A stretch of DNA of 64,000 nt from Haliotis rufescens (lineage: Eukaryota), in contig NW_025963791.1 of assembly GCF_023055435.1 (NCBI RefSeq), forward strand, positions 8,370,001-8,434,000, written 5' to 3'. Positions 1-64,000 of this stretch are shown here, in pieces. Positions within the stretch are counted from its first letter, which is position 1. Each line of letters begins with the position of its first letter. The translations under genes were made by a program, and so were the position numbers. The notes beneath the pieces are model-generated. The model was not told the origin of the DNA. It made no database searches and worked only from the letters and a program-made list of their open reading frames with translations.

Positions 1-535
1 ACCATTATGTACTTTTCGAATGAATTTAATTAGCACACAGTTTGTAATGTTTCCAATGAACAATACAACCTGGATCTTTAGCACTTAAAGAGACGCTTGT
101 GGGGTACGGGTGGCCGATTGTGTAAGGCGTTGCAATTCGCTATCCACTCGTGTTAAAATCCGATAATCGTGGGTTCGAATCACAGGTTCATAGTCGTGCT
201 CGTGGGTTTCACCAAAGTGACAAATTTCTAAGACCTGCATCACTTTGGGCGTTTCTCCCACAAAATACTGGCAGGCGGTGACATAACTGAAATGCTGTTC
301 GTAGCGGCGTTGAGCCCAACTCTACAGTATTATGTGTCTGTCGGTCACAATGTCTCAGATTGTTGAATACATATTATTGAACTTTTATAGTGAATGAGAT
401 TTTTGTCTGCGAATGTCAGAGGAATAAAGTTGAATGACACACGTGTACATTTACCTAAACAATGTGGATATCAATTCACCCAATGAGAATTATGTTTTTC
501 CACAATATTGTTAGATCCTCCTGTACAGATGTCCA

Positions 536-640
536 GGGCCCCGTTTCACAAAGCGTAGCACAAGGACTACCGTGACTCCCTTACTTTAACATGTACTTAC
601 GATAATCGTAGCATTAATATTGCTTTGTGGGACGAGGCCC
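536..640. mobile_element. ~105-bp PIF/Harbinger-like MITE (other copies at ~8324-8433, 13002-13111, 17653-17762, 18233-18316, 50517-50613, 53696-53800)
   Basis: TIRs GGGCCCCGTTTCACAAAGCGA / TCGCTTTGTGGRACGAGGCCC, flanked by CAG trinucleotides. Confidence 0.7.
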
Positions 641-1422
641 AGGCCTCGTCGTGGATCGATGCTCATGATCAATCACTGGATTGACTGGTCCAGACTAAAT
701 TATTTACAGACCGCCGTCATATAGCTGGAATATTGGTAAGTGCGGCGTAAAACAACAAAGAAAGAAACAAAATAGTACTTAAGGGTATGTACCTTACCGA
801 TCACTCAGTTCTTTGATTATCTAATCATGTTGACTAAAAATTTAATCAAAGATATGTTGTATTCTTGCTATGAATTGATTAGGTTTACCTTGAGTTAGTT
901 GCCTAGTGGTTCAAGCGTTAGCTCTCAATGCCAAAACCCAGAGTTCGATCCCTAATATACACAACACGTTAAGACCTATTTTCGATGGCCCCGATATTGC
1001 TTGAACACTGCTAAAATGAAGCAATGTCACACTCAACCCATGCATGGATGGATGAACGGTATGGCTTATTCGTGAAGTGTGATGATACTGATGCCTTACA
1101 TATTAATGTTGATAGATATCTTGTGTCTGTGTTTCCCTGTGGGGATTCCGGGTTAGAAAATGTCCCAGCAACAAGCGCTGGTCGTAAGAGGCGACAAACT
1201 GCATTGTTGATTGTGTGTCATCGTATCATAAGGCTTACAATATCAATCACTGACTTTACAGGCCGTCGTCATATAGCTGGACTTTTGCTTAGTGCAGCGT
1301 TAAACAACAAACAAACATAACTTGCAGCTACTGAACACAAACAGTTGTAAAGAAATAACAAAGACATTGCTTTTAAACTATAACAATTGTTATTTGATCA
1401 ACAAAATGAACATTAAATAACA

Positions 1423-2187
1423 TTAACATTTGTTTCTTCTGAACAGTTTTGTAAAACGGCGAAAGAAAGATTTTGACTTTTGTACATTTTGTTTCTGATT
1501 ACAAATTTCTATAAAATTGGTTGTGCTTGATGACATATGTTCCCTTGATGACAGACTACTTTGAGAGAGTTCATGATGTCTTGTTGACCTTTTGTCTTGT
1601 TCACGAGGTATGTCATTCTTTGATTGGACAATGTGGTCAAAGCACGTGGTCTGTGTAGCTCCTGACCTCTGAACAAGTCCAACACCCTCTCCCTCTCCTG
1701 AATGTACACACAGTCTTTCAACTCTCAACATGTCCACCTCTTTCACCAAGCGATCCACATGCTCCCTGAAGGAGACTTTCTCCTCCGAGAGTTGTCTGGC
1801 TTGTCTCTGAAGATGTTGGTTCTTCAGTTTCAGACATTGGGAACGGAGTCGTGCATCTCGTAGGTCAGCCCGGAGAATGTCCACATCAACCAGGACAGCC
1901 GTCAGCTGCATGTGGAGGTCGAGCTCTTTACCAAGTTGTTTGTCCTTTTTACTACAGTCCCATTGGAATGGTGGCTCGGGGCGAATAGGTCTTGGTTTTA
2001 TTGTGACGTGTCTGGGAACCAAATCGTGGAACTCTGAAATTGCAATAATCGAATTTAGTATATAATCAACTCTATGGTAAGTCTGAAACATTTACCCTGT
2101 TAAATAGATAAACTGGCAGAGAAATGACAGTTAATACATACTTTTTTAAACGAAGTTGCATGGATATGAGAGTTGAAATCACCCACG

Positions 2188-2220
<33 letters not shown>

Positions 2221-2649
2221 CAGATATAGACACACACACACACACCTATTGGTTCTGTAGGTGCAAAACACTCCGCCACCTCGGAATCAAACCCCTCACA
2301 CTCGGACACGGTCAGACCCCTTGGGACTGGTCTTGGTTTTATTGTGACGTGTTCGGGAACCGAATCATGAAACTCTGAAATAAAAATAACCGGATTTAGT
2401 ATTGAATCAATTAGACTGGCAAGTTTGAAAGTAATACCGCATATACATGTACGTATAAAATTAAGGAAGTTGTAAAAATACAGTGGCTGATTCTAAAACC
2501 CTTTTCAATTGAAACAGAAGTTAAAGAGTTGAACTCTGTTAAAATATATAACGGCACACACCTTTCGGTTCTGTACGTGAAAAACACTCCGCCACCTCGG
2601 AATCAAAGCCCTCACACTCGGACATGGTCAGACGTCTTGTGGCTGGCAT
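1423..2649 (-). CDS. Orphan coiled-coil protein, amplicon copy A (3 coding exons: 2649-2562, 2374-2246, 2033-1423; 275 aa)
   Basis: ATG at 2649 (MPATRRLTMSECEGF...). GT donors at 2561 and 2245, tttcAG acceptors before 2374 and 2033, both introns phase 1. Exon lengths 88+129+611=828 nt with an open frame. The same structure is conserved in 4 copies. The ORF-track start at 2091 lies in intron 2. Confidence 0.75.
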
Positions 2650-2728
2650 TATTCTTCGATAATCTCGATAAATGAAGAGCGTACTGCAGTGCTGCTGTAG
2701 CTTGCTGAGACAATGTCAGACAATGGCG

Positions 2729-2757
2729 TGACGTCACAATATCGCCTAATGACGTCA
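2729..2757. promoter_or_regulatory. Double CRE (TGACGTCA x2, 21-bp spacing) upstream of copy A
   Basis: TGACGTCA at 2729-2736 and 2750-2757, ~80-110 bp upstream of the ATG. Confidence 0.65.
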
Positions 2758-3695
2758 TAGCGACGTCTAGTCGGTAGATTTCGCTGTCGTCCGTTCGGTG
2801 GAAGTACCTTCAGAACAGGTCGATATATTTCTTTGTGAGTGTGTTCCGATTGCTACACATCAGCCGAGACATACCATCATTGGATGCTCTTTGTTCTTTG
2901 GTATAATGTCATCAAAACAAGCATCATATCATGGGCTAATATTAAAAAGATAATTAACAATCTAAATTCAAAAGCCGCAAAAGGTATTGTCTATATTTCC
3001 ATGTTTTTTTTCTCAAATGAATTTCGTTTTCGGAAGAGGTTTATTTTTATATTGTGAGCTATGTGATATTGTCATCAGTGGTTAGGCTTTTCACAACTGT
3101 CTATATATCTGTAAATCTATTCTTGCGCAGGAAAGCAACAGGGAAATAATTTGGTCAGCACCAAATTAAAATGTTTGAAATAAATGATTGGGTGTTGAAA
3201 AGAACATTCTGTGTAACAGGTAAAATGAGTGAGTGAGGTAGTTTTAACGGCACCCTGAGCACTATTTCTGTTAAATAACGGCGTGTCTATGAATGTTTAT
3301 TCCCAAAGTTTGGAAAGATGAGATCTCAGCATCGCTTCTAACTTCATACCTACATGCACGACACTGAGTGGCTGAAATACGGAAAGTTGTACATCCTCCC
3401 AACTGCCTTTTGATTCAATTATACAAGTGAGAAATACGTGGAACTGTTTTTTCTGTTCACCTTTTTAGACTGACTCGTAGTTCATGATTATAGTAGATGG
3501 CCCAGTTGTCATGGGTACGGTAAGACGCTGTGCAACCATGCTTCCTTAGCATATGTAGCATATGCAGCTACGATACTCTGGACGTTGGTTCTTGGTTTGT
3601 CAGCACCATACGATAGGCCGGAGGATTCTCACTTTGTTTATCAATAGTTTTCAATGTTTGCAATTACAAAAAAAAACTGGTTCTTGAACTCTTAA

Positions 3696-6600
3696 CCCTC
3701 TGGATGCCGCGATTTTTTTCTGACGCACATTTTCCAAAGATCGGAAAAGTGAAGGTTGTGCGAGAATTGCGCTCACGCGGCACTGGATCTACCTCTGGCT
3801 ATAAAATTACGCAGAGGTGGAGAATATTAAATTTCCTATTTGATGGTGTAAAGTTAACTGCAAATAATGAACCGTTTTAAAAAAAATACACTTATAAGTG
3901 TTGCCCGAGATTTTTTTCTGCCTTGAAAAACCGTAAATTTCTCCGCTTTTTATCGTACACCGATAAAAGTACTGTGCGACGATTTGTTTTGTTTACATGC
4001 TTTACGGAATCTGTGAGCGAACAAAATACTGCTTAATATCTGAACGACATAACTATATACCAAATGGAGTTATATGCGTATGTATAACGACCAACATGAA
4101 ATGCCAAAAATGACGAAAACTGATTTTTCTCTATGACGTCAAAAGGCGACAGAGAGGTTACACACGTACAAAGAAAAAGGGGCATAACTCCGCTCTGTTC
4201 AGCACTAGTTTATTGTAACTCAGGTCAATTGGTGAGAATTAGCTGTGGGTAAGGACAATATATTTTCGTGGTGTTTTGTTCACGAGGAACCAAACTATTC
4301 CAACAGAAATATCGATAAAGAAACTGTATACGTTTAGTTGTAAAAAAAATCCATAAGAAATGATGAAATCGTGCTTCATAAAAAAGAGGTAATAGAGAAA
4401 TGGAGGGCCCTATCTAACCTATAACTTAGTCCTTAGATTCAAACATTCTCCTGAATGTGTAAGTGTAATTTGACTAATGTTGCACCATTATTAATGGAGC
4501 ACTAGCCTTATCATCAAATGTAATGAAATATCCAAAAAAATAACACCGTTCTATTTGACGTCATGGCTGGTTTTATGTCTTTCATAACGTCGGAGAAAGA
4601 CGACACTGGTATTTTGATAACTATATATCTCCCCTAATTTTCGTTCATGATATGGAAAATCTCGATGTGTAAAACGGAATACGACGCTTTTTCGACACAA
4701 CATAAAATGACTGCTTTCACCAATTAAATAATGTCTTGAATATGTAAACAATTAGCTAGTTTATCGTGTGCCTTAATTGGACAAGACACGCACCTGATTG
4801 GCATCAATTTACGCAATGAAATACCAAAAAGAATATTTCAAAACAACCAAATTATATTCAATATCTCGTCTCAGAATTACATACTAAAAGATGCGGAGAA
4901 AGCTCTATTGGTATAAAATTGTCAGGATAATCGTATACGGTTGAACCAACAGCTAGCTAGGGTACTTAAATTGGCATGGGTTATATTTTTATACATTTTA
5001 CAATTCCTGGAGAAATAAAGTGAACAGTTTAATATCCTGTGATCACAACATTAAAAAAAGAATGAACCCATTGATTATATAATGCAAAACGAGAGGAATA
5101 ATTCGTAAATTGTTTGTGGCTAACACGCACCTGGCGAATCGTTAGATATCACGGCTCTGTGTATCAAACGACAAAAAAACAAAAAACAAAAACAATTCCA
5201 AGACCAAGACAATTCTTTCAGAAATGTGTGCATATCATTTTACGAAAAATATTATCCATTTTGTTAAAGTAATATAGATCTATTCAGTTTTAGTTATAAA
5301 ATAAAATGAAACAGCTATTCAAAGACATTGGTTATATGAACTTATGATATTGACTATTACACATCCCAAGAAATACGTACATGCTGCAGTTACCTTTACG
5401 CTTCATCTTGTAACACTTGTCCAAAGGAAAGAAATATAATCGTATTCGACACTAAAAACCTATCAATTGTTATGTAAATAATGTTCAAACAAACAGGAGA
5501 TTATCAAAGGTTCGTTCATTCATGTTGTGGCTTATATTTGTGTATGATATCATTTTGAACATTGACAAATATCCAAAGGGAAATTAATTCTGTGAAAAAA
5601 TGTATAAAACATATGTAAAATCTACATCATAACTGAAACTGTAAACAGCATGATACAATGATCGTGTGCACTCTCATTCAAGGACCTTCACCTCAAAGGA
5701 ATTACCAAATATGTACAACAATGTTGACGTATGACATCACTACCTGTGACCCACTTTTACAAAATGGCGTGTTCACTGTCAACAGTACGCGGGATTTTAC
5801 GCGGGACTTTCGTTGATTCAGGGATCGTATATACATAAATGTGACATGTAAGTAATCAGAAACATTCTGACAATCTATGTACTGTTATTTTTTGTTATAA
5901 TTTTCATTGAAAAAAACCGAAATAGGCAGAAATTCCGATAAATACCGTTGTCGTTGTGCGTGATTTGCGTCAGTCATGGCGTCACACAGGACGGTAACTT
6001 TGACAATTTCTGTTGAAAATATCAAATCATTGCAGTGTATCTATTTTAAATTCCCTAATGTTTCCTACTACTCTCTTCCCGTGCATATTCTGAAAATGTT
6101 GAGCCATTATCTTGAAAGAATAGACGAATGGATAGCTCAAAAAAGTAGAAAATGCTACACTGTGTAAAGTCTGTTTTTTGCTTTGTTTACATTTCAAACA
6201 AGTGCAGCTTTTCGAGCACAGCATTCGTTTTCACACCTAACATATTTTGCTTGATAGCCAATATGGCGGAAAGTTTACTTTGGCGTTCGTGTTTGCGTAT
6301 TTTCCAAAACATTCGAAACGATTCTCGGGTTATCGGAGACGTTTTGGAATGATCATTGGTGATTTCATAAAAGACAGATACCCGTGATCACTAATATGCT
6401 ATTTTGGAAATTCATTTCTCCGAGTAAATATCCTAAATTTAGATTTCAAAACATGCTGTAAATAACGCCGTGAGAGGTGATTTAGTAATGTGTAAAAAAT
6501 GGCGACATTTACGATGTACCTAATTTTCAGAGGTCATTTTCAGTAATTTTGCTTGGCCTAAAATGCCAGTGGATGATATCACAGAACAGGTAATTTCCCA
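3696..6600. mobile_element. Truncated non-autonomous piggyBac-like DNA transposon (right end not found; end coordinate approximate)
   Basis: Starts TTAA|CCCTCTGG at 3692-3703, exactly where homology with the other units breaks. The equivalent TTAA is uninterrupted in copy D (18845-18848). No transposase ORF. Confidence 0.5.
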
Positions 6601-8819
6601 CCTTATTCAAAACTGTGAAGTGTATTTGTGTGGGTGATGTATTTTAAATTTTATTCGACTTCAAAGTGAGGGTTGTAGAGGAAGGACATATATGTCCCAC
6701 TCTCCTACCCAGAGTTCCATGCGGCCGGTAGCCAGCTAGCATAGTACCTCTGCCACAGGCCAGCGCCATGTGACGATTCGTCACATCTTTCACAGCCCAT
6801 TCAAGATATTGCATATGCTTTTCATCCGTTTCATGTTTGACAAGTCTACACATTTTCATAAACAAATGTCAAATAATGGTTAACTTTCATTGAGAAAGTA
6901 TGCAAATACTTAAAAATCTACTTGTTTTTGCGTAGTTATCCTATGTTTGCATTGGTTGTACGGCTCCACGTGCTGTCATCGAAGCCCAACGGAGAGCTAG
7001 CGACACGGTCACTTTGATGCATAAATATATATTGTCATACAACTCACTGTCGCAGTTGTAGTAGCATATCTATATAGTTATGCAAAACAATATGTAAAGC
7101 GCCCCCAAATACTTGCATTAGTCGGTTCTATACTGATTTCTGAAAAAGCGCGTTTGTTTACAAACAAGAGAAAAGTCCGGTCACGTGATATGCAAATTAG
7201 CCTGATATACACACAACGACAAAACGAAACAAGGTAACAATTTGAACACATTTCGGCCAAATCCAACTGTTTAATTTGTGGAAGAGGGTCCAAGTCGGAG
7301 AGGCCTCCAAGCACTGATATGGAAAGTAATCCCGCTTGGCTACTGCCCGCAATTTATATCTCCAAAGTTGCCAAACCTTGTAAAATGCCTTATCTACGGC
7401 ACAGTTAGATGCTGATTTTCAGTATATTCAGACTATTATTTTAATAATGATAGATATTATCCCAGTAGTTTCTCCAGATTCCCGATGGTTAATTTTGACA
7501 AGATCGCCGAATGACAAGGGCGACGCCATGTTTGTTTATTTACAGTGAAAGTAGTCCCTACTTGACCTCTGATATTTGCATCTCTATCCGCGTATAACCC
7601 CAACTGATATCCTTTTAATCCGTTGGCTTTATCCTGCCGAGAAAGCCACCCATTACATGATAAAAACCGATATCTTTATAATGATGATTGAGTATAATAA
7701 GATAGTAAGCACATTTGAAGTATTTTTTACATTGGAACATTCATTGTCTAGCGTTCCTGGAAATACGATTATTCATCATAAATAAATATGATAATGTGCA
7801 TATATATCCTTCTGTTGGAATATGTTGACCATAATCTACTTTTCGTATTCATTTAATTACCACACAGTTTGCAATAATTGCAATAACAATACAAACTAGG
7901 TCTTTCGCTCTTAACGTGACCCTTAGGGGTACGGGTGGGCGATTGTCAAAGGCGCTGCAATATTCCCTATCCACTCGTGTTATAATCCGATAATCGTGGG
8001 CTCGAATCACAGGTTCATAGTCGTGCTCGTGGGTTTCACCAAAGTGACAAATCACCTGCATCACTTTGGGCGTAACTGAAATGCTGTTTAAAACGCCCTT
8101 GAAACCAACTCTACAATATTACGTGTGTGTCGGTCACAATGTGTCAGACTATTGAATACTTTTATTGAACTTGTATAGTGCATGCGATTTTTGTCTGTGA
8201 ATGTCATAGGAGTAAACTTGAATGACACACGTGTTCATTAACCTAAACAATGTGGGTATCAATTCTTCCCATGAGAATTATGTTTATTCCATAACATTGT
8301 TAGATCCTCCTGTACAGATGTCCAGGGCCCCGTTTCACAAAGCGATCTTAGCACTAGGACTACCGTAACTCCCTTACTTTAACATAGACTTACGATAATC
8401 GTAGCATTAATATCGCTTTGTGGAACGAGGCCCAGGCCATATTTTCTAGTTTTCCCTAGTTTCCTTGTCCTATTCTCCCTATTATGTCCGATGTAATTCC
8501 CTACTTTGGCATGTATCATATGATTCTGTGGTCTTTCAGGCGAATACTTGACTTGCCTTTCCATTTGTTTTTTGGGACGAGTGCCACCGGTTGGGTAGGA
8601 TAGGCTCACCTTTTCGCCAACACCTGTTGTCACCTCTATTTGATAGTACATGTAATTCACAAACACGTTAAAGATATAGTCTGAATCGTACAATGGCCTC
8701 GGCTTTCAGCAGACATTTCTTATGATCATGGAAATGATTTTGTATCTTTATTTACGATAGATATTGTTGATGTTTAGTGAAACAATCAGTTCAACTGTTA
8801 CCAAGGCGAGTACTTAAGG

Positions 8820-9080
8820 GACCCGTGAAGATCCGGGTTAGAAAAGGTCTTCAGCATCCCATGCTTGCCTTAAAAAGCGACTATGTTTGTCGTAAGAGGC
8901 GACAAACGGGATCAGGCGATCAAGCTCACTGACTTGGATGATGCATGGCATCGAATCCCATTTGCGTAGATCGATGCTCATGATCAATCACTGGATTGAC
9001 TGGTCCAGACTCGATTATTTACAGACCGCCGTCATATAGCTGGAATATTGCCGAGTGCGGCGTAAAACAACAAACATAAT
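8820..9080 (+). mobile_element. SINE family A (no tRNA head, ~260 bp); paralogous insertion at 13502-13765
   Basis: 12-bp TSD AGTACTTAAGGG (8809-8820, 9081-9092); 3' tail GCTGGAATATTGCYGAGTGCGGCGTWAAAC followed by (AAAC)n. Confidence 0.85.
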
Positions 9081-9740
9081 AGTACTTAAGGGTATGTACC
9101 TCACCGATCACACAGTTCTTTGATTATCTAATCATGTTGAATAAAAAAATGATAAAAGAATATGTTGTATTCTTGCAATGAATTGATTAGGTTTAACTGA
9201 GCTGGTTAAAGCGTTAGCTCTTGATGCTAAAACCCAGAGTTCGATCCCTAATATAGACAATACGTTAAGACCTATTTTCGATGGCCCCGATATTGCTTGA
9301 ACACTGCTAAAATGAAGCAATGTCACACTCAACCCATGCATGGATGGATGAACGGTATGGCTTATTCGCGAAGTGTGATGATACTGATGCCTTAAATATT
9401 AATGTTGATGGATATCTTGTGTCTATGTTTCCCCGTGGGGATTCCGGGTTAGACAAGGTCCCAGCAACGAGCGCTGGTTGAAAGAGGCGACAAACTGATC
9501 GGGTGGTCAGACTCAGTCACATGGTTGATTGTGTGTCATCGTATCATAAGGCTTACAATATCAATCACTGACTTTACAGGCCGTCGTCATATAGCTGGAC
9601 TTTTGCTTAGTGCAGCGTTAAACAACAAACAAACATAAATTGCAGCTATTGAACACAGACAGTTGTAAACAAATAACAAAGACATTGCTTTTAAACTATA
9701 ACAGTTGTTATTTGATCAACAAAATGAACATTAAATAACA

Positions 9741-10549
9741 TTAACATTTGTTTCTTCTAAACAGTTTGGTAAAACGACGAAAGAAAGATTTTGACTTTTG
9801 TACATTTTGTTTCTGATTACAAGTTTCTATTGAATTGGTTGTGCTTGGTGACATATGTTCCCTTGATGACAGACTACTTTGAGAGAGCTCAGGATGTCTT
9901 GTTGACCTTTTGTCCTGTTCACGAGGTATGTCATTCTTTGATTGGACAATGTGGTCAAAACACGTGGTCTGTGTAGCTCCTGATCTCTGAACAAGTCCAA
10001 CACCCTCTCCCTCTCCTGAATGTACACACAGTCTTTCAACACTCAACATGTCCACCTCCTTCACCAAGCGATCCACTTGCTCCCTGAGGGAGACTTTCTC
10101 CTCCGAGAGTTGTCTGGCTTGTCTCCGAAGATGTTGGTTCTTCAGTTTCAGACATTGGGAACGGAGTCGTGCATCTCGTAGGTCAGCCCGGAGAATGTCC
10201 ACCTCAACCAGAACAGCCGTCAGCTGCACGTGGAGGTCGAGCTCTTTGCCAAGTTGTTTGTCCTTTTTACTACAGTCCCATTGGAATGGCGGCTCGGGAC
10301 GAATAGGTCTTGGTTTTATTGTGACGTGTTTGGGAGCCAAATCGTGGAACTCTGAAAACGCAATAATCGAATTCAGTATAATCAACTCTATGGTAAGTCT
10401 AAAACATCAGCACATATACATTTACCCTGTTAAATAGATAAACTGGCAGAGAAATTACAGTTAATACAGACTTTTTCAACGAAGTTGCAGGGATATGATA
10501 GTTGAAAGCACCCACGGCATACACACAGACAGACAGACATAGACAAACA

Positions 10550-10597
<48 letters not shown>

Positions 10598-10998
10598 TCG
10601 GTTCTGTACGTGCAAAACACTCCGCCACCTCGGAATCAAACCCCTCACACTCGGACACGGTCGGACGCTTTGCGACTGGTCTTGGTTTTATTGTGACGTG
10701 TTTGGGAACCGAATCACGAAACTCTGAAATAAAAATAACCAGATTTAGTATTGAATCAATCAAACTGCCAAGTGTGAAAGTAATACCGCGTATATATCTA
10801 CGTATAAAATTAAGGAAGTGGCAGAAATACAGTGGTTGAATCTGAAACACTTTTCAATTGAAACAGAAGTTGTAGAGTTGACCTCTGTTATTATATATAA
10901 CGGCACACACCTGTCGGTTCTGTACGTGAAAAACACTCCGCCACCTCGGAATCAAAGCCCTCACAGTCGGACACGGTCAGACGTCTTGTGGCTGGCAT
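9741..10998 (-). CDS. Orphan coiled-coil protein, amplicon copy B (exons 10998-10911, 10723-10595, 10351-9741)
   Basis: Same exon lengths (88/129/611) and splice sites as copy A, open frame. Confidence 0.75.
10551..10594. repeat. (CA)n microsatellite beginning at the intron-2 donor of the orphan gene (also ~2189-2245, ~15249-15293, ~19993-20009)
   Basis: Direct reading; length differs among copies. Confidence 0.95.
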
Positions 10999-11077
10999 AA
11001 TTCTTCGATAATCTCGATAAATGAAGAGCGTACTGCAATGCTGCTGTAGATAGCTGAAGGTATGTCAGACAATGGCG

Positions 11078-11106
11078 TGACGTCACAATATCAGCTAATG
11101 ACGTCA
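11078..11106. promoter_or_regulatory. Double CRE upstream of copy B
   Basis: TGACGTCA at 11078-11085 and 11099-11106. Confidence 0.65.
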
Positions 11107-14100
11107 TTGCGACGTCTAGTCGGTAGATTTCGCTGTCGTTCGGAAGAGGTCGGTAGATTTCGTTGTGAGTGTGTTCCGATTGCTACACATCAGCCGAAAA
11201 ATACCATCATGAGAAGCTCTTTGTACTTTGGTATAATATCGTTACTTTCTTCAAAACAAGCATCATATCATGGGCTAATATTAAGAAGATAACTAAAAAT
11301 CTTAATTCAGAAACAGTAAAAGGTATTGTCTATTTGTCCATGTTTTTTCTCAAATGAATTTCGTTTTCGGAAAGGGTTTATTTTTATATTGTGAGCTATG
11401 TGATAATGTCATCAGTGTTGGAAAGCAACAGGGATATAATTTGGTCAGCACCAAATTGAAATGTTTCAAATATATGATTGGCCGTTGAAAAGAACATTCT
11501 ATGTTACAGGTAAAATGAGTGAGTTAGATAGTTTTAACGCCACCTTCAACAATATTTCAGTTAAATAACAGCATGTCTATGAATGTTTATTCCCAAAGTT
11601 TGGAAATTTTCCTTTTTTGACGACACTGTCTCGTAGTTCATGATTATAGGAAATGGACCAGTTGTCTAGGGCGCGGCAAGACGCTGTATAGACATGCGTC
11701 CTTCTTAGGCGTACAGACTACTCTGGTCGTTAGTTCTTGGTTTGTCAGCACCATACAATAGACTGGAGGATTCCACTTTGCTTATGTAAAATGTAAATAA
11801 TGTCCCAAATTACCACAAAGAAATTGCAACAAAAATTGAAACATTGTTCCTAAATAATATACTAGAGGGGGGTTATATGCTTTCGGAACACACAGGGGCG
11901 AGGACAAATTATATATCACAGGATATTTGTTTTTAATTCATATTTTGCATCTACACGAGAAGAAGTTTCCTCTCAATTGATGTAACTTTGTTCTGATGGT
12001 TATAGTTGTAATTTCAACATTTTGAATTATATATTAGTAAATTAGGAAACGGTCTAGGGGAGAAACACCCGTTAGCCTTTGCCGATGAGAGTGACTTCCC
12101 TTGTGTTGAATAAAAGATGGCGTAGAACAACGAAGCTCGTCTTGAGGTATACTTCTATTTGGGTAATTGGAATAGTTCCAAATTCGTCGAAGCTTTTTGA
12201 AAAAAAGAGCCGACATTCACTTCATTCATAGATTCATTCTACGACAAAGCTTAACTGTTGGCAGTGAAACAGCTGTTTGTCTATATATTTACATCCTTAG
12301 ACGGACATCCGATAACCGATAACTTGATAATGATGACTGAAAATTATAAGATACTAAGAACATTTGATGTATTTGGTACATTGGAAAATTTATTATCTAG
12401 TGCTACTGGAAATACGTTTATCCATCATAAATGATGTGCATATATATCCTTCTGTTGGAATATGTTGACCATTATCTACTTTTCGAATGAATTTAATTAG
12501 CACACAGTTTGTAATGTTTCCAATGAACAATACAACCTGGATCTTGAGCTCTTAAAGAGACGCTTGTGGGGTACGGGTGGCCGATTGTGTAAGGCGTTGC
12601 AATTCGCTATCCACTCGTGTTGGAATCCGATTATCGTGGGTTCGAATCACAGGTTCATAGTCGTACTCGTGGGTTTCACCAAAGTGACAAATTTCTAAGA
12701 CCTGCATCACTTTGGGCGTTTCTCCCACAAAATACTGACAGGCGGTGACATAACTGAAATGCTGTTCGAAGCGGCGTTGAGCCCAACTCTACAGTATGAT
12801 GTGTCTGTCGGTCACAATGTCTCAGATTGTTGAATACATATTATTGAACTTTTATAGTGAATGAGATTTTTGTCTGCGAATGTCAGAGGAATAAACTTGA
12901 ATGACACACGAGTACATTGACCTAAACAATGTGGATATCAATTCACCCAATGAGAATTATGTTTTTCCACAATATTGTCAGATCCTCCTGTACATAAGCC
13001 CAGGGCCTCGTTTCACAAAGCGATCTTAGCACTAGGACTACCGTAACTCCCTTACTTTAACATGGACTTACGATATTCGTAGCATTAATATCGCTTTGTG
13101 GGACGAGGCCCAGGCCACATTTTCTAAACGATGCCTTTCCCTAGTTTCCTTGTCCTATTCTCCCTATTATGTCCGATGTAATTCCCTACTTTGGCATGTA
13201 CCATATGTTCCTGTGGTCTTTCAGGCGAATACTTGACTTGCCTTTCCATTTGTTTGTGACAAGTGCCACCGGTGGGGTAGGATAGGCTCACCTTTTCGCG
13301 AACACCTGGTGTCACCTCTATTTGATAGTACATGTAATTCACAATCAGGTTAAAGATAGAGTCGGAATCGTACAATAGACTCGGCTTTCAGCAGACATTT
13401 CTTATGATTATGGAAATGATTTTGTATCTTTATTTACGATAGATATTGTTGATGTTTAGCGAAACAATCAGTTCAACTGTTACCAAGGCGACTACTTAAG
13501 GGACCCGTGAAGATCCGGGTTAGAAAAGGTCTTCAGCATCCCATGCTTGCCTTAAAAAGCGACTATGTTTGTCGTAAGAGGCGACAAACGGGATCAGGCG
13601 ATCAAGCTCACTGACTTGGTTGATGCATGGCATCGAATCCCATTTGCGTGGATCGATGCTCATGATCAATCACTGGACTGACTGGTCCAGACTCGATTAT
13701 TTACAGACCGCCGTCATATAGCTGGAATATTGCCGAGTGCGGCGTAAAACAACAAACAAACATAATAGTACTTAAGGGTATGTACCTCACCGATCACACA
13801 GTTCTTTGATTATCTAATCATGTTGAATAAAAAATTGATAAAAGAATATGTTGTATTCTGGCAATGAATTGATTAGGTTTAACTGAGCTGGTTAAAGCGT
13901 TAGCTCTTAATGCTAAAACCAAGAGTTCGATCCCTAATAACTACAATACGCGAAGTCTATTATCGATGGCCCCGATATTGCTTGAACATTGCTAAAATGA
14001 AGCAATGTCACACTCAACCCATGCATGGATGGATGAACGGTATGGCTTATTCGTGAAGTGTGATGATACTGATGCCTTACATATTAATGTTGATAGATAT

Positions 14101-14425
14101 CTTGTGTCTATGTTTCCCCGTGGGGATTCCGGGTTAGAAAATGTCCCAGCAACCTGTGCTGGTCGTAAGAGGCGACAAACTGATCAGGTGGTCAGACTCA
14201 GTCACATGGTTGATTGTGTGTCATCGTATCATAAGGCTTACAATTTCAATCACTGACTTTACAGGCCGTCGTCATATAGCTGGACTTTTGCTTAGTGCAG
14301 CGTTAAACAACAAACAAACATAAATTGCAGCTATTGAACACAGACAGTTGTAAACAAATAACAAAGACATTGCTTTTAAACTATAACAGTTGTTATTTGA
14401 TCAGCAAAATGAACATTAAATAACA

Positions 14426-15246
14426 TTAACATTTGTTTCTTCTAAACAGTTTGGTAAAACGACGAAAGAAAGATTTTGACTTTTGTACATTTTGTTTCTG
14501 ATTAGAAGTTTCTATTGAATTGGTTGTGCTTGGTGACATATGTTCCCTTGGTGACAGACTACTTTGAGAGAGCTCAGGATGTCTTGTTGACCTTTTGTCC
14601 TGTTCACGAGGTATGTCATTCTTTGATTGGACAATGTGGTCAAAACACGTGGTCTGTGTAGCTCCTGATCTCTGAACAAGTCCAACACCCTCTCCCTCTC
14701 CTGAATGTACACACAGTCTTTCAACACTCAACATGTCCACCTCCTTCACCAAGCGATCCACTTGCTCCCTGAGGGAGACTTTCTCCTCCGAGAGTTGTCT
14801 GGCTTGTCTCCGAAGATGTTGGTTCTTCAGTTTCAGACATTGGGAACGGAGTCGTGCATCTCGTAGGTCAGCCCGGAGAATGTCCACCTCAACCAGAACA
14901 GCCGTCAGCTGCACGTGGAGGTCGAGCTCTTTGCCAAGTTGTTTGTTCTTTTTACTACAGTCCCATTGGAATGGTGGCTCGGGACGAATAGGTCTTGGTT
15001 TTATTGTGACGTGTTTGAGAACCAAATCGTGGAACTCTGAAAACGCAATAATCGAATTCAGTATAATCAACTCTATGGTAAGTCTAAAACATCAGCACAT
15101 ATACATTTACCGTGTTAAATAGATAAACTGGCAGAGAAATTACAGTTAATACAGACTTTTTCAACGAAGTTGCAGGGATATGATCGTTGAAAGCACCCAC
15201 GGCATACACACAGACAGACAGACATAGACAAATAGACAGACAGACA

Positions 15247-15296
<50 letters not shown>

Positions 15297-15697
15297 TCGG
15301 TTCTGTACGTGCAAAACACTCCGCCACCTCGGAATCAAACCCCTCACACTCGGACACGGTCAGACGCTTTGCGACTGGTCTTGGTTTTATTGTGACGTGT
15401 TTGGGAACCGAATCACGAAACTCTGAAATAAAAATAACCAGATTTAGTATTGAATCAATCAAACTGCCAGGTGTGAAAGTAATACCGGGTATATATCTAC
15501 GTATAAAATTAAGGAAGTGGCAGAAATACAGTGGTTGAATCTGAAACACTTTTCAATTGAAACAGAAGTTGTAGAGTTGAACTCTGTTATTATATATAAC
15601 GGCACACACCTGTCGGTTCTGTACCTGAAAAACACTCCGCCACCTCGGAATCAAAGCCCTCACACTCGGACACAGTCAGACGTCTTGTGGCTGGCAT
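14426..15697 (-). CDS. Orphan coiled-coil protein, amplicon copy C (exons 15697-15610, 15422-15294, 15036-14426)
   Basis: Same exon lengths and splice sites, open frame; closest to copy B. Confidence 0.75.
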
Positions 15698-15776
15698 AAT
15701 GCTTCGATAATCTCGATAAAATAAGAGCGTACTGCAGTTCTGCTGTAGATAGCTGAAGGTATGTCAGACAATGGCG

Positions 15777-15805
15777 TGACGTCACAATATCAGCTAATGA
15801 CGTCA
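15777..15805. promoter_or_regulatory. Double CRE upstream of copy C
   Basis: TGACGTCA at 15777-15784 and 15798-15805. Confidence 0.65.
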
Positions 15806-18800
15806 TTGTGACGTCTAGTCGGTAGATTTCGCTGTCGTCCGTTCGGCGGAAGTACCTTCGGAAGAGGTCGGTAGATTTCGTTGTGAGTGTGTTCCGATTG
15901 CTACACATCAGCCGAAACATACCATCATGAAATGCTCTTTGTACTTTGGTAAAAAATCGTTACTTTCTTCAAAACAAGCATCATATCATGGGCTAATATT
16001 AAGAAGATAATTAACAATCTTAATTCAGAAACAGTAAAAGGTATTGTCTATATTTCCATGTTTTTTCTCAAATGATTTTCGTTTTCGGAAAGGGTTTATT
16101 TTTATATTGTGAGCTATGTGATAATGTCATCAGTGTTGGAAAGCAACAGGGATATAATTTGGTCAGCACCAAATTGAAATGTTTCAAATATATGATTGGC
16201 CGTTGAAAAGAACATTCTGTGTTACAGGTAAAATGAGTGAGGGAGATAGTTTTAGCGCCACCTTCAACAATATTTCAGTTAAATAACAGCATGTCTATGA
16301 ATGTTTACTCCCAAAGTTTGGAAATTTTCCTTTTTTGACGACACTGTCTCGTAGTTCATGATTATAGGAAATGGACCAGTTGTCAAGGGCGCGGCAAGAC
16401 GCTGTATAGACATGCGTCCTTCTTAGGCGTACAGACTACTCTGGTCGTTAGTTCTTGGTTTGTCAGCACCATACAATAGACTGGAGGATTCCACTTTGCT
16501 TATGTAAAATGTAAATAATGTCCCAAATTACCACAAAGAAATTGCAACAGAAATTGAAACATTGTTCCTAAATAATATACTAGACGGGGGTTATATGCTT
16601 TCAGAACACACAGGGGCGAGGACAAATTATATATCACAGGATATTTGTTTTTAATTCATATTTTGCATCTACACGAGAAGAGGTTTACTTTCAATTGATG
16701 TAACTTTGTTCTGATGGTTATAGTTGTAATTTCAACATTTTGAATTATATATTAGTAAATTAGGAAACGGTCTAGGGGAGAAACACCCGTTAGCCTTTGC
16801 AGACGAGAGTGACTTCCTTTGGGTTGAAATAAAAGATGGCGTTGAACAACGAAGCTCGTCTTGAGGTATACTTCTATTTCGGTAATTGGATTAGCTCCAA
16901 ATTCGTCGAAGCTTTTTGAAAAAAAGAGCCGACATTCACTTCATTCATAGATTCATTCTACGACAAAGCTTAACTGTTGGCAGTGAAACAGCTGTTTGTC
17001 TATATATTTACATCCTTAGACGGACATCCGATAACCGATAACTTGATAATGATGACTGAAAATTATAAGATACTAAGAACATTTGATGTAGTTGGTACAT
17101 TGGAAAAATTATTATCTAGTGCTACTGGAAATACGTTTATCCATCATAAATGATGTGCATATATATCCTTCTGTTGGAATATGTTGACCATTATCTACTT
17201 TTCGAATGAATTTAATTAGCACACAGTTTGTAATGTTTCCAATGAACAATACAACCTGGATCTTGAGCTGTTAAAGAGACGCTTGTGGGGTACGGGTGGC
17301 CGATTGTGTAAGGCGTTGCAATTCGCTATCCACTCGTGTTGGAATCCGATTATCGTGGGTTCGAATCACAGGTTCATAGTCGTGCTCGTGGGTTTCACCA
17401 AAGTGACAAATTTCTAAGACCTGCATCACTTTGGGCGTTTCTCCCACAAAATACTGGCAGGCGGTGACATAACTGAAATGCTGTTCGAAGCGGCGTTGAG
17501 CCCAACTCTACAATATTAAGTGTCTGTCGGTCACGATGTCTCAGATTGTTAAACACATTTAAGTACATTGACCTAAACAATGTGAATATCAATTCACCCA
17601 ATGAGAATTATGTTTTTCCACAATATTGTCAGATCCTCCTATACATAAGCCCAGGGCCCCGTTTCACAAAGCGATCTTTGCACTAGGACTACCGTAACTC
17701 CCTTACTTTAACATGGACTTACGATATTCGTAGCATTAATATCGCTTTGTGGGACGAGGCCCAGGCCACATTTTCTAAACGATGCCTTTCCCTAGTTTCC
17801 TTGTCCTATTCTCCCTATTATGTCCGATGTAATTCCCTACTTTGGCATGTACCATATGTTCCTGTGGTCTTTCAGGCGAAAACTTGACTTGCCTTTCCAT
17901 GTGTGCGTGACGAGTGCCACCGGTGGGGTAGGATAGGCTCACCTTTTCGCGAACACCTGGTGTCACCTCTATTTGATAGTACATGTAATTCACAAACACG
18001 TTAAAGATATAGTCTGAATCGTACAATGGACTCGTCTTTCAGCAGACATTTCTTATGATTATGGAAACAATTTTGTATCTTTATTTACGATAGATATTGT
18101 TGATGTTTAGTGAAGCAATCAGTTCAACTGTTACCAAGGCGAGTACTTCACTTGTTCAAATGAACAAATATAGTACACGTAAAAATAGGGAATAGCACAA
18201 GACAATAGGGAAAATTTAGACAATATTGGTCTGGGCCTGGTTCCCCAAAGCGATTTTTGTACTGAAATTAAAGTTACGCAGTCTTGTGTTAGGATTGCCA
18301 TGAGGAAGGCGCCCCTGGACGTCTGTAAAGGAAGATCCAACATTATTGTGGAAAAACAAAATTCTCTTCGGATTCTTCATTGTGTTTCTTTCTTGTTTAA
18401 CATTGCACTCAGCAATATTCCAGCTTTATGACGACGGTCTGTAAATAATCGAGGCTCGAACAGACAGTCCAATGATTGACAGCATGAGCATCGAGTTACG
18501 CATTTGCACACGATTACATGCATCAACCAAGTCAGCAAGCCGGACCACCCGATCAGTTAGTCGCCGTGGATCGATGAAATATTGCTGAGTTCGGCGTTAA
18601 ACAACAAACAAGCAAAGCATATTCTGACCGACAGACATATAATATTGTAGAATTGGGCGGAATGCCTTTGGAAAACCATTTCTGTAGGACATTAATATTT
18701 TGTCACTTTGGTTAAACCCGCGAGCACGAATATGAACTTGATATTGGACCCACAATCATCGAATTATGACACGCCGAGAGGACAGCGACTTTAAGCGCCC

Positions 18801-19480
18801 CAAACGACTCGGACGACCGGCCACCCGTACCCCCAAGGCTCTCTTTAAGAATTAGTTTGTTTTGTTAATTGCAAACATTGAAAACTATTAATAAACAAAG
18901 TGAGAATCCTCTGGCCTATTGTAAGGTGCTGACAAACCAAGAACCAACGTCCAGAGTATCCTAACTGCATATGCTACGTCAAAGAAGGAAGCATGTCTGC
19001 CCAGCGTCTTACTGTGTCCTAGACAACTGGGCCATCTGCTATAATCATGAACTACGAGTCGGTGTGGTCTTAAAAGGTGAAGACCAAATTATTTCCCTGT
19101 TGCTTTCCTGCGCAAGAATAGATTTACAGATATATAGACAGTTGTGAAAAGCCTAACCACTGATGACAATATCACATAGCTCACAATATAAAAATAAACC
19201 TCTTCCGAAAACGAAATTCATTTGAGAAAAAAAACATGGAAATATAGACAATACCTTTTGCGGCTTTTGAATTTAGATTGTTAATTATCTTTTTAATATT
19301 AGCCCATGATATGATGCTTGTTTTGAAGACATTATACCAAAGAACAAAGAGCATCCAATGATGGTATGTCTTGGCTGATGTTCAGCAATCGGAACACACT
19401 CACAACGAAATATATCGACCTGTTCTGAAGGTACTTCCACCGAACGGACGACAGCGAAATCCACCGACTAGACGTCGCTA

Positions 19481-19509
19481 TGACGTCATTAGGCGATATT
19501 GTGACGTCA
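19481..19509. promoter_or_regulatory. Double CRE upstream of copy D
   Basis: TGACGTCA at 19481-19488 and 19502-19509. Confidence 0.65.
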
Positions 19510-19588
19510 CGCCATTGTCTGACATAGTCTCAGCAAGCTACAGCAGCACTGCAGTACGCTCTTCATTTATCGAGATTATCGAAGAATA

Positions 19589-20822
19589 ATGCCAGCCACA
19601 AGACGTCTGACCATGTCCGAGTGTGAGGGCTTTGATTCCGAGGTGGCGGAGTGTTTTTCACGTACAGAACCGACAGGTGTGTGCCGTTATATATAATAAC
19701 AGAGTTCAACTCTACAACTTCTGTTTCAATTGAAAAGTGTTTCAGAATCAACCACTGTATTTCTGCCACTTCCTTAATTTTATACGTAGATATATACGCG
19801 GTATAACTTTCACACTTGGCAGTTTGATTGATTCAATACTAAATCTGGTTATTTTTATTTCAGAGTTTCGTGATTCGGTTCCCAAACAGGTCACAATAAA
19901 ACCAAGACCAGTCGCAAAGCGTCTGACCGTGTCCGAGTGTGAGGGGTTTGATTCCGAGGTGGCGGAGTGTTTTGCACGTACAGAACCGATAGGTGTGTGT
20001 GTGTGTGTGTCTATTTGTCTATGTCTGTCTGCCTGTGTGTATGCCGTGGGTGCTTTCAACTATCATATCCCTGCAACTTCGTTTAAAAAGTCTGTATTAA
20101 CTGTAATTTCTCTGCCAGTTTATCTATTTAACACGATAAATGTATATGTGCTGATGTTTTAGACTTACCATAGAGTTGATTATATACTAAATTCGATTAT
20201 TGCAATTTCAGAGTTCCACGATTTGGTTCCCAAACACGTCACAATAAAACCAAGACCTATTCGTCCCGAGCCACCATTCCAATGGGACTGTAGTAAAAAG
20301 GACAAACAACTTGGCAAAGAGCTCGACCTCCACATGCAGCTGACGGCTGCCCTGGTTGAGGTGGACATTCTCCGGGCTGACCTACGAGATGCACGACTCC
20401 GTTCCCAATGTCTGAAACTGAAGAACCAACATCTTCGGAGACAAGCCAGAAAACTCTCGGAGGAGAAAGTCTCCCTCAGGGAGCAAGTGGATCGCTTGGT
20501 GAAGGAGGTGGACATGTTGAGTGTTGAAAGACTGCGTGTACATTCAGGAGAGGGAGAGGGTATTGGACTTGTTCAGAGATCAGGAGCTACACAGACCACG
20601 TGCTTTGACCACATTGTCCAATCAAAGAATGACATACCTCGTGAACAAGACAAAGGGTCAACAAGACATCATGAACTCTCTCAAAGTAGTCTGTCATCAA
20701 GGGAACATATGTCCCCAAGCACAACCAATTCAATAGAAACTTGTAATCAGAAACAAAATGTACAAAAGTCAAAATCTTTCTTTCGTCGATTTACCAAACT
20801 GTTTAGAAGAAACAAATGTTAA
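19589..20822 (+). CDS. Orphan coiled-coil protein, inverted amplicon copy D (exons 19589-19676, 19864-19992, 20212-20822)
   Basis: ATG 19589; donors ACAG|gtgtgt and ATAG|gtgtgt; acceptors tttcag|; open frame ending ...KSFFRRFTKLFRRNKC*. Confidence 0.75.
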
Positions 20823-22453
20823 TGTTATTTAATGTTCATTTTGTTGATCAAATAACAACTGTTATAGTTTAAAAGCAATGTCTTTGTTATTTGTTTATAA
20901 CTGTCTGTGTTCAATAGCTGCAATTTATGTTTGTTTGTTGTTTAACGCTGCACTAAGCAAAAGTCCAGCTATATGACGACGGCCTGTAAAGTCAGTGATT
21001 GAAATTGTAAGCCTTATGATACGATGACATACATTCAACCATGTGTCCGAGTCTGACCACCTGATCAGTTTGTCGCCTCTTACGACCAGCACAGGTTGCT
21101 GGGACCTTGTCTAACCCGGAACCCCACGGGGAAACACAGACACAAGATATCTATCAACATTAATATGTAAGACATCAGTATCATCACACTTCACGAATAA
21201 GCCATACCGTTCATCCATCCATGCATGGGTTGAGTGTGACATTGCTTCATTTTAGCAGTGTTCAAGCAATATCGGGGCCATCGATAATAGACTTCGCGTA
21301 TTGTAGTTATTAGGGATCGAACTCTGGGTTTTAGCATTAAGAGCTAACGCTTTAACCAGCTCAGTTAAACCTAATCAATTCATTGCCAGAATACAACATA
21401 TTCTTTTATCATTTTTTATTCAACATGATTAGATAATCAAAGAACTGTGTGATCGGTGAGGTACATACCCTTAAGTACTATTATGTTTGTTTGTTGTTTT
21501 ACGCCGCACTCGGCAATATTCCAGCTATATGACGGCGGTCTGTAAATAATCGAGTCTGGACCAGTCAATCCAGTGATTGATCATGAGCATCGAGCTGCCG
21601 TGGCAACCATGTTGAAAACCAAATTTGAACCTCTTGAACAAATTGGGATGTCATCATTGGTGGGAATCAGTAAGTTTCAGCTTCATTGGTCCAGTGGCTT
21701 GCTGAAGAGCTGATGTTTAGGACAGATAACAGACAATCAGGCCACAACATAAGCTCACTGTACTTTTAATAATAAATAAAGTCTTGGACATTGACACATT
21801 GGTAGATCATAAATACATGAAACTTCAGGTGGATGAATATAGTGTCAAGAAGTAGTCTTGAAACATTGTTAGAAACAAGGAAGAAGTTATTATCCATGAA
21901 AGTCTTCATGCCAAAAGCAGTACTGAACATTTGTCACTCCTAAAAAATACTGACACGTGGAAAAAAGAACAGGACGAAAAAGATGGAAAACAGGTCCATT
22001 GGTTGTAATTTCCAATGTGCCAGTCACCTGTTCAACAATTTTGTGTTGCAACAGTGAACAGAATTCTGTAATCACAGTTGTATTTATTTCACAATGTCAA
22101 TAGTAACAGGACACCTCCTGAAAACAGTGAAAATGGGTTTGCTCTTTCAAAAACAATGGGCCAATGTTCATGTGCAGGTCAACATACAAACACCCTGCAC
22201 ATTATCAATCAGAAACTTCAGATTTTACAAGATCACCTAACAGCCCCAACTTTAGTGTGTTTGCTTGTGATGCCAAAGACCTGGGTTTGAATCACAACAT
22301 GGTTACAATGTGTAAAACCCATTTCCGGGTGCACCAGCCCCACCCCACCTCCCACCATGTTATTGCTGGAATATTGCTAGAAGCGGGGTAAAACCATACC
22401 CACTCGGGGACAGAAACAAGTCCCCATCTCAACACATGACAAAGCCTTCAGTT

Positions 22454-25400
22454 TCAGCTAAATCTGTTCATCTTTTTATTTTTCAACTCCCTGTAGAGCT
22501 GCACAGCCTTCTCCCTCTCGAAGTCCATGATGTGTTGCTGTGCCATGGACAGGGTTTTCCTCTTGACCGTCTGCCCCAGCTCACGCCGCCCCCCCTTACC
22601 ACCCGAGGGCGTCTGCTGACTGTGGCTGGAGTTGCTTGTGATGATGTCTTTCAACAACAGGGACTTCTTACCTGGCTGAAATGGGAAATGCCAGCAATGT
22701 TATAATAATTATCAGACACCTTTGAAGCCCTGTCTGATTACAAATCACCTTATTCCAAGTGAATGATTAAAACTGGGAACACCACATTCTGTGCTTATCC
22801 TGGAGGTCCTTGTTCAGTGTGCACTGCTGACACTGACAGCTCTGTGACATATGCCCATTGCTTACCCTCAGAACTGTGTCCTGTGCCCATTGCTTACCCT
22901 CAGAACTGTGTCCTGTGCCCATTGCTTACCCTCAGAACTGTGACCTATGCCCATTGCTTACCCTCAGAACTGTGTCCTGTGCCCATTGCTTACCCTAAGA
23001 ACTGTGACCTATGCCCATTGCTTACCCTCAGAACTGTGTCCGGTGCCCATTGCTTACCCTTAGGGCTCTGTGTTCCGTGTGCATTGCTTTCCTTAGTATC
23101 TGCTTACTTTGTACCCATTTCTTAACCTGAGACCTCTGTTCTGTGTGCATTGCTTACCATAATATGTGCTTCTTTATATGCATTGCTTACCCTTAGGGCT
23201 CTGTGTTCCGTGTGCATTGCTTTTCCTTAGTATCTGCTTACTTTGTACCCATTGCTTACCATGGGAGCTCTGTTCTGTGTGCATTGCTTACCTTAGCATG
23301 TGCTACTTTATATCCATTGCTTACCACAGTATCCTATTGTGCTGTGATCCTTGCTTACCCTTAGGGCTCTGTGTTTTGTGCGCATTGCTTACCTTAGTAT
23401 CTGCTTACTTCACATCCATTGCTTAACCTGGCACCTCTGTGTTCTGTGTGCATTGCTTTCCTAAGTATCTGCTTACTTAATATCCATTGTTTACCATGGT
23501 ATCCTCTTGTACTGTGTGCATTGCTTACCCTGGGAGAGTATTGTCTGGGTCCATTTCCTACCCTGGTATCCTCTTATTGCATGTGCACTGCTTACCATTG
23601 GAGCTTCCTGTGTGCACTGCTTGCTTCAACAGTTCTTCTTTCTGTGTGCTTTACTTACCCGAGGAACTCCTTGTTCTGTGTGTGCTTTGCGTGGGAGGAC
23701 AGACAGAGTTGGGGGAGCATGGACTATTTCCCCGAATTGTACCTCATCTGAAGCAGGAGGTAAGGAGGAACATCAACATTATATTCATAAAGAATCTTTT
23801 CAGTCATATCATGGATCTTCCAACTACATTATTATTTTACAAACCTGATTAGGTATTCTTAATGAGAGCACAATACATTAACACCGAAAACAACATCACA
23901 TTTTGGGGAGTTTTGAGAAAGAAATATACAATTTTGGAAAGGGATGTGAGAAAAAGTCCTATGTCATTAAAATATACTCAAGATACAATCACTGGCAATG
24001 ACTAACATCCATGTTGACTATACACCAGCAGTGAAAATACATGTCAACATTTGCATTCTGTTCTGCTCTATGAGTGAGTTGGGTTTAATGCCGCTTTGAT
24101 GAGTATTTCAGATTTATCTTGGCTTGTCAGCCTAATGTTGGAGGAAAATGAATGGATGCAGGGATTACATGTTTTCCGCCTGGATGAAATCCATAAGCAT
24201 GCATATGGACCTGACAAACCTAGAAACATAATCAGGGCAAATCTGGAATTTGGACCAACGATCATAAGATCCTGGCATACCTAACAGATGTAACTCTGCA
24301 CAGCTAATTGTGGCACATAAAACAACTGGCCCACCTGTGCCACTGAGAGAGACAAGAGTGTGAAACATGATGTCATGGATAAAAGTATGTCAAAGCTCCA
24401 AGCCTGTCAAAGGTTCAAGAATGTCAATGGTTCAAGGATGTCAAGGGTCCAAGGCTGTCAAAGGTTCAAGAATGTCAATGGTTCAAGGATGTCAAGGGTC
24501 CAAGGATGTCAAAGGTTCAAGAATGTCAATGGTTCAAGGATGTCAAGGGTCCAAGGATGTCAAAGGTTCAAGGCTGTCAAAGGTTCAAGAATGTCTTGGA
24601 TAAAAGGATGTCAATGGTCCAAGGTTGTCAAAGGTTCAAGGTTTCAAGTATGCCAAAGGAGCAGGGATGTTAAAGGTTCAGTGACACAAAGGTTCAAGGA
24701 TGTCAAGGGTTCAAGATTGTCATTCCTGTGAACCCCACATTCTTGTCATGGTTTATACATGGATGTACTAATTCAAACCTTTGAACTGGCTGAAGTCTCG
24801 TTCTTTTTCTCTATCTTTTTCTTTCTTCTTCTCTTTATGTTTCTGCTTATGCTCTTTTGATCGCCTGCAAAGCGAAGGCACTCCGTAAAAAGCAAACAGA
24901 TTGACAGAGCAAACAGTTCATATCATATGGTCATATATTTTGGTTTAATTTCAATTTCTAATACGTAACATTACAGGTCAAAGATGATGTGTGCACTGTT
25001 TCTTTGGTAACTGTCAAATAATTTTTACAGACATCTTTAGGTATGACATGGCCATGGATCGCCCTCTGGGCAGAGGCTCTAGATACTACACCATGGATCT
25101 GTCCTCAGGGATGTGAATACGAAGCAGTGAGACAGATTCTTCCATATTCTGACAGCTACTGATTATACCCCATACTCACATTTTCACTTTTTCTGCTCTT
25201 TTTGTTGTCGTAGGATTTATGTCTCCGCTTCTGTGAAACTACAATATATAATATTTTTATAGAATTTCATTGGCTACATGTATACAGCATAATTCTGTTA
25301 CCCAATGTCAACTCTTTTTGACTTATTTACAGTCTGGGACACAGACAATCCAGTGCTTATCACTCATGACCAACAATATCCAACAAAAGAAGTTAAAAGA

Positions 25401-28400
25401 TGGTATTTATTGTTACCCGTCCTGGCACTTGATAAAACAAGGACTGGTTGGGCTTGGAGTCAGTATACCGTGTCTGAGTGGGGTATCCATGTCATACTGT
25501 GGCTAGGTATCTGGGCATGCTCAATGGGCTAGCACTGTAAAACCGGCGTTAGTCCAGGCTAGTACAAGCAGCCACATAAACACATCACTATATTAGTGCA
25601 ATAATCTTGAATGTGACTTGTATCCCCATTTTACCTCAACTCACAGTAAATCAGCTAGCTTCTACATAAGTATAGTGTGTTGTGGACCTTTTCTGCCCCG
25701 GATCCCACAACAGGGTCCAAATAATTGAATACAGCCCCAATGATCAGCTATTTTATAATACCCATATTCATTTAAACAGCTGTACTTACCATAAACTTGT
25801 CTATAATGTCCTCATCATCTAGTGTTCTCATGGTTGAATGGTTGACATCACCTTGTCTTTGTGCTGCACTGGACTGACCTTTCTTTACTGTCATTACATT
25901 TCTGGTTTCTGGGTCACTGATGGAAACTGAAAAAAGGAGAGGTATCCATTCATTCATCCCTCATGTTCATAGGAACTAGCGCTGGGACAACACACCAACT
26001 GTGCGATCCGATATGTATCACGATACCTTGCTCAGATCCATTACGTATGATGATACCTTGCTCAGATCCGATACGTATCACGATACCTTGCTCACGGTCC
26101 GATACGTATCACGATACCTTGCTCACGGTCCGATACGTATCATGATACCTTGCTCAGATCCGATACGTATCATGATACCTTGCTCAGATCCAATACGTAT
26201 GATGAGACCTTGCTCACGATCCGATACGTATCACGATACCTTGCTCACGGTCCGATACGTATCATGATACCTTGCTCACGGTCCGATACGTATCACGATA
26301 CCCTGCTCATGGGCCGATATGTATCATGATACCTGTCTGCGTTCTTATCTGTGGTGTGTAAGCCATCTTTTTCACAGACAGGATGGCCAAATACCTGACA
26401 CACAACGATTTACAGTTGCCAGTGTCAAGTATGTCGCAATGGATGAAAATATTTACGTTTTCACTACCGGTACTCATTTTCACAAGTAATAAGTGTTTGG
26501 TGTAACATTTATTGAAGAATTCATTTAAAGTAAGAATCGATACTTTCTACTTAGTGTGTGATTATGTGCGAAGTAATCGCAATCCACCAATGCATCAGTG
26601 TACTGTCCTACTACTAACAGGTGGGGCAAGCTGATTTGTCAACCATAAAGATTATTTACGGTCCCCATGGAGATTTCCAAAGGTCTACCCAGGTTTATCC
26701 CACCCCCTACCCTGAATTCTACACTTTTTACATATATATTCATTTACCAATGATCGGTGCTAAATTCTCTCATGGCTGGAGGTAAGATCAAAGGTGCCAC
26801 TCAATCTAATAGACAACATATAGTGCTATGACTAATCACATAAACATCCCGCCTCGCCTCTGCCCTTGTCATCTAACTATAACAATTCAGAACTCAACCA
26901 TGATCTAATAGTCAACAAATAATTCCTAGACATATGTCATGATACATTATTTCTTACATATATAGCAATTTCCAACACTACTCAATGAAGCCTTATCCAG
27001 GATAGCCGTATCTATTAAATGAATTATCAAAAGAAAAGCGACGTATGCTTACCCTGTTATGTATTGGAGAACTGGGAATTATGCATAACACATGAAGGAG
27101 GGATGGCATCGATAAGACACTCCGGTTTTGTCAATGGTGCAAGTTAAGGGCAGTTGGAAATGAAATTCATTTCATTCTTGTTTGCCCTATTTATGAAGAT
27201 ATTCGCTCAAAATATTTCCCATATTTAGACTTCATTACTTATAATTATCGTAAAGACACACTGGTTAGAATGTTAAACTCTTCTGATGTAAACTGTCTTG
27301 AGAACTTAGCCAATTATGTTAAAGATGCTATCTGTCTTCGTTCTTCTTCCCTTTAAATATTATTTCATGCAGAACTTGATGTGAAACTTAATTGTATATA
27401 TCTGTACGTGGGCCTGAGGCCTTATTACCGAATAAACTGATTGATCTTATCCAGGATAGCAGTATTAATGCATGTAAGACTTGCCACTCGTATGACCAAC
27501 ATCCAAAAAGTACTTCAAACATTCATATTTGCCCTGAACAGTACTTACTGACTTCCTTCAAATGAAGGTGTGTAGAATCATCGCTTACTGCTACAGAAGA
27601 CATAAATTGGTGTCTGGGGAATTACATGATCACTATTCATTCATTTAACTCTCCCCTGGGATGTATGGTAGCACAAGTGTGAGAGTGAGTGAGTGAGTGA
27701 GTGAGTTGGGTTTAACGCCGCTTTTAACATTATTCCAGTTATATCACGGCGTGTCAGCTTAATGTGGGAGGAAAGCCCGAAGTGATGCAGGTCTAAGACA
27801 TTTACCACTTCGGTGAAACCCACGAGCACGGGTATGGTGCTGACAAACCTAGAAACATAACTGGGGCGAACAGGGATTCGAACCCACAATCACAGGTTTC
27901 TGGCGTGCCCAAGGGAAGCAACTCTGCACAGCGAATTCCGGTGTCTTAGACGACTGGGCCCTCCGTGCCCCCCACAAGTGTGAGAAACATGTGAAGGACA
28001 ATATAGTGCTGGAATCATGCAAAAACAAATAGAAGAATATCGTCACACTACTCACACTTGCCCTTCTTCCTCTTCTTGTTGACGCCTCCATGCTGCTGCG
28101 CGGCGTGACGTTTTATGGAGGCTCCCAACAAAATAGCCTTCTTGGGGATTTCCTGGTCCACATTTCTAGGTTTCAGGTTGAGCTGACCTTTACTGGAAAA
28201 CATGAACACAAATTAATGGCCAACATTAATTCATATCATAAGAACCAGGCAGTTTTAAAACCCAACAAGACAGTTGGGCAGGTGACCGATAAATGTTGCC
28301 TGCCTATCTTGAATGTGACCTGCATGCAATCAGACATTATAAATATTGAAAGATTGACAAAAATAAGAGACAAATCAAGCCGTGATTCAGTTGAAATAAA

Positions 28401-31400
28401 GCAAACAATTACTTGAGAATATACGAGGAGTTATAATAAAACTGAATATGTTATAGTCTAAAAATAATCTGACAGTCGGGCAGGTGGAGGAAAATTTCAT
28501 GCAGCCCAACAGAACAGTTACCAGCCATGGGCAGGGGGCAGGCAGTTATTTCGGACACTGGAACCAGGTAAAAATATGTTTGTCATAGTTTTGGTCATAA
28601 TTCACTTGTCCACTGAAGTTATAATATCAAAGAATTATATTGCGTAAAACACATGATATTGGCATAGTAAGTCAAACTGGCACTGGGTAAGCATGGTAAG
28701 TATTCAACATGATTAAAACAAATTTGGTTTTCTGACTTACAAAGTTTATTCAGACAATTGCTCTACCTTTGAAAGACACAAGGGGAGATAATCCCGATCA
28801 TGACAACATATGCTCTTTGATTTGATGTTTTATTCGTGCCTTAACATGTTATTATACACAAACTTTGAAAGAGATAAGTTTCTAGTGTCTTGTCAAATAC
28901 TACCACACCAAAATCAACAAGAGCCTTTATTTCTATTTACAGATGTTTCAAAAAAATTGATTCAATCTAAAAATTCTCTTGGGTCTCATTTTATGGATAT
29001 TCCAGGTGGACAATGTGAACTGCAGACACCTGTGTCACAGGTGATTCCAGGTTAGGAAAAAACTGTAGAATAGAGCACCAGAACTTCTCGTGAGGATGAT
29101 CTCTGCCAAAGGCCATGTGTCACACAATCTCTGCCAAAGGCCATGTGTCACACAATCTCTGTCCAAGGCCATGTGTTAAACAATCTCTGCCGAAAGGCCA
29201 TGTGTCACACAATCTCTGCCGAAGGCCATGTGTCACACAATCTCTGCCGAAGGCCATGTGTCACACAATCTCTGCCAAAGGCCATGTGTCAGACAATCTC
29301 TGTCTAAGGCCATGTGTTAAACAATCTCTGCTGAAGGCCATGTGTCACAAAGACAAGCAACCAAGTTTAGGGAGAATCTTAAAGATGTGAACTGGCTACC
29401 TTCAAATTGTTAGCCTAAAAGCTAACCGACTGAACTACTGTTAAACTCAGTGTAAATCTACATCTCGACATGCCTAAGACATTACGGAAATGAACAGAAA
29501 GGGTTGAATAGGTCATGACACTCCAACAACTACAAGCCTAAGGTGTCAGACTTCGAATTCATGGGTATGAATGACATGGTTTTTAGTAATTCGATGGGTG
29601 ATTTTTTTGACAGAAAAGTGTGGGTTTTGGATTGGCTTGTTGTTTTAGGCCACACTCAGCAATATTCTAGCTATATGACGGCTGTCTGTAGATATCAAGT
29701 CTGGACCAGACAATCCAGTAATAGATATCATGAGCATCGATCCACGCAATTGGGATAGATGACATGCTTCAACCAAGTCAGCGAGCCTGACCACCTGATC
29801 CCATAAGTTGCCTTTTACGACAAGTGTAGTCGCCTTTTACGGCAAGAATGGATTGCTGAAGACCTATTCTACCCCGGATCTTCACGGGGAAAAGTGTGGG
29901 AGGGAACACTGTAAGGATCATGTGAATCATAGGAGTGAGTATTTTTTTACGCCGCTTTTAGCAATATTCCAGCAATATCATGGCGGGGGACACCAGAAAT
30001 GGGCTTCACACATTGTACCCATGTCGGGAATCGAACCCGGGTCTTCGGCGTGATGAGCAAACGCTTTTACCACAAGGGTACCCGACTGCCCCGTGGATCA
30101 TAGGAAGGAACTAGGAAATCATAAGCACGGCTAGTGATGCCATGAGGGTGAGTCGGCTTTTGAAACATTACGGAACAAATGTAGCAGGTGAAAATGGCTT
30201 GGGTGGATGTTTCAGGACAGTTTCCAGTAGCCAAAATATTTGACACAACCATTTCATCCAGTTCTCTCAATATCATAAATGCAACTGAAAATTTGAAGGC
30301 AATACCCAACAAGTACATTTACTTGCACTCAAAGGTTTTTGTCACAGACTCTGTTGAAGGGACAGTTTGTCAACAGTTGTGTGTGTGTTTAAATCATGCA
30401 TGAAATAATTTTTCGCGTGTGCATCACATTCTCAAACCAAAACAATAGCGCTCTGCGCAGCAAAACTGATAACGCAAGCGCTGCACAGAACAACTGGCTT
30501 CAGTCTTGTTTTTTTATTGGAGGCAAATTGAAGAGAAAGCTTGTGTGTTTTTCTTATGGGTGCAGGCTAAAACGGCACCTCAGCAAAACGTCACCGGTTT
30601 CTCTGGCGAAAACGGCACCGCATTTGGCGAAAACGGCTACTATGTGTCGGGCGAAAACGGAACCTCTATGTTTAATAACGATAAACAACTATTTTTGTAG
30701 TAATATATAGGGTTTATTTACATGGTATTTGATCTGAGGCCGTAATGTGAATTTCCGATAGGTTTGGTACTCTCATTTCTTCAGTATCTTCTGACTGGAA
30801 ACTGACATGAAAGTTACCAATCACCTCTTCAATGACGGGAGCTACGCATTTCACACAGCGGAAAGGGAAGTCAGTACGGCAAATTTCTCTATAACGGGCC
30901 ATAGAAAGTACGGTTCCAGTTGTCACAGTTATCACATGATACAGCATGTTGATTTTTTTTCTGTCATTCTTCTCGCATGCAACACATCGAAAGGCCATTG
31001 TGAATAATTGTGATCTGACAGCACCATGTTAGGCCTCAAATACAGTTTCAGCTTAAATTGAGTAAAGGTACTTAAAACTTCAAAGCGTATAGTGAATAAA
31101 AGTCGGTGATTAAATTGGAGTAGGGGGCTAATTTCTTATTTGTTTTATTTCACAAATATTTGTGTTTGTAAGAGACGATGTGAGTTTAATTTCTATTATC
31201 TTTCGTCAAAGCATGTTATGTTTTCACCATAAGTTGAGTTGCGTATAAGCTAAGTTGGATTATAGTTGGAGCAGAGGCTAATTTCTAATGTAAACTTGTT
31301 TTAACATCTCACAATTATTGGCCTTTGCAAGTTACAATGTAAGTTTAATATCATTCATTTGACCAAGGTAAAAAAAAAAAATAAGGTGCCGTTTTCGCTC

Positions 31401-32145
31401 GAGTCGAGGTGCCGTTTTCGCTTGAGTCGAGGTGCCGTTTTCGCCAATCGGTGCCGTTTTCGCCCGGTGACGTTTTGCTGAGGTGCCGTTTTCGCTATAA
31501 CCCTTTTCTTACGGATGAGTTACAAAATACTTATTGCCAGCTTAATTAGATGAGCAGACATTGTTTCTAAAAGCCTTGATTACAAAAATATGCCTCGGTC
31601 GTTTGAAGCCAATTATTCTACTACCCAAAGTTCTAGTGGCCAGCCGAGTAACTCAGTCACATTGTTACATCTAATACAGTCCTTTCACCCAACTGCGTGG
31701 TTCGATGCGCATGATGTCAATCACTGGATTGTCTGGTCCAGACTTGATTATTTACAGACCGCCGTCATACAGCTGGAATATTGCTGAGTGCGGCGTTAAA
31801 CAACAAACAAACAGTCCTTTCATGTGTTTTTCATGTTTGACAAGTCGTACACAAGAGAATAAAAAGTCAATAGAAATGTATCTTTTATGTAATGTTTTAC
31901 TTTTATCCAACTAATACCTAATTTGTTTGTATTGAATCTGTGCGTTTATAAATGCATAATTTGGCCTCGTCGTTATGATATATCATTAATACAGGCTATG
32001 GCAGAGATACGTTTAATTTTAACCCTGCTAGCCTAATATCATTCAAAATGTCCTACCGTGCTTCACTTTCCACTTGTTTTATTGGATCTAGTGGTTTTAC
32101 TTTCTTGTGCTTCCTACTTTTCTGTGGTTTCCCTATTCTTCCCAT
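22454..32145 (-). CDS. CCDC137: Coiled-coil domain-containing protein 137 (8 exons: 32145-32057, 28192-28056, 27590-27549, 25926-25790, 25238-25180, 24864-24779, 23747-23659, 22675-22454; 286 aa)
   Basis: All GT-AG, phases consistent, total 861 nt. Motifs MGRIGKPQKSRKHKKVKPLDP, NLKPRNVDQEIP, DEVQFGEIVHAPPTL and SMAQQHIMDFEREKAVQLYRELK match the CCDC137 family as I recall it (N.KP...DEQEIP; D.VKFGEVV..PP.L; SLARQRI.EEERERAVQAYR.LK). Confidence 0.88.
22850..23620. repeat. ~29-32-bp minisatellite (CCATTGCTTACCCT core) filling CCDC137 intron 7
   Basis: More than 20 degenerate units; it generates the Cys/Leu-rich spurious ORFs. Confidence 0.9.
24385..24722. repeat. 17-bp minisatellite with a 51-bp higher-order unit (GGATGTCAAAGGTTCAA)
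   Basis: Direct reading; the 17-aa periodicity in spurious ORF 24360-24731 equals 51 bp. Confidence 0.9.
26003..26335. repeat. 30/31-bp minisatellite (GATCCGATACGTATCACGATACCTTGCTCA), probably expanded subterminal repeats of a decayed DNA transposon at ~25977-26616
   Basis: About 10 units; weak inverted termini TAGCGCTGGGACAACACAC / GTGTACTGTCCTACTACTA. Confidence 0.8.
27007..27445 (+). mobile_element. 5'-truncated LINE 3' end (RTE-X-like), antisense in a CCDC137 intron
   Basis: 15-bp TSD CTTATCCAGGATAGC (26992-27006, 27446-27460). Frame from 27009 reads RRMLTLLCIGELGIMHNT*RRDGIDKTLRFCQWCKLRAVGNEIHFILVCPIYEDIRSKYF (CCHC knuckle, one stop). AATAAA plus (TGAT)n tail. Confidence 0.85.
27685..27972 (-). 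mobile_element. tRNA-derived SINE family D (V-domain-like body); decayed copies at ~98-322, 7925-8110, 12566-12790, 17286-17510, 18650-18835, 24070-24270
   Basis: 13-bp TSD CACAAGTGTGAGA (27672-27684, 27973-27985); A-box-like GGCCCAGTCGTCTAAG, B-box GGTTCGAATCC, (ACTC)n tail. Confidence 0.85.
28250..28560. mobile_element. Non-autonomous hAT-like element
   Basis: CAG...CTG termini with 8-bp TSD GAACCAGG (28242-28249, 28561-28568). Confidence 0.7.
29100..29350. repeat. 28-bp minisatellite (AATCTCTGCCAAAGGCCATGTGTCACAC)
   Basis: About 9 units, direct reading. Confidence 0.9.
29625..29888 (-). mobile_element. SINE family A
   Basis: 12-bp TSD GAAAAGTGTGGG (29613-29624, 29889-29900). Confidence 0.85.
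29935..30092 (-). mobile_element. tRNA-derived SINE family B (~160 bp); other copies at 53211-53376, 57037-57201, partial copies at ~22270-22405, 33340-33440, 54218-54345
   Basis: A-box-like segment and B-box GGTTCGATTCCC, 3' tail shared with family A, (ACTC)n end, near-perfect TSD GTGRATCATAGGA. Confidence 0.85.
30558..31503 (-). mobile_element. Non-autonomous Mutator-like element (Rehavkus-type subterminal repeats) with a PHD-finger relic
   Basis: TIRs GGGT..GC.AAAACGGCACCTCAGCAAAACGTCACCGG; repeated GCGAAAACGGCACC units; 9-bp TSD TTTTCTTAY (30549-30557, 31504-31512); internal CVAC...(frameshift)NQHAVSCDNCDNW...FRCVKC. Confidence 0.8.
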
Positions 32146-32164
32146 AATTACACAGTTCACAAAC

Positions 32165-32280
32165 ACTTTTGACGTCAACTCGACAGACTCCTGTAAAATA
32201 GCGACGATCAAAATCAAAACACAACAGCGTGGTCAGACACTTCCGTATTTTCCAACCATGCGCAGTGGGGACTTCCGCTA
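32165..32280 (-). promoter_or_regulatory. CCDC137 proximal promoter / 5' UTR
   Basis: TGACGTCA at 32170-32177, two ETS-type CGGAAGT sites (~32239, ~32271) and an NRF1-like TGCGCATG just upstream of the ATG. Confidence 0.5.
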
Positions 32281-33539
32281 TAGAAGTAGGAGATCCACTG
32301 CTATCAGATGTCCCAGGGCATATCTTCATGGAAGACGTCCATGTGTTCAAATTATTTGTAAATTCTCCCCTTTTCAATATTATGTAATGAGATACATTGA
32401 CAACAGAAGTATCTCATTCATATTTTATGTTGTGTGATGATAAATACTGAGTTTTGAAACGAAATCAAACAGCTATAAGAGCCCTTATTTTTTTTTTTTG
32501 AAAAGTCATTGCAGCTTTCGTATCATAACTGTATAATGCAGATCTGAGTTAATATTTCTGATTATCTGAAAATATTTGCTTGTTCATGAAGGATATGACC
32601 ATTGCCAATACTTGAATAATTTAATGTTCCTGACAATTGTGTTCCTCAAATAAATTGCTGCTTATATTCCTATTAAGTTCTGTTGAATCCAATTACGTCA
32701 GTGTGCATGTACCCATCTGGGGAAGACATGGAATTACATTAAGACTTAAACTTATACTTCGAAGATGAAGCTCTATACTTTCGAAATAACGGTACAAACA
32801 GCTCATGACCACAAATAACACTTTACAACAGGATATTCATCCATCTTTGCATATTCTTTGGAAGGACTCCAGTTGAATATTGGTTAACAATGCTCCAGGT
32901 CTTCAGAATTAAAAATACAAATAATTATAGAAAAATGTGTGAAGGTATAAGATGATTCAACACTTAAACAATAGTATTGTACTTCACTCGTCAAATATAT
33001 ATAAAACTAATTTGTCTAATTACATAAAATATTTTTTCAAAAGCTTGATAAGGTCTTTGACAGGCATTTAGAAGCTGGAAGAAAATGGACATTAAACGTT
33101 TCTGGATAACAACTCCTTTATGGTTGTACCAGCGTGCCAGGGCTACACCAGGGGTGAGGAGTAGCTCTGAATGGTCGTTACAAAAAGGAGTTGTTTTACA
33201 TAAACGTGTCATGTCTTCATAAAAGCTTGATGTGAATTGATTTTAAATAGTTGGCCAAACATATGTATCACCCCTTGCTGCCTTAAGGTTTCTCTATTTC
33301 ATATGGACTAAACACATGACTCATCTGAACTACCAGTAGCGAGTGAGTGAGCGTTGTTTAGGCCTCCTTTTTCACTATTAGCATTTTCCCAGCAATATCA
33401 CTGCTTGGGACATCAGGCATCGGCGTCACACATTGTACCGATCAAGTGTCAGTATATATTAAAACAAAGCAAAATAAGTTTAAGTGTGCTCAGTGAATAG
33501 TATGAATGAGTTGAGTTAAATACTTATTTGTTTCATTGT

Positions 33540-33798
33540 TTGTTTGTTGTTTACTGCCGCACTCAGCAACATTCCAGCTATGTGCATGACAAAGGTCTAT
33601 TAACACTCGCGTCTGGACCAGAAAATCCAGTGATTGACATCATGAGCATCGACCTACGCAATTGGAAAACGATGACATGCATCAACCAAGTCGGCGATCC
33701 TGACCAGTCGATCTGGTTACTCGCCTCTTAAGACAAGCATAGTCGCCATTTACGGCAAAGGTTACTGAAGACCTATTCTAACCAGGATCTTCATGGGT
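33540..33798 (-). mobile_element. SINE family A
   Basis: Full-length similarity to 8820-9080. Confidence 0.8.
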
Positions 33799-33938
33799 GT
33801 CCTATAGCTAGAATATTGCAGAGTCCAAACAACAAACATATTAAAGGGACAGGAAGTTGGCCGTTCGCTGGTCAAAATGCTGCTTTGAACAGTATTTCAG
33901 GTACATCATAGCGTTTCGATCTTAAGTGTGCTACAGCA

Positions 33939-34035
33939 CAATCTCATTAACATCAGATCTTAGTTCTCGCTATCGCTAAACAAAGCTACTTTGTTTAGCG
34001 GCAGCGAGAACTTATATTTGATTTTAATGAGATTG
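33939..34035. mobile_element. 97-bp foldback MITE
   Basis: Near-perfect palindrome CAATCTCATTAA...TTAATGAGATTG with 9-bp TSD GCTACAGCA (33930-33938, 34036-34044). Confidence 0.85.
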
Positions 34036-34164
34036 GCTACAGCAATGGTTGTTTTCTTTTCAAACTGAAAACCCTACTTTGCTGAAGCTCTCATCCACGA
34101 GTGTAGTTAACCTCGTCAAGTGCATGTCATTATCCCCCGCGATTTCATCAAAATCAAAGTCAAG

Positions 34165-34627
34165 AGTGTCCCCGTGCAGCACAACGGAACAACGCCGTCG
34201 GACGATTGGACACCGGAGAGTAATAAGTCGGCTGTATTCAATCAATGGGTCCTAGAACACCATCTATAGACATTGGTATCGGTATCAACAGCATGGTACG
34301 CGACAAACCTCGTGTTACAATGCCTGCAACGGACAGATTCGTTCCGCGACGTCATTTGCGACAAAGGTGTACAACAGCAATTCATGGAATGCAAAGGATA
34401 TCTGACCAGACAGTGTTTTGACGCAACAACATCGTCAACTGCGACGTCAGTGGTGTCAAGCATGGCCTAACCGGCGCTGGAGAACTGTTTGGTTCGAGAC
34501 GAGTCAATATGTAACCTGCATCAAACTGATGGTCGAATCATGGTGTACCGACGTCGCCATGAACGCATTGCCGCCAACAGTACACGGAAAGTCGACAGAT
34601 AAGGCGGTGGCAGCGTAATTACGTGGG
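34165..34627 (+). pseudogene. Decayed Tc1/mariner transposase fragment
   Basis: Frameshifted peptides TTEQRRRTIG, PRVTMPATDRF, ISDQTV, LTQQHRQLRRQWC, WRTVWF-DES, DGRIMVYRRRHER, GGGSVITW. Confidence 0.9.
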
Positions 34628-37600
34628 TAAAATTTTTACACACTGCTAGAGCAGGCTCCAAGGCTATTTTGATGAAACCATACACTGTCCATCTTTCAAC
34701 ACTACAATGATAAATCGCAGACAGTATTGTAAAGGCCTCATTTTGAACAAGACACTAGTGGGCCAACATTCGGCAACTCTCATTTGGCCATTTAATTTAT
34801 TCGTATTGGACATCTCTACTGATGCCAGTTTGCAATGCCACTCAAGTTGGTATTACTTCCCACACACATAAATCTGGTAATGCATTTCACTTATGGAGTG
34901 TATACGATCTAGTATTTGAATCTTTCAAACCGCAAATCATTGGATTCATAACTTTAAAGTTGCATACAAAACCCTAAATGAACCTATGTCAAATTGAAAT
35001 CACCATACAAGCACAAGCATCATCTTACTGGTTTCCATACCATTAATCTTTATCAAACTGGATACTAACTGTTGTCTTGATTAAACAAATTTACAACTAC
35101 AGTAAGGAACACACAAAAACGAACACACTGATATAACAAACTCTTTTATGGGTCCCTGCTATTTACTGTATAGATGATATATGCAAGCATATAACCAACT
35201 AAATTTAGTGGACCCCTTGTGTTAATTATATCCGTAGTTTACGGTATCTGTAATTAGTTCACATCTGAGGTGTGAAGTAATCTCAATCATCCTTACTCAT
35301 TCACATTATGTGACCTACAACCTACATGATCTATACTACTGACAGAAATTAAACACCCAATTTCTTATGACTATAGTTAAATCCCAATAGTCATGGAAAA
35401 ATCAGGTGTTTTTTAACTTCTTTTGAGTACTATATATTACTGAATTATGAAATAATAAGAAATATTTTCAAGGCTTAAAATCAAGATTCCACCCATACAT
35501 GTCCATTACAATTTCATGCCAATATTTTACGGAGGGAAACTACAGGACTGTTATGTTAATTTCAATGACTTCCCAACAATTGTGAGTTGAATAATGAGTG
35601 TCCAGATAAACAACAGAAGCCATATGTGATAATATTTGGTTTATTCATGTTATTATACGAGTCAGAATGTGATAACACTGCTGTTATCATCTCCAAGACA
35701 CATGTAGCTGGTGACTGCCCACAGTTATAGTAGCTCCCCACTGAGCATTGCAAGCACATTCTTTATTGTGGTCTCCGTTGCCGCTCTCACACAAAGCCAC
35801 CAATCAGGTAACTGCTTATGAAAATAAAATATAAAACATTTCCCAGATGAAAAGTCTCATCCAGGTCCACGCTTAGCGGCACATCCAGTCCTGATTAAAA
35901 TTAGTCCATTCCATATGTTGTGCAACAGTCTAACAAACACAGCTCTCTGCTACTTCATGTTTTCCATTCAGTGTATCTGGGTTTGAACTGTTGAGAGGCA
36001 TTCTAGTTCCCAATTTCTGAGGCTTGTCCATACCAGAGACCAGACAGACCTATCATTGTCACCACTCATGAGCAAGAGACCCTGTCGTATTTCTTATTTC
36101 TTCTATTGTGGCTTCATTGTTGATTCCAAAGACTCAACAACAATTGAATGAGAAAAATACGAGCATCAAAGTGCACAGCGTATACAATATGACACACCAC
36201 GCCACATGAAGCGAGACACATTTTTGTACAGTAGCATTTGTACATACTTATTGCCATCCAAAGGCAGTATTGTCATGTGAGCTTACGATGTTTCCATGGT
36301 TACACAATCAATACTGAGATACTTTGAAAAAAGTCAAACCGGACTCAACTGTTGTAAAAAAATAATTCTTTTATGTGAGGTTACCTGTAGCTTTACAATA
36401 TCTTATTGAAAGTTGGAAAAAAATACAATCAGTAGTCTGACTCAATCAGCAACTCTGGATATAACAAACATACAAGTTGTGAATAAATGTTTTTAGCAAA
36501 GGCAGCAATTTAATATGAGGTAGGTGAACACCCTCACTATCCCCTATGATTATAATATGCATGGAAAAGTCTCTTTATAGAAGCAATCTTGGTAAATATT
36601 TCCACACAGTGGAGTACATTTCTTCCTATCTACCTGCATGTTTACTGTACTTAAATGCCATTTCTTATCATTTGAAAACCTAGTTTAACCCTGAAAAGAT
36701 CTTGGTTTAATAATTTATGACCTACTTTGGCACTTGGGTATAGAAGATACTAGTGGTTTCACAACAAAATTCTACCTACCAGTTGTGCATTTATTTCAAT
36801 AGCTACATAACACTCTAATCATCAACATGACAGCTGGGCTTTATTCCACAAAGTGATCTTGCCACACTGACTGACATGTACTGACGTGCCACACTGACTG
36901 ACGCCCATATTTGAACTTTGACTGTGATAGTCGTTGCACTGAGACAGCTCTGTGGAAAGATGCCCTTGAAAAAAACCCACAAAGTTTCAAAACTTGTGCC
37001 TGATACATTTGTTTCAATCACCAAGGTTTGATATTTGTAATTAATTCTAATGAGAAAAAAAATAGTCTTAAACAAATGACTTGGTATAACACAAGTCATA
37101 TCCAGAGTTGACTGAACATGCAAATAGACACTGTTTCACCACAAGCTTACCACTTGCAAAAGATTAGCTCATGACACAACATATTGCATTATCAAATGAA
37201 AAACAGACAAATATTGATGAACCAATCACAAATCCACCATACATAACAATAGTTAAAGACAAAAAATCTACAGCAGTTCTCCAAATCCAGTACTATTCAT
37301 TCAAACTTTTAAAGTTCTTTAATTTCAAGTTGGTATTATCCGTGCAAAAGAATGCAGGCATGACATCTAACTGAAGTACATGTAAGTTAACTTGGAAATA
37401 AATTTAAAATGTATAATAAAAACATATGCAGTTAAATGACAAAAATGTTTACATTTAAGAGATTCAAAATCAACAAATTTGAGAAAAAATAAAATAAATT
37501 GCCTGTCAAACTCAATCTCGTGCATAGAAAGGGAAAACATTTCTTTTAAGTACAAGTAGAATTGAGAAAACAAACAAACTATGTTCCTGGTAGATAATTC

Positions 37601-40600
37601 CTTATAACACAGAGTTAGAAATTAAGTGATGGTTCTTAAATTTTTGGCCATAATATTCAGATTAGATGACCCTCCACAATTTTGGGTTATGACAAACACT
37701 TGGGTTGACTTTAGTACACTGTTGAATCATTTTTTCAGTCCATGAAATCTTAAACTTTTGTCCTTTCCTATTTACTCTGCTAATAAAATTTGTTCAAATC
37801 AAAACATTATTGAATCTTGTTTTTCCAGGGTGATTTGAATGACGTTGAGTTGACAGAAAGAAGCCTGGCCATGTCTGGTACAGTATGAAAGACTATGGTG
37901 AGTTTAGCAACTGAGGAACAGAAACTAAGTAACAGAAACTGGCAGTGTGCACTGAGGATGTTCACCAGGTTATTGCCTGATGTTCAACAGTAGATCCTGG
38001 GATTAAACAGGGGTTAACTCTGAAGAGTACACATCATGGCAAATACCTACTCATTAGGGCTCTGACGGATAGGAAAAAAACAAAAATGGACCTGAGTACC
38101 CATATCGCAAAACCTGACCATGACTTTGAGTACCTGATTTCAACAGCATGCCTCCCAATCAACATTTTGTCCTTCTTTGCACCATCAAAATGGATCCAGA
38201 CATTGTACCGTTCCTCTTCTAAGTCTTCAACAAGCATTTTAGAGAAGATGTGAGTTATCTCCCCTGGTCAGAAACTCAAGTCCTGGAGGTAGGACTGGAG
38301 TCCATTCCATTTCAATCTGACCGGTGCTTGAACATTATTACTCATGGCAACTGTACCTCAAGCCACAACTAATCAATACCTTGGGATTTTGTGATGGGTA
38401 AAGATGACCAGGTGCATTGGATGGATTTGAATATTGGGGTCACATATGTCGAAAATAGGGTCACAGTGTAAGAAATTGAAGTTTTGTTTATTTTAAGGGT
38501 CAATGACCCAGGCTCCCTAGCAATCCGAATCATACCAATGTGAACCTTGAGGTCAATATAATGATTCCTCTAATAATAGATCCAGAAAGAATATTTATTC
38601 CATGTCAACTAGATTCCACATGAAATAAATCTTCAGTACTCGGTCATCTTTCCCAAACACTTCCAACAAAAATATTTAAAAAATCCAGTAATATATATTT
38701 TCAAATCAAAACATGAAGTTAAAGATTTGATTGGTTGTGGCCATACATTCCCTTAATAACAAATGCACTTTTTTAAGAGGGATTATTTTACAGAATATAT
38801 AACCATACATATCTATTAATGTCATTTTCGCTGATCTGTCAGATCCTTTCACTCTGTTTATAATACAAGACATGCTGCCAAAACAAATATTGTCGGAGAA
38901 TCTCAGTAATGCCAATAAGCTGCATAGCCAGACAGAATCTCCGAAACACAGGACAACATTCACAAGAACTGACCTGGATGACTCAAGACAAACATCACCA
39001 GTCGGTGCAAATACTAGTTCTAAGTGTGTGAACTAGATCAAAACTTTGTGTAAAGACAATTACAATATTCCTGGTTAACATAACCCCTTATGACACCAAC
39101 CAAACATACAGTCATAAATAAATAGAGAAGCACTATTCTACATGCTGTAGTCTGAAAATGGCAATTCATATTCCACAGTTAGGCCCTTCAGTTAGCCAGA
39201 TAGTGTTCAGGGCTGGATGGCCGAGAGGAAAAGTCCTGAGATGAGTGAAAAACAAGGACTAGATGTTTCCTCTATCATGACTGTCCAACCCCGTGACTCT
39301 TCTGTAATGACTATGCAGCTGTTAATTTGAATTACACAGCAACTCCTTCTATTCTAATATCCGTCGCACAGTTTATGAATATAAATATTATAAACAAAAC
39401 TGAATAAATAGCATGCTCAACACCAGCAAGAAGGTGAAGGTAAGGCCTCTGTCTTGTGCAATAACAGCCAACGTGTTCCGACAACAGTTCCATGCAATTA
39501 CTCGACACAAGACATGATGCCAGGCAAGCAGTCAATATTGCTTCACACTGAATCAGCAAATTCTCAGCCATTCAAGCTGAACCAAACAGGTTCAATTCTG
39601 CCTTGACACATATTGCTGTCAATCCATGCTTACACAGTATCACCCCAGTACTGACCTATTGCCAATAGTTAATATAATGTGGTAGCATTTTAACCATTTA
39701 TTTATTAGTCAATATTTCTTTCTAACATAAGGTGCAGTTCTTGTGTCTTTGAATTTGCTTGTATATTTTACCCCTTAAACTTAAAAAAACCAATATTTTC
39801 CATGTGTCATATTCTCATGTGTAAATAGGATGATAACTGATAAATGTGACACAAAAACATATCATCATAATCTTATCATATTTTAACAACATTCGCACTG
39901 AAACATACCCTTGGCTGATACACAGCAATATTGTACGGACCACAGCGATGTTCTTATTGATTATCTGCAGCAAAATGAATCTGTACCGTTTACAAAAATA
40001 TTTTTACAGAAAGTTCAGCTGTTCAATGTATGAAACCAAATCCACAAGCGTTACACTACCATTTAAGGCGAGAGCTAGGCGTTCCCTTGAAAGACAGTAT
40101 TGTTACATAGTTGTACAATACACATACACATTGCCTTGGTATTTGTGACCAAATCAAAGTTGGTTGCCACTAGCAACCTGATTCATTCATTCACTCACTC
40201 ATTCATCCCAGTACAATGAAAGCTGTCAGGTATATCAAAAAACTCTATTCTCTTCATTCATTGATAGACATGTGTAACACTCCTGTGTTTTCTAATACTA
40301 ATTTTGATATGAAAGTATCTACATATTGTAGATGGTGCATCAAACATGGTAATGGTTACAGGATTCCTTGAATGCAGACTGTAATGACTATATAGAATTA
40401 TTGAGTGATTATCGCATGCTTGATAGAACAATAGAGTCCGATGTTCACTTGTTATGCTAATGTTTACATAAATAGTATTGTCAGAATACATGTGTATGGT
40501 CTAACCATTTGTTTCCACACAATCATTTCCTCTTCAAAAATATTCAAAAGAAAATTATATAAAGCAAGTCTAAGAAGACAAACTTGTGCACAACTTAAAC

Positions 40601-41128
40601 ATTAAAGTGAAATTTGCATACACAATACACATAAACATCAAAAGAGCAGTCAGTTTGGGGCTTAGACAATGAAAAAGATTATTATTGATTTATGATGTAT
40701 TTCCTGGACTCTTATAACTCCAGGGATGTTTTCACACAAAAGCATACTGCCTGCAGAAACAAGGCTGACGAATTTGGCAGAGTCAAATCAACAGGTACAG
40801 AATACACTCAATGCTATCCTAATATCACTGGTATAAATCATAGACGAAGAAATTGGAGGGGTGACGTTTTTCCTGTGTATTGTTTCGAGATCTTCATGCA
40901 ACAAGTCTGCTAGGTCTATCCAACACAGGTATATCTCCAGTACATTGATAAATGTTGGACACCAATCAGACCAAAGGAGTCACACCTTATATACCTTAAA
41001 ACATAAATGTACAATTTTTGTTCAAGAAATATACAATCAGATCTGCTGAGCCCCAGACCTTTTGAATACTGGAGCAACACGTAAACCTTGATATCTTAAC
41101 CTCCCATCCGCTGAGAGTGGACCGTTCC

Positions 41129-41331
41129 TCATAAGAAGGGGTTGTAACTTTGTTGTTGTGGCTGCATGGGCTGGTGGGTTGTGTTCACTGGAATGAGAGG
41201 GGTGGGCAGGAGTCCAGAATTAACAGGCTGTGTGAAACCTGGTGCTGTGTTCTGTAGTTGGTTCATGGGTACTCGTGTGACGGGCTGTTCGAATGGGTTA
41301 CTGGCTGATGGTGCAGCAAATGGGTTATTAC
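41129..41331 (-). CDS. EPN: Epsin terminal NPF exon
   Basis: NNPF, SNPF, YNPFL*. Confidence 0.93.
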
Positions 41332-44300
41332 CTGCAAGGGAAAGCAAGGGATTTTCTTCATCACACAATCATCACATCATCCATTCATTTCTTCAAACTT
41401 TCAAGTTAACCCATGTCATGTTCAAACCCAAATAAGTCAGGAAATGTGATTCCATTTAATGAAAGAAAGTGGGTTAGATCATATTATAAGAGGACCACAA
41501 AGGTTTTTTCAGATAAAAACCTTATCTTGTAAGGTTCTAGCTTAGCTTAACCCATCTAATCTTGAATCAAATTAAGATATTATGAAAAGCGATGCCATTT
41601 CATTATAAGACAATGGGTTGGATCATAGAGTAAGAAAATTACAAAATGTTTTTACAGATAAAAACTAATCTCATATGAAACCATGCTATTTTTTCACTTA
41701 TCTAATTCGGATTCAATATTGAATTCATCCATAAGTACTCTTTTTATTTGGATGTTATATTTTAGTTTGTCAATCTCATTCTGACATAGTATATATTGAC
41801 TGAAAGTGTTTCTCCCCAAGTTCAACAGTGACTGTTAAAAGACAGTAACCTTTAGGTGCAGGCTTCGATACAAGTTCATCTAAGTTAACAAGCCCAGTAT
41901 GCTGGCCAAGAAAATCCTGAGCAGATTTTTTCTTTTCCAGTGGTAGATTCTGGTTAAGGCTTCCCATGTTCCACGCCCCATCACTTGCACTGGAGTCCAC
42001 TGTTAGCAAGAGAAAGATCACCATCATGTAGCAAACATTCCTTCACACACTTTCTCCCAAACTTCCATACACAAGGATTGCAGTGATGGAGAGGCAGTGA
42101 TGGAGAGGTGAGTAGAGGGGGAAGGTACACAAAATATTTTAAACATGCACAATAGTAAACATTTATATTGCAGATCTTATACATACTACTCAATTTTTGA
42201 AAGGAGTCTTCCTGATATCCAATCATCCTGGAACTTATTACATATAATTAAGATGGTATTGGCTTTCTGTGTCTCACTGTCAGTATCAAAAGTTGAGTAG
42301 TATGCCTAACATCATCAAATCAGAACAAGACCAACCAGAGGTTGACCGAGAGCCATATTGCTAGGTCTCCAAGACAGTACAGGGCTCGACGTAAAGAACT
42401 TGATTTAACTTGCACCAGGTGCATGTTGACATGAAGACCAAATTGCACCAAACAAAACCAGGTAGCACCCTGGTCCACTAAATTTATCAAAGTTGAAACA
42501 GGTCGGTCTACTGCCAGTGTCCAATTAATTAACGACAAAGGAACATGTGCACATAATCTTGAAGAACCCACAGTTTGAAGATGTCAAGCCCCAGGAAGTA
42601 TGACAAATTAAACAGAATACAGGGAGTAGTAATGTAGTATCATGAATACACCTTAGAGGGTTTGAGTTTGGTCAAAGATCAATTTTGTGTGGGGATGAGT
42701 AAGGGTTAGTCAGACACAAATGCTTGACACGCACTTGACACACACATGCATGTAGACATGAATAATAGGTTGCATTTTTCAATAATAGGTTGCACTGGTG
42801 CATGTTTAATATAGCTAAATTGAGCCCTGCAGTATAACACCTGTAGATGATATTCCTTGTGTTCTTCGCTCAACGAATTGGCCAAACTCTGCAGCTACGG
42901 AGACAACCCAAACCCCACTAAAGCTGCCTCATGAGACAAGCATGAGGTACAGAGGACCTATTCTGACCTGCAATAGCCACAGGGGAGATTACGGCAGTCA
43001 GTAGATAATCAGATCTGGAACCGACAAACCACTGACCAACAATGACCAAAGACTTGTCATTGAGGCGTGACGACATATTGTCAGCAAAATCACCAAGTCT
43101 GATCACAAATCCTTTTTCGTCAGCTCAAATGACAAGCGTACAAGATTGATTTGGACTAGTCCAGGCCATGAAGACTGGTGGTTGATGAGCACTGATGCAC
43201 GCCACAGTGGTACTGTGACAATCAACCAGGTCATACATAATCCTCTCACTGGTTCTTATGACTAGCATAGGCTATGTGGGACCAGTTCTGCCTTGCATTA
43301 CCCACAGGGGAAAAGGTTCTCGAGGTACAAAATTACAGTGTCATCACTACTACGTGCAATTTTTCTGTCTCTATTCCATATTTCACACAGATCCCACATA
43401 ACAGTGGTAGACACTATTGGTCACATCCGTTTAGCCCATAGCTCATTCCTGACTAGTGGTTTATGAAATAAAACTACATTTGGGGGAGAAATAGCAGCTC
43501 CTTGATTCAAGTCGTCACTGACTAACAGACAAGTGGTCATGTCTAACCCTGCAATGCTACAAAGGACCTACATTTGGGGGAGAAATAGCAGCTCCTTGAT
43601 TCAAGTCGTCACTGACTAACAGACAAGTGGTCATGTCTAACCCTGCAATGCTACAAAGGACCTACATTTGGGGGAGAAATAGCAGCTCCTTGATTCAAGT
43701 CGTCACTGACTAACAGACAAGTGGTCATGTCTAACCCTGCAATGCTACAAAGGACCTACATTTGGGGGAGAAATAGCAGCTCCTTGAGTCAACTGGTCAC
43801 TGACTAACAGACAAGTGGTCATGTCTAACCCTGCAATGCTACAAAGGACCACCAACCTAAAGGATCAAAGGCCTGAGCTGCAGAAGAACCAGCAGATTTG
43901 GCTGGCGATCCTTCGGTACTCCGAGAGCTCAGCAGGTCAAATGCTTCGTCGATATTGTTGGTGCCATTTGTGGTGGTTGTTGGTGCTGCTGGAGACCCAA
44001 AGGGATCCAGACCAGCAGTTTGCTGGGGTGGGGCTGGGGACCCCCAGGGGGAGCTCTGTGGGCCTGGGCTCACACCCCATGCATCTGGTTGAGATCCTGA
44101 AATGAAGGTTTCAAATATAACCAAAGAATTGACATGCATGTTCTGTCTTCACCTACAAGAATCAGCACCACCGAGGATCTATTTGCACAGTTACAAGATT
44201 TGAACAACAGGTTTACTTGTTTTTCTTTGTGTTTTCACTTTCATCTTTCTGGATGTTGGAACATATTTCAAGAAATACAAAATGGGTTTTTTTAACAGAA

Positions 44301-47300
44301 AATATCCAAACATTGCTTAACAATCCATATTGATGACCAAATTGTCTAGATAAAACAAACATTTAATGTTTACATTCAACCGTCCAACAATAAAACACCA
44401 GATTGACATAGGTACATTTTAGCAATGAGATGATATACAGTGTTTGAAACTAAGCATGAAGGGAGTGTTCATTCAAGTTGACAAAAATAAAGGGCCTTTT
44501 GGGCCCACGAATGACCAAATATGGGGTCATTTTCAAAAGGAGATCGATAACCTACATTGTGACAGCTTCAATATGAGAGTGTAATGGAGGTGTTGAACAT
44601 TTTGATCGAGCTTGCTTCGTAATGTTGCACACTGCTCACTTCTATATAACCTACAGCAACGAGGCATGGTGATGAATGTTGATGTGATATATGATGCATG
44701 TTGAGGTATATACAACCTTTAGACGACATGTTCTAGAATGATCACTGATAGGTAATTGGTTCGGTGGCATGAGCCTATTGCTAACAAAGAAAGGCCTGGA
44801 GTGCTCTTGATCAGGGTACCACTGCAGCAAACCTCATGACCCACATACCACATGTATCTCACACACAAAACTAAATTTTCTACATACTGTTACATCAAAA
44901 GTTGCTGTAATGAACCAGAAGTTGTTATCCATGAAGTTGTATGTTTACAAACAAAATTCTTCTTTCCCCAATATTTTAGAAACTATTTTCTAAATGTGCT
45001 TAAAATCTTGTTGAATAGTCTGCTAAAGGATATCAGAGCCAGTGCAAGATACCAGTCCAGAGTTTTCTTACATCAACAAGTTTATGAACATTTTTTAATT
45101 TGACCAACACTCTGTTAAACTACAAATACGAGCCAAGATTCATCTTGTTATATAAATGACATTGATCAGGGCTTTGCGAAATGGGGCACAGGAATAAATA
45201 ACTCAACCTAGACAACCTAGCAATTCAAGAAAATAAATCATCCCAAATACCTATAACTGCAACGACAGGAAGTGCACACATCGTATACACAGTGAATGGA
45301 AGAGTGACATTCTCCTCATCCATCTCCTCCTGTTGTTCCTCCTCATACGCCAACAGGCGTGCCTTCTCACCATACAAACTCAACATCGTCACGTCTTCCT
45401 AACAACTACACAACTGTGTACAGACACGCTAAGAAATAATAGTGGAAATTTTCGAACATAATTATGACCAACAGATTAAACCACGTGCCTTCCTCCAAAA
45501 GTACTTATCAGGATGACAATAAAATAACCAGACTGTTGAGTCATCAGTAATCACCACAAACAATCTCAATACTCTCAGCAGACCTGCTGTCTTGAGGCCA
45601 CTACACACGGATTAACCTACGGGTGTGCCACACTGGATCAGCTCAATGATTTTGTACAATGTTACTATTGCCACAATATGAGGTGAGGTGAGGTGAAATG
45701 GGGTTTAACGTCGCGTCCAAGTTTATTGCACTTATATAGCGACGTGCATGTACGTATGTGTGTGTGGCTGCTTGTACTAGTCCGGACTGATGCCGATTTA
45801 TAGTGCTAGCTCTCGAGATACCATGCCACAGTGTAACATGAATACCCCACTCAGACACAGTATACTGAGTCCGAGCCAACCAGTCCTTGTTTGAGCCCCT
45901 AATGCCGAGCGCCAGACAGGGTAACAACAAGTACCATCCCTTAACCCTTTTTGGTATGACGCGGTCGGGGATCAAACCCCGGACCTTCCGCTCTCCGGGC
46001 GGACGCTCTACCACTAGACCACGGAAGGCGGTCCCCACAATATGAACTGGAAGGGCTATGAAGTAGCTGCAATAACCCAATCTGTGTTGCTCCCTACAAA
46101 ATGATTTTGATAACTACATGTAGAAAGTTGCCTACTTCGTCCCAATCAGTACATTGTAGAACATAACCCAGTATTGTGCTGTAGATGTTTGGAATACTAC
46201 AGTTAATTGGGTATTAAAGACAAGTAACAGGTTCAAGATTTGTCAAACTGTGATGTCCCTATTTGTAAATTAACGAGTTTGGTATGAGCTCTTTTGATCC
46301 AGACATGTCTGCTTATTGTGGGAGGAAAGTGAAAGAGGGGCAGGTCATTTGCATTTATGAATTGTTTTTTGTTTTTTGTTGTTTAACGCTGCACTCAGCA
46401 GTATTCAAGCTATATGGCAGCTGTCTGTTAATAATTGTGTCTGGAAAACACATTCCATGACATCATGAGCACTGATCTATGGAAATGGGATATGATGACA
46501 TGCATCAACCAAGTCAGTGAGTCTGACAACCAGATCCCATTAGTCACCTCTTACAACCGACCCGTGAAGATCCGGGGTAGAATAGGTCTTTAGAAACCCA
46601 TGCTTGCCATAAAAGGCGACTATGCTTGTCATTAGAGGCGATAACGGGGTCGGGTGGTCAGGCTTGCTGACTGAGTTGATGCATGTCATCTTATCCCAAT
46701 TGCGTGGGTCGAAGCTCATGATGTCAATCACTGGATTGCCTGGTCCAGACTCTATTATTTACAGACCGCCGTCATATAGCTGGAATATTGCTGAGTGCGG
46801 CGTTAAAGAAACTCTTACAACAAGCACGGGTTGCTGAAGACCGACCTGTATCTTCTTGGTGAAACCATAAGCTAATTAATATGGCGTCAACAGACAAAGG
46901 ATCTGTTATTGCGAAGTAAGTATTTGTCTCAATGCCCTCACTAGATCCAGGTACGGTGTAAAGAGGCCTTGTTTATTCATGGGTATTCAATGCTATAATA
47001 TGAGAATGTAATGGAGGCGTCACAAATTGTGATGGAGCTAGTTTCGTAACGTTGCACACAGCTCACCTCTATATAACCTACTGCAAACAAAACTTTTTCA
47101 TGGGTGATGGAGTAATGTAGTGTACATACAAGACTGTGTAGTACTGACAGTGGTGTGACTAGGCAAGCAGTGACAGTAGTGTGAGCCAATGTGTGTGGCC
47201 TGTACTAGTATTGTGCATGTGGCTGCCAGTAATCCTAGCCACACACAGTGCCACCTACCAGGAGTGGACCCTGACTGAGGTGTAGATCTGGCTGGGCTCA

Positions 47301-50300
47301 CAGTTGGTGCTCCCCAGGGGTCAATATTGTGAATGGGAGGGGTGGGTTGAGATGGCCGGGACCCAGCAGGTGATACCCAGGGGTCAACTGGTTGGGGTGA
47401 GGCAGCATGTGTTTTGGGTGCCCCTGGGCCAGGCAGTGGCGCCCCCCAGGGATCTGTTGGTTCTTGTTTCTGTTGCAGTGGCATACCCCAGGGATCTGTT
47501 GTTCCTTTCCGTCCTCCGTCAGCCAAGCTGAACAATTCTGGGTTGTGAGTCTGAAATACAGAGACAGCAAATGTAAGTGTTACACAAAATGACAACAAGT
47601 GTTAGTATTAGTATCAGTGCTGGGTTAATTCTGCTAAATAAGCAATAATTTTGCTTGCTTTCTTAGTATCATTTCTACACAGGGTTTAGCCATAAAATAT
47701 TTAAACTACATAAGAGAGATATTTAGATGAGTCACCACTGAACACTTAAGAGGTGTAGCCCTCACATAAGCAGCATCCCCCAATATGTGTGTTTCCATCT
47801 TCCCAACCAACCCTAATCGGGAGCTCCCAGAACATAAACATTTTCTCTTGTTTTTCTCTCGATCACCATCCTGGTATTGTGCATATTTCATGCATTTATT
47901 TGTTGCACTTCACAGAAGTTAATCCAGTCATCTTCTCCGTTTGAAAGTATGCTTTGGAAAACGTAATGCAAATTACACTTTTCAAAGAAAAGAGTAACAA
48001 ACAAATCAAAACAACCTACTCTATTTTGGGATGGTCTGAAATAGGACACACACATATTTCTTGGGAGGCCTAAGAATAAAATAAACCCGACTTGACACTA
48101 CTGTTGGGGTAGCCTAACTAATACCATTTGCACATTCAGTTACATGACGACACAACTGATCAAATATGAAGGATGAATTCAAACTTGTATATCATACAAT
48201 ATTTATGTTCTATAAGCTCTTATGCAGAAGCAGAGAAAGTGGTATGCATTTGTCAGGAATATTTAAGATTCCTGCTATAGGATTAACGCTCAGATGCTGG
48301 GTCTTGTACTATTAAATCATGTGAGTAAGCAATAATTGTTTTGTAATGTTTGTACAAATCTCATGCATAAGCTTTGAAGATGATTTTTTAATCTTTCAAA
48401 GGAAAATATTTACATTAGAAAATTTATCGTCCACGATTATATTACCCAGTGTATTATAATTCCATTCTATTATGATAAAACTCTGGACCCATTCACAATA
48501 ACTTCACTTTGAGCCCATTTGATATGACACAATGTTAAAATAGTTCTCCAACTACAAACATTTAAGTTTGCGAAAAACTCTGTGCTAAGTTGGTCATAAC
48601 AGATCAAGGTGGTGATGACACATCCTAAACAAAACACATGCAACGAATGGTCCAGGATGTTTACCAAAATAGAAAGGTTGATATAAAACTCTGGATAATT
48701 GAGGATGAAAACCTAGGGCCGAACTGAATAAATTGGATAGATAAACAAACAAAATTTAAGAAAAATGGGATCTGAAAAGAACCTAATTGATAAACAAAAT
48801 TGATCAAAGAATAAAAATTCAAACTAGAAACAGGGATCTGAAGGCGTCTCATTCTAAGTATTATTTAAAATTAACACACAATCTTTTCCATGAGTATTTT
48901 AATAATAAGAATGTCAGCATCATCTGCATATATCAGACCTTTACTAAGAATATTAAAACTAGGTAGGACTGGGAAGAGGCGTGGTGTGTTAGTTGCAGTT
49001 TGGTGTGTTCATAGCTCGTGGAACAAATCATCTACCTTTTTTCCTCCAGCAGGTGGTTTAATGATTACCTATGATTGGAGGAAAGGAAAAAAACAACATT
49101 TTCATCAAAGACAATTCTTGACACTCGTTAAACTGTACATCTTTACAAAAAAATATCATTGTTCCACATTATCACACAGAAAAAGATCTTAAAGTGAAAA
49201 AACATCAGCATATATTAGGCATTACCCAAATCAACCAAATGCCCTTGGTGACATACTTATATTTCTATATCTGTTATCTAAATTCAAACACCATGAGGCA
49301 CACTTGTTCACATTCAAAAAAAACATATGCAATTTGCATGCATACATTCCTAAGAAAAAAGACTGTAAATCATGAAATTTCATTTGATTTCATGGAAGAT
49401 ATAGCACATGTCAAGCAGGTAAGTTTGATACTATTCAGTCGAACCACTATCAATCTGTACTCTTTCATGGTATTCTATGTCTGCAGTCTTATTGTTATCA
49501 TTTGCAGGTTAGCTTTGTATTTCAAGGGTATCGCTACTCGCATTAATTTCATGATTTACAGTTCTTGCCTACCTGTTCCTGAGAATCAATTGTTTCCTCT
49601 TTTTAGTCTGTTTGTTTGTTGTTTAACGCCACCCTAAGCAATATTCCAGCTATATGACAACAGTCTGCAAATAATCAAGACTGGACCAGACAATCCAGTG
49701 GTTGACATCATGACCATCGATCCACGCAATTGGGGATGATGACTGCATCAACTAAGTCAGCGAGCCTGACCACCCAATCCCGTAAGTCGCCTATTATGAC
49801 AAGCATAGTCACCTTTTACGGCAACCACAGGTTGCTGAAGACCTATTCTACCCCGGATCTTCACGTGTCTTTCAGTGTGTGAGTTGGGTATGACGCTGCT
49901 TTGAACAGTATTTCACTTCTTACTTAGGTCACAGTGTGCCAGCTTAATGTGGAAGGAAGGCCCACAGTAACACAGGTCAAGCAAGTTTCCCACTGTGGTG
50001 AAACAAAACCCTTTGGCTACCCTATCCAAGCATTCAGATGTTTGTTTATAAACTTTGTATTCATGTATGTAACACACATGCTAAATATTGAATCAGTCCA
50101 TGTTAAGGCAAATCTTCTTTCTAAGTGGACATGTTCTCATCTGCATCAATGTTAGACATGTTCTCAAGGAATATCTACTTTCAATTCATCCATGCATCTT
50201 GTTTGAAATGTGAAATTAGTCATTTTCAAAAGACTTTTTTCAAGAGTCTTCAAATGGTAATCAGCCACTCAGGAACATGTGGCTTTTCAGTTAGCCTGAA

Positions 50301-53300
50301 ATTCTTTTGCACCTTCTCAGTCTTTTGGAACAGATTATAGATATTTAATTTTTCATACATTTTGCTTTTACCCTGAAAATTATCAGAAATTTGGCTACAA
50401 AATTGTCCTTGTCAAAAACAGGCACAAACCATGTGAAAGCACAGTCAAAGCACTGACACGTGTGGACATGGTCTGGATGACAGTGGGTGTGACTGGCATG
50501 GTAGTGAGGATGGTGTGGGTCCTGTTCCACAGGGCGAACTTGACTGTCCAATGTCCATGTTAAAGTATGGGAGTTACATTCATCTTAGCGATAAGATCGC
50601 TTTGTGGAATGGAGCATGGGAGCTAGTTGGCACGGCCTGGAAGGTAGTGGGTGTGGTCTGGGTGGGAGTTAGCATGGCCTGGAGGATAGTAGCATGGCCT
50701 GGAGAATAGTGAGCATGGCCTGGAGGACAGTGGATGTCAATGAGGTCAGGATTGCACCATCATACATATACCAGCCCTGTATTCGTAGTGCAGTCATAGA
50801 AGGACAGAGGAGAGGACATGGATGCCACGGCACACACCATGCTTCAATAACAAACCTGAGTTAGTCAGACAGGTTCCAGATCATTGTATTAGTCACTCCA
50901 GATGGAAACTTAACACAACATCATCCACAGAATCCAAAATCATGCTGTCAGAATAGTGAAAGAACTCTTCCATTATCTGTTCTTTTCATCTCTATATCAT
51001 TCGGTCAAACATTATAATATTTTACTTTTTAGTTTGTTTGTTGTTTGATGCCGCACTCAGCAATATTCCAGCTCTATGATGGTGGTCTGTAAATAATCGG
51101 GTCTGGACGAGACACTCCAGTGATTGATATCATGAGCATCAATCCAATCAATTGGGATACAATGACATGTATCAAACAAGTTAACGAGTCAGACCACCCG
51201 ATCCCAATAGTCGCTTCTTTCGACAACCATAGTAGACTTTTACAGAAAGAATGGTTTGCTGCAGACCTATTCTAACCCGGATCTTCACAGGGCTATTTTA
51301 CTTTTAGTTAAATGTGCTGCAAACTGGAAAAGTAGTAACCTATCTATGAGGCCAAGACTGAATACAATGGAGTATTCAAACCTCTTCTGCCAGTGTGTTT
51401 TGTTTGTTGTTTAATGCCGCTTTCAGCAATATTCCAGCCTTGATGGCAGTCTGTAAATACTTAAGATTGGACAAGAAAATCCAGTGATTGACATCATGAG
51501 CATCGATCCACTGAATCGGGATACATGACATGCATCAATAACCACCTGATCCCATTAGATGCCTCTTACGACAAGCATAGGTTTCTGGAGATCAATTCTG
51601 AACCGAATCTTCACTGGAGTCTTCTGTCACACTCACACCAAAAGTTTATGTTGTTAATGCAAACTACCCATAAGTCCAAAACAGGAATTTATCTAGTATT
51701 CCTTGGCAAGTGCCCTTGGCAGGCATAATAGGAAATCATTGTGATTTTGTTCAAAACTAGGATTTAAAAAGAATTCTTTGTTTAGCCAACTCTAAAAGGT
51801 ATTTTAACATTGCGTTCAATGCAATAATGTAATATTAAGCATTAAAGACTCTTCTTCCATATTGGTCCTATCATGATAGCATCTCCCTCTCACCATACAC
51901 TAAATGACACCATACATGATAATGGGCTTCCATAACTGATCTGACTTTGGGGCAATACATTCGTCATGTAAAGTAAAACAGGGTTTCTGTCAAATGCTAA
52001 TTAAGTGAATATATAATATGTACAATATTCATCATGTGGCTGAGAAATAAAATGTAGTAAGTGGCCAAAAGGTTATTCCTATGCTATGATTAGACAAGAA
52101 GACATTTGCTGATTTGGGTTACAAATCCTTGTTATACTTTGTCACTCTCAACTTTTTAACAACAGTACAAGACTGCATGTGTTTACTGATTCAGCTTTAA
52201 CATGTTTAAAGAAATACTAATGAAAATTCTGCAACTCAATCCAATGTCTTCAAAACAAAAATAAATTTACTTTTCAAAGATCAATTTGCAAAAAGGAAAT
52301 ATTAATGATATGCAAATTTATACTTAACAATAATTCAAGACTAAATGTTCTTATTCGTTCAAAATGTTAAGGACATAATAAATAATTCACCTTTCGCTTC
52401 ACAAACGAGTGTCCTATTCACAAAACTAAACATGCTAAAGACATTATTTAAACATTGTTTTGAAAAAAACCCATTTTGAATGCTTAATTCATTGTGTCTA
52501 ATAATCATGTCACACATAGCAAAGAAATGTGGAAATAGAAATCAATATTCAAATCAAATCTTTTCATCACTTCTATGACCACTGCAAATGCACATGGAAC
52601 AAAGGATTATCAAATGGTAGGTATATTCATGCCACAATCAAGGACGACAACATAATTCATTGAAGTAGACGGTTAGTTTAGCCTCAAACTGTCTCTTGGT
52701 CAATAATAAGCATGATCAACTGTCAACAATGCAGCATTCTGTAAATGTTATCAACATACAGTCAACACACTAAAGAGTGTATTAAGATGCCTTGTATACA
52801 GAAATGCATTGAACAATGGCACAGGTTGATACGGCTACACAACGGACCAACAATGCGCATGGAGAGCGACAGAGACAGTGTTTACCACATGCAAAGTGGA
52901 AACAAAATAGGCTTACTCTATTGTTACTCTTCTTTTGCTCCTATAATCGTAACAAAATCATAGAAATGAAGAAACATTCCTGAAAATCAGTCTTAAATGT
53001 TGTAAAATAAGGATAAAAGGAATAAGTGCCCATAGTAATGCAAGCAAAATGTGGAAACTGATATTTATTATTTGCATCTTCGACCTCTATACTGAAAGGC
53101 TGAAACTAATGTAAACCGTTTTTTGGTGAATAAGTAATATCCCAGTCAAGTCATTGCGGTCTGTAAATATTATGAATCCAGGCCAGGAAAAGCATCTGTT
53201 GGCAGCTAGAGTGAGTGAGCGAGTATGGTTTTACGCCGCTTTTAGCAATATTCCAGCAATACCATGGCGGGGGGACACCACAAATGGGCTTCACACATTG

Positions 53301-56300
53301 TACCGATGTGGGGTATCGAACCCGGGTCTTTGGCGTGATGGGCGAACGCTTTAACCACTAGACTACCCCACTGCCCTGTTTACAGCTAGAGAACAATCCA
53401 GGTAGTCAGACTATGACAACATACAAGCAGTCAGGTTACACATTGTAAGCACCTCACCACTTAAAACAAGCATGGGGTACTACTACTAGGAGCATCTTCT
53501 CCTGGGAATCCCTGAGGTAACATTCTGTCAGACTGCTCATCCTTAGTCACATTTAAAATAAGATGTAAAAGAAAATGTTTTTTTCTAACCTCTAAAGTAG
53601 AGAGTTGCGATGACTTTCATGTAATCCAAAAATATCTTTACAATGAGTACAAGTTATAACACATGATTCTTAAAACAAATTCTATCTTGCAGACCTGGGC
53701 TCTATTCCACAAAGTGATCACAATGCTAAGATGATCATAACACCCATACTTTGGCACTAAGGTAGTCGTAGCACCTAGGTCACCTTGTGGAACGGGGCCC
53801 TTGTCATAAAGTGCATAGGAACAATGCCATGGGCTGCCACACAATGAATGATAAAGCATGGGAAGTAGTTCTGAACCAGCTTTAGCTGCAGACATAATGC
53901 AGAGGGAGGAATAGTGTGGGTCATTACATATCATCAAATACCTTGTATCCCTGCATCGGGTAAAAGCCTCTACGAACCTAAAACAACTCCAGATGATAGC
54001 AAGTCCCAGCTAGCACACTTAATATCACTTAACACTGGATGGGACACTGTGCTGTTAAAGAACGCCATTAGTTCCATCTCATCCTTCCACAAGAAAACAC
54101 AAAGCTATCTAACATGGGGGAGAGGGGCATTCAACAGTTTACAATGACTGAAGACGTTATTAGGACTTATAAACAGGACCAAAATAATTGTCATATGACT
54201 TCACACATAAGAAATACTGAGTGAGTGAGTTTGGTTTTAAGCCGCTTGTAGCAATAATCCAGCAGCATCACAGCAGGGGACACCAGGAATGGGCTTCACA
54301 CATTTTACCCAAATGCTTGAACGACTATGACACGCCTACCCACCCCATACAAGATATTGAACTTCGCACACTCACAGGATCAATGTGAAGTTGACCTTAT
54401 ATGTGGCTACTGTGAAAATGCAATTTGATTTGTCTCGATACCATTTGCAGCTCACAAGACCAAAATAAACCGTCCCCAGCAGATCTGCCTGTATATAGCC
54501 CAGGCTGAAAATATTAGAGCCTACTAGCTAAAAGGACACTGTGTGTTTTAGCAACATTTTCTGTACAATATTCGAAAATAAGGGAGTCCTGGAGTGCTTG
54601 AGGTTTGAACCTATAATACTTGAATCCAGGGACCCTCTTAATACACAGGTCTACAGGAAAGAATTTATCTTTTGGCATACTGTCAGTGGATTCAAAGCTT
54701 TGTATGTGGACTGATATAAGCTGACAAGACCAAACAAAAGTTTCCAGACATATGCCACATCACAATGCAAATTTGTCATGGAAATTCACACAACATAAAT
54801 ATGTTACAAAAATTAGTCATCTTTAAGCATTGCATTTATTAAGTTTCAGAATACATGTATATGTACCCAACCACAACCCTTCCTATCTGCTGAATGGCAT
54901 GAGTTAAAAACTGAAAATTTCCTCAGAATGAAACTGGATTTCTCATACCTCATCAGCATGTTTGCGACTCTCATCAAGGGCCATTTGTAGTTTGATATCG
55001 TCCGACTTCTGCTTGCGTAGCTCCTCATCATGTTCCTCTTTGCTCATGGCGAGTGCAAGCTGCAGCTGGAGTTCCTCCTCCCCGACCGACGCTGGCCGAG
55101 CATGGTCAAGCTCGACAGACATGCGGCGGCTACCACTCCCACCACTGGTCGGCGACACTGAAACAGCTGAGAGAGAAAAGACTCAGCGGGTCTGACCCCA
55201 ATGTCAAACTCCAAATGATGTATGCAGTTTGTGACTTGAGCCAACAGTATGAAGACAAGAACTAGTTACCGTATATGACCGCGGATAAGCCGACCCCGCA
55301 GATAAGCCGAGGTGTTAACTTGACCATTGAAATACGAAAGAAAATGATATGACCCGCAGATAAGCCGAACCAGGAATTGAAAGGCAAAAAAACACTGCCA
55401 AGTCGGACTGCAAGACATGTGCCGGTGTACTCGCAGATTTTCAAAAATATAAGATGAAAAATGTTGTAATTATATTGAAAAGTCATTATTATTTCTAATA
55501 AAGATTTAACAAACCAGTCATCCACTTTCATAATGTGGGAAGCTGTTTCTCGTGGTTTTTTTTAATCTCATAATGATCGTTATATGTTGCCATCAACAAC
55601 AACCATTTTGTGAATCGGTGTATATAGAATTATGAACCCGTGAGAAAATATATCAGCTAAATCGAAGACTCGCAGTTTGAATTCAACATCGTAAGCATGG
55701 CGTTTTCGTTGGAGAATGTCAGTCAGTAAAAATATACCAACTTTTATAACCCCCTTTACACCACTATTGTACATGTTAATCCAATTGAATTAAATAAACT
55801 ATCATACTATGAACCCATTGAATGACCATCACTTACTCACAGGCTTCTCCAGTTTATTAAACTAATCTCTCGAAAACAAAGGAATTAAGCTCCTACTCCC
55901 AACACGATCGCTAAGCACCCACAACTTGAAAATGTTTGTGTAAACAACATGACAATACCAATCGGCCCGTTATTATCAATGCACATTTTCTTGTGTACCG
56001 TGTTGCTTTTTAAACAACAGGAAGCAATCACAGTGGTCACCGTTTGTGACGTCACAGGAAACAGCTGATCACATGTTTTTGCAAATGGCGAACGGAATAA
56101 CTCGCCCGATACAGTTGTTTATTTGCCTCTTTCAATAAAGGTAGACACTTGTTCACTATCAATTTATGAACTTTGAAAAACGTACGTAATAGCTATTGGC
56201 GATTTCATCTGGGGATTATATATTATAGCTGTGAATTACATATATTGTTACATGTAAAAATTGTCGAGTTTACGAAGAACGATAAACTTTGAACATTCAA

Positions 56301-59300
56301 TTGAAAACTTATTATCGGAAGTAGTAACATGCATAACATTTTTTTAATAATGACAACATTGGTGTATAATAATAACTTTATTGATAATTTATAACAATAA
56401 TGGCTCTAGTCGTGGCAACTTCCAAACTTTCGGGAAGTTATGATAAATCGGACCGTCATTCAGGCGATGTTTCTGACAGATCACGATCTGAAAAATACTA
56501 TCATGAAAGTGTATCCCGTGGATAAGCCGACCCCTTTCTACAGAATCTTTTTTCTGGTCCTCAAAATTCGGCTTATACGCGGTCATATACGGTAAGTAAA
56601 ATTCTATTCCAACAAGAAAGCTCAGTCAATAAACAGTTTATTTAACAACACTAAACTACTGTAAATGACACGGAGAGCGAAGATCTGGCTGGTGGTACTG
56701 TGACTTAATAGTTTCACTGTTTATTTATATTGAAGCATGTGTGTTTGATTCATCTGATATTTCTGTTCTGAGAAGAAATAAATTAATCAATAATCAGTAT
56801 CCGCTGAGTTCATGTAAGATATTCTCAACTGGATCACCATGTTTTTGTTTCAAACAAGGACATTCCCATCTTCATTAACGAGATTAATAAGCAAAAGGCA
56901 TCACACAAACTTTGTATTTTATTTGCTGTTGTTACAGTGGCCACAGACAGGCAGCTGTAATCCTATTTCAAATCCGAGGCCATTTAAACAGATATTCTTC
57001 TTTCTCATGACTTTTTGGTTTGTTTTCTTGGACACTTGAGTGAGTGAATATGGTTTTACACCGCTTTTAGCAATATTCAAGTAATATCACAGAGTGGGAC
57101 AACAGAAATTGGCTTCACACATTGTACCCATGTCGGGAATCGAACCCAGGTCTTCGGCATGACGAGCAAATGCTTTAACCCTTAGGCTACCCGACCGTCC
57201 CTCTTGGACACTGACTGACTGTCCTCCAAAATGTCCTAAAGATATTTTTCAACTTTTGTAATCAGGAAAATGTCATTACATATATCTCAAGAAAAAAAAT
57301 AACTCGATGGAGGGGTTTATCTTTTTAATTTTATTTCCTTATTAGAAGTCTGGTGTTAATAATGCTTATGTAGCTCTTGACTTCATTTGCATACACCACT
57401 TATGTCTCTGAGAACATAGAAGCTATGACGACACAGTGAACATCCCCTGTGAATCTGACACACCATGAATGGAATGACATGTGCAGAAACTAAATTTAAG
57501 TTAGAGATTACGTTTCTAAACAGTGGCAATAGAATCTAGTCATGAAAAACAAGAAATCTATTTTGACAAGCCTAAACTTTAATTAGCTCTTAGCCATGTT
57601 CCAAGTATGGGGAGATCAAAGATTATCAGTTCCAAACGTACCATCATCATATCCTGAGCCTGTTGCACCACCGTAAGGGTCAGCATAACCGCCAGATCCT
57701 GACTGGAGGGTTGGACTACCTGCATCAAATCTGGTCTACAAGGAAAACAAGAAATTTCTCTAGAAACAAAAACATCAGAATGTACTTAAATCACATCAGG
57801 CAGAACAGTATGAATGATAATCACATAAGACTGAAGATCGTTTTCTGTATGGCACAATAAGAAACATAGAAAAATATACACTCTGCTCTTATTTATCATG
57901 TCTTCTGTGAAACACAAACCTGGTCTTGTGTCACAGATAGAAGACCTCATTTTGTTAAATGCCATTCATAAATCCAGGGGTTGATTTAACTGCTGGCCTG
58001 TTGGCCCGTGGCCAGTTAAAATTACAAAGGACTTGGTGAAACCTAAAGTAGATGGCTCACTTGGAAACTAAAAAATTTAAACCCTTCTCCATGTATGATT
58101 AATTCTATTAATACTCGTGAAGACGTAAATTTGATGAGAAAATATTTAGGGGGTGATGAGGTCTTGTGAATTGTTAACTCAAAGAAAGATATATGTCAGT
58201 GATCTTGTTAGAAGGACATCCAGCCACCATTTTGTAATGTCGCGTACAACAACATCCTTATTTTCTCATAAATCATCACTACGTTTTCTTCCACTTTTCA
58301 ACAGCCTTTTATTTTTAAGACCAAAATAGCACCATACCTCAGCTGTTCCCCTTTTGTTGGGAACGATTTCTTCAGCAATGTTTAGTCGAGAGGCTCGATA
58401 TAGAGATGTGAAAATGACAAAGAGAAGTGTGTACTCGAAAGAATATTCATCCGAGCCATACCAGGAAGACTTTTAAGTACTGTATTTCATTACTGATTAA
58501 ACCCAAAGAAATAAGCTTCTGTAAGTATTTTACATAATATTTTACCGACCCATTTAGATTATATATCTCAATATATATAAGTACTATTACTGAAGTTTTG
58601 TTGTAACTATATGACTGAAATAATGCTGATACGACGTTATATTTTGTGCAATATTATGCTCTCTGAGCAGTCTGTCATTGGCCGACTTAAATTTATGATT
58701 TCAAAATCTTCTGGACCACTGGAGTTTGAGAGTGTTTTGTGGAACAACCCAGAGAAATGCTTACTCAAAGTACTTGTCATCATTTACATTTTCCATTATT
58801 AATGAACAATTGGATTTCAACATATTTAACATTGTGGGCGTCATAATCATTATAATGTGCGAACACCACGAAACACATACATGTTAGTATTTCCCGTTTT
58901 GAAATAACACAAAAATTGCAACTAATTCCATTGCAAAAAGATAAATATCAACATCAACGTGTACTGACATGGCCACAACATATTAAATACACACTAATAC
59001 TATCATGATCATTCAGCCAAATCACAACTGAGTTGAAAAGATTATTTTCTGAATGACAATATATTAAACAATTAAAAGTTAGGAGACCATAGTCAAACAC
59101 TGAGAACGCACGAACACTGAAACTGATGACACAGCACTTTTCACATAATGCTTCCACCTTCGAGCCCTTGGGCAAGGGTCACTGTACCGTTCAAGTTCGT
59201 TCCAAGTGGTTTATTTATTTGTCAGGAAGTGGAACTTATTTCAATGAGGATTGGGCAGGAAATCAGTTTGGTGTACAATGGTGTATATTCTGAACATGAG

Positions 59301-61081
59301 TCTTGATATGTCAGAGCTCTACACAACTGAAGTCAAACTCACTAACAAACAAACATATAAATTATAGAGGTAAGGATAAGAATTTATGGATGAACAACTT
59401 CTTTTTTACAATTAAGAGTGACATTTCGGTGTAGGTTCTATCACTTGTTTGATAACGGTGTTAGAACCTACACTGAAACGTCGCTCTTAATTGTAATAAA
59501 GAATTTGTTCATCCATGAATTCTTATCCTTACTTAGTACTCCAACTTCTAAATGCCTATCAAAGAAGATATAAATTATAATGTCAGAATATCCGAAACAT
59601 CTCTACAATTGTAAAAAACGGTTGATCATCTATGCTACCTTACTAAAATACACTACTCAAAAAAAGTTAAAGAACACCCGATTCATTCATATAACTAAGT
59701 TAAACTGGCATGGCATGAAAGATTAACTATAGTAATATGAAAGAATCACGTGTTCTCTAATTTCTTTTGAGTAGTATATATTGCAGATTTATCAACTTTA
59801 CTCAGCATGCTCAGTAGAATTATTTGATCCAATTGTAGAAATATGTGTATGCAACCATTTTACTGATGAGAGTTGGGTTCAACCCCACTATGAACAGGAT
59901 TTCCGTTTTATCATGATGTGTTAGCTTACCATACCTTAGTGATAGGTAAGGCCAGTGTTTACCACTCTGGTCTAAAAACTATGGATAACAACCAAAATAA
60001 AGCGAGAATTCAGTGCTCAGAGGCCAATATCAAACGTCAGTAAAACTTCCCAATTTGAATGAAAAATGTCCCGATTCTAACAAAATTTACAAAAATAAAA
60101 ACTTTAAACAAAATCCAATTTTGAACAACATCACATTTTTACCCAATTTGCCCGCCAAGGGCACTCAGATTGGAATCCTAAATAAATCTCTGTACTTGCC
60201 GACTTGTCTGATCCATGCAAAGGGGAGCAACTCAGTGAATTGCCTGTCTGTACCACCGGGTCGGTCATGCCCCCTGACTTTTTCTGACACACACAATGCA
60301 TACTAGTATGAAAACAGGATCAACCGACAACGCAAAAATATAACAGTTGAATTAAACATTCAGTTCTTAAATACATGATACTTTTTAGGGATAGCAACTT
60401 CATTTATTCTGTCACAATGTTTCAGAGCTACTTCTTGCTCCTTCATCACCTGATGAAACCTCGTGACAAAGGATATAAGAAGTCCATTCAAAGTGTCATG
60501 TATTCATGTTCTCCCAACTTCTAAATGCCTATCAAAGACTTCATTCAGTACTTATGTAAATGGCAATCATGCCCAGTGCTTACCCTTTCTCCTCCTGTAC
60601 TTCCTATACCCATCGCACTTTGTGCAAAACGTTCTTTGGCTTTCAGAGCCTTTGCACGTTCATTTTTTAAACGTTCATCATCAGAGAGAAGAGCCACAAG
60701 CTGCTTGGCCTTTTCTCTCACGTTCATCCCTTGGTCCTTGTTTCCAGCATCAATGTATTGAAAACTGGTCAAAGTTTTGACAGCGTGAAAGTTTTCCTTG
60801 CATTGCTGTGCTACTTTCTCACTACCAGTTTTTATAATGTAGTCTAGAACCATCAACGATTTATACACATGTCGCCAGTTCTTTCCATCGTCATTCAAAC
60901 GCTTCCACACCATCTGCATAATTTCCGTGAAAGCCACCACATTGTATGTCAAGTCTGCAATTTCCGACATGAGAGTACTTGACGGACCCCACGGGTCGTT
61001 AGAGGTGGCCTCCCGGACCTTAACTTGAGCGTCAGAGTAATTCTTAACCACATTTTTTAGTGTTCGGCGTATAGTTGGCAT
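41129..61081 (-). CDS. EPN: Epsin (ENTH-UIM-DPW-NPF endocytic adaptor); coding exons 61081-60584, 57735-57642, 55157-54949, 47550-47259, 44096-43857, 41999-41850, 41331-41129 (~561 aa; possible extra exon 49068-49036)
   Basis: ENTH domain (IRRTLKNVVKNYSDAQVKVREATSNDPWGPS...WRHVYKSL), two UIMs (EEELQLQLALAMSKEE, DDIKLQMALDESRK), DPW x4, clathrin-box-like LFSLAD and LVNLDEL, NPF x3 ending YNPFL*. All GT-AG with consistent phases (1686 nt). Confidence 0.95.
43474..43850. repeat. Four near-identical 94-bp tandem repeats just inside an epsin intron
   Basis: Units start at 43474, 43568, 43662 and 43756. Confidence 0.95.
45682..46034 (-). mobile_element. tRNA-derived SINE family C (Meta/RUDI-like central domain); partial copy at ~25380-25640
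   Basis: A-box TGGTCTAGTGG, B-box GGTTTGATCCC, (CACCT)n tail, 11-bp TSD CCACAATATGA (45671-45681, 46035-46045). Confidence 0.88.
46558..46811 (+). mobile_element. SINE A nested in the opposite orientation inside an older SINE A (~46372-46860, minus strand)
   Basis: 10-bp TSD CTCTTACAAC (46548-46557, 46812-46821). Confidence 0.85.
47259..47550 (-). CDS. EPN: Epsin DPW-repeat exon
   Basis: Four DPW motifs; acceptor atttcag|, donor G|gtaggt. Confidence 0.9.
49610..49869 (-). mobile_element. SINE family A
   Basis: Full-length similarity to the other copies. Confidence 0.8.
51030..51293 (-). mobile_element. SINE family A (a second, older copy follows at ~51398-51621)
   Basis: TSD TATTTTACTTTT (51018-51029, 51294-51305). 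Confidence 0.8.
54949..55157 (-). CDS. EPN: Epsin UIM exon
   Basis: Two UIM helices; acceptor tttcag|, donor GAG|gtatga. Confidence 0.93.
55269..56592 (-). mobile_element. Non-autonomous pogo-like DNA transposon
   Basis: TA TSD; 25-bp TIR CCGTATATGACCGCGKATAAGCCGA; internal relic QRKRHAYDVEFKLRVFDLA resembling the Brinker-type DNA-binding N-terminus of pogo transposases. Confidence 0.9.
59367..59567. mobile_element. Penelope-like retroelement footprint (inverted terminal fragments)
   Basis: ~70-bp inverted arms at 59370-59532; 12-bp TSD ATATAAATTATA (59355-59366, 59568-59579); TGAT..-stem-GAAACGTC motif; tail CCAACTTCTAAATGCCTATCAAAGA shared with ~60514-60538. Confidence 0.6.
59651..59776. 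mobile_element. Tc1-type MITE (diverged copy at ~35333-35432)
   Basis: TA flanks; TIR CACTACTCAAAAAAAGTTAAAGAACAC. Confidence 0.75.
60584..61081 (-). CDS. EPN: Epsin first coding exon (ENTH domain)
   Basis: ATG at 61081, donor AGG|gtaagc at 60583, upstream acceptor tttcag| before 61167. Confidence 0.97.
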
Positions 61082-62342
61082 CTTGTCTCAGTCTCTATTT
61101 TTTTAAAACAACAAACACTCCTGTGAAGTACTTTTTAAGCTAAAACTTCATAACTTTATGGTAGAATCTGAAACCAAGAAGATACTCTGTATTAGTGAAT
61201 GGGATTAATGAATATACAGCTTGATACAATAAGACTTCGTCATAACCCTAAGATGCTTATGTTACAATAAAATCAATATAACAAAGCGGATTCCAGGTTG
61301 CTACTATAACACTATTAATAAAAACACATTATGGACACCCTGTAATTTCAAATACTGTCAATGGCTAATAAGCACACTTGTACTTAGATTTTGGGTAAAA
61401 ATTATTATCCACGTACAGTGGACACAATAATACCAAATCAGTTTGCATAAAATAATCAAATCCGGATGAAGAAAGTCTGAAAACCAGTTATTCATAGCTT
61501 CATAGAGTGGTAGTCCATACTGTCAGGGTAAAATTGATCCACAATCACAGATCAGTAGAGTCAAACATTGTAACTAGCAGCACATAAGTCTAACATTCTT
61601 AAATAAATTTAATGACATATGCTGGGGCACCAGAGATGTATTTTGGCCCATAAATACAACAGAGGGTATTTCAAGATTTGAGTCAAAATCTCAAACAGAG
61701 ATAAACATAGAATTATCACAGAATATGAAGAGTTTCCAGGTAAGGTACTTTTTTCTATAGTTACTTAGTAGATGAATTTTGGACATCGCCTAAGGCTATC
61801 AACACAGGGCCATATTCCTACACAACCTGTGTTCAAAAGATTCAGGGGCCTGAGTCAAGCACCTAGCCAGACATTAAATTTAAAGATTAATGAAACTGCC
61901 ATGGTGACCTAAAAATAGCTAAGCTAGGACTTAGCACTTTCTTGTTATTGTAACAAGCTATCCTGAGCATGATATTAAGGCTTGGCCTATTTCACAAGTA
62001 GAAAGTCCTGTTCAAGGATGGTTAGGCCTATTTCTAGGTTATGACAGTATCGAAGTTTCAGTCTTACATACTATCTCTTTTAAGCATTCATTTTTAAATT
62101 AAATTAAATAAAATGACATGAAACGATAAATTCCATAATGAAAGTCATGCCGCCCTACAAATAGAGGCGGAAGTAACCTATAGAGTGAAATGCAGATGTT
62201 TCAGATAACTTCCGACGTCTTGTTTTTCTGCCTGACATGAACAAACAACGGTTCACTGAAGTTTGAGTCGCTATCTTTCCCTGAAAACCAAAACTCTATA
62301 ATGTAATAACTTTAAAACTATTATGTGATAACTGAATCTTAC

Positions 62343-62455
62343 CTACTACACATAAAGTACGTAATTACCCTCAAATCTCAAAAGTATTTGTCTGAAGACA
62401 CCGACTTCGTCCTTCCTGGAGAAGAAAAATGGCGAAATACCACTTCCTGTGACTA
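62343..62455 (-). promoter_or_regulatory. Probable epsin promoter and non-coding first exon
   Basis: ETS-like CAGGAAGTG (~62441-62449), YY1-type CGCCATTTT (~62426-62434) and donor TAG|gtaaga at 62342; the coding exon has an upstream acceptor. Confidence 0.55.
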
Positions 62456-63582
62456 ATCCAGCAGGGAGGTAAAGATAACAGCCACTTTTAATCAAGTTCT
62501 GTACGCCTGTCCCTCAACACATCTAGGAAACATCATAATGAGTCACACTTGATATCATTTAACCATTAAAAAAAATCACAGTTTGATCTATATGTGATAG
62601 TTAACAAATACAAGTTTAATTTTAGTAACAGTAAATCTGTTTGTCAGAACGGCAATTATACTACTGCTTACAAGCCCAGGATTACCGTTACCGAATTACG
62701 TTACATTTGGATCGTGTGAGACAAAAACATTTGTCATTTTTCATTTTAGATAATTTTATATGATTTCAATAAATATTTTCCAACCACATGAACATATTTT
62801 AACAAGAAAGTAGATGTAAACAAAGTTGTGAGTTTGCTTTTATATGAAACTGTCGTCCCCCATATCTTATTTGTTATTCGCGAGAACCTGTCTGAAAGTT
62901 CCCTCTCCCCAGAGTGAGATAAGTGGCACGGATGAACGTGACACAAGTCTATATCACTACTATTCAACAAAACGCTCAGGTTTGATTTGTTTAAGGAGCT
63001 TTAGATAGCCCTGTCTGTATTTTCAGTGCTCTAGTAGCTCAGTCTATTTTAGTTGAGAAAGGAATGTTAAATGTTGGGTAGATTAAGATGTTGCTCGGCA
63101 ATGTTTACAAACGTATTTTGCCCTCTGCACAGGGGAAGATGCGGCAACCACTGCAGATTAAATCTAATTCCCCCTAAATTCGAATTATTTACCAAATGCT
63201 CATGCATAGGTGTAGGTACGGTGCATATTCATTGGAGAATGTGTCATTGATATCCTGTTTATGGGGAGGAGGTGACATGCACTTGTGTTCACATCAAGTT
63301 TGACTATTGAGTCCTTTGGTCCATTACATCGATAATTGATTTTAATCACCGTAGACCAATGTAATAATGAATGGTTGTAGTTATCTATAATTATTTTATT
63401 GTTCACATCTTTTCCTGACACAGCAGATGATATTGTAGAATTTGATAATGTTGACTTGTATGTATCTCTGATATAATAGTAATATTGTCAAGTATATCAT
63501 ATACACTTGAAAGTATTGTCCTCATGTAATCAGGGGCGGTGGGGTCGTCTAGTGGTTAAAGGGTTTGCTCGTCATGCTGAAG

Positions 63583-63937
63583 ACCCCCTCCGTGGTCTCG
63601 TGGTAGAGCGTCCGCCCGGAGAGCGGAAGGTTCGGGGTTCGATCCCCGGCCGCGTCATACCAAAAGACGTTAATAGATGGTACTTGTTGTTACCCTGTCT
63701 GGCGCTCGGCATTAAGGGGCTAAAACAAGGACTGGTCGGCTCGGAGTCAGTATACTGTGTCTGAGTGGGGTATTCATGTTAAACTGCGGCATGGTATCTC
63801 AGTGAGCTAGCACTATAAATCAGCATCAGTCTGGACGAGTACAAGCAGCCACACAAACACACACACGTACATGCACGTCGCTATAAAAGTGCAATAATCT
63901 TGGACGTGACGTTAAACCCCATTTCACCTCACCTCAC
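63583..63937 (+). mobile_element. SINE family C inserted inside the tRNA head of a SINE B (63533-63582 plus 63951->64000)
   Basis: 13-bp TSD CGTCATGCTGAAG (63570-63582, 63938-63950). Confidence 0.9.
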
Positions 63938-64000
63938 CGTCATGCTGAAGGCCAGGGTTCAATTCCCTACATGGGTACAATGTGTGAAGCCCACTACTGG

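Follow-up and report, generated by a model that had tools for sequence, protein, structure and literature searches.

Clustered coiled-coil genes of abalone with a conserved tandem-CRE promoter and probable male-gonad expression

Four closely spaced copies of one orphan gene lie within a stretch of 64,000 nucleotides of the red abalone (Haliotis rufescens) genome, raising the question of which kind of gene has been amplified here, where it is expressed and what its protein might do. This whole stretch (G000:C13:8370001-8434000) is called the window throughout. Abalones are a standard model for the evolution of reproductive proteins, centred on the secreted lysin and sp18. The original prediction, made from the letters of the window, had proposed a lineage-specific, amplified and possibly fast-evolving family resembling ampliconic germline genes. 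Lineage specificity, amplification, a leftward extension of the array, the CRE promoter and, as a probability, germline expression held up in our analysis, whereas adaptive fast evolution and the likeness to palindromes did not.

Intact copies and their turnover

All four copies could be confirmed, with exons of 88, 129 and 611 nt, GT..AG at both introns and open frames of 275 amino acids. Likewise, the parts previously ascribed to the protein, a duplicated 43-aa module, a coil, a Ser/Gln linker and an invariant tail, were all found. The window contains the following features:

1423..2649, minus strand: copy 1 (exons 2562-2649, 2246-2374 and 1423-2033; 275 aa)
2729..2757, minus strand: copy 1 promoter with tandem CRE pair (TGACGTCA twice, 21 bp apart)
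3700..6701, strand not given: dispersed repeat element of ~3 kb between copies 1 and 2
9741..10998, minus strand: copy 2 (exons 10911-10998, 10595-10723 and 9741-10351)
11078..11106, minus strand: copy 2 promoter with tandem CRE pair
14426..15697, minus strand: copy 3 (exons 15610-15697, 15294-15422 and 14426-15036)
15777..15805, minus strand: copy 3 promoter with tandem CRE pair
19158..21593, plus strand: inverted duplicate with copy 4, 94.4% identical to 13653-16135 (the copy-3 unit)
19481..19509, plus strand: copy 4 promoter with tandem CRE pair
19589-20822, plus strand: copy 4, whole gene
19589..19676, plus strand: copy 4 exon 1 (88 nt), coding for the initial half of the N-terminal motif
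19864..19992, plus strand: copy 4 exon 2 (129 nt), a phase 1-1 cassette adding one extra 43-aa module, skippable to give a 232-aa isoform
20212..20822, plus strand: copy 4 exon 3 (611 nt), coding for the rest of the N motif, the predicted 85-residue helix (99-183), the disordered linker and the cationic amphipathic tail

Comparing five genes, the four window copies and the copy left of the window, none of the 20 gap blocks fell in coding sequence (P = 1.5e-4 if uniform), in agreement with the intact coding sequences and indel-rich flanks noted earlier. The expected leftward extension is a fifth intact copy 1.5–2.7 kb left of the window (G000:C13:8367291-8368531), beyond which the next 36 kb leftward held no further copy. 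RefSeq appears to have fused part of copy 1 with the copy left of the window into LOC124151736 (375 aa). The longer spacing between copies 1 and 2 is largely due to the dispersed repeat at 3700..6701, which has many near-full copies elsewhere at 86–96% identity.

The inverted duplicate, whose spacer measures about 3 kb, is also 92.7% identical to the copy-1 unit. Promoter and exon 1 of copy 4 are of the copy-1 type (28 of 34 informative sites) and the part downstream of exon 1 resembles copies 2 and 3, with neighbouring informative sites agreeing beyond chance (47/53, permutation p = 1e-4). Together with the identities of 94.4% and 92.7%, these mosaic sites identify copy 4 as a recombinant inverted duplicate. 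The description of copy 4 as lying in a palindrome arm therefore has to be given up, as the arms are mosaic and only 94.4% identical over about 2.4–2.5 kb, short of the near-identical long arms of a Y-type ampliconic palindrome. For sex linkage, the literature search returned no abalone mapping paper among the matches listed.

The amplification itself extends well beyond the window. Its scaffold carries 13 copies in three clusters, all 13 with open frames, and the red abalone genome totals 19 genes, a lower bound that comprises these 13, two each on C608 and C112, and a further two on C112 that are distant paralogues. Copies 2, 3 and 4 are letter-for-letter identical to "uncharacterized" Haliotis rufescens proteins in RefSeq: copy 2 to LOC124151733 (XP_046380290.2), copy 3 to LOC125378058 (XP_048248822.1) and copy 4 to isoform X1 of LOC124151732, whose isoform X2 is the exon-skipped 232-aa form. 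The family is thus not hidden, RefSeq gene models being already in place. These records and those of the paralogues carry no description of function, tissue or family, and none of the 18 family LOC ids searched for is mentioned in the literature covered.

Every convincing match came from Haliotis (four species), in line with the proposed lineage specificity. Homology searches returned Haliotis in 15/15 and in 6/6 cases and in 24/24 for the N-terminal motif alone, and an HMM search of 1.84 billion representatives gave six matches, five from Haliotis and one marginal sea-urchin coil (E=9.7e-4). Judged by these searches, the family is so far restricted to abalones and constitutes an undescribed protein family. 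In a tree of 45 last-exon regions, nine inner branches of which are weak, the two distant paralogues are each matched by a single orthologue from species to species, and the two-module subfamily has several copies in each of the four species, in mostly species-specific groups; H. cracherodii has its own paralogues within the same subclade. The mosaicism among the five genes and the mostly species-specific tree clusters show that family copies turn over. This turnover may follow a birth-and-death mode in which copies cross over unequally and convert one another while purifying selection acts at moderate strength.

Some ORF1 proteins typically combine a coiled coil with a basic end, and in this repeat-rich region the genes could in principle be transposon ORF1/gag-like passengers or an artefact of assembly. 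The two or three conserved introns, the clustering of copies in place of dispersal, the one-to-one orthologues across species and the lack of a transposon family match at the cut-off argue against these readings, as do the mosaic differences between copies and the H. cracherodii paralogues, and we regard the chance of either as negligible. The family also lacks the intronless, dispersed organisation within an element by which a retrotransposon ORF1/gag gene would be recognised. A transposon ORF1/gag hit with dispersed copies, named by the original prediction as the outcome that would overturn it, was looked for as well; no such match appeared, and the copies are clustered.

Tandem-CRE promoter, transcription and probable tissue

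The CRE promoter was found as predicted, with two CREs located 108 and 87 nt before the ATG of each window copy. All 17 closer genes carry at least one perfect CRE at a fixed position, and 13 of these carry two, 20–21 bp apart. The tandem-CRE cassette is kept in 18 of the 19 genes, which hence display the conserved full CRE near the probable transcription start that is expected of a CREB/CREM-regulated promoter. It is also present in LOC124112753, whose protein is only about 34% identical, and no clear cassette was detected within 30 kb of LOC124147912 (best E=0.021). In the C608 and C112 paralogues, the alignable non-coding sequence consists mainly of this cassette, if SINE-like repeats are disregarded.

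CREs occur frequently in this genome, another 26 having been counted in 264 kb. Genome-wide, the extended motif was found 84 times versus 3 for a reversed control, which leaves general CRE abundance uncorrected. Most of the 60 non-family motif loci examined head no recognisable gene; nine lie in front of another multicopy family, of two-exon genes, and at eight of these nine the CREs form a pair spaced by 16 bp. In the lysin and sp18-like genes, an intron precedes the ATG, next to which there is no CRE, and at three tektin loci the 1.5 kb preceding the domain lacked a perfect CRE, both checks ending short of the true transcription start. An IRF-like GAAANNGAAA site, which occurs in that form only in the five array copies, was set aside. 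A promoter cassette that outlasts protein similarity, together with a similar CRE pair on a second amplified family, makes a CREM-like spermatogenic programme in a mollusc testable. In mammals, CREM drives spermatid genes. Work on such genes is only cited in PMC11333461, and the matches listed for CREM-driven spermatid genes in molluscan testis included none on this subject.

Contigs from all four runs examined cover the three exons, with zero depth over most of intron 2; these runs, which consist of contigs, are labelled RNA by guess, none being recorded as RNA among the matches listed. Exon 1–exon 2 joints were obtained from runs X5 and X9, and an exon 1–exon 3 skip with GT..AG, which joins 19673 to 20209 and fits the 232-aa RefSeq isoform, from runs X1 and X9; the joints listed include none between exons 2 and 3. 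The original prediction would have fallen with a lack of spliced reads, and the contigs yielded joints at the family level as well as cassette-exon skipping. Two exon-1 contigs of X1 carry alleles of other clusters, not of the window copies. One 126-nt X1 contig has 2 differences from copy 4, which over the same 126 nt has 3 differences from copies 2 and 3 and 6–11 from the other ten scaffold copies. By this comparison, the subgroup of copies 2, 3 and 4 appears to be transcribed, a statement made for the subgroup rather than per copy. A deep exon-1 RNA contig begins at 19551, ~40 nt downstream of the copy 4 CRE pair, contigs being no proof of a start.

Lysin exons 2-3 were detected in all three family-containing runs tested, from three studies, with a summed contig depth of 1e5 to 6.7e5; the test covered 3 of the 14 RNA-guess runs containing the family, and the libraries may be pooled tissue. 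In run X24, which has next to none of the family's words, there was no lysin contig, a zero that can be false and is given no weight here. Lysin ranks among the top male-gonad transcripts in the part of PMC11989308 available to us, so that family RNA in lysin-rich runs points to expression in the male gonad. Based on this co-occurrence the family is likely a testis gene, and the germline character proposed earlier appears probable, with 3/3 tested runs rich in lysin. Five short peptides were absent from one small supplement of PMC9022041. Set beside the secreted lysin and sp18, the family would represent a likely male-gonad type of another kind, intracellular and amplified in four species.

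Alternatively, the genes may be broadly expressed or stress-inducible under their CREs, the link to lysin then stemming from pooled or whole-animal libraries. Immediate-early genes have CRE pairs in front of them as well, and the limited coverage of the lysin test leaves room for this reading. Nevertheless, each of the tested runs, drawn from three separate studies, was extremely lysin-rich, the 1.2 kb preceding each of 17 genes contained no heat-shock element, and the family LOC prefixes searched did not appear in the supplement to a synthesis of nine heat-stress studies, which uses the same gene ids and lists core genes only. We consider this explanation unlikely, if still worth bearing in mind.

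Protein architecture and selection

AlphaFold predicted one confident helix of 85 residues (99-183, pLDDT above 90), with low confidence elsewhere; with 25 sequences the tail became helical as well. The heptad register runs over residues 109-180, comprising ten heptads, and includes leucine-zipper heptads with L140, L147, L154, L161, L168 and L175 at d and N144 at a, of which L140, N144 and L161 are invariant in 25 sequences. Leu at d and the invariant Asn144 at a follow a pattern typical of parallel dimers, and the prediction for residues 109-180 is a two-stranded coil of this parallel kind. Sequence inspection revealed no signal peptide and no membrane-spanning stretch. In 20 of 21 proteins, no other 11-mer is as amphipathic as the tail (moment 0.65–0.88, charge +2 to +5), a property that persists despite diverged tail sequences. 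The MinD MTS and the Rit/Rin tails are C-terminal amphipathic membrane-targeting helices, which the abalone tail would resemble by analogy, not homology, as a short cationic helix that forms the very C-terminus and bears a Phe/Leu face. At the other end, the N motif, or 43-aa module, is present in one to three copies and has seven invariant positions across ten diverse members.

The original prediction had recognised no family, and Pfam, PDB, Foldseek, VIA-align and Atlas searches gave only generic coils. All Pfam matches were coiled coils below the cut-off, and the N motif hit no Pfam family (single row, E=0.2); a PDB row assigning it to the myosin light chain MYL2 was rejected (E=0.85). Foldseek yielded 0 matches, VIA-align yielded generic coils (best Z 7.5) that barely covered the N motif, and Atlas gave an unnamed bacterial top match (0.90), the N motif remaining without a usable one.

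Constraint is concentrated at both protein ends. Based on the last exon of nine paralogues (5 of the 13 scaffold copies and 4 deeper paralogues), omega was 0.17 for the tail and 0.35 for the N motif, versus 0.70 for the coil and 0.76 for the linker, the latter two not differing significantly from 1. The overall value was 0.59, with p=0.21 for M2a vs M1a. For the 13 copies, M0 gave an omega of 0.62 (p=8e-4 against 1) and M2a vs M1a p=0.066, all from our own codon-model scripts on fixed trees, which have low power, weakened by recombination. The pairwise dN/dS analysis that the original prediction had proposed gave 0.47–0.61 for the window copies, except for copies 2 vs 3 with 1.19 (2 synonymous, 8 replacement). 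The many amino-acid changes seen between copies do not in themselves support adaptation, replacements being fewer than the neutral expectation, not more, and with the M0 omega of 0.62 and p-values of 0.066 and 0.21 the notion of adaptive fast evolution gained no significant support. The family changes by copy and exon number, not by detectable positive selection.

The six Leu-d heptads, with Asn, Ala, Lys, Val and Val at a, share the Leu-d repeat and the Asn and Lys at a with the zippers of bZIP factors (Fos, Jun) and of dominant-negative zipper proteins. The best PDB sequence match is the c-Fos zipper (E=0.49), bZIP_1 scores weakly (E=0.044 and 0.14) and the family promoter is CRE-driven, a combination that could suit a membrane-anchored bZIP decoy whose zipper, devoid of a basic region, holds Fos-, Jun- or CREB-type factors off CREs in a feedback on its own promoter. 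However, these scores are all non-significant and common to many coiled-coil families, HHalign against an abalone Jun-like bZIP returned a probability of 0.4%, the coil extends over ten heptads, and constraint does not reside in the zipper, with its omega of 0.70; we therefore give the decoy little credence. A wider version, in which a tandem-CRE, CREB/CREM-like programme would drive several independently amplified orphan families in sperm precursors and the present family would act as a bZIP-trapping brake with copy number tuning the dose, strikes us as highly improbable. An actual bZIP factor was rejected: relative to the first zipper Leu, the basic region of such factors has Asn at -18 and Arg/Lys at -10, positions that read E122/L130 or D129/S137 here, and bZIP_1 stays below the cut-off.

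The long coil, the membrane-type tail, the multicopy state and the likely testis expression would also be compatible with a structural filament or scaffold of sperm, self-assembling via the coil at high dosage and docking no partner. Such a role is rather improbable in our view, considering that a single helix of 85 residues is short for a filament rod, that the fold matches are generic (best Z 7.5) and that constraint is stronger in the N motif than in the coil.

A putative sperm adaptor and related systems

The reading that we favour, at roughly an even chance, is a spermatogenic, CRE-driven coiled-coil adaptor between membrane and partner that is subject to birth-and-death turnover, dimerisation and membrane binding being predicted. 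Its base is formed by the intact genes, the family-level splicing, the cassette-exon skipping, the 19 paralogues and the conserved CRE pair. In the male gonad, where co-occurrence with lysin would place expression, a CREB/CREM-type bZIP factor would drive the family promoter. Two chains would pair through the predicted coil, and their two cationic amphipathic tails are predicted to bind anionic membrane. The 43-aa module, in its 1-3 copies, may serve as a linear docking motif, with exon duplication and splicing determining how many of them a chain carries, and the dimer would thereby tether a partner to the membrane in developing sperm.

Amplification could instead reflect genetic conflict, with the gene acting as a segregation distorter or suppressor in male germ cells and its copy number under selection. 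Expression in the male gonad is likely, the two-module subfamily is multicopy in four species and the older paralogues are single-copy, a similar tandem-CRE promoter recurs in another multicopy family, and mouse alpha-takusan would provide a precedent, itself speculative in the accessible portion of PMC5081929. Yet positive selection is not significant, a chromatin or nucleic-acid-binding domain is lacking, and 13 copies are a modest number, leaving only a small chance for conflict.

Beside the favoured adaptor reading, two mammalian systems invite comparison. Sex-chromosome ampliconic palindromes, as far as the available part of PMC5081929 describes them, likewise combine a multicopy state, inverted duplication, exchange between copies and probable male-germline expression. 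Members of mammalian ampliconic families reach up to 99% identity in the same portion of that source (PMC5081929), as opposed to abalone arms of 2.4 kb that are 94% identical. The proposed resemblance to ampliconic germline genes consequently stands for the amplification and the probable germline expression, and falls for the palindrome, with arms 94% identical and mosaic.

Mouse Speer/alpha-takusan genes are, in the portions of PMC2680341 and PMC5081929 at hand, lineage-restricted, amplified, clustered and testis-expressed. The abalone family would be analogous in being lineage-restricted, amplified and clustered, its testis expression being probable. In the same portions (PMC2680341, PMC5081929), Speer is described as Dlg5-derived, with over 100 genes and reported positive selection; in contrast, the abalone family comprises about 19 genes, shows no significant positive selection and carries an amphipathic tail, and the comparison implies no homology. 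Membership in Speer/alpha-takusan proper was rejected, there being no PF04822 (Takusan domain) match at E<=1 in 14 abalone proteins. The Takusan cluster is a sub-threshold Atlas neighbour of the family, with a score of 0.89.

Promoters of the two amplified CRE-bearing families

In all 13 copies of the abalone coiled-coil family on the window's scaffold (C13), no intron interrupts the stretch from the CRE pair to the ATG, and the spacing is fixed at 87 nt; in the older paralogues on C608 and C112, two other sequences of the H. rufescens genome (G000), an intron appears to separate the CRE pair from the start codon. The RefSeq model LOC124151736 (375 aa; G000:C13:8367291-8372034) appears to join part of copy 1 to the family copy left of the window and is probably a mis-model.

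Nine loci (L-numbers, mostly examined around matches to the extended CRE promoter motif) belong to a second multicopy family of two-exon genes, for which 16 strong matches were obtained. The encoded proteins start with MGCKQTK and carry a Lys/Glu-rich stretch at the C-terminal end. At eight of the nine loci, two CREs spaced 16 bp apart lie a short distance upstream of the ATG. A Pfam search of the single exons yielded no match; the family may resemble STMND1/CCDC198. Directly upstream of the tandem-CRE promoters listed below, which come from both amplified families, one short repeat was recognised by eye.

G000:C13 25.8-34.6 Mb, C146, C112, C583: second multicopy family (L101-L105, L121, L136, L139, L153)
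C13:7477603, C112:4888976, C112:3947579: short upstream repeat, coiled-coil family paralogues
L103, L104: short upstream repeat, second family

Other genes associated with CRE

The CRE motif shared with the coiled-coil family also precedes long single-exon frames at L150, L122, L152 and L123, corresponding to two divergent kinases, one of them L122, and two unnamed paralogues. The frames looked up, from loci other than L122, had no exact-sequence match in the collection. Elsewhere, two near-identical CREB-type bZIP terminal exons lie in tandem, an arrangement that recalls vertebrate CREM with its two alternative DNA-binding exons.

G000:C2:46636759-46637153: CREB-type bZIP terminal exons (L166, L167)

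Neighbouring genes and a dispersed repeat

Within the window, the following further features were delineated:

3700-6701: dispersed repeat of ~3 kb
22463-22678, minus: exon-like frame of a neighbouring gene
43788-61087, minus: epsin-like gene, ENTH domain and DPW-rich exons

The ENTH domain maps to 60545-61084 (E=1e-53), and a Pfam search of the exon-like frame returned no match. The dispersed repeat has many near-full copies with 86-96% identity, one of which is located ~10 kb upstream of the ATG of the sperm protein gene lysin.

Follow-up and report, generated by a model that had tools for sequence, protein, structure and literature searches.

A covarying pseudoknot shared by Haliotis SINEs, LINEs and RNA viruses: possibly a block to 5'-to-3' exonucleases

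By what means a SINE that lacks a Pol III head comes to be expressed with a precise 5' end was a question left standing in 2016. It is raised again by an element of Haliotis rufescens that lies in a 64-kb stretch of contig NW_025963791.1 (positions 8,370,001 to 8,434,000; this whole stretch is called the window here, and coordinates without a prefix refer to it). The element is a SINE of ~257 bp with a ~70-bp head, starting at 8820. A first-pass annotation, made from the letters alone, took the head for an H-type pseudoknot and proposed that it cleaves itself from read-through transcripts, with a nuclease block or a translation element as further options. Of these the nuclease block is the one to which our reading tends, tentatively. 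The parts of the locus are these:

8809..8819, plus strand: 5' target-site duplication (TSD), repeated at 9081-9091
8820..9080, plus strand: SINE of the young subfamily, probably of the LP-SINE kind, as judged against the available parts of PMC4758252
8820..8839, plus strand: P1 hairpin, 8820-8825 with 8834-8839; conserved core 8822-8825 with 8834-8837
8826..8853, plus strand: PK1 pseudoknot helix, loop 8826-8833 with 8846-8853; 6/6 pairs changed on both sides in the 20-row alignment discussed below
8840..8845, plus strand: A-rich conserved linker, its columns nearly invariant in the 20-row alignment, in part because it served as a search anchor
8854..8864, plus strand: P3, 8854-8855 with 8863-8864; 92% paired; its loop contains CCC at 8858-8860
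8867..8881, plus strand: first copy of the P4 hairpin, the duplication of the young subfamily
8889..8903, plus strand: P4 hairpin, 4-bp stem and 7-nt loop, near-invariant; 98.8% paired
8908..8912, plus strand: optional 3' strand pairing with 8856-8860, a second pseudoknot or closing stem (permutation counts below)
8969..8977, plus strand: B-box-like 9-mer in the SINE body, seen in 25/29 copies
9036..9069, plus strand: stretch of the SINE tail similar to a LINE 3' end (35-nt alignment, copy L014; 1/500 shuffles)
9081..9091, plus strand: 3' TSD, matching 8809..8819

The pairings drawn over 8820-8912 by the first-pass annotation are present as described: P1, the loop with its downstream strand, the linker, and CCC 8858-8860 facing GGG 8908-8910; so is the hairpin duplication of the young subfamily, at 8867-8881 and 8889-8903. 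Two of its details stand only in part. Stem 1 has 6 bp in the 8820 copy, which is unusual for the family: 20 of 29 young copies have A-G in place of the second pair, and what is conserved of the stem is thus the 4-bp CCCG/CGGG. Similarly, 8826-8833 is complementary to 8846-8853, but in H-type geometry eight loop bases cannot all pair simultaneously, and 6-7 bp is realistic. The order of parts across families is P1, PK1, the A-rich linker, P3 of 2-5 bp (2 bp in the 8820 copy, 4-5 bp in some families), the P4 hairpin, a short A-rich joint, and the optional strand that pairs with the P3 loop. Both conserved loops, and the linker at 8840-8845, would fit a T-loop-like pattern.

Further heads lie in the window:

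13501..13597, plus strand: same insertion as 8820, via local duplication; 60.3 bits, common flanks
46558..46632, plus strand: independent young copy; 46.7 bits, TSD
29817..29891, minus strand: independent young copy; 55.1 bits, TSD
51198..51294, minus strand: independent young copy; 40.8 bits, TSD
49774..49870, minus strand: further copy; 49.1 bits
33708..33800, minus strand: further copy; 41.2 bits
51546..51620, minus strand: further copy without the hairpin duplication; 44.3 bits
9429..9503, plus strand: older-subfamily head; 59.5-67.7 bits with its duplicates, the 9429 copy being part of the model
1133-1207 (plus), 14114-14188 (plus) and 21060-21133 (minus): the same older insertion, with common flanks

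The four copies on which the shared start had been based (8820, 29888, 46558, 51293) do have TSDs, of 10-12 nt, whose ends fall between -1 and +2 relative to the start; two of the copies, at 29890 and 51293, lie on the minus strand. The older subfamily is real genome-wide, but the three older copies cited from the window, and a fourth at 21132, are one duplicated insertion. The 8820 and 13502 copies are likewise one insertion, within a local duplication of 8001-11500. The duplicated segments are 8001-11500, 12642-16218, 19158-21596 and 650-3210, one of them inverted, at 88-94% identity. Two other features of the window may be recorded: the young copy at ~46559 appears to interrupt the P4 hairpin of an older, oppositely oriented copy (46375-46863), and 45966-46021 on the minus strand matches tRNA weakly (25 bits) and probably heads a different SINE of tRNA origin, with similar pieces near 29950-30140.

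Is the common start genuine, or has a longer head been lost? A first look at the 1.33-Gb genome gave 8738 candidates, of which 40 were scored; local duplicates were left out of the sets of 29 young copies and 56 loci used here. Upstream of the start the 29 copies share nothing (mean identity 0.26), and no tRNA gene was found in 55 loci; longer copies with an upstream tRNA head, the contrary case allowed for by the annotation, were found in neither set. The 29 are the best full-length matches; the absence of a longer head is not an effect of that selection, and the shared start is in part selected for by it. An exact TSD of at least 8 nt flanks 15 of the 29, and in 10 of these 15 it ends no more than 1 nt from the start. 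In three repeat families from metagenomes (7, 6 and 11 rows) the rows cease to agree one base upstream of the C-run of P1. Which base comes first in the element differs among families (G, A, C), with a purine in several. As for Pol III signals, no A box is seen by eye, as claimed, and no B box lies within ~80 nt of the start, but further in the claim needs a qualification: by the consensus we assume for it, the sole B-box-like 9-mer stands ~150 nt into the element in 25 of the 29 copies. Elsewhere in the genome, at G000:C57:2176000-2243000 (L410-L434), an AT-rich tandem array of more than 80 units of ~600-640 bp holds a truncated SINE head with the motif in each unit.

The kind of SINE is probably already known. 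LP-SINEs have been reported from Haliotis, Littorina and oysters (Matetovici et al. 2016, PMC4758252), with a ~70-bp head common to the 5' ends of Nimb-17_LMi, I-3_DR and RTE-9_CPB; those authors proposed that the head is a promoter (hence the 'LINE promoter' SINE), with the Pr77 promoter-ribozyme as a parallel. The elements Hdi_LP and Hmi_LP, as described there, likewise have a LINE-derived head in place of a small-RNA head, TSDs and a tandem-repeat tail, and the length of the Haliotis consensus, 255 bp, is close to the ~257 bp of the present SINE. The present SINE has no tRNA, 5S or 7SL head by upstream identity, tRNA scan or Rfam; its head is homologous over ~70 bp to the 5' UTR of 20/20 LINEs of Nimb/I type (a clade label taken from their APE-RT-RNase H domains); its TSDs are variable and its tail is a tandem repeat. 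It probably belongs to the LP-SINE kind, its identity with Hdi_LP being drawn from length and layout, not from sequence. In figure S2 of the same paper the scallop head has, by eye, the same hairpin and layout, and a PK1 helix that is different yet complementary. The parts of that paper available to us give no structure, viral copies or upstream HDV ribozyme, and the accessible text of Kojima 2018 (PMC5786205) mentions neither Nimb nor LP-SINEs.

If the head acts as a folded RNA, its helices should have changed in concert. Within the H. rufescens family, 56 independent loci comprise 29 with PK1 state AA/TT, 14 with GG/CC, 5 with GG/other and 8 unparsed, and none with the mixed states AA/CC or GG/TT; as AA/TT and GG/CC are two lineages, they amount to roughly one evolutionary event. 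Across families the evidence is strong. One medoid was taken per repeat family or instance, giving 22 groups, and pairing partners were permuted; two groups had been left out, one because it duplicated the young SINE, the other a repeat whose representative was truncated. For PK1 none of 100,000 swaps reaches the observed pairing, in the 22 families and viral instances or in 14 less related groups, and 137 do so for six RNA viruses alone; the covariation ascribed to the H-type pseudoknot is thus upheld. For the second helix, formed with the 8908-8912 strand, the counts are 559 (22 groups), 6,523 (14) and 56,708 (6 RNA viruses); this second pseudoknot or closing helix is weak, and without support in RNA viruses as a group.

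The alignment of 20 rows (A1), picked by hand and in some cases misaligned by MAFFT, agrees. Paired cells make up 81.9%, where shuffles give 70.3% and slid controls 29-46%, and double-changed cells number 47 against 18.8. The observed level is reached by 0 of 500 shuffles; the shuffle does not preserve relatedness and the structure was drawn from the same sequences. Outside PK1, double changes are found in two of the four P1 pairs (87.5% of cells paired) and one of the two P3 pairs; P4 has none, and since P4 and the linker were the search anchors, their invariance is partly built in. The loops of the motif are highly conserved in sequence. A hairpin scan of metagenomes returned 121 stretches from several repeat families, with the linker upstream in 89 of 122 matches. 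Folding z-scores of six motif copies range from +0.6 to -3.2, by single-strand folding, which cannot show pseudoknots. From its conservation PK1 would seem to be essential.

The fold answers to no class described in Rfam, which gives no credible match over the motif in the window, in 12 homolog loci, in four viral loci or in the 8820 copy. The annotation was right to assign the SINE head to no named class, as is now seen for the LINE and viral copies too. It was right, again, that this is not the nested HDV double pseudoknot: the helix order differs, the nested P1-P2-P3-P1.1-P4 arrangement with a catalytic C in J4/2 is absent, and no Rfam HDV model matches over the motif. HDV-like 5' ribozymes (R2, L1Tc Pr77, RTE) occupy the same position, at the 5' ends of LINEs and their non-autonomous partners; here, however, the true HDV-like domain is a separate module just 5' of the motif. 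The Pistol ribozyme also starts with a 5' hairpin whose loop is held in a pseudoknot, followed by an A-rich linker. The motif shares this order and lacks the helix that Pistol has between the linker and the 3' strand of the pseudoknot. Twister, pistol, hatchet and hammerhead models give no Rfam match at E <= 10, a search that permuted variants could escape. The motif could be an unnamed candidate within the data of PMC10690425, to judge from the part of it available. In full-text literature searches, subscription journals, Repbase and Dfam aside, neither the fold nor its viral copies are described; the fold itself, its combination in a LINE with an HDV ribozyme and its occurrence in RNA-virus 3' UTRs all appear to be undescribed.

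It is the viruses that bring the question down to RNA. A hairpin scan of viral sequence found the whole motif in 5 of 31 stretches, and a looser pattern added 3 of 33, for a total of seven RNA-virus contigs (six viruses) and one DNA-virus contig of 212 kb. On all seven RNA-virus contigs the motif is on the coding strand, in the 3' UTR, with the linker 25-221 nt past the last stop and 14-119 nt of contig remaining beyond the motif; two other, related viral contigs break off within a reading frame. The PK1 sequence is different in each RNA virus. Tandem second copies occur in L221 and L271 (27.5 and 27.6 bits), and the two copies in L221 differ by one compensated pair. Pfam finds RdRP_3 with nodavirus or S-domain capsids in L239 and L271, RdRP_3 in L242, a Peptidase_A21 capsid in L227 and RdRP_4 in L266; L221 has a weak S-domain match only, with no polymerase match. 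Sequence 3' of the viral motif is short, and by eye holds no SINE body or repeat tail, which makes assembly chimeras with host SINEs unlikely. As an RNA virus has no DNA stage, selection there acts on RNA; a motif in the sense 3' UTR of six RNA viruses is therefore an RNA-level element, not merely a DNA promoter.

The DNA-virus copy (L258:3953-4027) is intact and lies between two reading frames, ~140 nt ahead of one of 1056 aa. Scanning with the P4 stem partly freed gave no real covaried case among viruses, further viral scans gave no additional virus, and no phage match to the motif was obtained. Weak matches of 15-29 bits (e.g. L268, L375) were set aside as having only the anchor hairpin in common, as were phage contigs L214 and L228, in which the A-rich word and a partial hairpin loop are intergenic and draw no score from the model; these last are possibly a different small motif. 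A scan of genomes returned five stretches, three with the motif, probably host DNA within symbiont assemblies. Motif repeats in two bacterial MAG contigs (L246, L248), of low GC and with few frames, are probably host contamination.

A motif common to distant RNA viruses and to animal genomes has a parallel. The s2m element (Tengs et al., bioRxiv 10.1101/2020.06.29.177030), in the part of the preprint at hand, is also a short motif, conserved in both sequence and structure, that distantly related RNA viruses have close to their 3' ends, in some cases as back-to-back copies, and that also occurs in invertebrate genomes. It differs in being a 41-43-nt hairpin of other sequence that follows the stop codon in insects, whereas ours is a ~70-nt pseudoknot that forms the 5' ends of retrotransposons.

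The LINEs supply the last body of evidence. One of them, at L332:4908-11035 (G001:C4), has two intact frames, APE, RT and RNase H domains, and the motif ahead of ORF1; no TSD was found for it. It sits beside bacterial genes in a 537-kb bacterial symbiont scaffold, probably as host DNA joined by assembly. With its endonuclease as query, the H. rufescens genome yielded 5027 candidates; 150 were scored and 20 LINEs with long frames chosen (L312-L331), of which one, scanned for domains, encodes APE, RT and RNase H. In all 20 the 5' UTR contains the motif, its PK1 sequence being once more a different one, and all 20 begin 57 nt 5' of it with a canonical minimal HDV-like fold. The predicted domain comprises a 7-bp P1 opened by G-U, P2, a 3-bp P3 with a 7-nt loop, P1.1 and J4/2; as far as sequence can tell it has all the marks of an HDV ribozyme, and the element starts at its first G. 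It scores 27.5 bits against RF02682 (E 0.005), below the gathering score of 44. By its TSDs the LINE starts exactly at that G in 13 of the 20 copies; five further TSDs end no more than 1 nt away from it and one at -4, and for the last copy none was found. Another 30 copies, selected by nothing but the motif and what lies downstream of it, all keep the whole HDV domain (28 with distinct flanks), and none of the 30 starts at the motif.

These LINEs (L312-L362, e.g. the putative 57-nt ribozyme at L319:2032-2088, with almost no P4) appear to be a young and abundant two-ORF family, and a literature search found no report of an HDV-like ribozyme in Nimb/I-type LINEs. The LINE 3' end resembles the SINE tail across 35 nt, with a score equalled in 1 of 500 shuffles. 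As the two do not have the same terminal repeats, the LINE is a relative of the SINE's partner, not its proven partner; a LINE with the SINE's exact head and a (CAAA)n tail was not found. Three size-selected small-RNA runs from a related species place 50 reads on a SINE copy and 176 on a LINE 5' end, few reads in all, with start pile-ups on the antisense strand only. In one of these runs antisense, piRNA-like RNAs of ~31 nt lie over the LINE motif at L319:2095-2125 and 2209-2240, 127 molecules having one common start.

One way to account for these observations is that the SINE head works as the exonuclease-resistant RNAs (xrRNAs) of viruses do, blocking 5'-to-3' exonucleases and so trimming read-through RNA back to the SINE start. 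We prefer this reading, though with less than even confidence. A promoterless SINE copy would be transcribed within a host read-through RNA or intron; XRN1 or XRN2, working in from the 5' end, would be halted at P1; what is left of the RNA, with the motif at its start and a LINE-like tail at its end, would be reverse-transcribed by the ORF2 protein of a Nimb/I-type LINE. In the viruses such a stop would yield short non-coding pieces of the 3' end, like those that flavivirus xrRNAs produce, and in the LINE the motif might serve as a second guard for uncapped RNA. A block of this sort would account at once for starts at the P1 base in several families, for the viral position and for the tandem copies; and a varying first base is what a structural stop would lead one to expect.

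The likeness to xrRNAs (flavivirus classes 1-2; class 3 of Tombusviridae and Luteoviridae; coremin) lies in a compact pseudoknot at the start of a viral 3' UTR, tandem copies, an RNA boundary at the P1 base and a possible T-loop; an essential pseudoknot is matched by the covarying PK1. Class 3 xrRNAs stall Xrn1 at the P1 base and have a T-loop (PMC6299227, PMC12397905, in the parts available). The sequence and topology are other, the motif being an H-type knot with P3 and P4, and in Rfam neither the SINE nor the LINE nor the viral copies match a described xrRNA class. Known frameshift pseudoknots do not stall Xrn1 (PMC10321173, in the part available), so an H-type knot alone is insufficient; xrRNAs wrap a ring of 15-16 nt around the 5' end and stall Xrn1 in vitro with no protein needed. 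Other points tell against the exonuclease block. No LINE copy among the 30 starts at the motif, whose intactness there the block leaves unexplained; in the viruses the block would leave only small fragments, of some 85-200 nt; and conservation of loop sequence is more like that of a catalytic core or a protein-binding site, with the reservation that P4 and the linker served as search anchors. The LINE starts would fit a different circumstance, in that a ribozyme-made 5'-OH end keeps Xrn1 from loading.

A second perspective supposes that the motif is a cap-independent translation or ribosome-docking element, the SINE 5' end then coming from an internal promoter or some other step. It would be a 3' enhancer in the viruses, would serve translation of ORF1 from uncapped LINE RNA, and in the SINE would dock the RNA to capture ORF2 protein, much as Alu sits on ribosomes and captures the LINE ORF2 protein. 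Nothing explains better the retention of the motif inside the LINE, behind an HDV ribozyme and upstream of ORF1; it suits viruses of tombus-like polymerase in which the motif follows the final stop codon, invariant loop sequences that a host factor might read, and the DNA-virus copy ahead of a long frame. It gives by itself no account of several non-coding families that begin at the P1 base, and the motif has no likeness to any Rfam translation-enhancer family. We think it unlikely.

The leading idea of the first-pass annotation was an undescribed class of self-cleaving ribozyme, which by a cut immediately before P1 would release the SINE or LINE from a read-through transcript. Precise starts beside unrelated upstream sequence and highly conserved loops speak for such a ribozyme, as does the same head at the 5' end of Nimb-17_LMi, I-3_DR and RTE-9_CPB, which its authors likened to Pr77 (PMC4758252, in the available portions). 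Known ribozymes do occur in UTRs of linear RNA viruses, rarely 3', and in tandem in totiviruses (PMC13725137, likewise in part). The idea has nevertheless lost ground. The motif stands intact 57 nt inside LINEs, and a separate HDV-like ribozyme is kept 5' of it in 20/20 and 30/30 copies, which efficient cleavage by the motif would remove; this argues against cutting at the motif's own 5' edge. Cutting in a viral 3' UTR would presumably take away the end needed for replication, no Rfam ribozyme matches the motif whereas the same type of search found the HDV domain, and the first base of the element, the G at which the annotation would look for cleavage, is not constant across families. Self-cleavage is accordingly also a doubtful reading, of low probability.

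That the motif is bound by the polymerase of the element that carries it, be this LINE ORF2 protein or viral RdRp, and so aids completion of the 5' junction or the start of replication, is quite improbable. It can appeal to the R2 5' RNA motif, which binds the R2 protein (PMC6895275) and is a pseudoknot linked to an HDV ribozyme (PMC6765202), a layout near that of L312-L331, as far as the available parts of these papers go; but one near-invariant motif would have to serve two LINE clades and unrelated viral polymerases. Last, a head acting mainly as an internal DNA promoter, as was proposed in 2016, with its pairing incidental, draws on the 5'-end position, a purine first base in several families and the dual promoter-ribozyme Pr77, and is the least probable of all in the face of strong compensatory changes, occurrence in RNA viruses and a place 57 nt within the LINE; covariation and RNA viruses make a DNA promoter alone insufficient, and a dual role as promoter and RNA element is possible.

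Whatever its function, a structured RNA of ~70 nt is common to retrotransposons and to viruses of different polymerase types, and natural compensatory variants of it exist. On balance, and by no means securely, we think that the motif gives retrotransposons a promoterless 5' end, either as the first exonuclease-resistant RNA of cellular origin (according to a 2021 review, PMC8374639, in its available part, viruses were until then the sole source of characterised examples) or as a new class of ribozyme. If the exonuclease stop is true, it would be a third route by which such elements obtain exact 5' ends, beside internal promoters and ribozymes.
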